From contig QPGO01000266.1 in NCBI GenBank assembly GCA_008632985.1, positions 1-64,000 on the forward strand: 64,000 nucleotides of DNA. Reading direction: 5' to 3'. This document shows positions 1 through 64,000 of the stretch, piece after piece (position 1 is the stretch's first letter; each line of letters opens with the position of its first letter). This DNA is from Psammoneis japonica (Eukaryota). The notes beneath the pieces are model-generated. The model was not told the origin of the DNA. It saw only the letters and a list, made by a program, of their open reading frames with translations, and searched no databases. The position numbers were made by a program, and so were the translations under genes.

Positions 1-509
1 AACATGCACTTGAACAATGGGACAAGGACCATGTGCTCGAGGTGTGAGCTCAGTATGATCAATGGTCTTGACAAGTGCTTGACTGCCAACTTGAAAATCG
101 TGGGATCGTTGTTTGGCATTTGCTCTGCAGAGATTTGCATTGACAATTGCTTGTCGGTGTTCTTGAACAGCAGCGAGATCCACCAGGACTGGCAGATCTA
201 ATGTCATGTCACAATGAAATGCCATGGCACTGGGTGAAACCTTGAGAGCTTGGGACACCGCGCATCGCATTGCATGCATCGCCATCGCCAAAGCGTTGTC
301 CACCAGTTGGTTGGCTTGCCCGATGTTCTGTGGAGGATAAAGGTGAAGCAAAGTATGCAAGACACCACCAACAGTTTGATGCATGTGTTTGCATGCCACA
401 TTGGCTTGTGGATTCCTGGATGTAGTGGGCACATCTTCCACTCCCACCTGTTGCATCAAAAGTTGAAAGTCTTCTCCAATGAATTCTCCACCATTGTCAT
501 GAATGCAAT
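1..509 (-). pseudogene. Degenerate Ty3/gypsy integrase fragment, cut off by the copia LTR at 510
   Basis: Minus strand reads CIHDNGGEFIGEDFQ...PTTSRNPQANVACKHMHQTVG, matching the gypsy integrase core DNGxEF / NPQAN..ERxH; the frame is broken further on. Confidence 0.8.
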
Positions 510-753
510 TGACAGGATTTGAACAAGATTTTAGTTTATCACACATAATTATGTGTGCTCTTAGTTCCGCACGCATCGCGCGATGTAGTTTGCTTTCGAG
601 CCACAGGCTCACAAGAATAATGACAGTAGCACCGATATCACGACACCAGTCTTTCGGCTCCTGTAACAGTCTCTGCACGGAGACTCATCTGCCATTTAGA
701 CAGCAGTAAGGAGTTATTGTTTTCTTCCACCCAGTCATCTTCATTTTCTGTCA
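510..753 (+). repeat. 5' LTR of copia element 1
   Basis: Direct repeat of 5720-5966; inverted copy at 7916-8160; TG...CA termini. Confidence 0.95.
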
Positions 754-1546
754 GATTAACAGTCTTGCTCTTTATTATCCATTGAGCGTTCATCATCGTC
801 ATCGAGAAATTTTCGACGACGCGCACCGTTGGTGGTGGAAGTACACATCTACCTTCTTCACTGCTGGATGCTGGATTAAATCTACACGTTTGGATTTATC
901 GAATGCCTCCCATCGTTGGATATATTTATTCAACGGATATTTGTTTGGCCAGGAATTCCCGAATTCTCAGACATCCGAGATTCCGGATTCCTTATAGCGG
1001 ATCCTACCAATCCATCCGCTCGCGTTCACGCGCACACGATGTAAACCCCTGACTCTGGCTCTGCTCCACGCATGCCAAGTCTACCGCCTTGTATCTACAC
1101 CAGATTGCTGGTCTTCTACAGTCCTACAAGGTCCACGAGGACAACTGTGAGAGGAAGCAGTTCGTGATTACAGCCTATGTTGGGGCGAGGGTGCATTTCC
1201 CACGTTTGTTCCTCCCTCCACAGCACCAAATTTGGCCGGCCTGATCGGGTTATCCAACCGATATAAAATAAGAACAGTTTGGGGGTCTTGACAGGGTTTT
1301 TTAACCCCCGTTACTCCACTCTCAAGCAACCCAAAGCGTCACCAGCTGCGGGTTCGGATGTGCCGGCACAACTCTACGGACCGGATAGGAAACTTAGCAC
1401 TGAACTACGAACGGGATATCATAGTCCGGCGGTTTCTGACTCTTGGGATAGTTCAAGACATCAAGTCAAGATTCAAGTCAAGTTTCAAGTTATTTTCAAG
1501 ACCACACTCCAATTCTAGCTAGTTCTGACATCCACCTAGTTGCAAC

Positions 1547-4500
1547 ATGGTTCTCACCAGGCAACAACAAATCAATGGCCTCGAGCACATTCTAGGCACT
1601 GTTCTGAATCAAGCCGCAGACAGTCCATTGTGCTCCACCCTCAACATTGATGGAACCGATTCGTATCAGGACCTTTTCACTTTTACTCCGATGCAATTGG
1701 ATGCCCTTGTGTACAACGATGGCACCAATCAAATGCCCTTGCCACGTGGTTACAAAGCACAGATAGCTGCTCTGATTAGCCTGTACACGGTAAAAGCACG
1801 CGGCGGCGCGGATGTTAGCAATGACCCTCAATTGTTCACACAAGAGGAGTTCACCAACTGTCGTCTTAGTCCTGAGTATGTAGTGTCCCTCTCCATGGGT
1901 ACAGCACCATCTGCTCCCACTCCTGGCTCGTTGCCACCCAAACCACTTGATCCCGTGCATGACTTTAAATGAGGCATCAAACGTGACCCGCTTACCTTCG
2001 CGCTTCTCAAGTCTGACAAACAGTGGCACACATGGCACACCTCCACCATCGCACAGGCCCGCTCCCAGGACGTCGCACGCATTCTCGATCTGACGTACAA
2101 GCCCTCTACAGCTGAGGACAAGTCCCTGTTTGCGGAACAACAGAAGCACATGTTCGCCGTATTCGAACGGATCTTGCAGAATGACAAAGGCAAGGCTCTT
2201 GTTCGTCAATATGTCGGCTCCTCTGATGCTCAAGCGGTGTATCCTGACCTCTCCAAGTGTGCCCTTACTTCTACTCGCGCATCCCTGGAGTCCTTGACCC
2301 TTCTCACGTACCTCACCACTGCTCGCCTCGGTGATGGCACCTGGAAAGGATCCACTCATGCCTTCATACTCCACTGGCAGGACCAGCTCCGCAAGTGTGA
2401 AGCTCTTATCCCGGGTACGGACCATTTCTCTGCATGCCAGAAACGTGTCATGCTTGAGCACGCCGTTCATCCTATCGAGGAACTCCGTTTGGTGAAGAAT
2501 CAGGCCGATCAGTTCCACACGCAGAATGGAAAGGGGCCCTCTTATGAAGAGCACTGTGGACTCCTGCTTTCTGCTGCAGCACAGTACGACAGCACGTTCA
2601 CCCCCAAGACGGCTCCTCGCACTCCGCGCCGTGCCATCTATGAACATGACCTGGTCCCTGACGACCCTGATGACGATGTGTTCTTCGACATTGACAGTGA
2701 TGTTGATGTCATCCAAGCTTATGCTGTGCAAACTCGCGGCAATTCCCTCACCAAGGAACAATGGCATCGCATTCCGCCGGACCATCAGCGCATTTGGGAC
2801 ACCTTACCCCAGTCCACTAAGGCCATCATTCTTGGCTCGCGCACCGCCCACACCGGCAACTGCCATGACTCAACAGCGGTCAACCTGCACGACCTCCGCA
2901 TTGGCAGTGATGGCGATGTCAACTTGTCTGCCAACACTCACGATCTTGCGTCAGCCTTCGCACAATCCGACGCTACAGTCGATGCAGCCGATGCTAACCC
3001 CATTCTGGCTCATCTCACCAGGTGCAAGCCTCTGCCACCCGGCGACTTGCAACGTCTCCTGGCACCTGAACGGCCTCCTTCCCCGCCTGTTCTGGCAAGA
3101 AACCGCCCGGATCTGCCCCTTCCGTCCACTCCGACGCGAAGCCCAATGCCACTGACATAGAGATCAATGGCCATAAATGCCGTTGCGTCAACAACCACAA
3201 TGTTGTCTACTCTGCCTCGACCCACAAATCAGCTTGCAAAGGCACTCTGGTGGATCGTGGTGCAAATGGTGGCATCGCCGGTGATGATGTTCGTGTCATT
3301 GCCTGCCCTGGTTGCCAGGTTGACGTCCAAGGCATCGACGATCATCAACTAGTCGACATCCCCATTGTCACTGCCGGTGGTGTCATCCACATGCAACGCG
3401 GCCCTGCCATTGCCATTCTTCACCAGTGTGCCTACACTGGAAAGGGGAAGACGATACACTCTTGTGGCCAGCTCGAGTGGTACAAACACGATGTCAACGA
3501 TCGGTCCATCAAGGTCCCCAACGGTCTACAGCGTATCACCACTGTTGATGGATACGTCATTCCCATTGACATTAAAGCCGGCCTCCCGTACATCGCCATA
3601 CGCCCGCACACCGACGCCAAATGGGACACTCTGCCGCATGTCATTCTCACTGGTGATGACACATGGGATCCATCTGTCCTTGACCACCAGTTCACGGATG
3701 ATGAGACGTGGTATGATGCCATGTCTGACCTCCAAGATGACCCAACTGCCAACCTCTTTGATGAGTTCAGCAACTGTTGCCACCATCATGTCATCAACAA
3801 TGCCATGCTTATGGACTCCCTCCTTGATGACCATGTGCTCCCGATGTCCGATTTCTTCTATGAGTGCAATGAGCACGAGATCAATCCAAAGGATCCCAAT
3901 TTTGAGTCTCTGCACCCTTGTTTTGGCTTTCTCCCAAAGGACACCGTTTGCTGCACTTTTGATTGCACGATGCAATGCACCTGCATGCCAGCCAGCAGGC
4001 AACCTGAAAAAGGCGCACAAGTCGCCCAACCCGGCTCTCAATGTCCACCGATGCAATGAACCCGTCACCACTGACATGGTGCACTCTGACACCCCTGCCG
4101 TTGACTCCGGCTGCACCAGCGCCCAGCTCTTCATTGGCACTGAATCCCTTGTCACGAACGTCTGCGGAACCAAGACCGACAAGGAATTCATCAACACGCT
4201 CGAAGACAACATTCGCAACCGTGGTGCCCTGTCCAAGCTCATCAGTGACCGTGCTCAAGTTGAGATTGGCAACAAGGTTCTCGGCATCCTCTGTGCCCTC
4301 TTCATCTCTAGCTGGCAAAGCGAGCCTCACCAACAGCATCAGAATTTTGCTGAACGCCGCTGCCAAACTGTGAAGACCATGGCCAACACCATCATGGATT
4401 GCTTCAGGTCTACGGCTTGCACCTGGCTGCTCGCCCTGATGTGCGTGTGCTTCATGCTCAACCACACACGGCATCTGCCAAGCTCCACTGGCACACCCCC

Positions 4501-5660
4501 ACAAAGGTGCTGTCTGGCTCTACTCCCGACATCAGCCCGCTCCTCCATTTTCAATGGTGGGAACCCGTGCACTGTCACCTGGATGATTCCGACTGGCCAT
4601 CCGAATCCCGTGAATTATGTGGTCACTTTGTTGGCATAGCTGAACACGTGGGCCACCAAATGACGTTCAAGATTCTTTCTGATGACACTCAGAAGATTCT
4701 CTGCCGTTCCAACGTGCGTTCTGCCCATGATCCGTCTGCTCCAAACCTGTGTTTTTATCCTCCTGATAAGAAATCTGCTGAACCAGTCATTAAATCCTGC
4801 CCCGACTCCAAGGTTTTGCCAAATTCACCAGATGGGGAGGCAATCAGGATGCCCAAAATGCCGGTCTTTGACCCCAAGGATATCATTGGACGCACCTTCC
4901 TCATAAAGCCACAAGAGGATGGACAATGCCACAGAGCCTGCATCATCAAAGCCGTTGAGGACCATGACTGGAAAATTGGAGACAATTTTGAACTGGTCAA
5001 GTTCATTTGCTCTGTGAACAATGATGAACACAAGGAAGTCCTTGCCTGCTGCAACAACATCATGCACCACATCAAGCAAGAAGATGAGGACACCACCCTT
5101 TGGAAGTTCCAATGCATCGCATCACATGAAGAACCATTGCGACCCCATGATCCCTCTTGGAAAGGCTCAAGCTACAACGTCATGCTTGAATGGGAGAATG
5201 GGGAGATCACATCCGAACCCCTTGCCATAATTGCCAAGGACGATCCCGTCACCTGTGCCATTTATGCATGTGAGCACGGCCTCCTTGAAACCAAAGGATG
5301 GAGGCATTTTTGCAAGATGGCCCTGCATCAGAACAAGCTGTTCCGCATGGCCAACCAAGCTAAGTTGCACTCCTTTTGCACTGCGCAATGAGTGCAGGTG
5401 TGAAGTGCCCTGGGACTACAAGCACGCCTTGGCCCTTGGCACTTGATGAGTGCAACGGCAACTGCAAGTGGAGAGATGCAACAGACCTTGAGATGACTCA
5501 GCTTGAGCATGAGGTCTTCCATGACTGCAGACATTACAAGGATTCCAGTGCCCTGTTGGGACACAAGAAGAACCCGGCTGACATCCTCAGCAAGCATTGG
5601 GGTTGCTCCCAAGTCTGGAACCTCCTTCGTCCTCTGATGTTTTGGAACTTCGATCCCAAG
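1547..5660 (+). pseudogene. gag-pol: Copia gag-protease-integrase polyprotein with chromo-like region and RNase H tail; disrupted
   Basis: gag DFK*GIKRDP (TGA at 1970, probably from CGA); protease LVDRGANGG at ~3247; integrase DMVHSD / ISDRAQVE / SEPHQQHQNFAERR; RNase H end NPADILSKHWG; several frameshifts. Confidence 0.9.
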
Positions 5661-5719
5661 GCTTTCAACCAATCTGACTTTGAATCCATCACTGTTGACC
5701 CCTCAAGCAAACTGGGGAG

Positions 5720-5966
5720 TGACAGGATTTGAACAAGATTTCAGTTTGTCACACACAATTATGTGTGCTCTTATTTCCGTGCGGGTCATGTGATGCAGTT
5801 TGCTTTTGAGCCACTCGGCTCACAAGAATGACAACAGCAGTGCCGACATCATGACACCCCAGTCTTTCGGCTCCTGTGACGGTCTCTGCACGGAGACTCA
5901 TCTGCCATTTAGACAGCAGCAAGGAGTCATTGTTTTCTTCCACTCAGTCACCTTCAATTTCTGTCA
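5720..5966 (+). repeat. 3' LTR of copia element 1
   Basis: Preceded by PPT; aligns with 510-753. Confidence 0.95.
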
Positions 5967-7915
5967 GGGCAGAAAAAAACACTTGTTCACAAAAATTGCA
6001 GGAGACAAAGTTGGTTGCGTGTCACTGCACAACACTGGCATGAAGCAAAATAGAGAGCCATGATCAAATGCCTGTTGCCGCGATCAACAATGCCTCAACA
6101 CGTTGCTTCATGTTGCTTCGCATTGTTGCATGGCACTGCTTGCAGGCAAGTCCTTCTACACAGATTGCTGGTGCTCATGCACATGGAGTTTTTAATCAGA
6201 TGAATCGGAAAAAACTGTCAATTGACAATTTTCCCCTGCACAGATGACCACAGCCCAATCGTTAAATGGCAAGAATCAAATTTGAAAAATTTGGCACACA
6301 AAAAGTGGCAGTGTCATTGTTCTTTGTGCATTGCATGCAATGGTGACATTCAAACACAAGTCTGCATTGCATTTGTTAATGACATGAAATGGGTGATTTG
6401 AAAAATTTGACATTCAAAGAGGAGAAGTAAAAAGCAGCCAAACACAATGACGTGCTGGCTGGCGCGATTGGCCTCAGGTGAATGCAGAAAAATAAATCTT
6501 GGGTGCACAACACGATGTTGCCATCCTTTGTTTGTGGAGCATTTGAAATGCGATTCTGAAAGAGACGCACCTTCCATTGTAAAAACTCAATGGTGATGTC
6601 GTTTTTGAAGTTTCAAGAGTGGCGGCATCGGCGTTGTTCAAGGCCAAAACATGGAAAGCAGTTTTCAGAACGATCTGGTGCATTCATGTGCTGCACTTGC
6701 TGTTTGTTCATTTGTGTGCTTGTTGTTTTTCTGGCAGTGTGACACTTGCCATCCATTTTGTTGGATGCTTTGTCATCCAGGTTGACATCATCTGGGATGG
6801 CAACAACGGATTTGCCCCCACTGCTTGACACTGTACAAATGGGAGCTTGACACAGTGCCAATCCACACTCTCTTTGGCAATGGCCCACTGTTTTTCAAGG
6901 CGTGTGTGTGAAAAGCTGCTTTCAATGCAATCCGGTGCGTTCATGGTGTGATTGTGCATTGTTGTTTATGCACTCTTAATGGTGCCGACAGAGCAGTGCT
7001 CACTCTCAATTGCTCAATGTAGTTCATGTTTGACATCGACCAATGCACCCCAAGTGGTCAACACAGCATGAATTGGAGAGTTGAAAACACCCTGTTCTTT
7101 TGCAATTGCCCGGTCATGTGAGTGCAGAGTGCCATCTTGATGTCCTCTCATGATTGCAATCTGGTGAGTGTGGTTCATGTGTTGTGCACTTGTTGTGCTT
7201 CTGGCAGAATGCTGCTCACACTCTCATTGCCTTGGCTGCATCATCAAGGACAACAAGCAGTGGCCAAGGAGCTTGGCATGAATGTGCAAGCAGCTAAACG
7301 GCAATGTTTGCTAACAAACAGCACACAATGATGACAGCGAAATTAACCAGCCAGAACGAATGGTCATTGGATTAGAGACAGGATGTCATTTGAACATCAG
7401 AACAAAATCGGCCTTAAACAAAAAGCAAAGCAGAGTTTGCACATGATGTGAATTAATTTGTTGCATGGTGAAAAGAGGAGTGAACAGAAAGCAATTTATT
7501 ACATGGTGAAAAGTGACCAAGTGTCACACTTGAAAATGTCGGGAACGTCACCCGCATGGACATCACATTTTAACAATTTTCTTGCATGACATGCCAAAAA
7601 TGTTTGCATCAGAACCAAGATTTCCAGCATGGCGTGCAAGAATCTTCAAATTAAAATATTGGCACCTTGGGCAAGAATGCAGTGTGTGCGTTTGCTTGCG
7701 ATGCCAGATTGTTGCCCCAGAGCACCAAACGAGATGGTTCATCTGCAGTGAGCAAGTTTAGACCCCGAAGAGGAGCTGCAAGAGGAGGATTCACTGGTGG
7801 ATGAGGAGTCTTATTGTGCAGACGATGGGGTGGATGCTTGGGAGGTTCTTGGGTGTGGCATCAGAGGCGGGTTTGATGAGGGGGTCAAATTGTTCCATTG
7901 GGTTTTGGCTCCACA

Positions 7916-8530
7916 TGACAGAAATTGAAGATGACTGGGTGGAAGAAAACAATGACTCCTTGCTGCTGTCTAAATGGCAGATGAGTCTCCATGCAGAGAC
8001 CATTGCAGGAGCCAAAAGACTGGTGTCATGATGTTGGCACTGCTGTCATTGTTCTTGTGAGCCATGTGGCTTGAAAGCAAACTGCATCGTGCGGCGCGTG
8101 CAGAACTAAGAGCACACACAATTATGTGTGACAAACTAAAATCTTGTTCAAATTCTGTCACTCCCCAGTTTGCTTGAGGGGTCCACAGCAATGGATTCAA
8201 GGTTAGATTGGTTGAAAGCCTTGGGATCAAAGTTCCAAAACATCAGAGGATGAAGGAGGTTCCAGACCTGGGAGCAGCCCCAGTGCTTGCTAAGAATGTG
8301 TCAGCTGGGTTGCGGGAACCTTCGATGAAATGAAACTTGAGGAAACTGGAGGCAATCACCTCGCGCACATGGTGAAATGTTAGAGCAGTGTGTCACTTGT
8401 GTGTTTTGGAGTGTGGGATGGCAGCACCACCCACAACTGACTTGTTGTCCCCGAACATGCAACACATTTCACGATGCATTGACCACAGCAGTGTCGACAA
8501 TGAACCAAGAGTGGCATGTAAAGAATGACT
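7916..8530 (-). mobile_element. 3' fragment of the same copia family (RNase H end, PPT, 3' LTR 7916-8160)
   Basis: Reverse complement of the LTR and of the region upstream of 5720; minus strand encodes MFGDNKSVV and RNPAD RNase H motifs. Confidence 0.9.
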
Positions 8531-8899
8531 GTGAGAAGATTCTCTTTTGGCAACTGTTGTTTTGAGGCTGCTGTTTGAACTGGATGTGTCTGTTTCCATA
8601 TCTCTCACCAAAGGCCATTCACATTGTTTTGCAGATCAGACCATGATGACAGGAATCAAAGCGCGTGGTTGGTTGGACAGCAAAAATGACAGTCATGCAA
8701 GCGCTTGTTCGAAAATTGAAATTGCTGAGTTACAATGGAATGGCGTCATTCATGGGGCATGGAGTTGCTCTGTCACGGTCTTACAGCTCACTCCATTGGC
8801 TGCGGCATTTGTGGTTTGGGATCTCCAAGTTGATGGCTTTTTCTCTCTTTGGAGTTTTGGAAGAACAAAGAGCAGCAGTGTTGGAAAAAAAGGCACGAG

Positions 8900-9290
8900 T
8901 CATTGAAATTGCTGTGTGAAACATTGTGAGCACTCATTCATTCTGTTTCTTTTTCTGCATCCACTCCCAAAGGATTGGACAGCAATGGTCTTTCTTCTCT
9001 TTGAAGTTTTGGCAGAATAAAGAGCAGCATCATTGGGAAAACAGGCACAAGTGTGTTGCTGGAATTGCTGCACAAAACACATGAGTGCTCATTCATTCTG
9101 TTTCTTTCCTGCTTTTTTTCATCTGCACCCACAGGACACCACAGCTTTTGAGGATGGCAACACTTTTCCTCTTTGGATTCTGGAAGAAGGAGCAGCAGCA
9201 TTGCAAACAAGGCATGAGTGCGTTGTCGCAATTTTGTGCACAAAACACATGAATGCCCACTCACTCTGTTTCTTTTTGTTTGCGCTTGTT
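8900..9290. repeat. Diverged ~160-170 bp tandem repeat (about 2.5 units)
   Basis: CTCA(TTCAT/C)TCTGTTTC core recurs near 8933, 9088 and 9260; AGCAGCAGCATTG and TGCACAAAACACATGA also recur. Confidence 0.65.
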
Positions 9291-10161
9291 TTTGTGGGTG
9301 TGGCGTTGCATCGACATTGTTGTTGGTGGGGCCGGTGCATCGTCTCTTTTTCATTCATTTCCTTCATCACATGTTTCTCTTGACCTGTTCTTGGTGGCGC
9401 TTTGGCAATGGAATGTTTCAAGGGAGAGGCGAAGCTTTGACAGCAACTTGTCGGGGAGTGTAGCTTGATTTTGGGGCAGCTTGTTTGCAAGAGAATTCCT
9501 CGTGTCACAGCTTCCACGGGAAACAAAATGCTCTTGCTGATTTCCACACTGCCTGCCAAAAAAGGTAAGATCCAAGTCTTGGGCGATGTTGCTTTGTTTA
9601 AACTTTTCCCACAATGTTTGTCTCACAGACATTGCTTTCCCTTTCCCAAACATTCCTGCCAAACCACCATTGTGTGCGGCAAACATGCACTGAATGGCTC
9701 CTGCACTCAATTCTTGGTGAGTTGATTGGAGGGAAGCCTTCATGGCATTCCGACAATCAACTCGCAAGATTTTGCACCATCGGCGGGTGACAAATCGGCA
9801 GCAGCCGTTGTTGATTTGCACAACATCTTTTGGACTGCAAACAACTGAATCTTGTGGCATTGGATGCAGTTAAAAATTCATGGCAGTGTTTGTTGATCTG
9901 TGGTGTCCAAAGTTTTAACTCTCATTGGGCATTTGGCAGTGGCAACGCAAAGTTTGTCATTGTCGACAACATGCCAGTTATGCCAAGGTTTGTGGTTTAT
10001 TTTGGATCTTAGCCACCCAGGCGTGCATGCTTTTTGTGCTTCTGCATGGCCACGTCACACGACAAGGCCTGTGGGTTTTCGCACTTTTTCTGCACTCCAT
10101 TTGCAGCACCATCCATGAACTTTAATTGCTCAATGTGTTTGCACATGTTCAATGGACAAAC

Positions 10162-10717
10162 AACGTGTTCCAGCCACAAGTGACCCAAATCATGCACAAA
10201 AAGACATTTGTGCAATTTTTGCACGGTCTCTGACTTGCGAACAAAATTTCACCACCAAAAGCACAGATTTGTGCAAATTTGAATGTTTTGCAACACTGAC
10301 AAGACTCGTGTGAGTGTTGCAATGTAATTGTCATTGTGCCATCTGTGCTTTTCATTGTGACAAATGAGTTGCAACACAATGGATGATTTTCAGCAAAATC
10401 ATTGCCATCATTTGGATGTCAAACTAATGTATTTTCTACAAGCCCTTCTGGCAGGTGTTCCACCTGCAACCAAAAATCTGCATCTAATGCACTGTCACAC
10501 AATCAGTGGTGTTGAGTCTGCAGAGGAAGTTTGTGATGCATGTCCCATGAGAAGTTGAATGCCAACAAAAAAACTGTTTAGATGTTCACACTCCAGACAC
10601 CCATGAAATCCCATCCACCCAAGCATTTTGTGTTCAAACGCCACATGCACCAGAGACACATGATTTGTGTTCAAAATGGATTGTCGTTTTGTGCATCACC
10701 TGGGACTGGAACACATC
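10162..10717. mobile_element. MITE, GACGTGTTCCAG-TIR family, long subfamily
   Basis: Imperfect TIRs AACGTGTTCCAGCCACAAGTGA / TCACCTGGGACTGGAACACATC; 4-bp TSD AAAC; homologous to 53387-53943. Confidence 0.85.
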
Positions 10718-10849
10718 AAACAATGTGTGTGGGCTTGAATTTCTGTGTGTTTTGTTCACGATTGTCAGCTTTATGCTCCTTGCCAAAATTGCCAATTAAA
10801 TCATGAAATGTCAATGTGGAAAGTAGTTGCGGAACCCGCCAAGCAAAAG

Positions 10850-11172
10850 GAAGTCAACACAAGTCAACAAAAATCAACACAAGTCAACAACAGTTAACAA
10901 AAGTCAACAAAAGTCAACACAAGTCAACAACAAGTGCAAAATGTCTGTGGACAAACTGACAGTCTCACACCTTGCTTGCCTGCAGCCCCCTGTGATAAAT
11001 GTCATGAACGCAGACAGCTTTGCACGGGCACCACACACACTCGACCAGGCAGAGTCAACAAAAGTCAACAAAAGTCAACATGAGTTGGCACAAGTCATCA
11101 CAAGTCAAGACAAGTCAACAAAAGTCAACATGAGTCAACAACAGTCATCACAAGTCAACATGAGTCAACATG
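10850..11172. repeat. Two blocks of a 10-bp minisatellite (AAGTCAACAM)
   Basis: aagtcaacac/aagtcaacaa units at 10851-10932 and 11053-11172. Confidence 0.9.
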
Positions 11173-12476
11173 CTTGAGCAAAAAGCATTTGCATTTACTC
11201 ACGACTCAGTCTGTTCAATGATCATTGTCATGGACAAAGTTTGTGCAAGATGTTTGGCGAGTGAACAAGACTGAATTCAATGGTCATCTGTTAAATGGAA
11301 ATCATCAATTTGCCCATTGAGATTTGAAATTCATGTGTTCAAGACTGCATCAACAAAATTTGTGGATGGCGCAGTGACTTGCAACTGTCATTCCCAACTG
11401 AGAATTGTTCACGTTGGCATGCATCTCAAAGGGAACATTTTAAAATTTTGGTGTGAGACAACAACATGCTTTTTGATGTGATGCGCTCCATGTTATTGGA
11501 GAATTTTCATTCCGCACTTGTCCTTTTGCCGTTTGACCTTTGTTGAGGTGAATTTGGCTGGCAATGTGCAGGAGATCATTGAGGCCACATGTCTTGACAA
11601 TGGCATCACATGTCAACAAGATGTTGCAATGTTCTTTGCATTTTTCTCAGTGTTGCGATTATCTGAATCGCCTCCATTTTCTTTGCAATTGGATGTGTGC
11701 CATTGCGTGTGGAAGTCTTGACAGTTTGTTTCAAGTTGAGCAGCGAAGGACTTTTTGTTGTTGACCTTCAAAGCAACTGTTCTAGTTGTGTGAATGCCAT
11801 TTCAAGCTTTTCTTGCACAGGTGACATTTTGAAGTCACTTATTGTCAGGCATGAACGATCATTTGCAGTCATTCCGACAACTCCAAACCTATCATGAGCT
11901 TGCTCATGTGTTGCATGAAAATGTCTGGGGCTCCACAGATTCTCATTGGAAGTTGACAGCACTCATTTTCTCCCCACGGCATCATTTTCGTGTGAGCACG
12001 ATGTGTGCTTTTTTTATTTGACATGGTGGCATTCCATGTTTGAATCAAATAGATCACACACATGAAACGTTCTTGCTTCAACAGCATTTCCTGAATATTG
12101 GGTAAGGGATGCACCACGTGTATGAACCTTTTACCAAGCTTCTGAGTGTCGGATGCGGTCAAACTTGACCTGTTTTCTTTAGACAATGAGTCTCAGAGCG
12201 ACTTATTCAGAGTAATTTCATTTTTAAGACTTCAATCTTTCATAATAGGTCAAATTGCTTTTGATTGGATGCCTCCAAAGACAATGACACGAGAAGGTTC
12301 TCACGTGTCGTGGAATTGCGTCAGATTTTTCACAATGAGATCCGCTGGTTCTTCCCACACATTCATCTGAGGAACTTTTCAAAAAGATTTCAACCTCCTA
12401 AGAAGAAGATTGAGTTGGTTGTATTCATTTGGGTTAGATGCATCGCCGTAGTTGTCACTTGATTAGAATCGATGGC

Positions 12477-12866
12477 GACGGGTTCCAGTCCTAGGTGGGA
12501 CTCCATGTGACATTGGGCCCGTAGAATTCTACGTGCGAGCTCCGTAGTACGAGAATTTAATTAATGGATATATTTATCTTCAACATCAAATAAACGGCCA
12601 AGTTTGTGGTACAATTATGCCTCTTGCCACTCGACGTTTTTGCAAATGCGCCTGCCCTACGCGATTCTTAAGACATTATAGAATCGCGCTGTAACAAAAA
12701 ATGTCAAAAGTTGTTGGACGGATCGCTCAATAAGTGTACCGTAAAATGACACAAAATATCGAAAAAATCACGTAGAAATCTACGTGCGCGACATACGACG
12801 TGATTCAAAAAACTATCGATGTCACAGTTCAGCAGTACGAGGTCCCACCTAGACCTGGAACTCGTC
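12477..12866. mobile_element. MITE, GACG.GTTCCAG-TIR family, short subfamily, inserted in gypsy pol
   Basis: TIRs GACGGGTTCCAGTCCTAGGTGGGAC / GTCCCACCTAGACCTGGAACTCGTC; TSD TGGC; empty site visible in the paralogous gypsy copy near 17930. Confidence 0.92.
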
Positions 12867-14711
12867 TGGCATGATAATGTGAGTCGAGGACCATTGGTTC
12901 CGTTATTAACTCTATTCACGGTGTTGTGTTTTTCAATGTGATCGGTTTTCAGCTGGAAAACATCGGCGTCGAAGAGTGTATCAACATTCTTCATAGGGTA
13001 ATTGCTTCTTCCCATTTGATTTCTTCATTTGCGTAGTCCTATATGATTCCAAGACTGGACATTAAGTCGCGTCCCATGATCATATCATTTGAACTTGAAG
13101 AAGATTTTGTGTTGTCAACATGTGCTATTTGAATGTCAGTAAGTGTTAAATTCGCATAGTGAGAACTGAATTTGGTGTTTACTATCAGTCGTAAAGAGCT
13201 CACCCTTGGTTTCCCAAGTTTTTGGTGGCGGATTTCTTCATTCTCGAGTTCCGCATGAATTTGCGCAAAATTATGGGTCGACGATGTTCTTTATCGAGAA
13301 GAACGCGTTGAAGCTTATTTTTTTGCTTTTCTCAGAGACGTAGTCACATAAACCATGACAACAGGACTAGCAAAACATACTATGATGCTTTTTCTGGATT
13401 GCCAGATGTCCTGTATCGAGTTATGCTCCTCGAGAGTATGAATTTTTGATCGGAATCGATCGGGTCAATTTTTCCAAATTGATAGTTTTATTCACTAAGC
13501 GTTTTAGAGTCGTAATTTTTGCTCTTATTTTTTCGTTCCTTTGCCGAGGAACTCATTTTAAATGTTATTGTGAACTGCCTAGTCAATTGTGGAGTTCAAT
13601 TCCTCTTTCACAGAGGTATTTCTGCCATCGTCACGTGACCGTGTGCGATTGCTATTAGAGTATCATATTTTTTGGGTCTCTTTTAGAGCCACCCTTGCAC
13701 TCTTTTGCTCTTTTTCTTTGTTCAAGGAACTCGCTTTGAGTGTCTTTTTCTTGAACCGTCTGATCAATTATGACGTTCAACTCTTTTTTGCGAGCGGCAT
13801 TTTCGTTATCGCGACGCGACCACGTGCGATTGCCATTTGAACGGCGCCGTTTTGGATTACTTTCATATTTTCCATGGCGTTCTTTGGCTAGCCTTTTAGA
13901 ATAGCTCAAATCCGTGATGTAGATGTTCTTTTATCAAAGACTGCACCTTTTATTCACTTTGGATTGTTCAGGTACCATATAGGACACCATTTTCGGAACC
14001 AAACTTGGAATCATTTTGGTTTTGGAGCTAACCTTGCTATCAGAGTCTGATTTGATATTTCTTGTGTTACGGACGTCTTCAACCACCTCCAAACGTTCCA
14101 GAACTCAATCAGCTCATCAATGGTATGTTCCAATAGTTCAGTATTTTGGATAGTAGGCTGATGCTGCCATCCTTGTGGTGCGAGTGATAGCTGATAGCTC
14201 AGCACTCGGTTTCCCGCTAGATTCGACTTAGAATCAATTGAAGGTTGTATAGACGCTCTTCATTGACCTCTTGGGTCTAGCAGAGGCTTTCTTGCTGTTA
14301 AGCTGCTCTGGTTTCTTCAGATCGTCTCGAAAATAATAATTCTGATTCTGAAGTGCATTTCCTCGGAAGACATGAGTCAAGAGACGCTTGAAATACTTTT
14401 CAATGGTTCCTTCTTGCTCTTTGGACTCGAGGCTCGTTGATTCGGTCTCTAAAAACTCTGCAATAGTCTCTCCTTGCATAGCAGATGTATTTCTCGGACC
14501 TGATTGACTCGTGACCTGAAATTCTATCCAACCATTACTTGGTGTAGATTTTTTGATAATGCGGTGTACTTGTAGAGTCCTTGATCCTGAGGTACTTGAA
14601 ATGGCTCGTATTAGAACAAATCCTCTTGTCTTGAAGACGAAAAATAGGGTTCCATCTTGAGGTGCTGCTCGGATTGAGCTGCTTCCACTTGGAAATCGAT
14701 TCCAGCAGAAC

Positions 14712-15178
14712 TGATGCATTTCACCCTGCTCATGGAAGAATTTACAAAGGCACATTAGTTAAAATTTTCATTTTCCGTGTTTTTACCTTCTGTGGTGTGT
14801 ATACACAATGCACTATGCTCGAGGAACGAGTGTAAACAAAAGTAGAATGAAGTACGAAAAGTGGAAATTATGAAATTAAATTTTACTCCGTGATTTTTGG
14901 TTTCTCCGAACGAGTTCTCAATGGCCTAAAGCTTCTGTACTGCTTCTACAGACAAAAGGCCTTTCGGAGAATATAATCGTGACAACAGATTGTCCGGATA
15001 CGATTGCTGTTGACACGTAAGATGCTCAACATCGTCAATCGATCGTATTTGCAATTTTCGACATCCGATCTACTCTGTGTGATCATTCTGTCCTTTGTAC
15101 GCATCCACGACTGTGGTACGATTGACATATAAATAATGTGTATAATTATAAATATGGATGTAACAGTCGAATACTGCA
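14712..15178 (-). repeat. Gypsy LTR (~467 bp)
   Basis: Highly similar to 46803-47263 and, inverted, to 50206-50577; TG...CA ends. Confidence 0.88.
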
Positions 15179-15575
15179 CATGGATGCAAACAACATGCTC
15201 CTGGAGACCAGAGCTGTGATCTGTCAGACATGATGTCAGTGGACAGAATGTTTCATCACGTGGATGGAACAAGTTGGCTAAGACACACAAACATTCGTGA
15301 CACAGAAAACATGATGGTTTGTGTGTTTTGAGGTCTGTTGTTTGACTGCACACATTTGTGTGACCAAAATACGTTGTCTCAAACTGCTCAGACACTGCAC
15401 ATGTGGATGCATGTCTGTTGGAAATTATTGCTTAGGGGTGACCTCACCTGCTCACGAGTTCGCTGAGTAGAAACCGCCAAATCGGCACGAGAACCACACA
15501 TTTTTCTCACTTTCCTCCACTCACACAAGTGGATGCTCATGCATCGAAAGAAACGTGAACAACTGTTGACACACC

Positions 15576-17010
15576 ATGGCCACTGCCACAGCCTTTGCTG
15601 CTTGTCTTACGCATTGTGGATACAATGCGCAGATGCGCACCCACACAGCCGGTCAAGGCTTTGCTGCTGTCCAGGACCTGGAACAGGTCCCTTTAGCAGA
15701 AATCACCACAATGACTGAGGGTGTTATGAAGAGCATGGACACCGCCGCCAACCCTCAAGTCTGCTTCCCATGCCTGGCGAATCGCAAGTTCAAGGCCCTG
15801 CATGCATGGATTGACTGCCGCAGAGCCCGGAATCAACAGCCAACTCCTGCTCTCTTTGCTGGTGACATTGTTGGGACATGGATGGCACGTCTCATGGAAT
15901 TGGAACAATTCAAGTCAGCAGATTCGGACGACGACTCAGCGACCAAGATGGCCGTGGAACTCAAGAATCTACATGACTGGCCTGCCTTCCAAGAGTTGCT
16001 GGAGACTGAACTGTGCCACCACTGCAGTGCTGTTGCTGGAGTGCCCCTTGTCTGCCTCATCAGGGAGCATGAAGAAGTCACCACCGAACTGCTGCCCGAC
16101 TTGCAGGAGCACAGCACACACAGGATGGGCAATGCCTGCATGATCTCCTGAAGAAGTCAGTGATGGGCATCAGAAGGCCCACAACGACTTGTCAGAGCTA
16201 GATGAGCCAGTGGCCGAGACTAAGAAGGTCTCTGACTTTCTCTCAAGGGTGTCTCCAACCCTGGGTTGGAGACAGGCAAGAGTGCAGTGGACGGTGATCC
16301 GGCAAAGCTAGCAGATTTCAAAGCATGCCAGCAGCACATGAAGACTCTGGTGGAGAATGCTGAGAACCGCAATGCCGACACTTGCAGAATGGCATCCGTC
16401 CAATGCCGCAACAACCAGCGCCAAAACCCTGGCGGCAAGCACCCACCCAAGAAGGACAAGCCCATGATCCGGGCAGGCCATTGTCCTGTTGATGTGAGTG
16501 GAATGCTTTCGATGGTCCTGAGCAGGAGCAAGTTAAAAAGCTCTGCAAAGCCAACAAAGCCAAGAAGAAACACAAAGCAGCAGCTGCATCTTTGGCGGCT
16601 GAGTTGGCCGATGCGAACACTTGTGCTGTCAAAAGGGTGGCCATTGCTGAGCCTGAACCTGCTGACGAACAGAAGGACTCCGAAGAGTCGGAAAAGAAGC
16701 CTGCTGCCAATGCAGGCACACAGTTCAGATGTGGTGCCCACAAGAAACCTCAAAAAGAGGAATGAACAGTTGCGCCAGCACCAAAAGGCACAGAGCCAAC
16801 TGTCACTGCACCTGCTGGCACTGTGCATTTATCTGGGCAATTCTTAAAGAACACACATGTCTCTTTGTCATCTGCTGGACATTCAGAAGGTGAGGCAACC
16901 AATGACTTTGACTCACGTGCTGATGCGTGTGCTGTTGGGTCCAATTTTGTAATGTGCTCTGATGTTGACCGCACTGTTGCAGCACATCCTTGCTCCGAAG
17001 AGCATGCAGG
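15576..17010 (+). pseudogene. Copia-like gag-protease remnant of a different family
   Basis: gag-like GVPLVCLIRE; protease FDSRADACAVGSNF (LDSHADTC type); frameshifted and TpA-depleted. Confidence 0.7.
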
Positions 17011-17044
17011 AGATCGTTGAGACTAGAGATCGTTGAGACTACAT

Positions 17045-18797
17045 GTCTCAATAGTAGCAACGTATAACAACGAGATGTCGTAAGGTTGTTTACGTTTTTT
17101 TCAGTGTTGCGATTGCCTGAATCGCCTCCATTTTTTTTTGTAATCAAATGCATGTCGTTACGCATGGAAGTCTTGACAGTTTCTTTCAAGTTTTAAACAG
17201 TGAAGGACTTTTTGTTGTTAACCTTTTAAGTGACTGTTCTAGTCGTATAATGCCGTTTCAAGCTTTTCTTGTGCAGGTGACATTTTTGAAGTCACTTTTT
17301 GTCAGGCACAAACGATCATACACAGTCCTTCTGACAACTTCAAACCTGCTATGAGTTCACTCATGTTTTGTACAAAAATATCTGGGGCGCTATAGCTTCT
17401 CATCGGAAGTCCATAGCACTTATTTTCTCCCCACGGCATGATTTTCGTGTTGGCACGACATGTGCTTTTTTAATTTGATGTGACAGTGTCCCACATTCAA
17501 ATCAAGTAAGGTCGCATGTGTGAAACCTTCTGGTTTCTAAAGCATGTTCTGAACATTTGGCAGAGGACATGGCACACGTGCTGGCCTCTCACTCAGTTCA
17601 CGAACGTCGGACAGAAACCAAGCTCAACCATTTTTCTATTTTTTTTTGGTTGAACAAAGGTTGGAGCTGTCCATTCAGAATGGTTTGTTTTCCTTTGGGA
17701 CCTTCAGCTTGCAGAGCCTTTTGACCTCCTTGCAAGTTGCCTCCAAGGCTTGTGGAACAGGAAACATTTTGCGTGATGCGGTTTTGCGCCAGATTTTGCT
17801 GCAAGGTTTTCTGGTCCACTTGACTGGAGAACCTTCGAAAAGAGATTCAAATCTTTTCAAAGGGAAGATCAAGTGCTTCTTCTCTTCTGGAGTCTGATGA
17901 GTTGCCGCAGCTGTCACATTGTTGAGATTGGTAGCATGACAATGTGAGTTGAGGACCATTGGTTCTGTCATTGACTCCATTCACGGCATCATGTTTTTCA
18001 ATGTGATCTGCATTCAGCTGGAAAACATCAGCATCGAAAAGTGGATCAACATTCTTCATAGATGCAGTTGCTTCTTCCTCTTTGATATCTTCATTTGCAC
18101 AGTCCAATGTGATGCCAAGACTGGACATTAAGTCATGTCTCATGATCATGTCATGTGGACTTGCAGAAGATTGGGTGATGTCAACATGTGGCGATGCATT
18201 TGTCATCACATGGTTGTCAAATTCAGGCAAAGAGAACTGTGTTGATCAGTGACTGTCAGTCGTGAAGAATCCACCCTTGGTTTCCCAAGTTTTGGTGGCG
18301 GATTTCTTCATTCTCAACTTCCACATGACTTTGCGCAAATTTGTGGATGACAATGTTCTTTGTCAAAAAGAACGGCGTTGAAGCCTGTTTTTGCTTTTCT
18401 CAGAGAAGCAGTCATGTAAACCGCAACAACAGGACCAGCGCAACATGCCATGATGCGTTTTCTGGGTTGCCAGATGCCATGTGACAAGTCATGCTCTTCG
18501 AGTGGCATGAATTTTTTGTCTGAGTCGATCGGGTCAATTTTTCCAAATTGATGGTTTTGTTCACCAAGCGTTTTAGAGTCACAATTTTTGCTCTCATTTT
18601 TTTGTTCCTTTGCCAAGGAACTCACTTAAATTGTTTTTGTGAACTGCCTGGGTCACTGTGGCATTCAACTCCTCTTTCACAGAGGCATTTCTGCTGTCAT
18701 CACGCGACCGCGTGTTATTGCCATTAGAGTGTCATGTGTTTTGGTCTCTTTCAGAGCCACTCTTGTGCTCTTTTGCCAACCTCTTTTTGGAATGGCT
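17045..18797 (-). mobile_element. Second partial copy of the gypsy element (PR-RT region)
   Basis: Colinear with ~11600-13720 but lacks the MITE at 12477. Confidence 0.85.
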
Positions 18798-18801
18798 TTA
18801 A

Positions 18802-19350
18802 CCCCGCTCGCGCTGTGCATAGCATGCTATGCACAGACATTTTTGCGAATTATCGCCAAAATCGTGCATGTGCATAGCATGCTATGCACAACTCAATTTT
18901 TTGGCGCCTTTTGGTCATCCCATTAATCAACTATTTTGAAGTGTCTGGAAAGACCTCATTGTGTCAAACATGTCAGACGCCTTTGACGTTCTTGTTGACC
19001 CACTTGAAACGGTTGATGTGGTACACGTGTAATGAGATTCAGCGACGCATGTAGAAATGATGTAGAAAAATACTTGTGTAACTCCTCGTACAAAAGCTAC
19101 GCATTAGCCTCACCAACAAGTGACTCCACTTCCAAGGTCATTGGAACAAGAAAGCTGCTATTTTAAAGGCTGTCCATTAAACATGCTAACAAGTGTTGAC
19201 TCATCGTCAATAAACGCTATCTGTGTCCTACTGAAATGAGGTACTTGGAACTTGAGCGACTCAAACCTTGTGCATAGCATACTATGCACAACGTAGAATT
19301 CTACGTAAAAAATCCCGCCAAAATTGACCAACTTCTGTGGCATTAAACAG
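18802..19350. mobile_element. Probable one end of a piggyBac-like DNA transposon
   Basis: TTAA followed by CCCCGCTCGCG at the point where the gypsy copy stops; three copies of the palindrome TGTGCATAGCATRCTATGCACA; no partner end found. Confidence 0.45.
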
Positions 19351-21041
19351 CTGTGTAAGCCCCATGGCGGAAGCTGTCCTTTTCAGCCTGTTTCCACCGT
19401 CGAGTGTACTGAAAGGTTCGGCATGTCTCAAGAAATTGTGCTTGGTTTGAAAGAGTGATGTGGCAGTTCGCATATGATGGAGGGACTGACGTAATATATT
19501 TAACGAAAAAGTCGTGGTGAGCATTTGGTGAGCATCTCCGTGGTGAGGAATTAGTACTTCTCTCCCACGTTTCTGCCGTGGAAGAGATTTTGGCATGTGG
19601 GAAGAATGAAAGAGGTGGCTGCCAGAGGCGGCCCAGAAGAATAAACTGAAAAGGAGAAAAGGAGAAGAGAGAGAGGAAAAGAAGGAAAAAGGAGAAAAAG
19701 AGAAGACATTGTGGGGCTGTCAACTTGCGGCCCTTGGCTGGGCTTCTGCCTGCAAAGCAGCTTGTCTGTGACTTGAGGTGCTGTGGTTTTGCATGCTTGA
19801 CAGCAAAGCTCCCACAGCATGCTGGAGAACTGTGGAGTTGTGCCAGTCTGTGGCAGCTTGACAGTGGCATCTTTTGTGAGGAGTGTTTTGCTGCCAGCCC
19901 ATCATGGCTTTTTGGGCAGCTTGTTTTCCAAGCCTTGCCCTGCCAGTCTGGCGGCCACTGCTGTGGATTTGTGTCTTCTTTGTTCTCCAAAATTCAATGC
20001 ACACTTTGGCGGGTTTGGCCCCACTGTGTTCAAACAATTCTCTGAAGTTTCCAAGTGAGAAAACGCAGCATCATCCTCTTCAAAAGATCTTCACAAAGAT
20101 CTCTGGCAACAAGCACTGGCCTTCCCCACCCATGCTGTCAGAAATGCCTGCCTTGACAAATTTACAGCATCACTCCCAAAGCATCTGTGGATGCTGCACC
20201 CAAATTTTGGCCTCATGTGTCACAAAATCTTGAGAGAATTTGCGAGATCCACCCCGCCACGCACCGCCACCTTTGGATTTCCAGTGCAGCCACGGCTTCT
20301 GCAGCAGGCTGTTAACAAACATGCAAAGCAAGTTCCCACTGGGACCTCAAATTGACCTGCAGCCTTCTTCATTCCGGCTGCACCCCTGCTTGAATTCTGG
20401 GTGGCCAGCTGAGCAAAACCTGGCTCTGTCTGTGTTTCTCAGTCCATGTTTCTGGCTTTGTCACATGTGGTGCAAAGTGCCCTCAGGAAAATGCTTGTGG
20501 TTGTGCTTGCCCAATGCTGTCCCATCAGCCAGTGCCTTGTGGTGCAGCCCAGTGCTTCTTTGCTTGCCAGCTCTCCACTGCAAGCTCGTCCTTGTGGCTG
20601 GTCTGGTGTCTTCAAAAAGCAAACCACACACCCCATTCTTGCCCAAAGAGGGGGGGCAATCAGACCAATGCACATGCCTGAAAGACACCCTGTGTCATCA
20701 GGAGGTTCCACGATGAAAACGAGTGAGACGAATGAACAACACCACATCAGCTGCAACGTGTAAAGTGGGAGCGAGATTTGGCGAGCGGTTTTCTGTTGTC
20801 TTGGTTGTTGCGAGTGTTGCGCGAAGCCTTGTTGATGTCGAATCTACGCCACAACATACTGACTTTGTACGCCACAAGACTTCAAAAATTTATTGCTTTT
20901 GTACTGGGTCTACGCCACTGGGCGCATGTAGAATATCATATAAAAATCATGCACGCCACTGTGGTACAAAATTTGTGTACACCCTGAACCATTCTACGCC
21001 ACTAGTGGCGTAGGCTCTGGTGTGTTTTTTATACTTCTGAC

Positions 21042-22592
21042 TTGAATTTTTCCGGTGGAATCGACCGCCTGTTGACAGGCCAGCCGATGGATGACTGGAC
21101 TACCATCATCGATGAATACGAAGATCGAGATCAAGACACTTTTCTTGCAGTGCGTGAGGAATATCTTTTAACCAAGATGACCCGTGACATTGCGGTAGAC
21201 ACCAAAGATTGGTTGCAGTCCCTCAAGAAACCACGCAATAAGACCGTACAGTCATTTCTCCAATGCGTCCGTCAGATCAATGATCTCATTCCATTCATGC
21301 CATTACCTGCGGATGAAGAAGACGTACAGCCTATTCCTAAGTTTACGGAAGCGGAATTATCTGTCATTATCCGAAAAGCTTGTCCCAAATCCTGGAAAAA
21401 CTCTCAAGTCCGTGCAAATCTACAAGGACTCAATCTCCGCAAGCAAGTCCTATACTACGAAAGTCTATGCAACATTGACAACTCAGAATCATTTTGACTA
21501 CCTCATCAAAACTACAATGCAACCATGCAGCAATCCAAAACAGAATCAAGCAGCAAAAATCAGCAAGCCTTGCAACAAAAATCCAACTCCAACTCGAGTT
21601 TCCAAACCAACAACACATGTCCAATCCATGGAACAGTCCATCCAAATGGACAAGAATGCAACATTATTCGCCGTGAGCGAGAAATCTACCAGCAGCGACG
21701 TCAACAAAGGCTTCAACGTATCCAATCCTCAGAAAACAATAGCCCAGACAACCAAACTCGGAGCCAGTCGCAACAGCAGCCAACTCATCGCTACAACCTA
21801 CACAGCAGAAGCAACCAACAAAGAAACAACGAAAATAATGCGATTGAAGATCCTTCCAGTACCTACAATGATTCCCCAGACGATCTTGGAAGCGCATCAT
21901 CCGAGTGCATCAATGACATCCATGATGAAATCAATGAAATTGAAACAGCAACTAGTCAGACTACTCAAGAATCTCAAGAAAGTGTCAGTGCAGATGTACA
22001 AGTCCAACTTACCTCATCCTGTACCTCTCATACAGACCAAGTACTGGGTCTCCTCGACTCTGGAGCCAACAATAATTACATCAAGCGCGAAGCCCTTGAA
22101 AAAATCTCCCATCAAATCAAACCAATTTCTACACCAGTAAAAAGCCGCTATAAATCAGTTCAAGTTCAGAACAAGGCAGCATTCAACATAACATTGCCTG
22201 AATTTTCTCAATCGAAGCCTATTACCATCGAAGCGTACGTCGAAGACGGTGCAATCGGTCGTCACACCATTGTTATCGGTCGCCGAACGTGCAAACAACT
22301 CGGCATTATTCTGGATTTCACGACTGCCACCATGACCTGTGGCAACGTCACCATCCCTATGAAAACAGAAAACAAGACTCAACATGCCACCTATGAAGAC
22401 TGGCGTCATATCAATCGAAAACGTCAAAACGTCCAACTTCAAGTCACCTCTACAAGTCGGCTCAAGCCCAAATTCCACCCTACCAATCGTCCCAAGTCCA
22501 AATTTAACTCTACCAACGGTGCAGTCACCATCCAGCGCTCTTCTAACGAATCCGAATGGATCAATCTCCGTCATCATCACCCTGAATTCTAG
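21042..22592 (+). pseudogene. Gypsy-like gag plus retropepsin protease (single frame, one internal TGA at 21495); no RT or IN
   Basis: ORFs 21042-21497 and 21525-22592 share a frame; CPIHGTVHPNGQEC knuckle-like motif; LGLLDSGA and IVIGRRTCKQLGIILDF protease motifs. Confidence 0.8.
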
Positions 22593-22614
22593 CCTGCCCA
22601 GTTGGGGAAGCGAG

Positions 22615-22930
22615 TGCCGTGGGTGAGTGTGTCTGACCGTGTGTGTGTCCTGTTCATGTTTATCAGAGTTCTACAGAATGTTTCCCGAACACCATAAGTC
22701 TTTACAATGACTTATTCCGAACAATAAATGTTCCCAATGACTTATCCTATGTGAGAAGGATTCGGGTTTCTCTATACTTCAAGTACTACGTTCTACACAT
22801 TTCTACGTGATCTCCGAGAGACTAGCTCTAGAGATCCTCTCCTCTAACTTTACTCATAATTCGTCTATGAACCCAAACTACTACGAGCACATCTCGTCTA
22901 TCAAACTATCAACTACTCTATCAACTATCA
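22615..22930 (+). repeat. Putative LTR between a PPT and a PBS
   Basis: Purine tract GGGGAAGCGAG immediately upstream; TG...CA ends; TGGCGCC PBS-like motif at 22933; no second copy in the window. Confidence 0.55.
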
Positions 22931-23032
22931 CTTGGCGCCACATTGGGCACAAACACTTTGCCTGGATCGGTCAAAATCAAAGCAAAAGCATGAAACTTTC
23001 ACCACAAGTTTTAAAATTACACCAACAGAGAC

Positions 23033-24227
23033 ATGGTCTTGAGTGAAATTATCAACAATGCCCATGCATTTGAAATAGCTCTTGAAAACCGCGGACGCTT
23101 CATCCGTGGTAGCCACGTGCAAGCGACACCTCGCTCGACATCTACATTCGTTGACAAACGCGATGTACCACAACTGGTCAAAGTGTGTGAGACTGCTACT
23201 GCCAGAACTCCTGAGGAGAACAAGGAGTTACTAAATACTCTGGCAGAACATGCTGCATATTTGGCAGATGAGGTACCAACCCTTGCATCCGACGAGATAC
23301 ATCTCATCATCGACTCGGGTGCTTCTGTCACAATTTCAAACAATGAACATGACTTTATTGGTTACATACGACCTGTCCAAAACTTGGACTTAAAGGGCAT
23401 TGCATCTGGCCTAGCCATTGAGGGCGTTGGCACGGTGAGATACGGCTTTATGGATGACGATGGCAACAATTTTACTGTTGATATCAACAATGTACTGCAT
23501 GCACCCACCTGCCCGGTTCGTCTACTATGCCCTCAACAAGTGGCAGCTGCTAGTCCTAATGAGGACACAGACGGGTTCTTTATAAGGGGTAAGTCCATGA
23601 CAATGATCTATGGACAACATCGCAAAACCGTGCGACACCATCACGAGTCGAATCTACCGATTCTCACTACGGCTCCAGGCTTTGGTAATTTTCGAGCTTT
23701 CTGCTCTGACATTAATGCAGATGGTAAACTGCCACCTCGCACCAACATAAAGGCACATTCGGCTTCGTATCCGGCTTTTGCTGTCACAACAAGAAAGCAA
23801 AAGGCGGCAGCCAACACAAACAAACAACAGACTTCTGACAATCAGCAGAACAAAAAGCCAAACAAAAATGAAAAGAAACCAAGGCCTACTCAGCCTCAAC
23901 AGGACTTGCCAGTCCACGAGGGAGGTATAGAAGACAACCTACTTCCCATCCAACGCAACATGTTGAAATTACACCATCGTATGGGACACGTTGGTTTTGA
24001 ACAAATCAAAGAATGGGCCAAAATCGGCACCGTGCCGAAACGCTTTGCAAAGTGCGAAGCTCCAGTCTGCAAAGCATGCGCTTATGCAAAAGCCAAGCGC
24101 AAGGCAGCTCAACGTGGTCACCGTATTGATGAATGCCACGACAACGCTCCAGGTCAAGGAGCATCCGCGGATCAACTCGATGCGAGTCATCTGGGCCTAC
24201 TTCCTACTTCTCGTGGTAAACCAACTA
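23033..24227 (+). pseudogene. pol: Copia element 2 pol, 5' part (protease, pre-integrase HHCC zinc finger, start of integrase)
   Basis: LIIDSGASVTISN; HHRMGH...CKAC; SADQLD...RGKPTT; the frame resumes at 38564 once the insertion is removed. Confidence 0.9.
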
Positions 24228-24704
24228 CATCAGAGGCCCGAATTCATGAATCATTGTATGCTGGTACCAGCATGGGAATGTTGTATCCTAAATTTGTGTT
24301 TTACCACGAATCCGCAGATTTATGATAAATCGGCATTATTTATGGTTAATCACGCCGATTAACATTAATCAGCGTGATTTATAATAAATAAATGTCCATT
24401 TCCATCAATGAATGTCCGACAAAATCAACAAGTGTCCGTGGCAATAAATGAACAGTTCTTGTTTTTAATCTGTAATGTACAACGCAATAAAGTATGCTCA
24501 CAAACCAGTCACTTTACTGTCAACAACATTGATTGTTGCTGTCTGCTGGGCAACGATCGAATCCAATGTACAGATTTGTTTTAAATCTCCCATGTGTTTG
24601 CAAATAAGTGGAGTCACAGATCCCGTCTATTTGCTACGTTTCTGTTACTACAACTGATTTTCCATAAGTGCACATGAATCTCATTGCTACTTAGTTACTC
24701 TTCA

Positions 24705-26177
24705 CTAGACTGGAGTCAACTCCAGTTCGTAGATTTCCTCGCAGTTGAGCATCTGCTCTTCCTCGTCGTCCGAGTCTTCCTTGTTTTCCTCCGCCGCTTG
24801 TTTCTCTCGCTTGGCGTCAATGGCCCTGTAGAGTTCTTCAAAGCGCTCGAGTTGTTTGCTTGCAACGTCTTGCTTGATTTCCTTGACAAGTTCACAAAAG
24901 AACTTGTTCGCTTTCGGTGACCATCCCTTGTTCTTCCGCGGCGTCTTTCGCTTCTTCCTTGCCATACCGTCTTCTGCCGAATCCGTTGGCTTCGCGGCCG
25001 TGAAGTGCTTGAGTCTCCTGACGGACTTCCTCTTCCGGTTGGACAGCTCCTTCTGGTCTGTAATGTTCTCCACATTCTTTTTTAGCTCTTTCGTCACGTC
25101 TTGTAGTGCTTTCACACGCTCGCCCGTCTTTGCTTTGTTTCTGACCTGTTTGATCACCGCGTTGCGCTTCTTGGTGTATTCTTCTCTTGTCTTGATGAAC
25201 TTCTCTTTGAGCTCTTCGACATCAGTTTCTTCCTCCATCGTGTCTTGTGGGTCTTTCTCAAGGAGTGAGAACTTGCTCTTGTTTTCATCGTCCTTCTCCT
25301 CGAGCATGGTCATGTCCGGCAGGAATGTCTCGCATAAGTCGTTCCTGTCACCTGTGGGACACCCGTCATCTTCAATTGGTGCCTCGTACTCCGAAACCAG
25401 TGTGCTACCCTCGTCTCTGCTCTTGTAGTCGGCATGCCATGCGTCGTAGTTATTCTTGAGGCTCATGAGTGCATGTGCCTCGGCGCACGACGTGCCCATA
25501 CTCTTGCCCTTGGAGAGTGTCTCCTTCCAATGAGCGTCTCCAACAATGGGGCGCAAGATGTAGTCGCAGAACACCATGTGCAATGTTGGATTCTCCAAGC
25601 GGCGTTCGAATCTTTCGACGGACGGCAAGATGCAATTGTGTTCCTCGCAGTATGCACAAAGATCTGCACTCACATGTAAATCCAGTGCGACGACTGTGTT
25701 AGTTGCACTCTTTGCAATCAGGATTCCTTCCAGGCTGCACTCACTGTGGAACTTGTCCTGCTGGGCCTGGCATGCGTTGGATCTCTTGATGGACATCCAA
25801 TCCTGGCACATTTTCTTTTCCTTCATTGTCAGCCATAGATGCTTGAGGTAGGATTTCTGCGCCTCTTGTGGCAGTTGTGGTAGCATCCCGTCCATAAGGA
25901 GTTTGCTGCAATTCTGGGCGTAGTCTCTGTGCATGAGTCCTGATTCCTCCAAATCCTTTGGGTCAAAAATGAATATGATGTTCAGGAAAAGTGTCTCCTT
26001 GACATGGTCTCTCACCTTGGCTGTGTCCCGCATAACCTTGGCATCGTCTGCGATCCACTCACTGGTGTTCACCTCTGTTACGACCTGGGTTGTCATGTTG
26101 GATCTCGCCGCATTTGTTTTTTGTGTGGTGATTCCTGACTCTGTTGAGTCTTGTGGATGATGGCCGTTCCTTCCCAT
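24705..26177 (-). CDS. Transposon accessory protein of unknown function, charged coiled-coil C-terminus; probable 81-nt in-frame intron 25664-25744
   Basis: 490-aa open frame, divergent from the transposase; GTGAGT...ACTAAC...GCAG intron signals. Confidence 0.8.
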   Translation of the reverse strand: MGRNGHHPQDSTESGITTQKTNAARSNMTTQVVTEVNTSEWIADDAKVMRDTAKVRDHVKETLFLNIIFIFDPKDLEESGLMHRDYAQNCSKLLMDGMLPQLPQEAQKSYLKHLWLTMKEKKMCQDWMSIKRSNACQAQQDKFHSECSLEGILIAKSATNTVVALDLHVSADLCAYCEEHNCILPSVERFERRLENPTLHMVFCDYILRPIVGDAHWKETLSKGKSMGTSCAEAHALMSLKNNYDAWHADYKSRDEGSTLVSEYEAPIEDDGCPTGDRNDLCETFLPDMTMLEEKDDENKSKFSLLEKDPQDTMEEETDVEELKEKFIKTREEYTKKRNAVIKQVRNKAKTGERVKALQDVTKELKKNVENITDQKELSNRKRKSVRRLKHFTAAKPTDSAEDGMARKKRKTPRKNKGWSPKANKFFCELVKEIKQDVASKQLERFEELYRAIDAKREKQAAEENKEDSDDEEEQMLNCEEIYELELTPV

Positions 26178-26550
26178 TTGTTATGATCCTTCTCTGTCCT
26201 TTAGAATAACATAGAGGACTTGAATCGTTGGATGTGCTCAGGCTTTGATGTATGTTCTTTACAGTTCCCGAATTTTTTCTTATATTTCAAAAAAAGAACT
26301 CATGGTAATTCAAATCCAATGTCTTGTCGAAGGAATGGATATGATTATTACGCAGTCCTCCCTGTTTGGTTTTCGGCCAGCTCTCAACGGCTAGGGCTAT
26401 TCAGTGTTTGCCATAGTGGCTTTGAATTTAAATCAGTGGGAGCTTCCCCCCAATAAAATGACTGAAAATCAATCTGGCTAGTGCCAAATCAATATTCTGC
26501 AGTCCATTTGCGTCTGTGCTGTCCTTTTACAATCTTGTGCCTTATGCATC

Positions 26551-29500
26551 ATGGTTCGTTTGCACTGCCGCTACCAACGTCGGTTTGGTCCAATCAGCCA
26601 CAGTGCTTCCACCACACAGCAACTGTGCACGTTCTCCCAAGCCACAGCGTTGCTCCTGCAAGAGCAGCGCTCTCAAAAATCTGCGGCCTTGTCCGGTCAA
26701 GAATTTTCGAATCCTGATCCGTCTGATTCCTCTAATTTTGCCCCTCCTGATGTCCAGGAAGATGGAGGGTTCCACGACGACAACGCTTTCTCCCCCTCAG
26801 GCAATGATGATGGCACGACAAGCCCTCCTCCAGAGGACGATGAAGATTATGTGGAGGAAGGTGAAGAATCCGATCTTGACGGCAACGACGGAGGCTGGGA
26901 CGATAGCTCCCAACATGACATGTTTCCAGGTCCTCCTGTTGATTCTTGGAATTCCGACGACGAATCGGAAGATGGTCCGCCTCATGCAGGAGAGGGGCCA
27001 CCAGGTCCTCCAATTGAGAGCAGCAGTGCTGGTCCAAGTGACAACGACCCTCCTTTGAGTGGATCATCACCGACGTTTACTCTTGCCGAGGAAGCATCTT
27101 TGGAGCTGATAACTCTTTGTGACAGTTCTGGCATGACTCGCAAGTTTTACGGGAAGTTGCTTGCCCTGTTTCATCGGTTCCGCAAGAGGAAATTCAATTT
27201 TGAAAATGCACTTGGTCGAGACAAGTTGGTTGAGAACTTGAGTAAGAAGGTGTGTATGCCCAAGCCCGACACCCGCATCATTGGTGGCCGCGAAGTAACT
27301 CGTTTCTGCATGCTTGACATGTTGCGAGACCTACTCCGTCATTCCTTGTTTGATGACGAGCACAACCTCAACGTGAATAAATCTATGCAGGATCGCTTCA
27401 AGAAGTTCATCCTGGTTGAAGACACCAATCTTGGTGAGACAATGTCTAACAAATGGCATTCTGACACCTATGACAACCTTCCAGAAGACTTCGATCCAGA
27501 GAAGGACTTGCTTCTGCCCATTGCGTCTTATGCGGACCAGACGGGTACCGATGCATATCAACGCTACCCCCTGGAGCCCTGGCTGTTTTGCATCCTTCTC
27601 GCCAAGAGGCACGTTCGTGAGCGTGATTGTGCGTGGCATCATCTTGGCGTTATTCCGAGTCTTGACAAGGGCGGGACAGCTACCACTGTGGATGATAACG
27701 GCAACGTAAATGAAGATGAGGTTCAAGCAGCTGCAGGTGACTCTTCTTCGTCGTCCTCCAACATCCAAGCTTGCCACGACATGCCATCATTCCTGTTGGA
27801 AGATCTGAAGTCTCTGCAGGCGGAGCCTCCCCTGCTGCGTGTAAACATGGGCGGCATTCGCCGTCTTGTGCAAATCCTGATTGTCCAAGGCCCAATTTTG
27901 GGGGATCAGAAGTCTCAAGATTACATCTGCGGTCGCAAGGCCACCAATGGTGGCGGTGCCGGTCGAGTACACCGTTTAAGCATGTGCTCTGCGACACAAG
28001 CGTCTAATACATTTCTACCAACCAACGCGGACGGCCTTTCGTTTACACCAATCAACGTCAGTGTAGTGTCTCGTCTGAACGAGTTGGCACTTGGATACGG
28101 CGCATCCAGAGCGGTGCTTGAAAAGGACAGTGCCCTGGATGGGTACCTGAAGAGGCAGCAGAAGCTAGCAATTGCCCTGCTCTCACGTCCCCACATGATG
28201 CATCCGCTTCGCAACGCATTTGAGGGTGTCGATTTTGGAACTAACCCCTGGGGTGTGTTTGCAGCCATGACCGATGATCACCTCCATTCGTGGGAAGGTG
28301 GTGGAGGAGAGAACGTCGCTCAAGTGTCGTACTTTGGAATGACAAAGACGGAGAAAGAAAACTTTGAGAGTGAACTAGTTGCGGTTGTAGGATCGACCAG
28401 GTCGACTTCCCTTGCGTCCTATCCCAGAGGGCATTTAAATTCAGGGTTTAGCCGCATGACTCTCCAGACCCACGCGGAGAAGATGGGATGCCTTTTTTAC
28501 CTATGTGTTGGAATGCAATTTAGCAAGCCATGTGAGATCATGGAAACGGCACACGCCAGACAAAAGAACAAGTACCAAACGTTTCCTACGGCTTCTAAAC
28601 TTGCCTCGTTGCGGAAACCAAAGGCTACAGACAAGAAGGGAGGTGCGAAAGGTTCTTCCCCAGCTTCCCAAGATCAGGGTACACCTTCAGAAGGTCAGAG
28701 CGTGCGTCCCTCTGTTGGCTGCAAACAATCAGGTTCCAGCAGTAGTTTCGCTCGACACCCGAACAAGAGGACAAAGTCATCTCAGCAGGCGGCCCGACAA
28801 AGAGCAGCACATAATTCGGCATCGGAAGAACCAGACAAGAGTGTTTCTGATAAGGAGGACGACGATGGCGAGAAGAAAGAGAAAGACAAGAAACCTCTCC
28901 CTCCCTCCTTTTTTCCGTTACGGAAGGACACATTTTATGCCACGGATAGTGACACCAAAGATCCTTTTGATCGCAAACCAGAAACAATCCAGTACGTGAT
29001 CAAGCATCTAAAGCTCCATGGATTTGGTTTTTTGCTCGAAGAAGACTTTGATGATTTTCAGCTTGACCAGTTGTTTGTTGAATCATGGAAGATCCTCAAG
29101 AAAATCCAGGCGAAGGTTGAGGATTCGTATCCTTCCTCCCAAGACGTTGCCTCCGTCGACTGTCCTATTATTCGTGACCGATGTGACTGTTTGTTCCAAC
29201 GACAAAGCCGAAGGCCAAGGCTAACCAAGGTGGAGCAGTGCATTGGCACGCGCTTACGCAAGACTGTTGCAAAGAAAAGGGTGGATCTTTCATCCTTGCC
29301 AGTAGTGGGACAAGAAGACAACGAGCGTGAAGAAGACACACACAACCCTTGTCAGTTCTCTTACCCGATGGAGGGTTGCATTGTGAAACACCGTCGGAAG
29401 AAACCCACAATCAAGGGCAATGGATACACGGGTGCCATCTTATCTGACATGACGACGTGCTCCTCCTTCTTGGAGTACATTCTCTGCTACCACGCCTTCT

Positions 29501-30621
29501 GTCATTATTCGTATCTTTTGCCGAGAGAGATGCAGTTGGACTTGGTCACTCTCGACTTTGGNNNNNNNNNNNNNNNNNNNNNNNNNNNNNNNNNNNNNNN
29601 NNNNNNNNNNNNNNNNNNNNNNNNNNNNNNNNNNNNNNNNNNNNNNNNNNNNNNNNNNNNNNNNNNNNNNNNNNNNNNNNNNNNNNNNNNNNNNNNNNNN
29701 NNNNNNNNNNNNNNNNNNNNNNNNNNNNNNNNNNNNNNNNNNNNNNNNNNNNNNNNNNNNNNNNNNNNNNNNNNNNNNNNNNNNNNNTACCAGACTTGTG
29801 AACGGGTTTGTGAGTTCATGTTATACAATTCTTGCTTGGACATAATGTTGAAGCAGAAAGAGCAAGCAACTAGCGATGGTGAACCATCAGTATCGTCATC
29901 CGATGACAATGATGACGAGCCCACAGCCACCTTTACCAGGAAACAGCCCCACTTCATCTTCCTTCGAGACGACTTTGACAATGTATTGGCAATTGATCGT
30001 TTTGGAAAATCGTCCAAGACAACCAAGTCCACCGGCCATCCCTGTCGTGCCTTCCTTGAAGCCCTTCAGGAACTGGAGCCAGATCAGCAATGCTTTGACA
30101 TCTGGACGGAGGCGAAGCTGTCCAACGGAGAGCATTTACGTGCGTGCCCGCAATGCAAATCCAAAGAGGGACCATGGTTTGACTGGGCTGAAGTTGACTT
30201 TGCAATGGGCGATGGTTCTGCCCAACCATTCCCCTCCCGTGTGATTGGTTTTTACCGGGCAGAGGATGATGTTTTGAAGGCAATTATTCACTCTGTTCAT
30301 TACAAGCTGGCGACTGCCACTGAGTCGGACTTTGGGGACACTAGACTGTTCACTCACTACCGACAAGAATTCCAAGCCAACGGGAAACCCTCGCTACGTA
30401 CATGCCGGCTGGATGAGATCCAACGCGGCATTCTCTGCTTCATGTTCCAACGACACAAGGACCCAGTCCCACCAACCGTGCGTAATCCGGCCAGCAGAAG
30501 AGAGCACCGAGTTATGGTTGTCCGTCCTCGTTTGGACTGGGCAAAAACATTCGTGGAGTGGACCAGAGAGATGATGGATCGAGAGGAAAACGCGGAGGGT
30601 TCGGACAAGTTCTCTTTTTAG
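26551..30621 (+). CDS. Plavaka/CACTA-like DDE transposase (spans an assembly gap; true start uncertain)
   Basis: LLPIASYADQT, YPLEPWLF, WHHLGVIP, ILGDQKSQDYICG, DDHLHSWEGG and C-terminal PWFDWAEV motifs; lies within the TIRs. Confidence 0.8.
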   Translation: MVRLHCRYQRRFGPISHSASTTQQLCTFSQATALLLQEQRSQKSAALSGQEFSNPDPSDSSNFAPPDVQEDGGFHDDNAFSPSGNDDGTTSPPPEDDEDYVEEGEESDLDGNDGGWDDSSQHDMFPGPPVDSWNSDDESEDGPPHAGEGPPGPPIESSSAGPSDNDPPLSGSSPTFTLAEEASLELITLCDSSGMTRKFYGKLLALFHRFRKRKFNFENALGRDKLVENLSKKVCMPKPDTRIIGGREVTRFCMLDMLRDLLRHSLFDDEHNLNVNKSMQDRFKKFILVEDTNLGETMSNKWHSDTYDNLPEDFDPEKDLLLPIASYADQTGTDAYQRYPLEPWLFCILLAKRHVRERDCAWHHLGVIPSLDKGGTATTVDDNGNVNEDEVQAAAGDSSSSSSNIQACHDMPSFLLEDLKSLQAEPPLLRVNMGGIRRLVQILIVQGPILGDQKSQDYICGRKATNGGGAGRVHRLSMCSATQASNTFLPTNADGLSFTPINVSVVSRLNELALGYGASRAVLEKDSALDGYLKRQQKLAIALLSRPHMMHPLRNAFEGVDFGTNPWGVFAAMTDDHLHSWEGGGGENVAQVSYFGMTKTEKENFESELVAVVGSTRSTSLASYPRGHLNSGFSRMTLQTHAEKMGCLFYLCVGMQFSKPCEIMETAHARQKNKYQTFPTASKLASLRKPKATDKKGGAKGSSPASQDQGTPSEGQSVRPSVGCKQSGSSSSFARHPNKRTKSSQQAARQRAAHNSASEEPDKSVSDKEDDDGEKKEKDKKPLPPSFFPLRKDTFYATDSDTKDPFDRKPETIQYVIKHLKLHGFGFLLEEDFDDFQLDQLFVESWKILKKIQAKVEDSYPSSQDVASVDCPIIRDRCDCLFQRQSRRPRLTKVEQCIGTRLRKTVAKKRVDLSSLPVVGQEDNEREEDTHNPCQFSYPMEGCIVKHRRKKPTIKGNGYTGAILSDMTTCSSFLEYILCYHAFCHYSYLLPREMQLDLVTLDFXXXXXXXXXXXXXXXXXXXXXXXXXXXXXXXXXXXXXXXXXXXXXXXXXXXXXXXXXXXXXXXXXXXXXXXXXXXXYQTCERVCEFMLYNSCLDIMLKQKEQATSDGEPSVSSSDDNDDEPTATFTRKQPHFIFLRDDFDNVLAIDRFGKSSKTTKSTGHPCRAFLEALQELEPDQQCFDIWTEAKLSNGEHLRACPQCKSKEGPWFDWAEVDFAMGDGSAQPFPSRVIGFYRAEDDVLKAIIHSVHYKLATATESDFGDTRLFTHYRQEFQANGKPSLRTCRLDEIQRGILCFMFQRHKDPVPPTVRNPASRREHRVMVVRPRLDWAKTFVEWTREMMDREENAEGSDKFSF
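29562..29787. other. Assembly gap (226 N)
   Basis: Run of N. Confidence 1.
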
Positions 30622-30680
30622 ATAAATTAACATGTAAACACCTACAATGCAACTTACATAACAAGGAATACCGTGTCCGT

Positions 30681-31748
30681 TCAAACACTGAAATGGGCGT
30701 GGGCAACAGCAAGTGCATCTGTATATTCTTGAGTAGGCTCTGGTACATCGAACTCACACCTGTTCCTGAAATGGCCTAATTGAGACTCGATCTTCAAAGC
30801 CAATTCGAGGATGTCTTCATTTGCCTTCGCTTCACCATTCATGAAGGTGACCGCACTCCACATCTCTTTGTTAAATTGTGGAGATTCAAATTCCAGCTGA
30901 CTACAATGGACGAAACTCCTAACCATCTTCCGTTCATATTCCCTGCCTCTCTTGAAGGCCTCAATCAGCAAGATCATCGAGTTTTTCAATGCCCCCTGCT
31001 CATAGTTCAGAAAGCGAAAATCGCGTGGACCATCTGATGGAACGACTATGCCTTCAATGAGTGGCTTGACAACATTCTGGAGAGTACGAATTAGAATCTT
31101 AATAGCCTCGTGCTGTTGGTCCACCGTCTCACTGCCGGTTACCTCTTCCGTTTCTAACAAATTGCAACTCATAAAAAGAGGCGAATCATAGCTCAACGGC
31201 AGGAACAAGGCAAACGGTGTTTCTTCTTGTTGTGTACCAACAACACGAAGAGGTAGGCCTTGCGCTGCCACATCAAATTGGTCTCCAAGCAGTACCCTTT
31301 GGAGTGCAATTTCTGCATCGCTGAATTCCCTAAGAGCACGTATGTACGCATTGTCAGCGTAATGACCACGCACACCACCAATCAAACTGTCGACGAAAGC
31401 ATTCTTCATTTGTGTTGGGTTAGAGTTTGTGTTTGGGTCTTGCTCATGTTCTAGATGACGATGAGCCCTCATTGCCATTTCACGTGAATTTACCACCCGA
31501 TTGATAGAATGAAGGACGGCTTGTTTCTTCGCAATTGCAACCCTTTCCTCAGGATTGCGTGGTGGATCCGAGTGAACCCTGTCCTCGACAGAAGCCCTCA
31601 CATGCTGACCAAGATCCTCAGCGGCCCTAAGACGTAATTCCTGGTCTGACAAATTCAGATCAAGAAGCCGACATAACGACTCGGGCCAAACTATTTCCTC
31701 TTCCTCGTCCGACATGATAGTAATCTCCTCCACTTCCTGGAGAGTCAA
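30681..31748 (-). CDS. Transposon cargo, hypothetical helical protein (~345-355 aa)
   Basis: Long ORF with normal protein composition; convergent with the transposase. Confidence 0.7.
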   Translation of the reverse strand: MTLQEVEEITIMSDEEEEIVWPESLCRLLDLNLSDQELRLRAAEDLGQHVRASVEDRVHSDPPRNPEERVAIAKKQAVLHSINRVVNSREMAMRAHRHLEHEQDPNTNSNPTQMKNAFVDSLIGGVRGHYADNAYIRALREFSDAEIALQRVLLGDQFDVAAQGLPLRVVGTQQEETPFALFLPLSYDSPLFMSCNLLETEEVTGSETVDQQHEAIKILIRTLQNVVKPLIEGIVVPSDGPRDFRFLNYEQGALKNSMILLIEAFKRGREYERKMVRSFVHCSQLEFESPQFNKEMWSAVTFMNGEAKANEDILELALKIESQLGHFRNRCEFDVPEPTQEYTDALAVAHAHFSV

Positions 31749-31962
31749 GTGTCAGCTGTTGTGACACGTGTGAAAAGAGGAAGTTCTGTTCGTGCTTTTG
31801 TGTGCAAGGTGTTCGTCGGAAAAAGATGTGACGGTCGTGCGTCAGCATTCCCGTTGTCTGTCCATCCACTGACCAAGTCAACCTCAACGCACAACGTACC
31901 AACAGGCCAAGGTTCCAACTGATCCAACCGACCAACGGAAATGGCGGGAGTGCCACAACACA

Positions 31963-32682
31963 ATGGAGGCCTCCTGCGTTGGTGCCCTTCATGTCCTTCT
32001 TGGACAAGGACGTGTCCCTGTGTGGAAACGCATCTTTGAGCACCTAGATGAGAGGGACAGCCGTTTACTTGCAAGTGTTTTCCGAGTTGGAAGCCGATTC
32101 CTTGACGATGTAGCTGACATGGGTTGGCAAAGGATTTCGGAAAATCCAGTGTACAGCAACGACGCATTTGGAGGCAGTCCTAGGATGAAGGTGCAGCGAA
32201 GGGCCCGGGCAATAGGAGAAATTGATTATCTTCATTACCACGTCAATGGTTTTGAAGGTTTCAGGGAGGAATTGTACGAAGCAATCGACACAAATGAAAG
32301 ACTGTTCCATCAGTGCAACAGGTTCCAACATTTCCTGTCGATTCGCACAAGTGATTTTGAGATTCATTATGAACAAGGTGCACCCCATCATTCAAGCACG
32401 CATGTCACTTACTTTGAAGACTGGGTGCCTCACACTTTTATGTATTGTGAAGAAGGGGTGGATCACTACCTGTTGAATTTTTGGTTGCAGGACTTAAACA
32501 TCCGTATCCAGAGACCGAGAAGACGAAAACGACCAGACGGAAGTGAAGTTCTCCCAAGCGTTGCATTGGTTGCTTACGATTGCGATGATCTTCGTTTATG
32601 TTCACCACGTCGTGTCTGTGCCCTTCCTGGCATTAGCGTTGAGCATGATTTAATGAGACATGTCAACGGAACGATTGTGTGA
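31963..32682 (+). CDS. Transposon cargo, hypothetical protein with a possible N-terminal F-box-like motif
   Basis: 239-aa ORF; VPVWKRIFEHLDERD...LASV resembles the F-box pattern. Confidence 0.6.
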   Translation: MEASCVGALHVLLGQGRVPVWKRIFEHLDERDSRLLASVFRVGSRFLDDVADMGWQRISENPVYSNDAFGGSPRMKVQRRARAIGEIDYLHYHVNGFEGFREELYEAIDTNERLFHQCNRFQHFLSIRTSDFEIHYEQGAPHHSSTHVTYFEDWVPHTFMYCEEGVDHYLLNFWLQDLNIRIQRPRRRKRPDGSEVLPSVALVAYDCDDLRLCSPRRVCALPGISVEHDLMRHVNGTIV

Positions 32683-32945
32683 CTTGGCAATCATGATTAT
32701 CGACCCCTGAATTTGCAGCATCGCAATGATTCTTGCCCTCCGATCATAGGAGGCAATCTGTTTCTGGTAGAAAACCAGCTTGTAGGCATGCGCCTGTTCA
32801 TCAGCGACCGAGCATCGGACATGGTTGGGAGGTATTACTCTCGCTATCTTGCGTTGTTTTGCAATTGCTGCTTAGCGGACGTACCCCCCACCAATGCGCC
32901 GTCGGCACAGTGGGTCTATTGAGAACAATCCTCACAACCTTTAAA

Positions 32946-33723
32946 CTAGCGCTTTTTCAACAGTAAGAATTTGGAGGATGACGGCTCATTCAGCGTCTCA
33001 TAGAATTCCTTGGCTTGTTGCACTAACCACTGTGGAAGCGACTTGGTGATCAGCTCCATGGTCACTTTACCCGTTGTGTACCTGTCCACCTGGTCTTCGT
33101 CGTTGAGACCCCATACCTTCTGGCAGACGTCTTTTGGAATACCCTTGGAGTGAAAAGAGAGTGAAGATTCGACATCAGGATCAAGTTCCCATCTGTAGTC
33201 TAGCTCGATCTTCTCAAGGTTGCAAAGTAATCCCACAAAAGAGCACATTGTCCAAGGCAAAATAATCCTGGAGTCTTGCGGTAACCCTTCCGCAAGAGCC
33301 GTGAGGTTGTTGTCAAAGAAACCACTACCCAGGCGTTTGTCTTGCCAGTGGGCGGGAAACCAATGGCAATCCATGACCACCTCCCTGATGGCAGTTATGT
33401 CGACTAGCCGCCCTTTGCAATTCTGTGGTGAAAGTCCTTGAAGAAACATTGCACCGCAGATGACGATTGGGATCCCCGCTCTGCAAGGACACCGTGTAGA
33501 TGTTCTTCACACCTTCGGTTCCTTCGACAAAGAGAATTCGTCCATTGTCGCTCCTTTCTTGCGCGGACTTAAACAAGGAACAGCCTTTAGGCGAGAATGC
33601 TTTGGGAGCAGTCAGTTCATTGGCTGCCTCTGTTCTTGTCATAAGAAGATACAATTGGTTCTGTTCACTCGTTGACTTGTCTCTAGTGGTGGCTTCGATG
33701 TTAGCAATAGTCGGGTCGGCCAC
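32946..33723 (-). CDS. Transposon cargo, hypothetical; two overlapping frames (frameshift or intron near 33450)
   Basis: ORFs 33325-33723 and 32946-33449 have protein-like composition; may be 3' exons of the 1406-aa gene. Confidence 0.5.
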
Positions 33724-36700
33724 TACATGGTGTTGTTCGGCAGTGGCATCACCAACTTCGTTGGAATCGAGTGATGGATCGCTTCAATTGAAACCATCAA
33801 AAAACAAACGAAGCAAAGTGTCATTAGAAAGGACAGCAATGCTGCACATGTTTCGAAAGTAGACTCGGTCATGATGGAGATCGCGTCCCAATATCTTGTG
33901 CCGTATCGCTTGACGCTAGGAGCTGCATCGTCTCCGATTAGCATGAACAAATGTTGACCACGAGCGAAATGCTCTTGAATGATTCCTTCTACCCGATTAG
34001 GAGCCGCCCAATCGCATAGGACACATTCTCTACAGGAACCGCCATGATGCTGAATGCCATGTTCAACCACAAGGGCTTCTGAGCACACTGCACGATCCTC
34101 TCCATCTAAGTGCTCCAATTGCTTTGCTGCACCCAGATTGGACACAGGATAAACCAGGTTCCTCAAATCTTTGTGGGGATGAACAACAATTCCAGCACCA
34201 ATGAGCATCTGGACTATCATCATCAACCTAAACTCGCTGATGTCCGTTTTCTGTGGAGGGAACTCCTGCAGAGTTGCCCGGAACTGGCTCTCCAGCATGG
34301 CGTGGTGGAAGTCAGAAGTACCAGTGTGTTCGTCTATCCACTTCAACAATTTCAGAATTTCGTCTACCATTTGATCCATTACGTTTGACATCTGGAGATT
34401 ACCGACACGTGGTTCGTTGGTAGTGCAAGCATCGTCTTGTAGCAGATGATCAATGTCAGCATCCGCAGGTGACAATTCTTCCTCCATAAATGACAAACGC
34501 CCTTGGCACCTGCGTTTACCTCTTCTTCTAGTGTGGATGTCTCCGTCTGGTTTCCTCTTTCCCTCACCATTTTCCTCGGGGATCACACAGCATGTCTCGA
34601 TGAAATTGTAGCCACTGGGGTTAAGACGGTTGGGAGTCACGCCAATGTCACCTGCACCAGTGCCAAATAGCCTCTGGGATAGTTCGTAGTACACAAGTGC
34701 TGGGTCGGCACCGGGATCAGTCAATTCTTCCTCATACTCCATGCCAATGTGGAAGAAACGATGGAAGCCAGTCTGATACGAAGCCACAATGGCTAGCCTG
34801 ACAACCTTGCGAATTCCAATTGCTTCACGAACGAGAAACAGGATAGTGATGCCCATGGACAACCACAAATCACGAATGCAGGACGTTGGAAACTCCATCC
34901 TATCCATTACAATCGAACCGTCCTTGTCCAACTCCTTTTTTTCGTAGGGGCAGTAATCGTCCAAGAACATGTGTTCCGGATGTCGATGGTTCAAATCTTT
35001 GGGTGGCCTATGAGGACCCTTGTACTTGGAGATAAACTCGTCATGTGCTCGCTTTATGTGAGTAACGTGCTTGAGCATCCTGGTCCTCAAGGGCTTTAGC
35101 GTCAAGGATCGGTCGAAATGTTGTCCAGCCCTTTTACGGCTGTTGGCAATGAATTTGACAGAAACGACATTACCAAGCTTGTCCAGGATGAAAATACAAA
35201 GAGCACCAGTCTTGGTGTAACCATGACAAACACAGTTTTCTCCATCATAATGGATTTTGGTAAAATGAGGCATGGTCTTGACTTGAACGGCACCAAGCTC
35301 ATTCCTTGCTACTTTTGCACCAAGCCCATCATGAAGAGCCATCCCACACAGTTCGGTTTGAGCGTCGAGGCCGTACGGAGCCAGGTTACCGAAATACTCA
35401 ACCTCTAGCTCGTCGTGACACCTCTGCATGGCATCATAAATGTCAGCCAGCATAGACTTGATCTGGTTGCGAGTCGTTTCATCTTTCTCTTTTTCAAAGA
35501 CTCCAAAACCAAATCGACGTGCAGGGATTGTCTTGCCGTTATCGAGAGTTTCATTATCCCGACCACAGGCACCAAATTCTATCCTGTGGTTGTCAGCATC
35601 ATCGTCATCGTCACGGTCATTGTTTTTCTCACCGTGTTCCTTTACAAAACGAGCTATCATTCCAGCATCTATTTTGAGAGATCCGAAATGACGCTGCCAA
35701 ATACGTCCGGACAATCGCAGAATGGCAGCATCATCCTGGACACGTTGAGCCTTGGGGGGGACAATCACCAACTCACGGTCATGGTTCAGAGCAGAAGGAA
35801 GAAGGTCGGTCGTCTCAAAGGAATGGAGGTTGTGGTGGAGATCGTCAACTAAATGGCAATCAGCAGGGGAATGGTGAAGGTTTAACTCGCGATATGTTGA
35901 TTGCTCATTATCCTCATCGTCCTCAGACGCATTGCATGAAACACGGAGCCTGGGAGCGAACTTGGTTAAATCGGAAGGCGACGCAACGCTGCAACAATAA
36001 CCACGGGGAAAACGAGCATCAAGGGGAGCACATCTTGGGGAAAAAGTTGCAGCAATGGGCTTGTCAGGGATGCTAGGCTTTTCAGCAGGAGACGTTGCAA
36101 TAGAAGCTTCTCCTCCTCCCGTGGGTGGATCAGCAATGACAACATGGTCATCAGCAGCATCGGCTGCATCGGCGGCATCCGTAACCGAAACGCCCGAAAA
36201 TGACTGGCAGTCTTGTGCGTCGTCAACATCCTCGTTTGCTGGAGACAGCTGGGATGAGAGTGCACTGAAGGAAGCATTGGGCGCAGCTGAAGTGGAATCA
36301 GATGCGGCGTTGGTGTGCTGAGAAGCGGCGTTGTTTGTAGCCTTCTTGTTAGAAGAAGGGGGCGGGGGGGCTAGAGAACCAGCGGAGACACGACCAGAGG
36401 CCACACTTTGTTTCCTTCTCCTTTTGGTTGATGACACACACTTCTCCTTCGCAGCGCGGGAAAGGTACGGGTGCATCAGATCACGAACACGAGAGCGGAC
36501 AATTACAAGGTTCCTGAACTTGTAACGATTCGTGTTACCACAGGATTGCTTGAACGTAGAGTGGAGCTCTCGTTCCACTAACTCTTGGTGCCGTCGTGCC
36601 ATACCTTTCGCGGTGGCTTGGGTCGACACATAATCCTTGACACCATCCAACCGCTCAGTAAGGAGAATCTTGGCAACCTTCCCATTCTTCAGTTTTGCGT

Positions 36701-37943
36701 CCGTGTTGATCAGAGTCAACACGTTGTTGCACATTTGTAGAAATTGCTTCCTCTTTTGGCAACCAGAAAATATCACAGTTGACCAGTGACGATAGTTCCC
36801 ATGCTCCTTCTCCACGTGAGGGAGAAAGCAACAGTCAACGATGGCCGTGGCAATGCTAAGACACTGTGCCGTGAAGTCCAATTTGGATTTAAAGCTCGAA
36901 AGATGAAGGAAGCAGTCCTCATTGCCAAGCTTTTCCCGTTGGATCATCTTGTATAAATCACTCATTATTGCATGGAGGTTCTTGCCGAATTTGGTGAGAT
37001 TGCCAAAGGACTCAGCAAGCTTCCGGTGCTCAAGAACATGGCTCCCATCTTTGCGACGGTGGCACAACCAACCACGGCTTTTCACATAATGAAAGCCATC
37101 ATCACACCCAAGAGATTGACCAACTACATCGCAAACAGCCAACACTTCCTCGAAAAAATGGGAGGACCGATTCTGGCGGTTGTAACAGATGAAGGGAAGA
37201 GCAATGAGATCAGGAGAGGGAGTCCACTCGTGAGATTCAAGAAACTTCTGACGACGGCGCTGCGTCTCAACAAGTTTTGTGAAACGCTTCTTGGAAATAC
37301 AGGCACCGCCAGTGCCCCCAGTGAAAACTTGGGCTTCATCGTCAAGCGCGAGGGGGGGTTTAGTGCGTAGCCCGACGGTGGTCACCGTGCTTTTATCGTC
37401 AGAGTCTGAGTCAGAAAAGTCGTCGCCATCGTTTTCGTCAGGAAACGAAAGATCACTAGCACACCCTGGGTTGTCGGGGGCGGCAATGTGGCCGGAATTG
37501 AGTTTTCTAGCAGGGACGTCAAACGATGTGTCGTCTGGAGGGCCACCGGAAACCTTGTCAGTACATGGAGTGGCCACCACCGTGCCGCTGCCCACGGAAT
37601 TGTCGGAATCGTCATCTTTTGGAGGAGAAGAACCCTTCAAATCATCATCGGGATGTGTTGCAGAGGCTTCTTGAGATGCCGTGGGGGGCAAGACACCGTC
37701 AGAAGGCCGTGCTGCCAATTCTGGAGGGGAAACAAGTTCCTGAAGAGATCCGTCGTGGTCGGGTGACGTGACATAAAACGCCGTTACGCCGGTTCCGGAA
37801 ATAGAATCTTCATCTGATGAGTCGGAGAGTGAGGAAAACACTCGCTTTCGCTTGGTTGTTGCTTTGAAGCGAGGCATGCGAGCGGCAGGAACAGCGTGCG
37901 GAGGGAAAAAGCGCCATGGGCAGTCAGAGCACCACAATCCCAC
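33723..37943 (-). CDS. Large cargo protein; candidate TET/JBP-like dioxygenase motif plus aGPT-Pplase/HhH-like C-terminal region
   Basis: 1406-aa uninterrupted ORF; HYDGEN at 35235-35252; ISEFRLMMIVQML...LGAAKQL...ECVLCD near 34010-34250. The confidence refers to coding status; the product call is tentative. Confidence 0.8.
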   Translation of the reverse strand: MGLWCSDCPWRFFPPHAVPAARMPRFKATTKRKRVFSSLSDSSDEDSISGTGVTAFYVTSPDHDGSLQELVSPPELAARPSDGVLPPTASQEASATHPDDDLKGSSPPKDDDSDNSVGSGTVVATPCTDKVSGGPPDDTSFDVPARKLNSGHIAAPDNPGCASDLSFPDENDGDDFSDSDSDDKSTVTTVGLRTKPPLALDDEAQVFTGGTGGACISKKRFTKLVETQRRRQKFLESHEWTPSPDLIALPFICYNRQNRSSHFFEEVLAVCDVVGQSLGCDDGFHYVKSRGWLCHRRKDGSHVLEHRKLAESFGNLTKFGKNLHAIMSDLYKMIQREKLGNEDCFLHLSSFKSKLDFTAQCLSIATAIVDCCFLPHVEKEHGNYRHWSTVIFSGCQKRKQFLQMCNNVLTLINTDAKLKNGKVAKILLTERLDGVKDYVSTQATAKGMARRHQELVERELHSTFKQSCGNTNRYKFRNLVIVRSRVRDLMHPYLSRAAKEKCVSSTKRRRKQSVASGRVSAGSLAPPPPSSNKKATNNAASQHTNAASDSTSAAPNASFSALSSQLSPANEDVDDAQDCQSFSGVSVTDAADAADAADDHVVIADPPTGGGEASIATSPAEKPSIPDKPIAATFSPRCAPLDARFPRGYCCSVASPSDLTKFAPRLRVSCNASEDDEDNEQSTYRELNLHHSPADCHLVDDLHHNLHSFETTDLLPSALNHDRELVIVPPKAQRVQDDAAILRLSGRIWQRHFGSLKIDAGMIARFVKEHGEKNNDRDDDDDADNHRIEFGACGRDNETLDNGKTIPARRFGFGVFEKEKDETTRNQIKSMLADIYDAMQRCHDELEVEYFGNLAPYGLDAQTELCGMALHDGLGAKVARNELGAVQVKTMPHFTKIHYDGENCVCHGYTKTGALCIFILDKLGNVVSVKFIANSRKRAGQHFDRSLTLKPLRTRMLKHVTHIKRAHDEFISKYKGPHRPPKDLNHRHPEHMFLDDYCPYEKKELDKDGSIVMDRMEFPTSCIRDLWLSMGITILFLVREAIGIRKVVRLAIVASYQTGFHRFFHIGMEYEEELTDPGADPALVYYELSQRLFGTGAGDIGVTPNRLNPSGYNFIETCCVIPEENGEGKRKPDGDIHTRRRGKRRCQGRLSFMEEELSPADADIDHLLQDDACTTNEPRVGNLQMSNVMDQMVDEILKLLKWIDEHTGTSDFHHAMLESQFRATLQEFPPQKTDISEFRLMMIVQMLIGAGIVVHPHKDLRNLVYPVSNLGAAKQLEHLDGEDRAVCSEALVVEHGIQHHGGSCRECVLCDWAAPNRVEGIIQEHFARGQHLFMLIGDDAAPSVKRYGTRYWDAISIMTESTFETCAALLSFLMTLCFVCFLMVSIEAIHHSIPTKLVMPLPNNTM

Positions 37944-38563
37944 GCAGATCCCATGGGGTCAAGATCCCCATGAGAAAACCGATGAGCTCGGTTTTTCCCA
38001 AAAACACAGGGAACTTGAGTTCGTAGGAGGGGAAGTAGGATGGACAAAGCCTGCAACCGGATTCCATGCGATTGTGTTGCAAAATGAATTGTTGTGGGAT
38101 GAAGGATGATGAATCACTGAGGCATGAATCCCAGGATCCAACGGACAACTCTCTCTGCTGCCCCCAGAGCAGACACAGCTGAAATTTCGTAAAATGATTG
38201 ACATCCACCATGAGGACGGGAATACAGTGTTTTTATCGAAAATACGTTAAAGACTCTGAATGCGAATGTTGTCAGTTGGAAGGCAACAACATTGTCTGGA
38301 TGTGAGGAAAGTCATGCCATGTGTGATAAATTTATTGGCACACAAGTAAATAACTGCACATAAGTCAAAAATGTCTCCAAGCAACACACACGTGTAATGC
38401 CAACAAGCATGGTGCAAATAAATAAAAACAGTGCATTCCCAACAAGTGCATTGAAAATAAATCTGTCTGGTGCAATTTCAACAAGCACGCGCGAAAACGC
38501 GCCATGACACATTGGGGTCACAAGACATGTGACTACTGCCCATTTCTACGGGTCTCTGATGCA

Positions 38564-41500
38564 CTCGCAGGTGCAGACATTGTGCTCTGTGGATTGATCA
38601 CTTCTCTAGATTTATCCATCCTTGTGTGCAAGAGTCTGCTGGAGGAAAAGAGACCTTGACTGGCAAAACCAAGCTCGAGAGATTCGCAGCAAAACACAAT
38701 ATAAAAATCGAGCACATTCATGCCGATAACGGCATGTTCGCCGCCGCAGAGTTCATGCAACACTGCGCTGAAAACAAACAACGAAACTCCTTTTGTGGAG
38801 TAGGAGCACACTGGCAAAACGGCATCTCGGAACGCCACATAGGCGTCATTGCCTCAATGGCGCGAACATGCCTGTCACACGCTCAGTCCCTCTGGTCTGA
38901 TGTAGCAACCACGGAATTATGGCCATTTGCCATCAGACAAGCTGTCAATTTCCATAATGTGTGCATCCGAAAAGGAAAAGAGAAAAACCCCTGGGAGCCA
39001 TTCACCGACGAGAAAGTGCCATTTCAAATGGACGATTTTCGCGTGTGGGGGTGTCCTGTTTACATCGCGGACAAAAGTGTCCAAGACGGGACTCACATCG
39101 GAAGATGGGCCGAACGGTCACGGCAAGGAGTGTACGTGGGACATTCGCTGGAACATGCCAGTAATGTCTATTTGGCATGGGACCCCATAACCAAACACGT
39201 CTCGCCACAATTTCAAGTCACATTCGACGAAAACTTTACAACCGTAGCGCCTGGAAAGACATCAAGCGATGATCTTGAGGCAGCTCTTGAGAAATTATTT
39301 AATGACCATGCAAACACTTGGACTCACCATGATGAATATTTCGATCATAATCGATATTATTTTGAAAAGAATATTTGGAGTAAGGACGACTTGCTCCGAG
39401 AACACGGTATCGACCCTCAAGCATACAAACATGCGCAAAAGACCAATCACAAATCACGAGGGAGAAAAAGAGACCGTGCTGGACAAGAAAAGCCAGACGA
39501 TGACGATACACCATCTGAGATTCTGCCAGCTGTTGATGTCTCGGCCGACACACCGACACATGCGGCAGCTGCACTAGCAGACACGACGATACTAGCAGAA
39601 TTGGCACACGCTGAAGCCTCCGAGGCTGTGCCACCTGTAGCGGCAGGTTCTTTATCGGAGAGAGCAGAGGGGACCCACTCATTGTCAAACCGACCGCTGT
39701 CGGTTAACAATGCGACACCGTTGATTGTAGACAATACAGTCACCCAGGGCCCAACTGTGGCAACTCTAGAGGATGCTACAACTTCTTTACCAACGAAAGA
39801 AGCCCTCCAACATTTAAACGATGAAGCAGACTATGCTCGTCATCAATTTCATGAATACAAACGCCGAAAAGGTTTAGATGACGACGCGACTTGTACAACA
39901 GCACAGAGCAATACGAAAAACAGTAACTTACCTGACGCGAACGCGTACATCACAATACCTCTATACCATAAAGAAGTTGCAGCTGAATTATACGAAGAGC
40001 TCGCACATCTGATGGCACTTATGGGTTCAGTAGACAATGACATACTTCTCGACGAAAATATATGGAACGAATCCAGTCCACTCGCTTTCGAAGCAGCGGC
40101 ACTAGGTAACGTCGATACCCTGACCCAGGGCCAGATGAAAAGAGTGCCAGACCGCGCCGAATTTGAAAAAGCCCAAGTTCCAGAAATACAAGGGCTAGTA
40201 GATATGGACGTATGGGAATACATACCACGTTCTGAAGTACCAAAAGACCACCGGTTGTTAAATGCAATCTGGTCATACAAAAGAAAAAGGAAACCAAGTG
40301 GTGAGCTTTCAAAATATAAAGCTAGAATATGCGTCGACGGTTCCAAACAACAACATGGAATAGACTATTGGGACACATTCGCCCCAGTCGTCGCATGGAG
40401 TACGGTACGACTGATATTGTGTCTAGCGGCAATCACCGGTCTGAAAAGCAGACAAGTGGATTATGTGCAAGCATTTCCACAAGCAGAACTGGAAGAACCA
40501 GTATATATGAGACTCCCAGAAGGGTGGGAAGTGAAAGACGAAAATGGAAACATCATACCAGACATGGTATGCAAACTGAAAAAGAACTTATACGGCACGA
40601 AAACTGCTGCACGAAACTGGTTCCAGAAACTATCAAAGGGATTGGAACGACGCGGTTTCAAGAAATCAAAAATAGACCCATGTCTATTCATCAGAAATGA
40701 CTGTATCATCTGCTCACACACAGATGATTGTTTAGCATTCGCTCCGGCGAACGATGTTATCACTACACTCATACAAGAACTCAAGCAAGACGAGTTTCAA
40801 CTTACCGACGAAGGCGATGTATCCGCTTTCCTCGGCGTAGATATTACCAATACCGCAGACGGCGAGATCCATATGACCCAGACAGGTCTTATTGATTCTA
40901 TATTGAAAGACCTCGGTCTGAGGTCCCACAACAATGAACCATTACAGAACAGGCCACAAACAAAGGCTGCTCCGGCAGCACAAATGCTGCATCCTGACAC
41001 GAACGGTCAGGAGCGTCAAGAACCGTGGAACTACCGGTCTGTCATCGGAAAGATGAGCTTTCTGGCACAAATGACTCGACCAGATATTGCAATGGCAGTA
41101 CAGTACATATGTGCGCTAGATTTTCTAATTGCCCAAAGGCATTGCACGAACGAGCAGTTAAGTACATCGGACGTTATCTGTTGGCAACTTCAACAGACGG
41201 TATTAAGCTCCGGCCGAAAGGGAAATTCTCCCTGGATGGATATGTTGATAGCGACTTCGCGGGAATGTGGCACAGAAATTTTGCCCATCTCCACGATACG
41301 AATCGCACCTGTCACGATCAGGATATATTATCACATTCGCAGGCTGTCCAATCTATTGGAAGAGCAAATTACAAACCGAGATAGCTCTCTCCTCAACCGA
41401 GGCTGAACTTATTGCACTATCACAGTGCCTAAGAGAGCTACTTCCAATGAGAACTATACTAGAAGAACTGTCCAAAACCATGGATTTTGAACTGGCAGAT

Positions 41501-41790
41501 TCACACATTGAATCTGGTTCTCTGGAAACTCGTGTACTTCCACACAAGCTTTCCCCATCCACAGTGCATGAAGACAATGCAGGATGCATTGTACTGGCCA
41601 CCTCTGACGAGCAATACAGAGCTAGAACTAAGCACATAAGCATCAAATGGATGCACTTTCGGGACCACATAAAACGTGGTTCTGTGAAGGTAGTAAAAGT
41701 TGATACAAACTATAACTGGGCAGACCTGCTCACTAAACCTCTTGGTAGGACCAAGTTCGAAGGTTAACGGTGCATGATAATGGGTTGGTG
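38564..41790 (+). pseudogene. pol: Copia element 2 pol, 3' part (integrase, RT, RNase H)
   Basis: HADNGMF, HWQNGISER, KYKARIC, VDYVQAFPQ, KNLYGTK, HTDD (YxDD position), GYVDSDFAG, LSSTEAE, HEDN, RTKHI, ADLLTKPL; frameshifts near 41105 and 41310. Confidence 0.95.
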
Positions 41791-42098
41791 ATATGTTAAG
41801 CAGTTCAAACAGACTGCCACTTTACTCAAAACAGCATTTTTGGACATGTGCAAACAGCACTTTTCATTTCACTTATCCTCGAAGCACGAGGGAGAGACAC
41901 ACCCTAGACACACCCTAGACATTTTCTAGGAATGCTCTAGAGGCTATGCACAGATATTGCTCCATCGGCTTAGCTCCATTACTAGCATTAGTCAGAGCCC
42001 TCGTCGACACGAGGGAGTGTCACGGTCAGCTAGAGCTCGTAGGACAGACGGACAGACGGACGGATGGACAGACGGAGCTCATTCGTACTGACTCATCA

Positions 42099-42912
42099 GA
42101 CCCGTCGTACTCGTGGCGGAGGGGTGTAATTCGGGGTGTAATTTTGGGGTGTAAAAACGCGCGTCGCGCGTTTTTACACCCCTCAAAAAAAATTACAGCC
42201 AACAAATAGGCCGCCAGAGGCATGTATTTTTTTCCTCTAAAAAATTCTGCGAGCCTGTAATTTTTCGTACGAAAACAGACTCATCATCGTCCATGACGGC
42301 AGATAACATCAGAATTGTCGAACAACAATGGCAACCAACAAGCAACAACGAACATCAGTCAATAAGAGATGTGAAAAATCGTTGCTGGGGAGCTATTATG
42401 ATGTGTTTATGAAAGAAAGAACGGCAAAAAACGATGAAATTGAAGTCAACGGAGAACAAAATGATGGCAACTCCATACCTTTTCAGAAGAAAAACACGTC
42501 ATATGGTTGCTGATACCTTAGATATGGATACATCAGTAACACATAATGTTAATCACGTTATCATACATCGATTAGGCTTGTCAGAACAGTGTTTTGACAT
42601 GTGTAAGGTCGCAGCGGAGCCGCCGAACGCCATGGTGGTTTGATGCAGTCAATAGCATGTTCAACCTCGCGTACAGATAAGTTGATTAAAAATGGATATA
42701 TGGTGTTATTCCTGATTGTGTATCAACATTTTCTCAGGAGTGTGTGTTCAACGGATATCATTGCTCGCAGAATTACAGATGCCAAGTTTCACAATCTCGT
42801 ACTCGTGCGAAAAATGGGTGTAATTTTGGGGTGTAAATTCGCGCGATGCGCGTTTTTACACCCCCAAATTACACCCCGAAATACACCCCAATTTCCACGA
42901 GTACGACGGGTC
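42099..42912. mobile_element. 814-bp MITE, PIF/Harbinger-like
   Basis: Perfect 18-bp TIR GACCCGTCGTACTCGTGG; 3-bp TSD TCA; subterminal GGGGTGTAA repeats and ~37-bp palindromes at both ends. Confidence 0.85.
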
Positions 42913-43020
42913 TCAGAGAGATGATGTCAAAGATTCTCTGATGTAGCTAGCTCATAGACCATAGAGTAGTCGTAAGCCTCTTTAGCTCACAATGTCTACA
43001 CAAGACACAGGGCTGAGCTC

Positions 43021-46000
43021 GAATTGTCGGTGGGCGTGGTGTCTGGTTGCTGAGGGCGTTGATCTATCCGCTCTGCAGCTTCCATAAAGAGGTGACGGAT
43101 GGTGTTTCGGTCGTGACCTCTTGCGACGAGTCTCTTCGCAAAGTTTTCTGCGGCGTTGGTATAATCGCGTACGTCAGAATTTTGCATCCAGAACCGTCGT
43201 AAGTTTCCATATATGATGCTCTTCAGGACTCCTTGTGGGTGGGCGGAGCTGGAAGGTATGTATAAAAAAAAGATTCATTGGTTTTTGGTACGTTTTTGTA
43301 ACAATGCATCTGTCTTCTCCAATCTTTATTTCCAGGTCCAGGAAGATTGCAGAGGTAGAAAGTGGGGAGGTAACCCATTGAAGGGGGCCTGAGTTATTAA
43401 GTGCATTTTTGAAAGCTTCCCAGGTATCTCCACTGTTTCCAGTCCATACTCCAAGTATGTCCTCAATGAACCATCCATGGCACAGGAGGTTCGGGGCGAA
43501 TTTTTTCGTTATTACTTGCCGTTCATGCAGCGCTTTGTACAGTGTGGCGTACATGCAAGCGGTGCTTGTACCCATAGCCGTTCCGGTCGTCTGTAGCCAG
43601 AAGGTGTCGTCGAATTGTATGATGTCACTGGTCATGACGACCTTCAAGGTTTCCAGAAAAAAAGTGTTTTGGGAAGGCTTCTGGTATCTCGTCAGGGTAT
43701 TCTGAGAACCAGGTTTCAAACACTTGGAGTGCATGATTCGTATCGATGTTAGCGTACATGCCCACTGCATCAACTGTGAATAGTCGTGCATCTGGTGGCA
43801 GCTCTTTCAAGGCTCGTAGGTCGGCGAGGACTTGGTATGAGTCTCGGATGAAGGACCGGGAGAGCGTAAGTAGCTGTTTCATTTTATGATCGAGCCAAGT
43901 CGAAAATATTTCGTTGAAGCTACCGACACAACTAACGATTGGCCTTGTTCTCCAGGGTGAGTTGTGGACTTTAATGGTGATATAGAATTGGGGGACGCGG
44001 TGGGGTAGTTTGAAACTTCTGGTAAAGTAAGTGCATTCTGCGGCACTTAAAATGTTTTTTGCTTCCTCATGTGCTTTCTTGAGCTTTTCTTTTGTACCCG
44101 CTAGGAGTTGGTCTTTTTTCTCCAGAGGCAGTCGTTGGTAGTTCCGCTTGTTCAGCAGATGGTCTGTCAAGGCTCTTGATATGTAGGTTTTTCGCTCAAG
44201 GATTACGGGCCCGAGATTTTTATCGCTGAGGCATACAATGAATCTCCTGTCTGCCTTCAGGGTTTTTAAGAGGCGGCACTGCATGGGTGTAAGGTTGCAG
44301 CGTCTTCGGCCGGCCGCAGCTAGGCGGCTCATACATTCGACTCGTGCTGCAAAGTCCATCATGCGGAGTTCGAGGTTGCCTTTTTCTATTTTGGGTGGGT
44401 CCCAGTTTGACTTGACGCACAGTCCTGGAATGTAGTCGTCACCCGCGGTTTGGGCGTCTGCATTCATAAGGAAATGTCTAAGGCGTATTGATCGACAGAG
44501 CCGGTCTATGCTTTCCTTAATTCTTGGGCTTGGTTTTGGCGTTTCGATGCAGTACTTGTGTCCAAGGCCTAGCAGCATTGCGAGTCCCGGTGGGGGTTGT
44601 GTGGTTGTGCACAAACTGTGGTAGGCCAAGTTGTTAGGTCGATTGAAGTGGTCGGGTGCTTGCATGTTTCCGAGTACGTTGGCTGCGTTCTGCCAGGGGT
44701 TTAGATTTGGGTTTGGCATGAACCCAAATGTATGCTGGCAGTAATTGTTGGCGATTATTTCGGCGGTATCAATTGGCTGTTGGGTGTTCTGGTAGGTCAT
44801 TTGCGCCTGCCGCCTGTTTTCTTGTTGCTGGAGTCGCTTCGCCCGCTGTTGCGCCGTGCGCCTCGAGGTCCTTTTGCGTTTCCTTGGCCTTTTTTCCTCT
44901 TGTTGTCTTGAGGGCCTTTGTTTTGTCCGTAGTTTCTTTTGAATCTTCGTTTCTTGCTTGGCGGACCGTTTTCTTTTCGTGTTGCTGGGCGTTTCTTTCT
45001 CGGGCCTTGTTTTTGTACTGCCGGTGGGGCTTTCCGGTCGCCCTTTGCGTTTTTTTGCTTGTTCTTGCCTTGTGGCTTTTTCTTATCCTTGTTTGCAATT
45101 TCTATCTCTTCGCGTACTACCTGCCTAAGGAGGGGCGGTGTTGCAGTTGATTCTTGTTCCAGAGCTGCAGCCGTTGCTTCTGCGGCCTCCTTTTCTGGCG
45201 AGAGTACCACATTGCGGTAACTCTGGCGTTCGCTTGCGCCATCTCACGCTCGTGGTTAATTTGCCGTTGTGAGCAAAGTGTTACTTCTTCAAAGGCATCG
45301 TACTTGGCTTGTGTGTTGGTTTTCAGCGTGAAGAGTATGCTGAGAATAGCGTTGATGTCTTGCATCGTTAGCCGGTCTTCCTCTTCTTCGTCACTAGTTT
45401 GGGAGGGCTGTCTTAACGGAGGGGAGGCGAGAGCGGCTGCGGTGGTTGTGGTGGCAGTGGTGTCGGGTTGCGACGCTTCGGGTTCGGCATCAGTGCCATG
45501 AGCCGAGGTTTGCGTTGTACGGATGGCGGTGGCATGAGGGTTGGGGATGGTGGGGCCCTTAGTGCTGGCACTTGCAGCCACTTGGTTTGTGGCTACGTTT
45601 GCTTCTTCTGGTTCCTCTTGGGTGCATGAAGGTATGTAGGCATCTTCTTCTAGGTTGAGTTGCCTTTTTATTTCCTTTATCACGACGTCTTTGTGCACGT
45701 TGAGGTGCAGGCAGTGGATCTCAAATGACACTACGTTTTCCAGGTAGTGAATTAGACCGCATCCTGCAAGACGACGATTGGGTATGTTCATGTCACCTTT
45801 TCCTTGCTCCTTGTGGAAGTGCAAGCACAGTTCAAAGAGGTCCAAGCTGGCGCTTACGAATGTGGAGGTGCATTCAGCTTTCGCTGCAGCTAGCTCCAAT
45901 TCCGCCATTTGTTGCATCAGTTTCGTGCCTTTATCTTGGAATTCGGTGAGCACCTCTTTGAAGTCATTAACAAGCTTTTTTGCTTCGTCATCGTCTTTAA

Positions 46001-46659
46001 GCTTGTCGCTGTGTTGCAGCCCCAGCTTTAGGCGGAGGCTGCGTGGGATGAATGGAGGCTCCTGTTTGCCGGTGAAGGCCTCTAGGGTTTTCTCTCTTCC
46101 GTGCACTTTTTCGTTTTGCTCTATCATTCGCAGTGCAAAGCTTTTCATGGGTTCCCTGAGAGTCCTGTTGGCTGCGTCTCAATGGCTGCCCTGCAGAACC
46201 TGAACGTGTCTTTATGACCTTGTTCAGGTGCATGTATTGTGGGCCCCGTTTTTTTTGACTCCTTTGGGTCAATGCCAGCAAAGGACACTTTGCGTGTTGC
46301 TGCATTGGTGTTTCTGGCTTTTTCCGGAGTGATCTGGTTGGACGCACTGGTGTTAGTCATTTTTCTTTGTTCACGCACTGTATTGGGGTTCTCTAATGTA
46401 CTAAACACCTTTGGCACTAACAAGACTCTATTTTGTCTTGCCTAACCTGCAAAGCTCGACGATGTAAGCTTTCGCTTCATCAGTGCGGTTGGCATTTTTC
46501 TCGTGAGCTAAAAAAGTTGAGATCGGCATTTTCAACGGCTGAGGTTGCAGCTGACCTCATCTCACTTGCCGTTAAAAAATAACGGGCCGTTAGGAACGTG
46601 CCGATGCGCGCAGTCTTTGCCCAAAACTCCGTTGTGGAGAAAAAGGTGGGCGTCGTCTT
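43021..46659 (-). mobile_element. Penelope-like retroelement, frameshifted, lacking the 3' (GIY-YIG) end
   Basis: RT motifs SDKNLG, RPIVS, DAVGMYANI, QTTGTAMG, FIEDI, FLDLEI, TYQKPMN and thumb region in ORFs 44800-43174; long N-terminal ORF pieces 46423-44797. Confidence 0.88.
46440..46493 (-). ncRNA. Candidate minimal type I hammerhead ribozyme
   Basis: GCCAACCGCA-CUGAUGA-AGC-GAAA-GCUU(acaucguc)GAGC-UU-UGCAGGUUAGGC: core boxes present; stem I (two bulged A) and stem III pair; lies just 5' of the PLE ORF. Confidence 0.7.
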
Positions 46660-46802
46660 CTCAGTTGATGGTCTGAGCCTACGAGCTAAAGACTAGATGG
46701 CATGGACCAGCCTACTGTTGTTTGGTGATTGGGGTTTTGTGGAGTTGAGTCATTGCTACAATTGGTAAGTTATTGGCTCAGAGCTCCGGTGACAGTAAGA
46801 AC

Positions 46803-47263
46803 TGATGCATTTCACACCTGCTCATGGAAGAATTTACAAAGGCACATTAGTTAATGTTTTCATTTTCCGTGTTTTTACCTTCTGTGGTGTGTATACACAA
46901 TGCACTGTGCTCAAAGAACGAGTATAAACGAAAGTAGAATCAAGCATGAAAAGTGAAAATTATGAAATTAAATTTTACTCTGTGATTTTTGGTTTCTCCG
47001 AACGAGTTCTCAATGGCCTAAAGCTTCTGTACTGCTTCTACAGACAAAAGGCCTTTCGGAGGATATATTCATGACAACAGATTGTCAGGATACGATTGCC
47101 ATTGACACGTAAGATGTCAACATCGTCAATCGATCGTATTTGCAATTTTCAACATCCGATCAACTCTGTGTGATCGTTCTGTCCTTTGTACGTATCCAAG
47201 ACTGTGGTGCGATTGACATATAAATAATATATCTGAACATGCATATAACAGTCGCATGCTGCA
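46803..47263 (-). repeat. Gypsy LTR copy
   Basis: Direct repeat of 14712-15178. Confidence 0.88.
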
Positions 47264-47309
47264 TGTGTACAAAAATCCATAATGGAATTCATAACCATCA
47301 CAGGATCAA

Positions 47310-47702
47310 GGGGGGTCAGTTGCTACTTTTTTAGCTCAAATTCGACCAAATAGCTCGTGTTTAGCATGATTTTTCCTGAATTTTTCCATGCTTCACCGTG
47401 GTGAAAACAACAAGCCATAAGTCTGTGATGGAGGTGGTCCGTCTACCAACTCTCATTTATTTTATGTTTGTCATGTGTCAAAGACTGTACATACATGAAA
47501 AGTTGGTGGATGGCAAACTACGTTTTTGAGAAATATCGATGATTGTCATCATCGTCGTGCTTCGATCGCGGTGCTGATGGTTCTTGTTTTCGTGCGCAAT
47601 CTGGTGTGACTATGAATAATTCTTGTATTCAAAATTAAACACTATAAAAAACCTCATTCAAAGGCAACGGCAATTTTAGGATAAATGCGGGGATGACCCC
47701 CC
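47310..47702. mobile_element. MITE with GGGGGGTCA TIRs, possibly Kolobok-like
   Basis: GGGGGGTCA...TGACCCCCC flanked by TCAA and TTGA, each one step from TTAA. Confidence 0.65.
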
Positions 47703-47986
47703 TTGATCATCAAGACGAAATGGTCATATCCTTGACCATCGTTAATCACTCATGAAACGTGGTAGTGCAGCAGAGCAATGTGGCACATGAAGTAAGCCCG
47801 CCAAACTGCACGAAATAGGGCCCTACACAAGTACCATAAGTAAGTGAACGCCAATTAAGAGCATACATCGAGTGCTGGGTAGAATGCCATGTACAATCGA
47901 TACCACCATGAAAGAACAGCAGGACAATTGGTCCTTGTGTCCACATCATGAACAAAATAACATCAGAGAGAATGCTCGACGCAATT

Positions 47987-50004
47987 GACCTTTTTTCTTT
48001 TCAAGTTTTTTTACTGAAAATGGACAGACTGTATGACAACTCGAAATCTATCTCGCTGGAGTTGAGTTGGCCCATCCGGCCAAAATCAGTCACTATCCGA
48101 TCACGAGGTGTACGCTTCTGGTACTTTTCCTACGACAAGCGCACAGATTCAAAAGTCATCAATGGCGAAAATGGCATTTGTCTTTGCGATGATCATTTCA
48201 AAGACGATCGGCTCCACACTGCTGATAAACCCCATCCTATGACTGGTGTATATATCTTGTGGCATTATGGTGAGAAAATTTAGTGTGTTGATTAGCAGTT
48301 GTGCATCTTATGGTGCAGTGAGATGCTTCTGGTGGTTTTTGGGTGTTGTCGTCCCTTGTCTTACTCACAGTCGTTTATTTTTGTATCATGTTCTAGAGCA
48401 AGGCATTGACATTATATTATTTGCAGTGTTGAAGCTTTGTGAGTGACTTGGACCGAGTTATGGATTGTGGGGGCGACCTAAGCCACCAGTGCGCTGCTGA
48501 TCATTTGGGGGTGCTTCAGGTGCCGCATCGCGCTGTTGGTACACGACACATCGACTTGACACTCAACAAAAGCACTTGGAATGACTTATGCACAACAATT
48601 GCGAGTACAATTGCGCATTTGATTCGTTTGGTGATGCATGCTTACACGGTTGGGCGTCAATCTGGCGTCTCATCCTCGTTGTTGGTTGTTGGCCGTGCTG
48701 GAGCCACTTTCGCGTCGTGCATGACAGCTCCACTTGACACTGTACTCAACAATGTCAACTTGGAATGACTTTCATGCAACAATTGTGGAGTGTTATTGTG
48801 CATTTTACATGTTTTGTGACACATCCTTACACGGTTAGGCATCAATCTTGCGTCTCCTTCTCGTTGTTGGTTGTTGGCCGCGCGTCGTGCACAACAGCTC
48901 AACTTGATGCTGTGCTCAACAATGTCAGCTTGGAATGACTTATATGCAACAATTGCAGAGTGCCATTGCGTATTTGACTAGTTTGGTGATGCATCCTTGC
49001 CGTTGGGAGTCAGTCTCGCGTCTCATTTGGTTGTTGTGCATGCTGGAGCCGCTTCGCGTCGTGAACGACAACTCAACATGATGCTCAACAAAAGCACCTG
49101 TAATGACTTGTGTGTGGCAATTGCGGTTTATTATCGTGTATTTGATTCGTTTGGTGACGCATCCTTGCTTTTGGGAGTCAATTGTGCTTCTCATCCTCAT
49201 TGCTGGTTTTTGGGCATGCTGGAGCCGCTTTGCGTCGTGCACGATAGCTCGACTTGACACTCAGCAAAAAGCTCCTGGAATGACTTGTGTGTGGCAATTG
49301 TGGACTGTTATCATGCATTTGATTCATTTGGTGATGCATCCTTACAGTTGGGAGTCAATTATGTGTCTCATCCTCGTTGCTGGTTTTTGGGTATGCTGGA
49401 GTCTCTTCGTGTCATGCACGATGGCTCGACTTGACACTTGACACTTAACAAAGCACCTGGAATGACTCATGTGCAACAATTGTGGGCTATTATCATGCAT
49501 TTGATTCATTTGGTGACGCATCCTTACAGTTGGGAGTCAATCTCACCCTCGTGGAAGCGGTTGTGCCGGAAAACCCGCTGTGTCATTTTGCACTGTTGCT
49601 CTACTGCTTGGAACTCAACAACAACTGGAATGGCTTTTACGTGTTTATTTTGTCTATTTCATGTGTTAGTCTAGTTTGTTTGGTTATGCAAAAAAAATTG
49701 TCTGGTGAAACACAAACTGGGATTGGAGGCAGCAGCACGTGGCTGGGTTGCTGCGCCATTCTTTACTTCTAAACCAACCAAATAATTGTAGTTGAAAGGT
49801 GCACTTACGGTAGCCATGATTCCCATTGTGAAATTGATGTCAGTCAGGTCTCATGCTCCATCAACATTGTCATGTACCGTAACAACAACGATGTATCACA
49901 CCGTACTGCATAATGTGTCGGCGAGCTACCGCGAGCGATGTCGCGAGCGAGCGATTTCGAGTTGTCGTACAGTCTGTCTGTCGAACTTGAAAAGAAAAAA
50001 GGTC
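47987..50004. mobile_element. 2-kb non-autonomous TIR element
   Basis: ~60-70 bp imperfect inverted ends GACCTTTTTTCTTTTCAAGTT...GACAGACTGTAYGACAACTCGAAATC; TSD not resolved. Confidence 0.75.
48550..49550. repeat. Tandem array of about six 170-185 bp units inside the TIR element
   Basis: GGAATGACTT and TTTGGTGAYGCATCCTT recur about every 180 bp (unit starts near 48553, 48732, 48901, 49070, 49250, 49427). Confidence 0.88.
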
Positions 50005-51112
50005 TATATATAGAGCGTGAGACAAACCATGACACTCTCGAAAGACATTTGGAAATTGAAACGGCCCTATGCTGGCCTATATAAAACAACAACAGTCATT
50101 GCTAATGGCACAATGCAGTTAACGTGGAGACATTATTGACAATGTCAATGTCCATCGAATTATTCCACTTAACAAATAACTCTAAGGTGCAATTAGGGAG
50201 GCGAATGCAGCATGCGACTGTTATATCCATATTTATAATTATGTGTTATTTATATGTCAATCGTACAGTGCCACAGTCGTGGATGCGTACAAAGGACAGA
50301 ACGATCACACAGAGTTGATTGGATGTCAAAAATTGCAAATACGATCGATTGACGATGTTGACATCTTACATGTCAACAGCAATCGTATCCGGACAATCTG
50401 TTGTCACGATTATATTCCCCGAAAGGCCTTTTGTCTGTAGAAGCAGTACAGAAGCTTTAGGCCATTGAGAACTCGTTCGGAGAAACCAAAAATCATGGAG
50501 TAAAATTTAATCTCATAATTTCCACTTTTCGTACTTCATTCTACTTTCGTTTACACTCGTTCCTCGAGCATAGTGCACATGAATGTTGATGTGCACAAAG
50601 GACTCAGCGATTGCGTGAGCAACCATAGGACCAACATGGCACTTGCCGCAAAAATCGATCAATCGCAATGACACCATCGCACCGTTTGCAATGCCCATTC
50701 CAGGCGATGAACATCACAGCATGTTGGCTCTGACAAAGTGAACAAATGCTGCCATGACAGCTGAGAATTGGGCACAAGACAAGACAGAGTGTTGAACAGC
50801 ATCAACAGGTTCTAGAATTGTAGGATGTTGCACCACTGGGACCACCAATTAAGCGACAGTGGGCCAATCACCAATGGCACATAAACTGCCTGTGTTCGTG
50901 ACAGTGTGCCAGCATTTGTTCACATTCCTGTCACATGCAAAGTGTCTCAAGATTTTTTTGCCTTTTCTGCATCTTCTGCCAAAGTCAGATGTTCTTCCAC
51001 TGAGGGAAAAAGTGATGCAGCTTTCAGATTGAAACTCAAGCTGCCGTCGTTGGCAGGGGCGCTTGTTTGTTCCACAGATTCTGGTGCTGGAGTTCTGTGG
51101 CAATGCTTTCTG

Positions 51113-51497
51113 GATGGGTTCCAGTCCCAGGTGGGGGACTTTTTGTGACATTGGGCCCGCAGAATTCCACGTGCAAGCTCCGCAGTGAAATTGTTGAGCA
51201 ATGGATGTGTCAATCATCGCCAACAGAAAAAGAGGCAATTTTGCGAATGCATCTCCTCCTTCACACTTGAAGCACATTCTTTGCAGCATGTCCGGGTGCA
51301 TTCTTCACCACCCAGTGCATTTTTATTGTCATAAATGCAGATGACAGAAAGCCTTTGGCTTCGCAAAACAGGCAGTGTGGAACAATTTTTTACAACAGAA
51401 CATGCAGAAATGTGCGCGCGAAACATGTGATGGATGATAAAAAACAATCATGTCACAGTTCAGCAGTGCGAGGTCCCACCCAGAGCTGGAATGCATC
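51113..51497. mobile_element. MITE, short subfamily (TpA-eroded copy of 12477-12866)
   Basis: TIRs GATGGGTTCCAGTCCCAGGTGGG / CCCACCCAGAGCTGGAATGCATC; TSD TCTG. Confidence 0.88.
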
Positions 51498-52134
51498 TCT
51501 GCTCTTGCCTCTAAAAAAACCTTTGATGATTCTGACAAACCAGCTGACGTCAGTCTTTTGTCAGATTCATTGCCAGGTGGCTCCACCTGTTGTTCTCCAG
51601 CGGTGTCATTGTCTGTGGCAACTGGTGTTTGTTCTGCGAGCGTTTCTGGCATGGGTGAAATTGATCACGGCAGTTTTGCAGCTCCAACAGCTGCTTGCGC
51701 ATGCTTTTCATGAATGGCAGCCTTTTGCTCATTCAACACACAAATCCTTTGTTCACACATGTCTTTCTCCCATCGTGGGAACTTGACCCAGCAGCGGCTC
51801 TTCTCGATCTTCTGCTCAGCGGCACCCATTTTGACGAAAGCTCAGACCTTCCAAAAAATGTTGTTCCAATTAGCATCACAATGCACTGAGAATGTGACGT
51901 GGCATCTCATGTCCATTGCATTCCAAATCAAGTGATCGAACAATCAAAAGGATGATTTTGGGATAAACAAGCATGATTTGCCACTCTTGGGTCATGCCAC
52001 ACTTTGGAGCCGCATTTTGTGTGCTTCTGTGAGTGTTGCTTTTCAACCGTGGTGCAATCAATGAATCCAACATGTTTCATAAAATCTAAAACATGAGCAC
52101 GCACTTGAATGCTGTTGGATCATGTGTGCAAGGT

Positions 52135-52605
52135 TTGGCAGTCATTGTCTCAATGGGCACAGTGCTGCAAGACGATTTGTCGGTGGCACTTTTTGTGGTG
52201 CGCGATTTTTGTGGTGGTTTGTAAAAGTGGTTTTTCAACATGTCCCACACAAAGGCTGGACAGAACCGCACTGAGTGAGGCAGGTCACTTCTTAGATGAA
52301 TCGTGTTGTCAGACATCATCATTGCAAGAAATGGTTGTTCCTTTCATTTGAGAGAAATCTCCCATTTGGCTGTGTCATTGTTTTAACAGGCACAGCGCTA
52401 CAAGACAATGCATTGGTGGCACTCTTCATGGTGCGCGATTTTGTGGTGGTTTGTAAAAGTGGTTTTTCAACAGGTTCCGTGTGAAGGCCGGGCGGAACCA
52501 TGCTGAGTGAGGCAGGTCACTTCTTGGATGAATCTTGTTGTTGCCGGCAGACATCATCATTGCAAGAAATGGTTGTTCCTTTCATTTGAGAGAAATCTCC
52601 CATCC
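52135..52605. repeat. ~235-bp tandem duplication
   Basis: TTTGTGGTGGTTTGTAAAAGTGGTTTTTCAACA and CATTGCAAGAAATGGTTGTTCCTTTCATTTGAGAGAAATCTCCCAT each occur twice. Confidence 0.9.
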
Positions 52606-53386
52606 CTTCAACCAAACGCCCTGCGTCCAGTGTTTTTACTCCTTTCCTCTCTTCCATCACTGCAGCTGCTGCCGTGCCTCTTTCTGCTGTTCCCTTCCAT
52701 GCTGCATGGGCTCTTCACAACTGTGTTTAAAATGTGGCATTGCTGATGTGAGTGAAGAGAAACAAGTGTGTCAAGTGTGTCAGTGCACCATGCTGTCATG
52801 TGGGCTCTGCACAAACTGGCATGTGTCACCACAAGTGATCTCACTTGGGGTGACACACTTAAAAACACAAGGGTGACACACTCACTGACACACTGTTGCC
52901 CCCTTGCCAGTGCAAAAACATGTAGAAAGCACTAAAATCATGAGCCAACTGATGGCGGAAAAGGGGCAAGTGTGTTGCACGATGTTTTGCACTATCATCT
53001 GCGCAACCAGAACTCAAAATGAGTTTCTCTGTTCAATCCTGCAGATTTCCCCAGCACAACCTCATTGATGTCCACGCTGTGCATTGATTCCATGCCTTTT
53101 TGCATGACGCCAAACCACAAAACACCAAGAATGGCAAATCAATGCTGACCAACAGGTGCTTCATTTCTGCCACAACCAACTCTTTCTCTTTTTCTTTCTG
53201 CTCTTCACCAAAACTCACCAGAAATTCTGGTGACACAAAGAAATTAACAGCACTTGTTTTTCTTTTGTGTCTGGAAATTTCTGCCCACAAAACTGTTTGC
53301 ACAGCACTCTGGCACAGATTTTCTGAAGAAAAATTGTGGCACCTCATTGTTGCTGCTTCTGCTTTGCTGGTGGTGAAGCCATTGAT

Positions 53387-53943
53387 GACGTGTTCCAGCC
53401 GCACGTGAACCAAATCGTGCACAAAAATGACATTTGTGCAATTTTCACGTGGTCTCTGACTTGAAATCGAAATTTCTTCACCAAAAGTGTGTGTTCATGC
53501 AAATTTGAATGTTTTGCAACACTGGCAAGACTAGCATCAGTGTTGCAATGTCATTGTTTTTGTGCCATCTGTGTTTTTTGTTGCAATGAATGAATCGTTA
53601 CACAATGGATGATTTTCGCCAAAATTGCTGCCATCACTTTGATGTTGACACAAACAATTTTTCTACGAGGCTGTGTGGCATGGCTTCTACCTGCGTGCGA
53701 ATCTCTGTGTGCAATGTGATGATGTACAATCAGCATTGAGTCCACTGAGGGAGTTTGTGATGCATGTCCCATGAGGACTTGCGTGCAAGAATGAAAAAAA
53801 CAATTAAATGTTCATGCTCTAAGCACCCACAAAAGCACATTGATTTAAGCATTTTACATGCAAAATCTACACACACGAGAGATGCATGATTTATGTTCAA
53901 AATTGATTGTCGTTTTGTGCATCACCTGGGACTGGAACACGTC
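53387..53943. mobile_element. MITE, long subfamily
   Basis: TIRs GACGTGTTCCAG / CTGGAACACGTC; TSD TGAT; homologous to 10162-10717. Confidence 0.9.
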
Positions 53944-54325
53944 TGATTCAGTGTGCTCAGAGCACTTGCACCAGTTGGAGAAAACCACAAAGAACACCAG
54001 CTGGGAAAAAGCGGGTTCATTTCTGCTTCAAGAAACTTTTTTTTCTCCTCTGCTCCTCTCCTGTGCAGGGTCCTTCCCCAAGAGCCTGAGAAAGTTTTTT
54101 GTTCAGTTCTGAGCCCAGTGGAAAGCACTGCTTGGTGAGTTCCATCTCAACTTGGCAGCTTTTTGTTCTTTGCATTTTTGCAAAAGGAAGTCTGACCCAC
54201 CCGCCGGACGTGGCGGCCCAATTTTTAATTTTGACTGACAACATCAACTCCAGCTTGTTCAAGAAAGTTTTCACTTCTAAAATGCACCATCAGTTGAGCC
54301 ATGAGCACCTCAGAAGGCAAGGCTG

Positions 54326-57300
54326 ATGACAGGCTCACTCCACCCACAAACAACACAGCATGGCTTCTTTGCTCAGTTTGTGCAGTCCAAGCTTTTGCTG
54401 GAGAGGACAGAATTTGAGCAGCACCAAAGAGACATGCTTTTGATGGTGAACAATGCAACCAGCGCCAATCTTGTGCCTCCTGACCTTTCTGGACCTTGGC
54501 CTGCTCCAGCCCAAGCCAGCTTCATGCAAACAGCGTCCAACTCCAGCCAATCTGCAGCCCGCAGAGCTCATGTGTCACAGTTGTTGCTGTCGTCCATTGG
54601 CAGAAAAAGCACCCAATCACTGGGACAGGCTCAATCCCCTGCCAAAAATTTCCCCATGTTCTTGGACAAACATCCGTCTGGCCCTTCAGACACAGGTTCA
54701 TCTGCTGCCCATGCTCCTCACATGGATGTTGCCTTGCCCGAGTTTCCCAACTCCTCCCAAGTGTGGTCTGTTGTGGGAGGCTTGCCAGGACGATGCCCGG
54801 GTGTTGGGTGGACAATGGGAGTCTGCTCTAGTGTTGAGCTTGGCAACAAAAAGACAATTTACAAACAGTGCATGGGTGTCTGCATTTGCACAAGTTGCGG
54901 CCTTTTTGTTGAAAGGCCCCGCCAGCCACAGGGCAGAAAAAAGAAGTTCATGCCTCCCGTGCCATCAAAGCTGGTGTGCCCCAACTGTCCAAGTGACCCA
55001 GAGGACAAGCTGCTGCCAATAAAGCACATTCCTTGCACCTGCACAATGATCTTCACAAACACAGGAGGCTCTGCTTGGCTTTTGCAGCACAAAGGAACGC
55101 ACAAACACCCCAGGCCCCCACCCTCCAAGTTGACACATCAAGCACAAATGGAATTTGATCACCTTGTCCATCTTGCACCAGAAGCAACTCCAACACAGCT
55201 CAGGGTCAGGAACCCAACCAGGGCCCCAGTTTCAAAGCTCCACCCAACTTTGCACAACTTGGACAGAGTGACTTATTTGTGCCAAAAGGCCCTGAAGCCC
55301 CTGTCTGTTCGACATCCTCAAATGCAGAGCTTGCAAACTTCAGAAATGATGTGGACAGCTCCTTCATTCAAAGCAAGCAACTCACCACAGCCAACCAACA
55401 CATCATTGTGCAAAATGAGGACATGATTCAGCTGTTGAAAGAAGGCAACAGTCCACTGCAAACAGACTCAGTGGAAGGGTTTGTTTTTGATCCAGACTTC
55501 CAAGGCAAAATAAATGTCACATTCACCTCTGGGTTTGACCTCACCCTTCAAATGCGGAGCCCTCTGTGCATCAGCATTCTGTTTGGTAAAACAGCAGCCC
55601 ATTGCCAAGAGCACTGGCAGGCAGTGCTGAGGTGCACAAGTGCCAAATCATGGCCCCTGTTTGTGGAGGAATTTTCTGGCAAAACGAGTGACTTCTCCGA
55701 TCCATCAGGAAAGGTTTTTTGCGGCAATGAGAGCATTTGCCAAAGAAAAAATTGACAAACCAAAGGTGTCAGATGAAGAAACAAACCATCTTTACAAGTT
55801 CTGCAGTGTTCACTTTGAAAAGTCTCATTCAAGAGTTGCCCGCAATAGAGGTGTTGTCTCTGCTGACTTGGAGGGTGAGTTCAACCGCCAGGTTGAATAG
55901 ATGAGATCATTTTCCCAAGGACAGTTTGAAAAGCTGGAGCACTCCAGCAACATGGTTTTCAAGACCTTCCCAAATGCCACTTCTTGGCTAAAGTGGTGCC
56001 TCAATCCAAAACGAGCAACCATTTTTTTTTTGACACTTGCAAAAATCTCAACGAAAAGCAAGTAAAAAAGAATGACAGCCTGTGTGATGACACCAATGCT
56101 CAAGAAAATGTTGGGAAGCACTTTCAAACAAGCACTGTCAGGGAAAAAATGATGGTTGGAGAAACGCTTCTTCATGCATGGAAGTTTTGCAACTCTGATT
56201 GACAAGACAGGAGGGCAGTGCAGGCTGGCATCGCCACTTGCTGTGGCGCATTCAGGACAGTTCAAAGTGGCTGCAACAATCCAAGAAAAAAAGGAAAAAA
56301 GCACAAACGCAAAAATGATGGGAGAGCTCCTGACACATCTGACCAGCTGCTCAGGCGCACACAAAAATCTTCCAAAAAACAAGGGTCAAGGTCAAGCAAG
56401 ACAGAAATCCAAACGTCAGTGACCGACTTCTATCCTGGTGCTGACCGCAATGCCATTTTGGCCAGGATGTTTGACCCACCAAGGTGGGGCATGGAGGGCA
56501 CCCCATCACACAGAGGAATCACCAACACGTGCCCTGTGGACAGCTTTGCCATCCTTTTTGGAGGGCTCCATCACCTTGGTCTGCTCAGCGGGCCAATGGC
56601 TGAGCTTGAGCAGCCTGACCACTTGCTCACAAGAGCTTTGGCTCTGATGAAGGAGGGGAGGCATGATGATGCTCACCACCTTTGGGTTGCTGACTCTACA
56701 GTGCTGCCTTGCATGGATCGCACAGAGGTGAGGAGCAGCACACACGCAACAAAGTTTGACATGTTTGGCCCATCAATTTCAGTCCTTTTTTGGCCACCCC
56801 TTCTTAGAGTCATTTGAGGTGCAGCTCAAGTTCAAGTGGCAGTGTGCCAGTGGAAAAGAGTGGTGCCCAAATGCACTGCCAACCACAGTGACAGAAACCC
56901 GCACAGCTTTGGAGTGTGCCGATGACCTCTCTCACCTGCAAGAAATGCTCAACAGGATGATGGGAAAGGACACAACTGTGTGTGCATGTTTGGAAGGTGG
57001 CGGCAATGAGATGTCTCCAAATGACCTGCAGCAGCTCAACTGGGAGACTAAGCCAGCATTGCAAGCAACAGTGGTTGAGCCCACCTTTTGAGGGCTGTGC
57101 TGGCACTGTGTGGTCATCAGAAAAAGAGTTGTCAGGACCCCTCATTTCTTGGTGTGTCACAGACCAGCCAAAGGTCCAACATCTGACTTGTCAACTGTCC
57201 CCAGGTCAATCACATTTGGAGGCAGAAGAGGGCTGCTGAAGGGAACCATCAACACACAAAACAACGTGCACTTCACTTGCTGCATCAAGCTGCATGGAGG

Positions 57301-59166
57301 TGATGGTTGGCTTTTTCATGATGGAATTGACAAAAGGAATCTGCTGCGTTTCTTTGCAGAGAAGGAGGAGCACCAAGTGCTTGCAGAAACAGCTGGCCAA
57401 GAAACCATTGTTGCTGTCTGTGAGATGGACAAGGAAGTTGCAACCAGGAAAGTCAACGTCAAACACACGACAGAAGCTGTCAAACATGGTAATGCAATGG
57501 AGCCAAAACCCCCTTTCCAAGCAAAGGCAGGATGCAAAATTTTCAAGAAAGTGAGCTTGAAGTTCAAGCCACAAGGCAACAAACAGGGTCATCCACCAAA
57601 GTGCAAAGGCTGTGGGCACATCATTCATGCAAAGGATGCAAGGTTGACCTTCACTCACTTCAAGAAAAAAAGCCTCTCAAGTGGAAAACAGAAGAGCAGC
57701 TGCACTGCAAGGCTGCCCACACTGTTAACAAGGTGGCTGCAGAAGACATCAAGAATCTTGTGGAAGAATCAACTGGCAGGCCAATTCACAAAGATCTGTG
57801 GGAGCTTGCTGCAGAGTTGGGCATCTCACCCACTCTCAAACCAAAAATGGAGAAAAAGGAGACACAGCAAAGAAGCACAGAAGCGAGTGTTCAGATGTTT
57901 GAGGGAGAAAAGATTTTGCTTCCCTGCATTCCATGGAGTGTGGACCCGACTCCCAAACTCTGTGAGCTGAGCAACACATGTGCTCTTGACTTGATTTTGG
58001 CAGTCATGTGGATTCAGCTGAGAAACAACGGTTTCTCCAACAAGTCAATTGCTCCGGAGGCTGGCACTCTGCATGAGGCATTGAAGATGATTGATGAAGG
58101 TCAGTCAGATGAAGCAAGACACATGGTTGTCAAGTCTGACCCACTCTTTCCCATGCAGAAGGAATTGCAGTTTTCAAACAAGCCACCACTTGAGGTGAAC
58201 TGCTGGGAAAGTGCAGGACTCAGGGCCCAAAGCTTGCTGCAAGGAGGAGCCAAGCACAATTTTCAAATCACATTGACAAACTGCACCAACCCATTGTGTG
58301 TGTTTGATTGCAAGGTCAAAAACCAAGCAATCTGTTGCTCCACAGAACTCCAAGTGGATTGACCTTGAATTTTTTGAATCTGACGTTTTCAAAATCCAAA
58401 GGAAATTGAAGTGCTCAAGGTGTGGTGAAATGACCACAGTGAAAACAGAGGAGCTGGTGTCATTTGAGTCAAACTTGTTTGTTGTGGACATGGTGCTTGG
58501 TGTGGATGATGCTGGACACCTGAGCATTTCCTCTCAGGCATTCAACACTTTGCCATTTGTTGTTCCACACACAAAGACAAAGAGCTGCATTTCAAGGGAG
58601 CAATTTTGGCAAGTCACAACCACTTCAAGTCCATTGTGAAAATGCCCAACTGCTTTGTTGTCTATGATGGGATTGGCACACCCTGCAGTCAGTTGCATTC
58701 TCTTGATGTGACAGAGACTGAGGCCACAGAGCCATGCAAAATGGCAAAACAACTGCATTTCATCTGCAGTGGCTTTTGTATGAAGTGGTGGCAAGGGAGA
58801 GGACACTCCAGCCATTTCCAGCCAGGACAAAGAAAATTGGAGTGTGGAGCACACTGGAGCTCTTGCCAATCAGGATCCAGAAGATGCCAGCAAGATGGAA
58901 GAGTTTCCAGACAATCCAGTGCTGCCAGAGCACCTGGTGGAGGGGTGACGGAAAATGCCCCGCAGCCACACGCAGCTTCACACACAAGAAAAGAGTTGGC
59001 AAAGCTGATGGCGCAAGGCAAACAAATGCACTTGGTTGGTGATTCCTCCACCATGCTGGGTGTCACCAGGTTGTTTGCCCCATCTCCAATGGAAATGGCA
59101 AAGCATTGGGATCCTCCTTCATTGATGGCAGTTTCGACAGCTGTGCAGCAGGCATCCCTACCGTAG
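54326..59166 (+). pseudogene. Decayed multidomain transposase: GCM-like domain, MULE-like DDE core, two USP/C19-like peptidase domains and a PARP-type zinc-finger-like region
   Basis: Chain of overlapping + strand frames: CMGVCIC..C...RP...CPNC...HIPC...HKHPRPP; QTDSVE, SDFS, CSVHF, DTNAQE; TNTCPVDS...HFTC...WLFHDG; CKGC; SNTCALD...NHFKS...YDG. Confidence 0.65.
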
Positions 59167-60856
59167 CCACCGATGATGCTACTTTCCTGCGTCTGTAGGC
59201 TGTCCGTAGCGACGCTGATCCCGCAGAAGCGCACACTCTAGAAAATGCGACTCCTAGAGTATGAGTCCTACGATGGGCTACAGGAGATCCATAAGACTGA
59301 GACCGGCGTGACTGGCCATCACGCATGTGACTCACCTTGTATGAAGGGTGCGCGTTGGATGTACGCAGTGCCGAGCATGATTGGTTCCGCGGGAGGACTG
59401 AAGCTCTGCATGTCCTGCTATTCGCGCACACACGTACTCTACGTAAAATAATCTCATAATTTTCATACAACACAGAAAACCTCTACCCAAGCACTTGTGC
59501 CCCATTCCTGCATAGGTCAGCTGCCTTTAGCTTGCGCACGTCCTTCCGTGCATTTGACACCATGGTGATGGCAACAAAGCGGCACCGGTGGGTGCTGATT
59601 GCATTTTGTGGTGGTGATGGGTGCTGTCTCTTCAAACGCACGTACGTGCGCATGCCGGTGCAGCAGATGCGGCAAGCCACGCACGTTGGAAGCAGGGTTG
59701 ATGTGGCATTGAAGATGATGTCACAATGATGTCATCTTCAAATTGGACACACTTACGACACACTTGATGACACACTTAAGGCATTTGCACAACAAGCTGA
59801 TGGATGGCAAGACGATTGGACTTTCTGAATTGTTTTGCACTGGAAACTTCGTGCACACTACACGCATCATCGCTGAAAATATCGGGTGACATGACAGTGG
59901 TGCATTGTCATGACGATGGCGATGACAGCGACGTGTCCCAGAGTCTTTTGTCATTGTGGACATTTAAATTGTTAGGTTTAAGAATGCAAACAGTCATGAA
60001 AGTCCTCTCGAGAGCAATCTCTGTTCGAAAGCAAAACGTTGTGCCAATGCCGAGCTCTGTTTTCCGACCTGTTGCTGTTGTACATTCATTGTTGAACGAT
60101 TGAGACTTTGTCAGGGGGACTTTCTTTGCATGTTCGTGTTCTAAACAGTGCATTCGATCATTGTGACAAGTGCCCATTGCATGGTCATCCTGCATGAGCT
60201 TGAGAAAAATGTTGTCTTCATTGTCAGCATCGACGGCATCGACGGCAATTTGTCGCGCAAATCACAAAAAATGCACGACTGTCATCTGTCTGACATTGCG
60301 CCACTGTGCGCTCGTTGTGCGCACACCTTAAAACACACTTTTTTCACTTTCCTGCTGATGTCTGCTGGAAAAGCCATTGCAATGGTCCAGAACAGTCCTT
60401 TTCATTGGAATCTTGCACTGTGTCAATGTGTGTTGCAGATGAGAGATGGTGACATCCTTTGCAAATAAAAAGACTTCTTGTTGTTTGTCCTGCATCACAC
60501 CTTTTCATTTTCATTGCAAAAAGAAGACCACCTGCAGCAGAGGATGTGTTTCTGGGGTTGGTTGAAAAAGACGATTGGTGGACGGGTTGCTGTGTGTCAA
60601 AACACACTGTTCGGGGTTTTGAGCTGGGGATTTGGAAATTGCTGTCACGAGCAACAGCCAGCAAAAAGTTGACAAAGATTCTTTTATGGCAAACAAATGA
60701 GCCCTTGGCACTGCCAAGCAAGCCTCCCAGCATGCCAACACAACTTGTCACAGTCTAGTGTGGAGAACCTGAGAACTGTCATTTGGCTGCAAAGATCAGG
60801 GTTCTGGTTTAGCAATATTCTTTAAGCCGTACGTCTTATATTATAATTGTGATGAC

Positions 60857-63038
60857 TCAGCATCTTCCTGTCTTCATGCATTTCCCCAAACTGCACTTGA
60901 AACACCAACAGATTGCTGTAACCACGAATCCGAAAATCAACAAAAAGGCGAAAAATGGGAGTCTTGTCGGAGACGTTGTTCCACCACCGCCTGCATGGCC
61001 ACCTGCCATCAGGTTCCGGAAACGGATGGCGCCTCTGACATGGAAGCATCCATTCCTTATCGAAGCGTAGGAGCGATGGAATTCATCAGTATAATGCGGG
61101 AGCTCTTCGACTGAGAGGCAGCCTCCGCCTTCTCCATCATAAAGAGTAATTATTATTTCATCTGAAGCCTCTCGGAAGAAACTTCTATATTGCAGGTCAG
61201 CTAAAATCTTACTCAGATCACCAGGCAAAGCCAAGAAAGTCATCTGCAGCGCGCAAAAACAAAATCACACGGTGAGCCAATTAAACAACAGGGGGAGGCA
61301 AATCTTTCCTTGTACCTACAGATCTATCCTCATCCCCACGCCCGTGACACAACCAATTGTAGGAAAGACGGGATCGACAAGATTGAAAGTCAGCAAGATG
61401 TAGATGGCGGTGGTTGAGACTTAGACTCCCGTTGCGCGCAGAAATATCAACTCGAACTCTGTCAACATCTTTGTCCTTGTCAATAACGCGAATACCATTA
61501 AGACCTAGTATCGGACGGCCGCTTGCATCGAACCGTAAAATATTGTCTGATGCTATTTGCAGAGGTACCAATAGCTTTGGTCTGTGATTTACGTTCAGCA
61601 CACGGATTCGTTGTGTCGCAGCCAAGGAGGCACTTAACGTTGTACCGGTGTCATTACGTCCCCCGTATGCGATGACACGGAAATCAAAGGAGTCTAGGGG
61701 GAACTTCCAAATCAATTCCGTTGGCTTTCTGGCTCGGAGCATTGAAATAATCATTTGGACAGAGACTCATAACGGACAGCTGTATGCGTGGCGTCTTCAT
61801 CGATCCGGATGATCGACCCTGCTTCTAGGACTTTCGTACTATTGAAAGAAAAAAGTTTTCCATGCTTCGGAAGTGAAAGAATTTCCACTGCAGTTTGTCG
61901 CTCAGCCGTGGATGGAGTCACCCCACCAACCCACAGAGCAACTCTACCGGTATTACCTTCTGGTAATGTGTACAACGTCGAGAGTGACGCAACCAAATCC
62001 AACGGTGCCACAGCGTCCACCTCTTCGAAGATCCTCTCGCTTCTCTCAAAAGCTTCATCTTCCACCTCGTCCATAAACTGATCATAGATCGATACAGAGT
62101 GTATTTTTTCTGCGTACACATTGCGCTCGCCCCCAACCAGCTCGTGATCGCCACATGGAGAAAATAGCTGAATAGTGCGAGTCGCACACCAATTGCGGAA
62201 GCTGGAATTCAGGTAATCGCCAGAGATTTGCATCCCCGAAACGGATTTCCCATTCAAAAACAAATCCATTTTGCTATTTCGAACAACAGGCGAGACAGTC
62301 GTAGTAGGCGAGGCAGTTAGAACGTTTGAAATTCGTTGAATGGTGTTGGCAATCTTCTCTTCATCGTACCTTTCGCTGAACGACAAGACAACATGCTTTA
62401 AACTGAGAGTCGTGCTATCACAAATGAGAAGACGACGGCAATGTTTAGATGAACCAATTTCTGAATAGGCTAGTTCAAACATCCGCCCTGTGTAAGAAAG
62501 CGAAACATCCAAACCACCACATCCTCGGGGAACATCATCCAAAATCTCGCTGGAATACGCCCCCCCGATGGTCAAAACAGGCCTCAAGGTGTCTACGATA
62601 TCATCAAGTGTGAGAATCCCTAGCTCGATCGACCATCTCGAAGAAGGCCCTGATCTGACATGGTCGATGAGCGCCGTGATGTTGCTCCTCGATTCGATGA
62701 CAGGAAAACTGAGACCTTCGTGTCCAACAACAAGTCTTATTCCTGATCCTAGGTTGCACCGAATGACGTCCTTTTCGTTCAAAACAAACCCATAAAAAAG
62801 GGATTTGAGTTCGTTTGGGAGAAAGACATCGCCGACACTGTCTTCATCAAAGCAGAAGAAATCGTAAGTCTCTGATGGTCGCATTTTCATCGGTCCTTTG
62901 CTCCGATACAACAGCAGAAAGCGCGAGAATAAAAGCAGTTGTTCCGTTCGAATCGACTACACTACGTATAAAACACGGGTTAAACGTATCCCACGAGGCC
63001 ATGGTCAAGTGAGACCTCCCAAGCCGGGAGTGGGTCAA
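60857..63038 (-). CDS. Probable host gene: multi-exon single-pass membrane or surface protein with beta-sandwich (LamG/cadherin-like) regions; exon structure uncertain
   Basis: ORFs 62911-61751, 61754-61281 and 61243-60857; RVLNVNHRP and DKDKD cadherin-like motifs; TM segment FFAFLLIFGFVVTAICWC; GT...TGCAG intron ~61319-61244; normal TpA and CpG content. Confidence 0.6.
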
Positions 63039-64000
63039 GTAGTGTCAAGTTTCATTTTTTATTTTTTATTTTTTGTAAACTGGTCACCCCCTCGTTTTTA
63101 TGGCCAGTGGCTAAAATTTTGTGTAGACACATACCAGGTTTGTACGCTCGTATATTTTCTACACAGAAAATATTTACTATCCATTTTACTGAAGCTATAA
63201 ATGTCATATCTGTAACGGTTTGCTGCTAAATAAAGTTCGTTAATATAAAATATGAGTTAGCCGGGGTAGGGCTAGTTGGTCGCGCACGTTTGGGTTCGAT
63301 GCAGCCGTGCAACTAGCCATACCCTTCAGGAAGAGCTGTTGGTTGCGCGCGAGCAGAAGCAACAAAGCAAAGAACACGGCGTGGGTCAAAACGTTTTAAA
63401 ATGACGCAACAACAAGCAGCGAGAAGAAACCCAACTTGACCCATGAATACAGCGCATACATATTGTCCAACCACTTCAATAGTATCTCGTATTCCCAGCT
63501 TGTAGATGAGGGGACGGCGTTCACGTTTCTCGCCATGGTGTTGTTGTGCGTTATCATGTTGTTTGCGCATGAAGAACACGGGATCTATTTATCCGATAGT
63601 CACTGTGTTTTGGTAATAGTAGATGTTTCACTATATCCAATCTGAAGTTATTTTTTGAGAAGCGCTTCGCGACAACCCTGTTCGCACCGTTAAATAGAAT
63701 TTTTTTTGTGCAGATTCCAGAGTTCTTTCGGGGTGTTCTGTAAGATTTTTGAATTGTGGTATATATATTTTAAAGACAAAAGAAATTTCAATGATATGTA
63801 AAAGCTTCGGAGATGTACATAAATTTATCTTTCATGTAGATCACGTAGATTATGTACCGGCGGAAAATCCACCGCATGTCAACTCACTCAGCAGCAATTC
63901 TACGTATATTCTACTTACACCTCACACACGTACACCCACACCTACACAGTCTAATAACCGTGCACTAAGTGCTCGAGATCAAGTTGCGCACAGACTTGGC

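Follow-up and report, generated by a model that had tools for sequence, protein, structure and literature searches.

Results

A copia-like element and its surroundings

The window analysed here, i.e. the whole 64-kb stretch of DNA, carries a copia-like element at 510-5967 (Table 1). Its LTRs and polyprotein order agree with those of full-length homologs carrying RVT_2 (Ty1/copia), and the named relatives of the copia proteins in the window are diatom proteins. The internal region lacks RT/RNase H, which would correspond to about residues 1400-1860 of the homologs, none of the element's ORFs matched a Pfam family at E 0.01, and from position 2396 onward conserved tyrosines are replaced by Cys or His. 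The older fragment that adjoins the 5' LTR, called integrase-like from a reading of its translation, had no Pfam family match, and the border between depleted and normal states lies at most about 20 bp from the LTR start. No Pfam match was obtained for the ORFs at the repeats that the sequence-only reading had named 'gypsy' and 'MITE', and no recognisable single-copy or host gene was found within the window.

No target-site duplication was found at 510-5967 (flanks GCAAT versus GGGCA), and at 6 of 6 sites where the 5' LTR alone has TA, the identical product is present in the 3' LTR and in a third LTR copy. The two LTRs may therefore not be true sisters and their divergence may be no clean clock; the element is possibly chimeric.

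Table 1. Coordinates of the features discussed in the text (positions in the window; fTA and fCG, share of TA and CG among YpR steps).
Feature	Position	Strand	Remarks
Older TpA-depleted integrase-like fragment	3..525	-	
5' LTR of copia-like element, TpA-normal	510..754	+	TG..CA ends; 13 TpA
Internal region	1547..5690	+	gag-protease-integrase-chromo-like polyprotein remnants in three frames
TpA-depleted stretch within element, CpG still normal	2418..3430		fTA 0.048, fCG 0.238
Large TpA-depleted block	3601..12093		TA 4.2%, CG 8.8% of YpR steps
3' LTR, TpA-depleted	5720..5967	+	3 TpA remaining
Second copy of same family, 3' end, TpA-depleted	7916..8665	-	LTR 7916-8160 and pol C-terminus
Short repeat, TpA-normal	12477..12606	+	depleted partner 51113-51243
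TpA-normal repeat copy	12869..13708	+	depleted partner 17934-18776
TpA-depleted block	15175..17019		left border at end of normal copy 14707-15178
TpA-normal copy within depleted DNA	17026..17560	+	depleted partner 11572-12102
TpA-depleted repeat copy	17934..18776	+	partner 12869-13708
TpA-depleted block	19566..20840		fTA 0.014
CAC (His) at the Tyr of RT YxDD, motif HTDD	40717..40719	+	Tyr invariant in 35 homologs
Largest, most extreme TpA-depleted block	50574..59154		fTA 0.028, fCG 0.064
TpA-depleted block	59533..60806		

TpA-depleted and TpA-normal blocks alternate

A two-state segmentation of the window assigned 29.6 kb to a state with fTA 0.039 and 34.3 kb to one with fTA 0.184: about 46% of the window consists of sharply bounded blocks from which most TpA is gone. 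The distribution of fTA was near-bimodal (0.02-0.05 versus 0.2-0.26), and TA o/e was 0.13 in the depleted blocks versus 0.64 in the normal segments. Among 79 related metagenome loci TA o/e ranged from 0.31 to 1.07 with a median of 0.70, so the family is not TA-poor by nature. Block borders coincide with the ends of repeat copies (border/copy end 15175/15178, 17024/17026, 50574/50577, 12093/12102); the two ends of the normal copy that sits within depleted DNA are matched by borders at 17024 and 17539, and the left border of the largest block, where TA o/e falls to 0.03-0.07 per kb, is the end of a normal repeat copy at 50206-50577. Within the large block on the left lie the element's 3' half, the second copy in inverted orientation, further repeats and a low-copy spacer. 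This spacer (5967-7915), with a summed contig depth of 141-178 where a single-copy contig has about 37, is as depleted as the repeats, which counts against the repeat targeting proposed in the sequence-only reading.

Errors of sequencing or assembly, for instance modified bases that are systematically miscalled, have a negligible chance of explaining this pattern. Over the depleted intervals 5921-7143 and 10686-11543, independently built Logan contigs show 0 other letters; they derive from run X1 (depth about 37-43), which may be the assembly's own data. State borders also fall at transposon ends, and an unrelated metagenome contig (L053) carries the same signature.

TpA is lost in one direction and on both strands

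Taking the LTRs as the direct repeats 510-754 and 5720-5967, the pair was aligned with MAFFT. Ten sites read TA in the 5' LTR and CA or TG in the 3' LTR, none the reverse (binomial p = 0.002), and 3 TA were common to both; CG was present in the 5' LTR alone at 5 sites, with 1 reverse, and the pair differed by 25 transitions and 4 transversions overall. The one-sided LTR bias described from the letters thus reappeared in the alignment, as did the same bias claimed for two other pairs: TpA loss was 35:0 between 12869-13708 and 17934-18776 (p = 6e-11) and 9:0 between the short repeats 12477-12606 and 51113-51243. A pair additional to these, 17026-17560 versus 11572-12102, gave 19:3. Overall, the bias is real and goes beyond what was described from the letters.

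Pooling six oriented pairs, in which the 5' LTR enters twice, enabled a comparison of contexts. T>C occurred at TpA in 84/220 cases (0.38 per T), while TpC (13/285) and TpT (18/392) each gave 0.046, which bears out the proposed specificity for TpA over other contexts; C>T at CpG reached 46/166 (0.28). The products of TpA loss were 43 CA and 34 TG, near-equal between strands and intermixed: CA and TG alternated along each copy and no strand-coordinated run of one mutation type was found. Double differences, with CA in one copy and TG in the other, were common (7 to 23 per pair), consistent with independent loss from a single ancestral dinucleotide. Among surviving TpA, TTAA and CTAA/TTAG were over-represented, a tentative 3'-neighbour effect; when set against the strand that had mutated, this effect found no support (33 in favour versus 23 opposed, with 28 ties; p = 0.23).

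TpA loss did not simply follow divergence. In 398 bp, 4 transversions separate the 3' LTR region from the third copy, and both are depleted; three TpA-normal copies, which are not, differ by 2-9 transversions in 373-473 bp. The extent of TpA loss thus varies several-fold between copies that are similarly diverged in transversions. Under majority polarisation the normal copies nevertheless showed a milder TpA excess of their own (9/52 versus 1/65 at TpT, 2/53 at TpC and 1/46 at TpG), which a graded or continuous process fits as well as an episodic one.

This milder excess is what would be expected if TpA transitions were the fastest everywhere in the genome, with depleted DNA simply old, normal DNA recently inserted, and no targeting involved. 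Such a neutral bias would also place state borders at repeat-copy ends, as nested younger insertions do, and would agree with a depleted low-copy spacer and with normal segments that themselves reach a TA o/e of only 0.64. I nevertheless consider it unlikely: one element's two LTRs differ 10:0, TpA loss varies several-fold at similar transversion divergence, fTA is near-bimodal, and in Bigelowiella natans the mutation rate of targeted DNA was more than 1000-fold that of the remaining genome according to a preprint (bioRxiv 10.64898/2026.01.13.699255).

The copy-specific state could also have been acquired before integration, through transcripts that were A-to-I edited at UA, reverse-transcribed and inserted already hypermutated. 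The best-studied copies are indeed LTR retroelements, and ADAR- and ADAT-type editing favours a 5' U. The near-equal strands, with Y>C as well as Y>H replacements, speak against this route, as do the short non-coding repeats and the low-copy spacer that are also affected, the single depleted block that contains fragments in both orientations, and the unlike LTRs of one element. RNA editing of this kind is very improbable, and ADAR-type hyperediting via reverse transcription was rejected on both-strand mutation, short repeats, spacer and the two orientations.

Protein homologs polarise the change

Conserved Tyr positions of the element were kept at only 7/18, 7 others having become Cys (Y>C) and 3 His (Y>H), while the remaining conserved residues were kept at 331/382 (Fisher p = 7e-6); conserved His was kept at 10/10 and Cys at 2/2, and no His>Tyr or Cys>Tyr change was found in the element. 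The 52 resolved single-step changes at conserved codons included 12 T>C at TpA and 21 C>T at CpG, and none was C>T at CpA. In the second copy, conserved Tyr had become Cys at 2/2 positions. These alignments back the claim that TpA is the ancestral state, and protein conservation confirms that the change runs from TpA to CpA or TpG.

The individual motifs behind that claim fared unequally. HQCAYTG (codon 3427, TGT) and ERRCQT (codon 4442, TGC) stand at positions where 96% and 95% of the aligned homologs, respectively, have Tyr, and the Tyr replaced in HTDD is invariant. The HTDD motif, however, belongs to a different, second copia-like element, mostly TpA-normal (23039-24319 plus 38461-41839), and HEDN makes a weaker case, as at this position the homologs have Tyr 14 times, Phe 6 times and His 3 times.

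The loss of Tyr, the absence of His>Tyr and Cys>Tyr, and the 0/52 C>T at CpA in the element show that the process is neither RIP nor 5mC decay, in line with the sequence-only reading. The opposite polarity, in which a RIP-like process or non-CpG 5mC deamination (CpA>TpA) made TpA in the TA-rich copies, draws on simple parsimony with the third LTR, which turns 6/10 of the LTR differences into TpA gains of the 5' LTR. It is refuted for practical purposes: besides the codon changes, the TA-rich copies have a TA o/e of about 0.6, as in relatives elsewhere, blocks at 0.03-0.13 arise by loss only, and the CA-versus-TG double differences fit independent loss.

CpG decay accompanies TpA loss

CpG o/e was 0.40 in depleted and 0.91 in normal segments, and depleted blocks were usually CpG-poor too (Spearman 0.55, 128 bins), so age or chromatin state could underlie both losses. 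The two are separable all the same. The stretch at 2418-3430 has lost TpA with its CpG still normal, and in L053, which keeps its CpG, T>C at TpA made up 26/38 single-step changes, with CpG at 3/38. Deamination of 5mC at CpG acts in the same blocks and likewise feeds CpA and TpG, but it is unable to remove TpA.

Discussion

Relation to known hypermutation systems

Directed hypermutation of invading DNA is familiar from RIP in fungi and from APOBEC and ADAR editing in animals. To my knowledge, each of these either deaminates cytosine or has RNA as its substrate, and the only earlier report of TpA removal from DNA on both strands is a 2026 preprint on the chlorarachniophyte marine alga B. natans.

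RIP resembles the present pattern in that mobile DNA is heavily mutated at one dinucleotide on both strands, within sharp borders, and that reading frames and catalytic residues are destroyed. It differs in that C>T at CpA creates TpA, which is here destroyed, in that its mutations form strand-coordinated runs, and in that here one copy of a pair can remain unmutated. Fungal RIP was therefore rejected (0/52 C>T at CpA, TA o/e of 0.13 in affected blocks, no strand runs). ADAR and APOBEC share a deaminase-type signature at one dinucleotide and the inactivation of invading elements, but act on RNA or single-stranded replication intermediates with a bias to one strand, while here both strands, and also non-retroelement repeats and flanks, are affected.

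The feature is real and belongs with the very recently described TpA hypermutation. In mutation-accumulation lines of B. natans, integrated viral DNA undergoes A:T>G:C hypermutation at TpA only, and in two hypermutable regions 230/231 mutations were A>G or T>C, every GC-biased mutation falling at TpA (Mettrop et al., bioRxiv 10.64898/2026.01.13.699255). According to the preprint, the rate in targeted DNA is about 1000-fold or more above that of the rest of the genome; the mutations arise de novo and in some lineages only, i.e. episodically; TpA-poor, CpA+TpG-rich clusters are enriched for RT and DDE domains; and a single-copy insert is among the targets, so duplication is perhaps not the trigger (bioRxiv 10.64898/2026.01.13.699255). 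The preprint names no enzyme, and its Discussion states that ADAR favours a 5' U. The earlier claim that no characterised mechanism exists thus holds for the enzyme, but not for the phenomenon, which the B. natans lines have made measurable.

When the cut-offs of the preprint were applied per 1-kb window, with the Rho formula as I understand it, 23/64 windows satisfied them, clustering at 3001-12000 and 51001-59000. Both systems mutate TpA alone into CpA or TpG depending on strand, counter to the usual GC>AT bias, and leave TpA-poor, CpA+TpG-rich clusters as a long-term signature. Several differences stand beside these likenesses. In B. natans, where the process keeps to blocks of foreign or mobile DNA, the targets are giant-virus and virophage inserts; here they are LTR retrotransposons and short repeats, together with the DNA around them, and depleted blocks alternate with normal transposon copies. 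The evidence there is de novo mutation and here comparative, and with diatom proteins as the named relatives of its copia proteins, the present DNA may come from a different lineage. Depletion here is near saturation (TA o/e 0.13), while the NCLDV region of B. natans has a Rho of 0.45, and the CpG decay that runs alongside here has no mention in the Results and Discussion of the preprint. By analogy, I infer the same kind of process.

Possible chemistry

The reading I favour, and hold to be probable, is a process at the DNA level of the B. natans kind that converts TpA into CpA or TpG and has neared saturation in some copies, likely through adenine deamination. Mutation (A:T>G:C) would strike either strand and come close to saturation in some mobile-element copies or blocks while leaving other copies of the same family almost untouched; ordinary CpG decay would proceed in parallel and separably. 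By analogy, the activity may be episodic or locus-directed and aimed at silenced invading DNA. The likeliest chemistry would be enzymatic deamination of adenine in DNA to inosine, read as G, with an ADAT2/TadA-like deaminase as a candidate enzyme. The natural tRNA target adenine of ADAT2/TadA is also preceded by U.

A targeted process could instead place the lesion on thymine: an enzyme, such as a TET/JBP-type dioxygenase, would oxidise or modify T at TpA, for instance to 5-hydroxymethyl- or 5-formyluracil, and the altered base would mispair with G at replication. As T>C equals A>G on the opposite strand, the symmetric pattern suits this equally, and by sequence alone it is indistinguishable from adenine deamination. 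In dinoflagellates hydroxymethyluracil lies preferentially at TpA and TpC, and the depleted blocks overlap CpG-decayed, presumably methylated and silenced DNA. I rate this version as improbable: T>C showed no excess at TpC (0.046), neither the candidate base nor its enzyme has support in the window, and titles and abstract openings of the literature on 5-hydroxymethyluracil and diatoms gave dinoflagellate work only.

Significance

New here are the presence of the TpA signature, near saturation, in common LTR retrotransposons as well as short repeats, the side-by-side position of copies with and without it in one family, and a polarity proven through protein conservation. In depleted blocks, TAA and TAG stops are lost and long spurious ORFs accumulate, and detectable homology disappears because Tyr, and probably other residues whose codons contain TA, are replaced. 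Gene prediction and repeat annotation will consequently go wrong in such blocks. The pure signature of L053 suggests that the process is more widespread. It is conceivable, though I put this forward only tentatively, that TpA hypermutation is not peculiar to one chlorarachniophyte but serves as a genome defence in another lineage, probably a diatom-like one, and also in the environmental source of L053, acting copy by copy on LTR retrotransposons and other repeats up to near-total loss of TpA, independently of cytosine methylation, and through a DNA adenine deaminase.

The element and its surroundings

The two direct repeats of the element, ~245 bp each and with TG..CA ends, enclose three overlapping frames which align to residues 1 to ~1400 and ~1860-1900 of full-length polyproteins of ~1900 aa. 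Since these homologs contain the copia-type RT domain RVT_2 and the stretch from ~1400 to ~1860 is uncovered, the element is best read as a copia-like LTR retrotransposon whose RT/RNase H part is gone. No matching target-site duplication was found around it (flanks GCAAT vs GGGCA). A Pfam search of its own ORFs returned no family at E 0.01, and a search of 62 ORFs from 6.6-21 kb and 51-61 kb, covering TpA-depleted blocks and a repeat pair called gypsy in the sequence-only reading, gave nothing informative; an Sfi1 match among these was below threshold and was disregarded. Scanning the window against Rfam and for tRNAs gave 0 matches each, no recognisable host gene was found within the 64 kb, and the only two named relatives of the window's copia proteins were diatom proteins with 38-45% identity. 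Overall, the window consists of nested mobile elements.

The 5' LTR adjoins an integrase-like frame of another element, and the switch from depleted to normal DNA falls within ~20 bp of the LTR start. A second copia-like element is split by ~14 kb (24.3-38.5 kb), within which sits the window's longest ORF; for this frame Pfam gave no family, and a search of proteins 776-2470 residues long gave no homolog. Elsewhere, self-matches at offsets of ~180, 350, 530, and 700 bp (71-82% identity) point to a tandem array whose unit measures about 180 bp.

Features of the window and their TpA state
Feature	Position	Strand	Remarks
Integrase-like frame of another element	1-509	-	TpA-depleted; judged from the translation, Pfam without a match
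Copia-like element	510-5967
5' LTR of the element	510-754		TpA-normal
3' LTR of the element	5720-5967		TpA-depleted
Third LTR copy plus the final 500 bp of pol	7916-8665	inverted	TpA-depleted
Copies of one repeat	14707-15178, 46798-47263, 50206-50577	-	TpA-normal; 90-94% identity
Second copia-like element, in two parts	23039-24319 / 38461-41839
Scaffold gap	29562-29787		226 N
Longest ORF	33726-37958	-	1411 aa, uninterrupted
Self-matching stretch	48504-49544		Indicated tandem array

A mosaic of depleted and normal blocks

Relative to expectation, TA stood at 0.41 across the window, CA and TG at 1.43-1.45, and CG at 0.69. In 500-bp bins TA made up either ~2-5% or ~20-26% of pyrimidine-purine steps, and a two-state segmentation assigned 29.6 kb to depleted DNA (285 TA in 7231 steps) and 34.3 kb to normal DNA (1534 in 8353). 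The eight clearest depleted blocks had observed/expected ratios of 0.13 for TA, 0.40 for CG, 1.70 for CA, and 1.74 for TG, compared with 0.64, 0.91, 1.27, and 1.21 in normal segments. State borders lay within a few bases of the ends of repeat copies (15175/15178, 17024/17026, 50574/50577, and 12093/12102). Two of the three TpA-normal copies of the tabulated repeat adjoin depleted DNA exactly at their ends; the three resemble recent insertions and provide an internal control.

With TAA and TAG almost absent, the depleted blocks (e.g. 54000-59000) hold long open stretches in several reading frames simultaneously, and on either strand. There were 127 stop-to-stop ORFs of at least 110 aa in the window; the majority are likely to be spurious and would lead gene callers astray.

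Similar transversion divergence was found together with opposite states: the 3' LTR region and the third LTR copy, both depleted, differ by 4 transversions in 398 bp, while another family has three normal copies, not depleted in TpA, with 2-9 transversions between them in 373-473 bp. The TpA process is heterogeneous among copies, and a bias acting genome-wide and building up with age is an unlikely account of the pattern, if the most serious of the rivals. When polarised by majority, the normal copies showed transitions at 9/52 TpA, 1/65 TpT, 2/53 TpC, and 1/46 TpG sites, so these copies have not escaped altogether, and the activity may be graded.

Loss of TpA between repeat copies

The one-sided loss of TpA that had been read by eye from the LTR pair and from two other repeat pairs was recovered in all three comparisons. 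At ten sites the 5' LTR had TA where the 3' LTR had CA or TG, with 0 in reverse and 3 TA shared (binomial p=0.002), and the other two pairs gave counts of 35:0 and 9:0; a further pair from outside that list gave 19:3. At CpG sites the LTR pair stood at 5 against 1. When six oriented pairs were taken together, the 5' LTR entering two of them, T differed by a transition at 84/220 TpA sites (0.38) and at 13/285 TpC and 18/392 TpT sites (both 0.046), and C at 46/166 CpG sites (0.28). TpA thus changes more readily than any other context here, CpG included. The products, 43 CA and 34 TG, were interspersed over the length of each copy and formed no runs of a single type. Contigs aligned to 1-20000 (80% likeness, 17,662 placed) gave summary variant counts of 720 T>C, 631 A>G, 545 C>T, and 522 G>A, which carry no context and decide nothing.

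At six sites TA stood in the 5' LTR only, and in 6/6 cases the third copy had the same product as the 3' LTR (p ~0.016 if losses were independent), which is only suggestive of shared ancestry of these two copies. The shared products, taken with the missing target-site duplication, suggest that the normal 5' 1.9 kb (532-2417) and the rest of the element may have separate insertion histories, a difference that recombination or conversion involving a younger copy might account for. These signs of possible chimerism weaken the use that was made of the LTR pair in the sequence-only reading, and leave the phenomenon itself unaffected.

Direction of the change

As pair comparisons give no polarity, protein conservation was used instead. 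Codons of the window were aligned by tblastn to 140 homologs, each 1200 residues or longer; those codons entered the count that had 15 or more aligned homologs with agreement among 80% or more of them. Within the element, at window positions 2001-5690, 338 of 400 conserved codons were unchanged. Only 7 of 18 conserved tyrosines were kept (7 had become Cys, 3 His, and 1 Phe; Fisher p=7e-6 against other conserved residues), whereas conserved His (10/10) and Cys (2/2) were kept throughout. Of the 52 differences explained by one base change, 21 were C>T in the CpG context and 12 were T>C in the TpA context, with 0 cases of C>T at CpA. Because tyrosine was lost, His and Cys were kept, and C>T at CpA did not occur, TpA is, judged by the conserved codons, the substrate and not the product. 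Reverse polarity is contradicted by the same counts and can practically be dismissed, and RIP-type or other non-CpG cytosine deamination is excluded as the cause of the asymmetry by TpA being the substrate.

This agrees with the earlier claims that TpA is ancestral and that neither RIP nor 5mC deamination accounts for the loss of TpA. The four motifs cited for ancestral tyrosine fared differently: ERRCQT and HQCAYTG are both among the Tyr sites lost in the element; HTDD is real, its Tyr being invariant in 35 homologs, but is located in another element; and HEDN is weak, with homologs reading Y 14, F 6, and H 3 there. Base composition points the same way: the copia-like family is not naturally TA-poor, since 79 related elements from metagenomes had TA observed/expected ratios of 0.31-1.07 with a median of 0.70.

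CpG decay and related elements in metagenomes

Depletion and CpG decay were correlated across bins (Spearman 0.55). CpG decay accompanies TpA loss but is a separate process, because both 2418-3430 and L053 lost TpA while CpG was kept. L053 is a metagenome contig of 2759 bp with a copia-like copy at ~69% DNA identity to the window's element. In it, 15/27 conserved tyrosines had become Cys or His, and 26/38 resolved changes were T>C at TpA with only 3 at CpG; its CpG ratio is intact at 0.76, and its best alignment contains one stop only. Five other related elements (L030, L078, L003, L007, and L009) had CpG ratios of 0.22-0.25 and moderately low TA (0.41-0.52). L030 and L078 had lost almost no Tyr, and the other three fell outside the top 30 loci by Tyr loss. 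All five are useful contrasts, and they may represent methylated copies from a different host.

An artefact is hardly credible as the source of the pattern. Independently built contigs from X1, the one public sequencing run listed as matching the window (0.55 of sampled words; no RNA run was among the matches listed), covered the depleted stretches 4-499, 5921-7143, and 10686-11543 at a depth of ~37-43 with 0 differences. X1 may, however, be the data from which the assembly was made, and better arguments against an artefact come from L053 and from the state borders at element ends.

Nature of the process

TpA loss extends to short non-coding repeats and to a low-copy spacer, and fragments in both orientations are included in one block. 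The process acts on DNA, or at least equally on both strands. Editing of sense transcripts before reverse transcription does not fit these observations, and RNA editing before integration is very improbable.

Among surviving TpA sites, TTAA and CTAA/TTAG were over-represented and RTAY was rare. A context rule of TAY > TAG > TAA drawn from these survivors was not confirmed by the strand hit (33:23, p=0.23), and only TAC, with 25 edited vs 11 spared, gives a hint of a 3'-neighbour effect.

The process would be a hypermutation at the DNA level, directed at loci or copies, which turns TpA into CpA or TpG (A:T>G:C). I consider it probable that this is TpA-specific hypermutation of the kind described in the chlorarachniophyte Bigelowiella natans, for which adenine deamination would be the favoured chemistry. 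A modified thymine, the main chemical alternative, has an outside chance; the dinoflagellate spliced-leader motif, searched for because of the hydroxymethyluracil idea, gave 0 matches in the window with up to 3 mismatches allowed.

Comparison with Bigelowiella natans

A direct precedent comes from B. natans mutation-accumulation lines in a 2026 preprint (bioRxiv 10.64898/2026.01.13.699255). There, two integrated viral regions mutate ~1000x faster than the rest of the genome, 230/231 of their mutations being A>G or T>C, with the GC-biased ones, according to the preprint, all on TpA, and in some lines only. The genome contains TpA-poor clusters rich in CpA and TpG and enriched in RT and DDE domains, and the authors propose DNA adenine deamination by a putative ADAT2-like enzyme (bioRxiv 10.64898/2026.01.13.699255). 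Applying the preprint's cut-offs here, 23/64 1-kb windows qualified, forming two clusters of 9 and 8 kb. The locus matches the B. natans process on every feature compared within the 64-kb window, in which no recognisable host gene was found.

Searches of the literature on diatom transposable elements, RIP, and 5-hydroxymethyluracil found no report of the process beyond this preprint. The earlier statement that no characterised mechanism exists therefore needs adjusting: the phenomenon now has a precedent, and the enzyme is only a proposed one. Many diatoms have DNMT4 enzymes with kinship to RID, the RIP factor of fungi (PMC9998398); nothing in this analysis links DNMT4 to the TpA process.

The feature is real and directional, as the sequence-only reading correctly held in its essentials, and probably belongs to a very recently described kind of process; the repeat targeting put forward in that reading stands as a conjecture. 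To the described process, the present locus adds LTR retrotransposons and short repeats as targets, TpA loss near saturation, families in which affected copies neighbour unaffected ones, a polarity that protein conservation proves, CpG decay that runs alongside and is separable from the TpA process, and an independent environmental case in L053.

Follow-up and report, generated by a model that had tools for sequence, protein, structure and literature searches.

A 14.3-kb Plavaka-lineage transposon, apparently intact, with two conserved companion genes inside a copia retrotransposon of Psammoneis japonica

Introduction

What is the 14.3-kb stretch of DNA that interrupts a copia retrotransposon in Psammoneis japonica, and do the genes within it form one mobile unit? 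The stretch occupies positions 24228-38561 of the window, which here means the 64,000 nucleotides analysed (assembly GCA_008632985.1, contig QPGO01000266.1). An initial annotation, made from the letters only, had described it as a large multi-gene DNA transposon with a Plavaka transposase. The Plavaka lineage is placed in a clade related to CACTA/EnSpm, Mirage, Chapaev and Transib, and the name was reportedly first given by Iyer and colleagues in 2014. EnSpm/CACTA elements proper have CACTA termini (CAC..GTG), a 3-bp target site duplication (TSD) and a Transposase_21-type transposase. The maize member En/Spm encodes the transposase TnpD and the accessory protein TnpA.

Recently, PlavakaB elements of Agaricomycotina fungi were described with the termini 5'-CATCA..TGATG-3' and a TSD of 2 or 3 bp (Kojima, 2025; PMC12730594), and fungal consensus sequences start with CATCTGG, CATCGGG and CATCAGG (PMC12730594 supplement). 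In this study, we observed that the stretch in P. japonica is a real Plavaka-lineage element and that it is apparently intact. With high probability, it represents one complete PlavakaB-type cut-and-paste DNA transposon that inserted into a Ty1/copia element within its integrase core.

Element ends and target site

The termini and the interrupted gene are organized as follows.

23015-24227, plus strand: left part of the copia pol gene, with Pol_BBD, gag_pre-integrs and the start of the integrase core (Pfam)
24226-24227, no strand: left flanking dinucleotide TA, putative TSD copy (read from the sequence)
24228-24240, plus strand: left terminal inverted repeat (TIR), CATCAGAGGCCCG (motif search of the window)
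24241-24704, no strand: non-coding region next to the left TIR, rich in A+T and containing an imperfect palindrome of 27 nt (24336-24391)
37878-38548, no strand: right subterminal non-coding region, with three CAACAAG copies spaced by about 39 nt (38400-38490)
38549-38561, minus strand: right TIR, CATCAGAGACCCG read inward (motif search of the window)
38562-38563, no strand: right flanking dinucleotide CA, one base off the left TA (read from the sequence)
38562-41406, plus strand: right part of the copia pol gene, with the remaining integrase core, SH3_retrovirus and RVT_2 (Pfam)

The exact ends that had been proposed were recovered. The two inverted 13-nt TIRs match at 12 of 13 positions and are the only matches in the 64 kb (expected 0.11; two or more in 0 of 100 shuffles). 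The element starts with CATCAGAG at 24228 and ends with CTCTGATG at 38561 and thus carries the CATCA..TGATG signature of PlavakaB; that these ends are distinct from CACTA was correctly noted before, and they agree with the terminal signature in the fungal report (PMC12730594). The CAACAAG repeat on the right side is weak and was not called by TRF.

Related elements, which start with CATCGGAG, support these boundaries. The family-wide terminal motif CATCRGAGRCCYG has 17 exact matches in 14 of 80 related metagenome loci (433 kb; expected 0.10), all of them outside the gene block and in the correct orientation. The first refuting outcome named in the initial annotation, other copies with different ends, is thus answered by relatives from elsewhere that share these ends. 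Near-identical copies with different flanks part exactly at the C of CATC (L046/L047, L020/L022 and L012/L056/L048/L057; L046 and L047 are 99.6% identical over 14.5 kb), and this C is the outermost base of the element on both sides. A match to CATCAGAG near the right end of L046 and L047 (14376 and 15938) has no left partner and was judged a chance match after the true ends had been located. The non-coding distance from terminus to first gene is also comparable, with 480 nt here and approximately 380-690 nt in relatives.

Both flanks belong to a single Ty1/copia pol gene (left ORF 23015-24322, right ORF 38560-41403; Pfam). Positions 25-100 of the rve profile align to the right flank from 5 residues past the insertion, at an E-value of 0.0019 that does not reach the Pfam cut-off; thus, it is the integrase core that is split. 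As had been claimed, the interrupted integrase rejoins in frame: frame arithmetic allows this only when the element is removed together with 2 (or 5, 8 and so on) bases. An EnSpm/CACTA-type duplication of 3 bp would disrupt this frame.

The proposed TA TSD did not hold as an exact duplication, because TA on the left and CA on the right agree at only one of two bases. Among 16 distinct ends of related elements, 7 have TA directly beside the terminus, compared with a background of 4.4% (binomial 2.7e-6). Three complete relatives have the flanks TA/TA (L047), GA/TA and AG/AA, and only one of the three pairs is identical; these flanks derive from metagenome contigs, which may join the flanks of different copies. 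A contig of X1, a single sequencing run whose contigs represent one sample only, links 24215 to 38566 with four other letters between. Thus, a copia relative without the insert exists. This contig offers no clean empty site, as four bases stand in place of 16 flanking ones. Potentially, the element reinserts with a 2-bp duplication and a preference for TA, and the T/C difference between the flanks would be a point change after insertion.

Transposase and assembly gap

The central gene of the element and the gap within it are the following.

26551-30621, plus strand: Plavaka-type DDE transposase (open frame 26482-30618, 1379 codons, first Met at codon 24, broken only by the N run)
29562-29787, no strand: assembly gap of 226 N within the transposase gene (read from the sequence)

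No Pfam family matches the transposase itself, even at E 10, and none that is relevant here, including Transposase_21 or any other transposase family, was detected in the internal ORFs down to the same threshold. A phmmer search against 1.84 billion representatives yielded 778 matches at E<=1e-3, of which 94 also passed E<=1e-30; the best relatives share 38-39% identity and are 1200-1370 aa long. Of the 41 long relatives that were scanned, 31 matched Plavaka (PF18759), and for 24 of these the match exceeded the gathering score. The P. japonica transposase matches the relative P0014 at E 8.9e-85, and P0014 matches PF18759 at 3.9e-14. A language-model atlas likewise pointed towards Plavaka clusters (0.93), a result that is weak by the tool's own marks. 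The assignment to the Plavaka lineage is thus supported by transitive homology through relatives; the family name given initially stands on this route and not by direct detection in Pfam. With CATCA termini and no Transposase_21 match, the element does not qualify as EnSpm/CACTA proper.

In the alignment, the family-invariant acidic motifs YADQTGTD, GDQKSQD and DDHLHSWE are retained, as are the family-invariant residues D352/D357, D475/D480 and E605. Cys483, Cys502 and His497 can likewise be identified. The element encodes a transposase of full family length, which would bind the CATCRGAG termini and excise the element.

The 226-N gap inside the element raises the question of whether two family copies have been fused in the assembly, one contributing the left half and the other the right. 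In X1 the family is present in multiple copies: the summed contig depth in the element is 40-250, while single contigs are at approximately 31 or 62. However, a profile of 14 relatives aligns with positions 37-890 and 963-1232 on either side of the gap, colinear and in one frame, and the 72 profile positions absent at the gap (891-962) compare with approximately 75 codons of N. Moreover, both flanks belong to the one rejoining copia gene, and size and gene order are the same as in complete relatives. A chimera is therefore very improbable, and the mis-join at the gap that the initial annotation had named as a refuting outcome is argued against. We continue with the reading as one complete element.

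Conserved companion genes

Two further genes flank the transposase on the opposite strand.

24705-26177, minus strand: orfA (P0003), accessory gene divergent from the transposase (open frame 24708-26180, 491 codons, first Met at codon 2)
33723-37877, minus strand: orfG (P0001), accessory gene convergent with the transposase (open frame 33726-37958, 1411 codons, first Met at codon 28)

The relatives have a common gene order of orfA (minus), transposase (plus) and a long third gene (minus). A profile search recovered orfA at 48 of the 80 related loci, including all 46 with more than 1.5 kb of upstream DNA, always upstream of the transposase and on the opposite strand. From this linkage in every locus able to show it, orfA would be an element-encoded cofactor required for transposition or its control. 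By analogy, orfA would act as TnpA does for TnpD in maize En/Spm. The AlphaFold2 model of orfA residues 165-491 reached a pLDDT of 84 and a pTM of 0.82. Comparison of this model with PDB by Foldseek and with BFVD gave nothing at E<=0.001, and the best Z in VIA-align against 48,161 chains was 2.9. At sequence level, PDB profiles gave nothing below E 1 for orfA, and Pfam gave no consistent match across 11 members. A complex prediction of the orfA core with transposase residues 60-728 returned no verdict (score 0.00).

orfG was found by tblastn in 12 of 80 related loci, the best being L045 (E 1e-61, 25% identical across 981 aa), and a gene of the orfG type was found at 11 of the 19 loci whose downstream DNA exceeds 1.5 kb. 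The orfG family profile covers positions 75-1248 of 1532. Word-based searches yielded nothing, neither for homologs of orfG residues 600-1411 nor for the orfG-family profile A3 against longer proteins. Likewise, no usable match was obtained for orfG in the language-model atlas, nothing below E 0.3 in PDB sequence profiles, and nothing in Pfam for nine third-gene homologs. An AlphaFold2 model of orfG residues 760-1375 from six sequences (pLDDT 41) was too poor for a fold search.

Tet_JBP or other 2OG-oxygenase families had no Pfam match in the ORFs of the window or in the nine third-gene homologs, and a Ulp1 (C48) domain was absent from the window. An early idea from the orfG analysis is that H903-x-D905 might be a candidate mark of a TET/JBP-like oxygenase core. 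An OTU-like assignment of the third ORF of L020 and L039, suspected from a GDGxCGYYS motif, was without Pfam support. orfG would be a second accessory protein, and the variation of its C-terminal module among relatives suggests a chromatin- or silencing-related role.

The middle segment

Between the convergent genes lies a segment with four further open frames.

30619-33725, no strand: lineage-specific segment where the 3' ends of transposase and orfG face each other (comparison with relatives)
30684-31751, minus strand: open frame (ORF list)
31873-32679, plus strand: open frame (ORF list)
32946-33506, minus strand: open frame (ORF list)
33325-33783, minus strand: open frame (ORF list)

The transposase and the third gene are 3108 nt apart here, compared with approximately 30-260 nt in ten relatives with listed ORF ends. 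All four frames lack a match, both in the 80 related loci and in Pfam, and no word-based homolog was found for orfC (P0154). Of the five to six other ORFs counted initially, the two companion genes are thus conserved in relatives and the other four are without a detectable relative. Correspondingly, the description as cargo-carrying has to be narrowed: the companions are conserved accessory genes of the family, and only these 3.1 kb look like lineage-specific cargo, which they would be in the proposed scheme.

The unusual spacing and the lack of related frames would also be expected if an unrelated mobile element had inserted here later, or after a rearrangement, and X1 contains a second version of 32011-32895 at equal depth in which 482 nt are replaced by 52 letters. 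However, the segment has neither bounding terminal inverted repeats nor long direct repeats, and no transposase, integrase or reverse-transcriptase domain was found in it (Pfam). In addition, the closest relative, L045, has approximately 2 kb of extra coding sequence at the same place, including a Ulp1 protease domain, so gene gain at this site recurs. We therefore regard a nested insertion or rearrangement as unlikely and prefer gained cargo.

Age of the copy

The stop-free frames of the three conserved genes (491, 1379 and 1411 codons) together with the 12/13 termini suggest a young copy that is possibly still autonomous, and the relative youth proposed earlier is supported as probable. A competing view treats the copy as a fossil, either dead or non-autonomous, in which ends and frames look intact while the transposase is inactive and movement, if any, depends on other copies. 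In its favour, Ser occupies position 500 of the transposase, within the HRxC motif that follows the second Asp, whereas each of the 14 aligned relatives has Cys there, and approximately 75 codons are hidden by the N run. One mismatch each in the TIRs and in the flanks indicates that some time has elapsed since insertion, and X1 contigs that diverge from the window by 2-6% span portions of the element, so that several diverged copies exist. Against it, the three long frames are free of stops, every family-invariant acidic residue is kept, and the mismatched TIR position is one at which relatives vary between A and G. On balance, we give the fossil a real chance but the smaller share, and favour a young copy.

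Discussion

The main claims about this locus, a large multi-gene Plavaka-type (CACTA-related) transposon with exact ends, were borne out. Like fungal PlavakaB (PMC12730594), the element has CATCA..TGATG termini, a transposase that reaches Pfam Plavaka (here only through relatives) and a length of several kb with room for an extra gene. The short target duplication (2-3 bp in fungal PlavakaB) would be a further common point, although the flanks here are TA versus CA. In contrast to these elements, its transposase has diverged too far to be matched by Pfam directly, it has two other conserved genes, orfA and orfG, that match no Pfam family, and the TET/JBP gene reported for fungal PlavakaB (PMC12730594) was not found by Pfam. 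Its closest relatives are aquatic metagenome contigs and not fungi; a cluster look-up of ten relatives returned no name beyond 'hypothetical protein'.

A second comparison is offered by the giant Plavaka elements of red algae (Bostrychia moritziana preprint, 10.1101/2025.02.11.637652). These 14-19 kb elements also combine a Plavaka transposase with several accessory genes, some without a recognisable domain (10.1101/2025.02.11.637652). The present element is 14.3 kb long, and complete relatives measure 10.2 (L039), 14.5 (L046) and 14.5 kb (L047). However, two conserved accessory genes are present here versus three (PAG1-3) in red algae, and the PAG2 domains, DNA methylase and SET, are lacking (10.1101/2025.02.11.637652): neither PF01555 (N6-adenine DNA methylase) nor PF00856 (SET) was detected in the frames of at least 100 codons scanned in 24228-38561 (8 pieces).

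The element further resembles En/Spm in being large, in its DDE transposase of the same wider clade, in a second encoded protein and in short TIRs starting with CA. It differs in its CATCA instead of CACTA termini, a duplication of probably 2 instead of 3 bp, genes on opposite strands that are not spliced from one transcript, the absent Transposase_21 match and weak subterminal repeats.

It is tempting to speculate that the element belongs to an unnamed large clade of Plavaka-like transposons in aquatic microbial eukaryotes, in which the transposase is always paired with orfA as an obligatory subunit or regulator and the third gene serves as a swappable anti-silencing platform. We hold this broad reading to be doubtful, with the odds clearly against it. 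As part of it, orfA would have a confidently predicted fold without detectable relative among solved or viral structures. The orfG core would carry a C-terminal His-x-Asp...His...Arg module in some lineages or an Ulp1 protease in another; P. japonica orfG would have neither, and in other lineages a different protein would replace the third gene.

Conclusions

The 14.3-kb unit is a fairly ordinary mobile element whose special point is its two conserved companion genes, for which the searches of families and folds gave no match; it is a known kind of transposon with an accessory-gene set so far undescribed. Nothing in the knowledge of cut-and-paste transposons is overturned. Nucleotide-exact ends, size and gene content are now given for an element of Plavaka type from beyond the fungi and red algae, and such elements are easy to find and mask, as the terminus CATCRGAG is conserved although the transposases are only approximately 30-39% identical. 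With a confident predicted model that had no match in the structure libraries searched, orfA emerges as a concrete candidate, potentially a new cofactor of transposition. In summary, Plavaka elements have recently been reported to collect chromatin-related accessory genes, namely TET/JBP in fungi (PMC12730594) and PAG1-3 in red algae (10.1101/2025.02.11.637652), and the variable third gene described here extends this picture.

Termini of the element

The element at 24228-38561 is a genuine transposon of the PlavakaB type with exact boundaries and CATCAGAGRCCCG termini, inserted in a Ty1/copia pol gene.

Coding features of the element
24708-26180, minus strand: orfA, 491 codons, stop-free
26482-30618, plus strand: transposase frame, 1379 codons, stop-free across the gap
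29562-29787: run of 226 N (the gap)
33726-37958, minus strand: orfG, 1411 codons, stop-free

With their flanks, the termini read TA followed by CATCAGAGGCCCG at 24226-24240 and CGGGTCTCTGATG followed by CA at 38549-38563, and the two arms are identical at 12 of 13 positions. When at most one mismatch was allowed, CATCAGAGRCCCG matched exactly twice across the 64 kb, the two sites being inverted relative to each other (0.11 expected; none of 100 shuffles gave two). An alignment-based scan of metagenome contigs confirmed 108 of 146 candidate stretches, and 80 related loci (433 kb) were kept. In these loci, CATCRGAGRCCYG was matched exactly 17 times, spread over 14 loci, where length alone would predict 0.10. 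Eleven of the 17 are plus-strand matches ahead of orfA, at 380-690 nt from the orfA end (480 nt in the window), and six are minus-strand matches past the third gene, which is the gene in the position of orfG. The left ends of L012, L056, L048 and L057, with four different flanks, are formed by a variant, CATCGGAACCCCGG. L046 and L047 share 99.6% identity over 14.5 kb and differ outside, with a left break point directly ahead of CATCGGAGACCTGAA and a right one at its inverted copy. In every such copy set with differing flanks, similarity breaks exactly at the C of CATC, and the ends in the window can therefore be assigned to exactly bases 24228 and 38561. Thus, the exact ends proposed in the initial annotation are borne out by the motif pair in the window and by the break points of relatives at CATC.

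Complete relatives of the element
L039, 40-10275
L046, 862-15354
L047, 2431-16916

CAACAAG is present three times, about 39 nt apart, in the right subterminal region (38400-38490), and once in the left one. These recurrences, not called by Tandem Repeats Finder, may represent a candidate binding-site array.

Transposase and family assignment

No stop-free frame inside the element matches Pfam at E 0.01, and at E 10 only chance-level rows were obtained. The Plavaka transposase named in the initial annotation was thus not directly visible by Pfam, but its relatives point to this family. An exhaustive phmmer search with the 1026 residues ahead of the gap (P0002) detected 778 proteins at E<=1e-3, of which 387 reach E<=1e-10 and 94 reach E<=1e-30; the top ones share 38-39% identity with it and have 1200-1370 residues. 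Among 150 listed relatives, 41 of the longer ones were scanned; 31 match PF18759 (Plavaka; E 4e-14 to 4e-4), 24 of them above the gathering score, and ten gave no match. A language-model atlas led to Plavaka clusters as well (0.93, 0.92, 0.91), a weak result with a recognition value (1871) below the tool's mark. In an alignment with 14 relatives, D352 and D357 (YADQTGTD), D475 and D480 (GDQKSQD) and E605 (DDHLHSWE) are invariant, and position 500 is Ser in the window and Cys in all 14 relatives. In a profile made from the 14 relatives alone (1238 positions), positions 37-890 correspond to residues 55-1029 of the window frame and positions 963-1232 to residues 1103-1377. The transposase is colinear and in a single frame on both sides of the gap, with 72 absent positions against about 75 codons of N, which argues against the mis-join considered earlier, although two copies of the same transposon family may still have been joined at the gap, an unlikely rival reading.

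Recently, PlavakaA was described with TGT..ACA termini and a 2-bp target-site duplication (TSD), and PlavakaB with 5'-CATCA..TGATG-3' termini and a TSD of 2 or 3 bp (Kojima 2025, PMC12730594). Both fall in one clade with EnSpm, Mirage, Chapaev and Transib, mostly with CA..TG termini and TSDs of 2-5 bp, and fungal PlavakaB consensus sequences start with CATCTGG, CATCGGG or CATCAGG (PMC12730594, supplementary file 1). By its ends, the window element is like PlavakaB (PMC12730594). The initial view of a Plavaka-type transposon with exact ends was essentially right. The kind of element is already known, and its mechanism of transposition would presumably be that of the family. Plavaka elements were also reported from red, green and streptophyte algae and from moss (Spirogyra paper, PMC13519894; Auxenochlorella preprint). 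Red-algal elements of 17-19 kb in Bostrychia carry three accessory genes: PAG1 without a domain, PAG2 with DNA methylase and SET domains, and PAG3 with weak HHpred matches to ParB and 2OG oxygenase (10.1101/2025.02.11.637652). In the available parts of these accounts, genes like orfA or orfG are not described; PAG1 and PAG3 may be the same genes.

Insertion site in the copia gene

Frames of the interrupted Ty1/copia pol gene
23015-24322: left copia frame; Pol_BBD E 1.5e-6, gag_pre-integrs E 6.7e-5 (below curated cut-off)
38560-41403: right copia frame; SH3_retrovirus 1.4e-8, RVT_2 7.5e-42

On the left side, gag_pre-integrs ends 45 residues ahead of the junction; on the right, the flank from 38566 matches rve positions 25-100 of 102 (E 0.0019, 18.8 bits, below cut-off), starting five residues past the junction. 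Therefore, the insertion lies inside the integrase core of the pol gene. Codon starts modulo 3 leave a remainder of 2 on the left and 1 on the right, and the element length, 14,334 bases, is divisible by three; thus, the frames rejoin only if 2 (or 5, 8) extra bases are removed. By this frame arithmetic, two extra bases would be consistent with a 2-bp duplication. In X1, one of two sequencing runs of one sample that were examined as contigs, a contig (depth 39.5; shorter side 68 letters) connects 24215 with 38566 through four other letters, so there are copia relatives that lack the 14.3-kb insert. The contig does not represent a clean empty site, as 16 flanking bases are replaced by 4. The copia element (23015-24227, 38562-41406) retains long open frames of 436 and 948 codons, and its integrase core scores below the Pfam cut-off. 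Self-comparison of the window gave no long-terminal-repeat pair for it.

The TA TSD proposed initially could not be upheld as an exact duplication, since the element is preceded by TA and followed by CA. At 7 of 16 distinct exact-motif ends the terminus is adjoined by TA, which has a frequency of 4.4% among dinucleotides of the loci (binomial 2.7e-6). Among complete elements, L047 is flanked by TA/TA, L046 by GA/TA, L039 by AG/AA and the window copy by TA/CA; only one of these four pairs is perfect, and metagenome contigs may mix flanks from different copies. Potentially, one post-insertion transition would account for the mismatch in the window; differences among related contigs in the X1 comparison are mostly transitions. 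A 2-bp duplication with TA preferred is the best reading.

Gene layout in related loci

Using tblastn with the window frames, orfA was found in 35 and orfG in 12 of the 80 loci, and the four middle frames matched in none; a profile detected orfA in 48 of 80. All 46 loci that extend over 1.5 kb ahead of the transposase match contain orfA, which in each case sits upstream, on the strand opposite to the transposase. The orfG type was seen in 11 of 19 loci that include the transposase C-terminus and over 1.5 kb of downstream sequence. Six of the other eight (L003, L009, L014, L020, L022, L039) carry a different long minus-strand frame there; the remaining two are L056 and L058. The common layout, also that of the window, is orfA (minus), transposase (plus) and a long third gene (minus).

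The orfA core (residues 165-491, alignment of 33 sequences) was modelled with AlphaFold2 at a mean pLDDT of 84 and a pTM of 0.82. The predicted N-terminal helical domain carries the invariant C, E, F, W, E, A, W and E columns, and would be followed by a small beta unit, three long helices, a basic disordered linker and two C-terminal helices. The model had no PDB match by Foldseek or by VIA-align (48,161 chains; best Z 2.9), and orfA had no match in BFVD, PDB sequences or Pfam. Any role of orfA is hypothetical. At 25624-25662 inside orfA, where its variable N-terminal part meets the conserved core, several X1 contigs break off (3-5 contigs with loose ends), and many relatives (e.g. L003, L045, L004) have an interrupted frame at this border. 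An intron site or a recombination point may lie here.

By BLAST (E 1e-9 to 1e-63), the third genes of L045, L037, L047, L049 and L029 are homologs of orfG, and a profile of these five spans orfG at positions 75-1248 of 1532. The last part of this profile is a C-terminal module of about 280-290 residues, found on the third gene of one subgroup and missing from orfG and L045.

Third-gene C-terminal module
L047:9338-10207
L049:6954-7823
L029:3334-4203
L037:5550-6419
L067:2768-3637
L038:6459-7328
L031:6384-7253

Its invariants are His-x-Asp (FFPGHxDK), a distal His (YH) and an Arg 13 residues on (RDL), a spacing which we take to resemble that of 2OG-Fe(II) oxygenases. The module had no Pfam match in the one member scanned (L047), and its profile no PDB sequence match. 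The orfG model (pLDDT 41) was too poor for use, and a role of orfG is likewise a hypothesis. In L045, the closest relative of the window element, a Ulp1 protease domain (Peptidase_C48, E 1e-8; 7042-7656, minus strand) lies directly downstream of the orfG homolog on the same strand; it was not found in the window. A 464-codon frame without Pfam match (5751-7145) comes after this domain in L045, and L056 has both the domain and a frame of this type.

Different third gene in a second subgroup
L020:3753-7202
L022:3481-6930
L039:5792-8905
L040:5695-6996

These proteins have 1040-1150 residues, of which the C-terminal 200 are highly conserved, and no BLAST similarity to orfG. The subgroup keeps the same orfA, transposase and CATCGGAG termini.

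Middle segment and surroundings

The ends of the transposase and third gene are separated by 30-260 nt in ten relatives with frames listed, by about 2 kb in L045 and by 3108 nt in the window. The window segment holds stop-free frames of 356, 269, 186 and 152 codons, for which no relative was found. It is read as lineage-specific cargo gained between convergent gene ends. The rival reading is a nested insertion; no bounding repeats were found, nor any mobile-element domain by Pfam. X1 contains a second version of 32011-32895 at equal depth. Contigs of the second run, X2 (30 million letters; library type guessed), are confined to 30391-32961 within the element and a portion of the copia gene, with very uneven depth (4 to 286). 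Among these, a 1046-nt contig matches 31916-32961 without a difference, and others diverge by 4-8% and lack 30532-30657. Such coverage may reflect either transcription from the middle segment or a repeat.

The window is repeat-rich. Self-comparison revealed a satellite-like tandem array at 48504-49544 (period about 178 nt, 71-82% identity between units) and dispersed repeats outside the element, 78-94% identical (14707-15178, 46798-47263 and 50205-50577; 12869-13708 and 17934-18776; 5571-5966, 7916-8311 and 510-753). Seventeen other long open frames scanned had no Pfam match.

In summary, three features of these transposons are new: the strict pairing of transposase and orfA, the modular third gene, and a terminal motif conserved across a large, unnamed, mostly aquatic clade.

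Follow-up and report, generated by a model that had tools for sequence, protein, structure and literature searches.

Two kinds of related system have been described: transposons of fungi that carry TET genes, and gene clusters of phages in which an oxidase, a kinase, and a transferase stand together. The fungal PlavakaB TET+ transposons end in 5'-CATCA..TGATG-3' termini and are flanked by a 2-3 bp duplication (PMC12730594). For human TET2, PMC6244454 gives H1382 and D1384 as the Fe ligands, plus N1387. Phage clusters join TET/JBP T-dioxygenases with kinases and amino-acid:DNA transferases (AADTs, formerly aGPT-Pplase clade 2), and PMC8989533 reports that a Cys and a nearby Glu are essential in the AADTs M6 gp51 and ViI gp247; according to PMC11472151, the Glu and Cys of gp46 contact flipped-out thymine. 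In the phage pathway, a 5-hmdU DNA kinase supplies 5-PmdU before the AADT acts.

We analyzed a 64,000-nucleotide stretch of a Psammoneis japonica contig (the window), in which the 1406-aa ORF P0001 (33723..37943, minus strand) is the cargo of an apparently intact 14.3-kb PlavakaB-type transposon in a eukaryote. The best explanation of P0001, which we regard as about evenly balanced between holding and failing, is that two DNA-base-modifying modules, one TET/JBP-like and one AADT-like, are fused on this transposon.

This cut-and-paste DNA transposon is 14,336 bp long (24227..38562) and is inserted in a Ty1/copia integrase gene. The integrase ORF halts at the codon ACT (24224-24226) and continues in frame at a second ACT (38563-38565), and excising 24227-38565 rejoins the integrase codons in frame. 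The two ACT copies, the left one on the plus strand, form a 3-bp target-site duplication. The terminal inverted repeats were found by pattern search as CATCAGAGGCCCG on the left (24228..24240, plus strand) and CATCAGAGACCCG on the right (38549..38561, minus strand), which are identical at 12/13 positions, with one unpaired base between duplication and repeat on each side. This pattern matched twice in the window, at the two ends of the element, and 0 matches were expected from 100 shuffles. The ends read CATCA...TGATG and match the published PlavakaB termini.

The transposase gene P0002 (1356 aa; 26551..30621, plus strand) contains an assembly gap at 29562-29787. It had no Pfam hit of its own (E<=1), and it was provisionally assigned to the Plavaka type through its homologues (E 1e-79 to 2e-59), 4/4 of which carry PF18759, and by Atlas features at 0.93. 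The tail-to-tail arrangement of a P0001-type gene and a transposase gene recurs in 6/13 metagenome loci, scanned with the 13-row alignment A4. A 490-aa Lys/Glu-rich ORF (24705..26177, minus strand), which belongs to no Pfam family, lies beside the transposase gene also in locus L087 (tblastn E 2.7e-27). Directly downstream of P0001 is a 167-aa ORF (32946..33449, minus strand) with a relative downstream of the P0001 homologue in L084 (tblastn E 2.9e-13); this ORF could be a gene in its own right or an additional exon of P0001. Single copies of the terminal motif CATCAGAG lie in L087, L089, and L090, each lacking a partner end, so that no element borders could be placed at these three loci. The initial annotation had called this region transposon cargo, and the inverted ends, the target duplication, the interrupted copia integrase, and the Plavaka-type transposase bear this out directly.

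The P0001 ORF opens with GTG, and its first ATG, at residue 23, is the probable start. P0001 is a member of an uncharacterised protein family with 195 cluster representatives. Conservation is given below from alignment A1 (134 rows), with counts referring to the rows that have a residue in the given column. The P0001 sequence had no match in Pfam (E<=1), PHROGs, or the PDB, where the best E-values were 0.35 by phmmer (a septin) and 0.74 by profile, and the ESM Atlas returned no usable match for residues 700-1120. The motif strings quoted in the initial annotation, whose span (33850-35650) corresponds to residues 765-1365, are all present in this ORF: LGAVQVK (883-889), TKIHYDGEN (895-903), GY (908-909), and VSVKFIANSRK (927-937), then ISEF (1235-1238), MIVQ (1242-1245), LGAAKQL (1270-1276), and ECVLCD (1306-1311). 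A further conserved region near the N-terminus (residues about 206-520; 36384..37328, minus strand) matches L087, L088, L090, and L092 by tblastn (alignment A5) and corresponds to no Pfam family. Residues about 1117-1185 (34389..34595, minus strand) form a lineage-specific insert that is not in the homologues, and in the insert region pLDDT is <50 for model residues 434-477. The sequencing runs listed as containing the sequence comprise one DNA run, probably that of the source sample, and no RNA run.

The first of the two folds, a TET/JBP-like 2OG/Fe-oxygenase fold, covers residues 710-948 (35100..35816, minus strand) and was assigned from an AF2 model (pLDDT 90.1, pTM 0.88) and its matches to TET2, NgTET1, CcTet, and FTO. 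An unbiased structural search against 48,161 chains (PDB representatives) gave only three matches with Z>=8, namely TET2 (10.1), NgTET1 (9.8; rmsd 3.5, 161/266 aligned), and FTO (8.3). Named 2OG/Fe oxygenases accounted for no fewer than 45 of the first 50 rows of this search. In a second comparison, TET2 reached Z 10.4 (rmsd 4.5, 199 aligned) and FTO 8.5. CcTet scored 8.0-8.6. The top 9 Foldseek rows were all TET2 or CcTet, with weak E-values: for either domain model, no PDB or BFVD row had E<=0.001 and all had E >0.04. JBP1/TET proteins appeared among the named BFVD rows, with E-values of 0.09 and 0.9. The TET/JBP-like domain proposed earlier finds its counterpart in the AlphaFold model, which is matched best by TET2, NgTET1, and CcTet. 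The divergence from known TET/JBP proteins is very high. The Tet_JBP (PF12851) HMM was absent in P0001 (E<=1), in P0003-P0005 (E<=10), and in 38 further homologues (E<=0.01). When all 134 A1 members were scanned at E<=10, the 25 families listed out of 60 included neither Tet_JBP nor ADDT.

The sequence H898-Y-D900-G-E-N903 (HxDxxN; 35235..35252, minus strand) is conserved and follows the H1382/D1384/N1387 pattern of TET2; H898 is kept in 66/71, D900 in 68/71, and N903 in 63/71. Two cautions attached to the initial annotation held as well. No His downstream of HxD, where the distal His of the facial triad (strand VII) would lie, is conserved at >=50% in A1, and after HxD the model has just two beta-strands, followed by helices. 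These two features leave the canonical 2-His-1-carboxylate triad undemonstrated, and strands IV-VII may be missing from the beta-helix. Apart from H898, a single His is near-invariant, namely H707 (35823..35825, minus strand; 38/39). It is located upstream of HxD, and DSSP on the AF2 model describes it as an isolated beta-bridge residue, like H898. It is a candidate third metal ligand. In TET/JBP enzymes, the 2OG-binding Arg on the last strand occurs as R-x5-aromatic. In A1, R936 is kept in 62/76 and residue 942 is aromatic or His in 64/73, and residues 937-946 are helical in the model; K930, kept in 63/75, is an alternative to R936 as the putative 2OG-binding basic residue.

The second fold, covering residues 953-1350 (33894..35087, minus strand), is an AADT (aGPT-Pplase2)-like / HhH-GPD-like helical domain in the AF2 model (pLDDT 87.1). 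Among the 48,161 chains, the glycine:DNA transferase gp46 of phage PaMx11 (8z2m_A) was the sole match with Z>=5; it ranked first with a middling Z of 6.6 (rmsd 4.2, 216/287 residues aligned), and AGOG (Z 4.8) and Tm1821 OGG (Z 4.6) came after it. Judged by titles, 10 of the next 15 rows belong to the HhH-GPD superfamily, and these are nine DNA glycosylases and the DUF2419 queuine-salvage enzyme. This order, with gp46 the best PDB-representative match and HhH-GPD glycosylases next, corresponds to the aGPT-Pplase/HhH-like region that had been proposed.

By hhalign, E1306-C-V-L-C1310 (34014..34028, minus strand) is the counterpart of gp46 Glu243...Cys247. The best local match placed RECVLCD opposite VETILCK (E 0.0035, probability 9%, 21 columns); its native score of 29.7 was reached by 0/70 column shuffles (mean 14.8, max 22.9), and a control with the N-domain scored 14.8. 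In global mode, hhalign gave no sensible alignment of the C-part with gp46. E1306 is conserved in 52/65, L1309 in 51/65, and C1310 in 62/66. The sequence F1093-G-T-G-A-G1098 (34650..34667, minus strand) was paired with gp46 F143-G144...G148 by weak greedy extension only, and its FG...G columns are kept in 67/71, 50/71, and 64/70. The ADDT (PF18724) HMM did not match P0001 or the 41 homologues scanned individually, and it detected gp46 itself at E 1.6e-27. Of 80 viral loci with an AADT, 50 records were searched for PF12851, which gave 0/50 hits, and the control of this search gave none either. Three aGPT-Pplase motifs had been read from the sequence, of which only E..LC stands. LGAAKQL was rejected as G.GA, as the FG...G of gp46 pairs with 1093-1098 instead, and ISEF..MIVQ was rejected as G.F...Q, as it is unmatched in the gp46 alignment. 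The two-domain interpretation as a whole is supported: the models contain both an oxygenase fold and an HhH-GPD-like fold, and HxD..N and E..LC are kept in the homologues beyond what chance would give. Of the 26 homologues that span both motifs, 21 retain H, D, E, and C together.

The modelled folds, the conservation of the motifs, the transposon borders, and the linkage to the transposase are direct results. The fold pair on a transposon suggests that the element chemically edits DNA bases, and we infer the substrate, chemistry, and biological role of P0001 as follows. The TET-like domain would oxidise the 5-methyl of thymine or 5-methylcytosine in DNA, and the AADT-like domain would flip out the oxidised pyrimidine. 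Cys1310 would then add to C6 while Glu1306 assists as an acid or a metal ligand. The C5 substituent, now oxidised, would either be replaced by a nucleophile or be eliminated. Such chemistry would probably benefit the element by marking its DNA or freeing it from methylation-based silencing, as has been suggested for fungal transposons that carry TET genes. A scan of 24227-38562 for a DNA kinase gave four Walker-A-like strings, located in short ORFs or the transposase tail and none of them in a credible kinase ORF, and Pfam assigned no family to the element's five other long ORFs that were scanned. Because the canonical distal His and the kinase are both missing, catalysis by P0001 is unproven.

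The same lack of a distal His would allow that the TET-like domain has lost its iron chemistry, and we consider it unlikely, but worth weighing, that only the AADT-like domain is catalytic and that the TET-like domain persists to bind or flip 5-methylpyrimidines, or to bind a small ligand, and directs the transferase to DNA. The shortened strand count and the missing conserved His after HxD speak for this, as does the retention of C1310 in 62/66 homologues. However, a dead metal site would not usually conserve H898 (66/71) and D900 (68/71), H707 (38/39) could replace the missing ligand, and an AADT-type reaction requires an oxidised, activated 5-methyl from some source. A broader doubt is whether the likeness of folds has any catalytic meaning. 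P0001 could be a structural or regulatory transposition factor of Plavaka elements, for example an end-binding protein like CACTA TnpA, and its linkage to the transposase gene in 6/13 metagenome loci, the lack of a family HMM match, and the lack of a listed RNA run are compatible with such a role. We hold this to be distinctly unlikely, and against it stand two independent domains, each of which has a DNA-base-modifying enzyme as its top hit in the 48,161 chains, and conserved positions that coincide precisely with the catalytic residues of these enzymes.

Two further possibilities concern the fate of the oxidised base. The C-domain could be an HhH-GPD DNA glycosylase that excises it and feeds base excision repair, so that P0001 would serve as a demethylation module. 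AGOG, Tm1821 OGG, AlkA, Mag1, EndoIII-3, and ROS1 match the C-part at Z 2.2-4.8, and with the full model the Z of AGOG rises to 6.2, yet the top match, gp46, is no glycosylase and what is conserved is the Glu...Cys dyad of the AADTs. In addition, HhH-GPD glycosylases have their catalytic Asp about 20 residues past the HhH hairpin, and A1 shows no conserved Asp over that distance beyond FG...G 1093-1098, which was taken as the hairpin from the weak extended alignment. We find a glycosylase very improbable. Equally improbable in our estimation is a self-contained 5mC eraser that works without a repair pathway, a direct C-C-cleaving DNA demethylase of the kind long sought, carried by the transposon against its own silencing. 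Here, the TET-like domain would oxidise 5mC, the AADT-like domain would add Cys1310 at C6, and the C5-C bond would be broken by dehydroxymethylation, deformylation, or decarboxylation, restoring plain cytosine in place.

We return to the reading of P0001 as fused TET/JBP-like and AADT-like modules, and we read its element as a variant of the TET-carrying transposons. Our literature search found no eukaryotic transposon family fusing both folds in print; Iyer et al. 2009 and 2013 may bear on this. If P0001 is active, hypermodified pyrimidines may occur in the nuclear DNA of a marine eukaryote, or a mobile element may demethylate that DNA; transposons would have a new route to escape silencing, and base-resolution sequencing chemistry would have new enzymes to draw on. 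In this family, moreover, either a TET-like fold would function despite lacking the canonical distal His, or such folds would prove to be retained for binding alone.

Compared with the TET/JBP dioxygenases (human TET2, Naegleria NgTET1, Coprinopsis CcTet), residues 710-948 are closest to TET2 (Z 10.4), NgTET1 (9.8), and CcTet (8.6), with Chlamydomonas CMD1 at 6.3, and HxDxxN is common to TET2 and P0001. Unlike these enzymes, P0001 has no Tet_JBP match and no conserved distal His after HxD, the near-invariant H707 lies upstream, and two strands only separate HxD from the C-terminal helix. The AADTs (PaMx11 gp46/PUGT, M6 gp51, and ViI gp247) resemble P0001 in fold and in the Glu-x3-Cys dyad, whereas the C-part of P0001 is about 100 residues larger, with a beta-hairpin and a disordered insert, and counterparts of gp46 Trp146 and Lys150 are not proven. 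P0001 also differs from the AADTs in being eukaryotic, transposon-borne, and fused to an oxidase, with no partner kinase found and no HMM match.

The phage thymidine-hypermodification clusters combine a 5mYOX T-dioxygenase or dUMP hydroxymethylase with a 5-HMUDK kinase and an AADT. P0001 is predicted to pair an oxidase with an AADT-type transferase for the pyrimidine C5 methyl in the same manner, but it does so in one polypeptide instead of separate genes, and the obligatory kinase was not found in the element. The relatives of P0001 come from metagenome and Logan/ENA records, none of which has a fungal label. The fungal PlavakaB TET+ transposons and the present element are alike in their termini, target duplication, and TET-like cargo and probably in their Plavaka-type transposase, and they differ in that the cargo of the present element is far more divergent and is fused to an AADT-like domain.

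P0001, the cargo gene, is a single unbroken ORF of 1406 codons at 33723-37943 (minus strand) that starts with GTG and has its first ATG at codon 23. The initial annotation had proposed, over residues 765-1365, a TET/JBP-like HxD..N motif fused to an aGPT-Pplase/HhH-like region on a transposon, and all strings that it quoted were found in P0001 where it had placed them. P0001 itself matches no Pfam family; its sole match, DUF7528, has an E of 0.15, under the cut-off. No relevant Pfam family was obtained when 41 homologues were each scanned singly, and when all 134 rows of the homologue alignment A1 were scanned at E ≤ 10, no family occurred in more than two members, with Tet_JBP and ADDT absent among the 25 families listed of 60. 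Searches of P0001 against PHROGs, PDB sequences and the ESM Atlas were empty. When residues 700-1406 were used in a word-indexed search, 3 of the 5019 candidates proved to be relatives; exhaustive HMMER recovered 195 cluster representatives with E ≤ 1e-3, of which 116 pass E ≤ 1e-10 and 27 pass E ≤ 1e-30. Local phmmer delimited conserved blocks at residues 700-1120 and 1185-1360, which adjoin in relatives and are separated in P0001 by a ~68-residue insert.

A third conserved region, residues about 206-520 (36384-37328), lies N-terminal to both modelled domains; conserved Cys, His, Trp and Arg are scattered through it (e.g. RGW...EYRR), and it matches no family. P0001 shows no conservation over its final 50 residues, which may mean that an intron and another exon follow. 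The 167-aa ORF directly downstream (32946-33449, minus strand) has a relative at L084:969-1217, downstream of the homologous gene in that metagenome locus (38% identity, E 2.9e-13).

Residues 700-1370 were modelled by AlphaFold2 with A1 as input (pLDDT 90.1, pTM 0.88, disorder only in the insert). For this model no PDB row reached E ≤ 0.001 in Foldseek; the top nine rows were all TET2/CcTet (E 0.05-0.4), and CMD1, BcmE and FTO came next. In an unbiased VIA-align comparison with 48,161 representatives, TET2 scored Z 10.1, NgTET1 9.8 (rmsd 3.5, 161/266 aligned), FTO 8.3, CcTet 8.0 and ALKBH3 7.4, with Z ≥ 8 in only three chains; at least 45 of the best 50 rows were named 2OG/Fe oxygenases, one was a non-oxygenase (gp46) and at most four carried titles from which the fold is not evident. 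A second look by VIA-align placed TET2 (7ne6_A) on residues 710-948 (model 11-249) with Z 10.4, rmsd 4.5 and 199 aligned positions, and gave Z 8.6 for CcTet, 8.5 for FTO, 6.3 for CMD1 and 6.1 for AlkB. Because of this ranking, the predicted 2OG/Fe-oxygenase fold of residues 710-948 is a robust assignment, with TET-type nucleic-acid oxidases at the top of the list. H898-Y-D-G-E-N903 has the same pattern as TET2 H1382, D1384 and N1387; the iron ligands of TET2 are described as H1382, D1384 and H1881 (PMC6244454). Counted over A1 rows with a residue in the column, H898 is kept in 66/71, D900 in 68/71 and N903 in 63/71, and around them E882 (61/64), K889 (59/71), T912 (66/73), D921 (63/75) and K930 (63/75).

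The initial annotation had remarked that the distal His could not be found and that the beta-helix looked shortened, and both remarks hold: downstream of HxD, A1 has no His conserved at ≥50%, and the model has only strands 913-920 and 926-934 before the helices begin. The VIA-align alignments of AlkB, ALKBH3, FTO, NgTET1 and TET2 all stop at most ~10 residues past the target's last DSBH strand, at model residues 237-249 on the P0001 side, so strand 926-934 (VVSVKFIAN) most likely stands in place of strand VIII. Between HxD and this strand the model has one other strand, whereas canonical enzymes have five, and from this difference we infer the loss of strands IV-VII and, with them, of the distal His. 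H707 is near-invariant (38/39) and, like H898, is an isolated beta-bridge residue by DSSP in the model. In the canonical beta-helix, strand II neighbours strand VII, the bearer of the distal His; given this neighbourhood and its bridge state, H707, on the N-terminal segment, might be the third metal ligand. R936 followed after five residues by an aromatic (62/76 and 64/73) resembles the 'R-x5-a' motif of TET/JBP, residues 937-946 being modelled as a helix.

Residues 937-1370 were also modelled alone (pLDDT 87.1). Foldseek found nothing with this model (best E 0.66). VIA-align against the 48,161 representatives gave 23 chains at Z ≥ 2 and just one at Z ≥ 5, namely 8z2m_A, the 5-PmdU glycinyltransferase gp46 of phage PaMx11 (Z 6.6, rmsd 4.2, 216/287 aligned), whose sequence in the PaMx11 record matches Pfam ADDT at E 1.6e-27. 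The next matches were two AGOGs (Z 4.8), Tm1821 OGG (4.6), a DUF2419 queuine-salvage enzyme (4.2), AlkA and Mag1 (3.5) and, lower, another OGG, EndoIII-3 and ROS1. With the 700-1370 model, gp46 ranked 9. The gp46 score for the predicted domain (residues 953-1350) is modest in absolute terms, yet stands alone above a coherent HhH-GPD fold set. In the gp46 structure, Glu243 and Thr244 hold a metal touching O4 of the flipped thymine, and Cys247 has been proposed to attack C6 as nucleophile (PMC11472151); for M6 gp51 and ViI gp247, a Cys and a nearby Glu are reported as essential (PMC8989533).

Profile comparison by hhalign paired RECVLCD of the P0001 family with VETILCK of gp46 alone at E 0.12; against the 53-row ADDT alignment A3 the E was 0.015, and 0.0035 with the insert removed (21 columns, probability 9%). 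The native score against ADDT, 29.7, was reached by none of 70 column shuffles (mean 14.8, sd 2.8, max 22.9), and the reversed and N-domain profile controls scored 20.3 and 14.8. Greedy extension, which is weak evidence, paired FG...G 1093-1098 with gp46 F143-G148, and P1020/R1024 with P88/R93. A1 keeps F1093 in 67/71, G1098 in 64/70, E1306 in 52/65, L1309 in 51/65, C1310 in 62/66 and W1352 in 52/55 rows, and H, D, E and C are jointly retained in 21/26 rows spanning both motifs.

The element carrying P0001 cuts a Ty1/copia polyprotein in two by 14,336 bp. The left part (Gag and pre-integrase) ends ...SRGKPT at codon ACT 24224-26, and the integrase restarts at codon ACT 38563-65 with RRCRHCALWIDHFSRF, ahead of the SH3 and RVT_2 domains. 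The terminal inverted repeat CATCAGAGGCCCG (24228-24240) has its inverted copy CATCAGAGACCCG at 38549-38561; the pattern matches twice in the window, both times at the element ends, with 0 expected by chance. The target ACT is duplicated, and deleting 24227-38565 rejoins the integrase in frame. Since the copia frame shows no other interruption on either side, a young, nested Plavaka insertion is suggested. PlavakaB, to which every TET+ Plavaka family is assigned, is described with ends 5'-CATCA..TGATG-3' and 2-3 bp duplications (PMC12730594). The transposase ORF P0002 (26551-30621, plus strand) has no Pfam match of its own; PF18759 Plavaka was found in 4/4 homologues, and language-model features gave Plavaka at 0.93. 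A Plavaka-type transposase tail lies on the opposite strand just downstream of the cargo relative in 6 of 13 metagenome loci (L082, L087, L088, L089, L093 and L094), and in L087 the cargo gene, the transposase and the 490-aa ORF are all present in the order seen in the window. Among the remaining seven, five have <500 bp of downstream DNA, and no transposase was found downstream in L084 (803 bp) or L090 (1520 bp). This recurring linkage makes the cargo gene a regular part of this Plavaka family.

Several other features of the window were recorded. The P0002 ORF contains a 226-N run at 29562-29787, possibly an assembly gap, across which the frame is maintained. The split copia element covers 23015-24226 (Pol_BBD, gag_pre-integrase) and 38566-41406 (integrase C-part, SH3_retrovirus, RVT_2). 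At A1 columns R787, R1024, R1239 and R1106, the lost Arg is replaced mostly by C, W, Q or H (at R1239, C 7, Q 4, W 4), as would be expected if CGN codons underwent C-to-T changes in transposon copies that are decaying and possibly methylated. The window is a mosaic of nested repeats throughout: tandem arrays lie at 10821-11205 (10-bp unit, AAGTCAACAA-like, two blocks) and 48603-49541 (~177-bp unit, at least 5 copies), a ~430-bp repeat occurs directly at 14725-15155 and 46817-47246, 32 kb apart (94% and 89% identity), and inverted at 50268-50577 (92-98%), and blocks at 11.5-13.7 kb and 17.0-18.7 kb are likewise duplicated. A 62-nt inverted repeat at 42121-42889 (92% complementary, arms 645 nt apart, GC-rich palindromic cores) may be a small non-autonomous element.

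The reading of P0001 made in the initial annotation is thus supported on the predicted fold of both parts, on conservation of HxD..N and of the Glu and Cys, and on transposon context, through the inverted ends, the ACT duplication, the split integrase and the Plavaka-type transposase; the TET-like half is a candidate enzyme. P0001 is not placed in Pfam Tet_JBP or ADDT, and would act like, or descend from, both. Our literature search, with supplements and Iyer et al. (2009, 2013) outside its scope, came upon neither a fusion of this kind nor Plavaka elements described from anything but fungi.

A search of the Plavaka element revealed no kinase. C5-methyltransferases can exchange or remove 5-hydroxymethyl via Cys addition at C6, without phosphorylation; by such chemistry, the AADT-like domain might work directly on the oxidised base. 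Substitution of the C5 group would be hypermodification, and its removal would be direct demethylation. In phages, hypermodified thymidines are built by the combination of a T-dioxygenase (or hydroxymethylase) with a P-loop kinase and an AADT; in P0001, an oxidase-like and a transferase-like part are fused.
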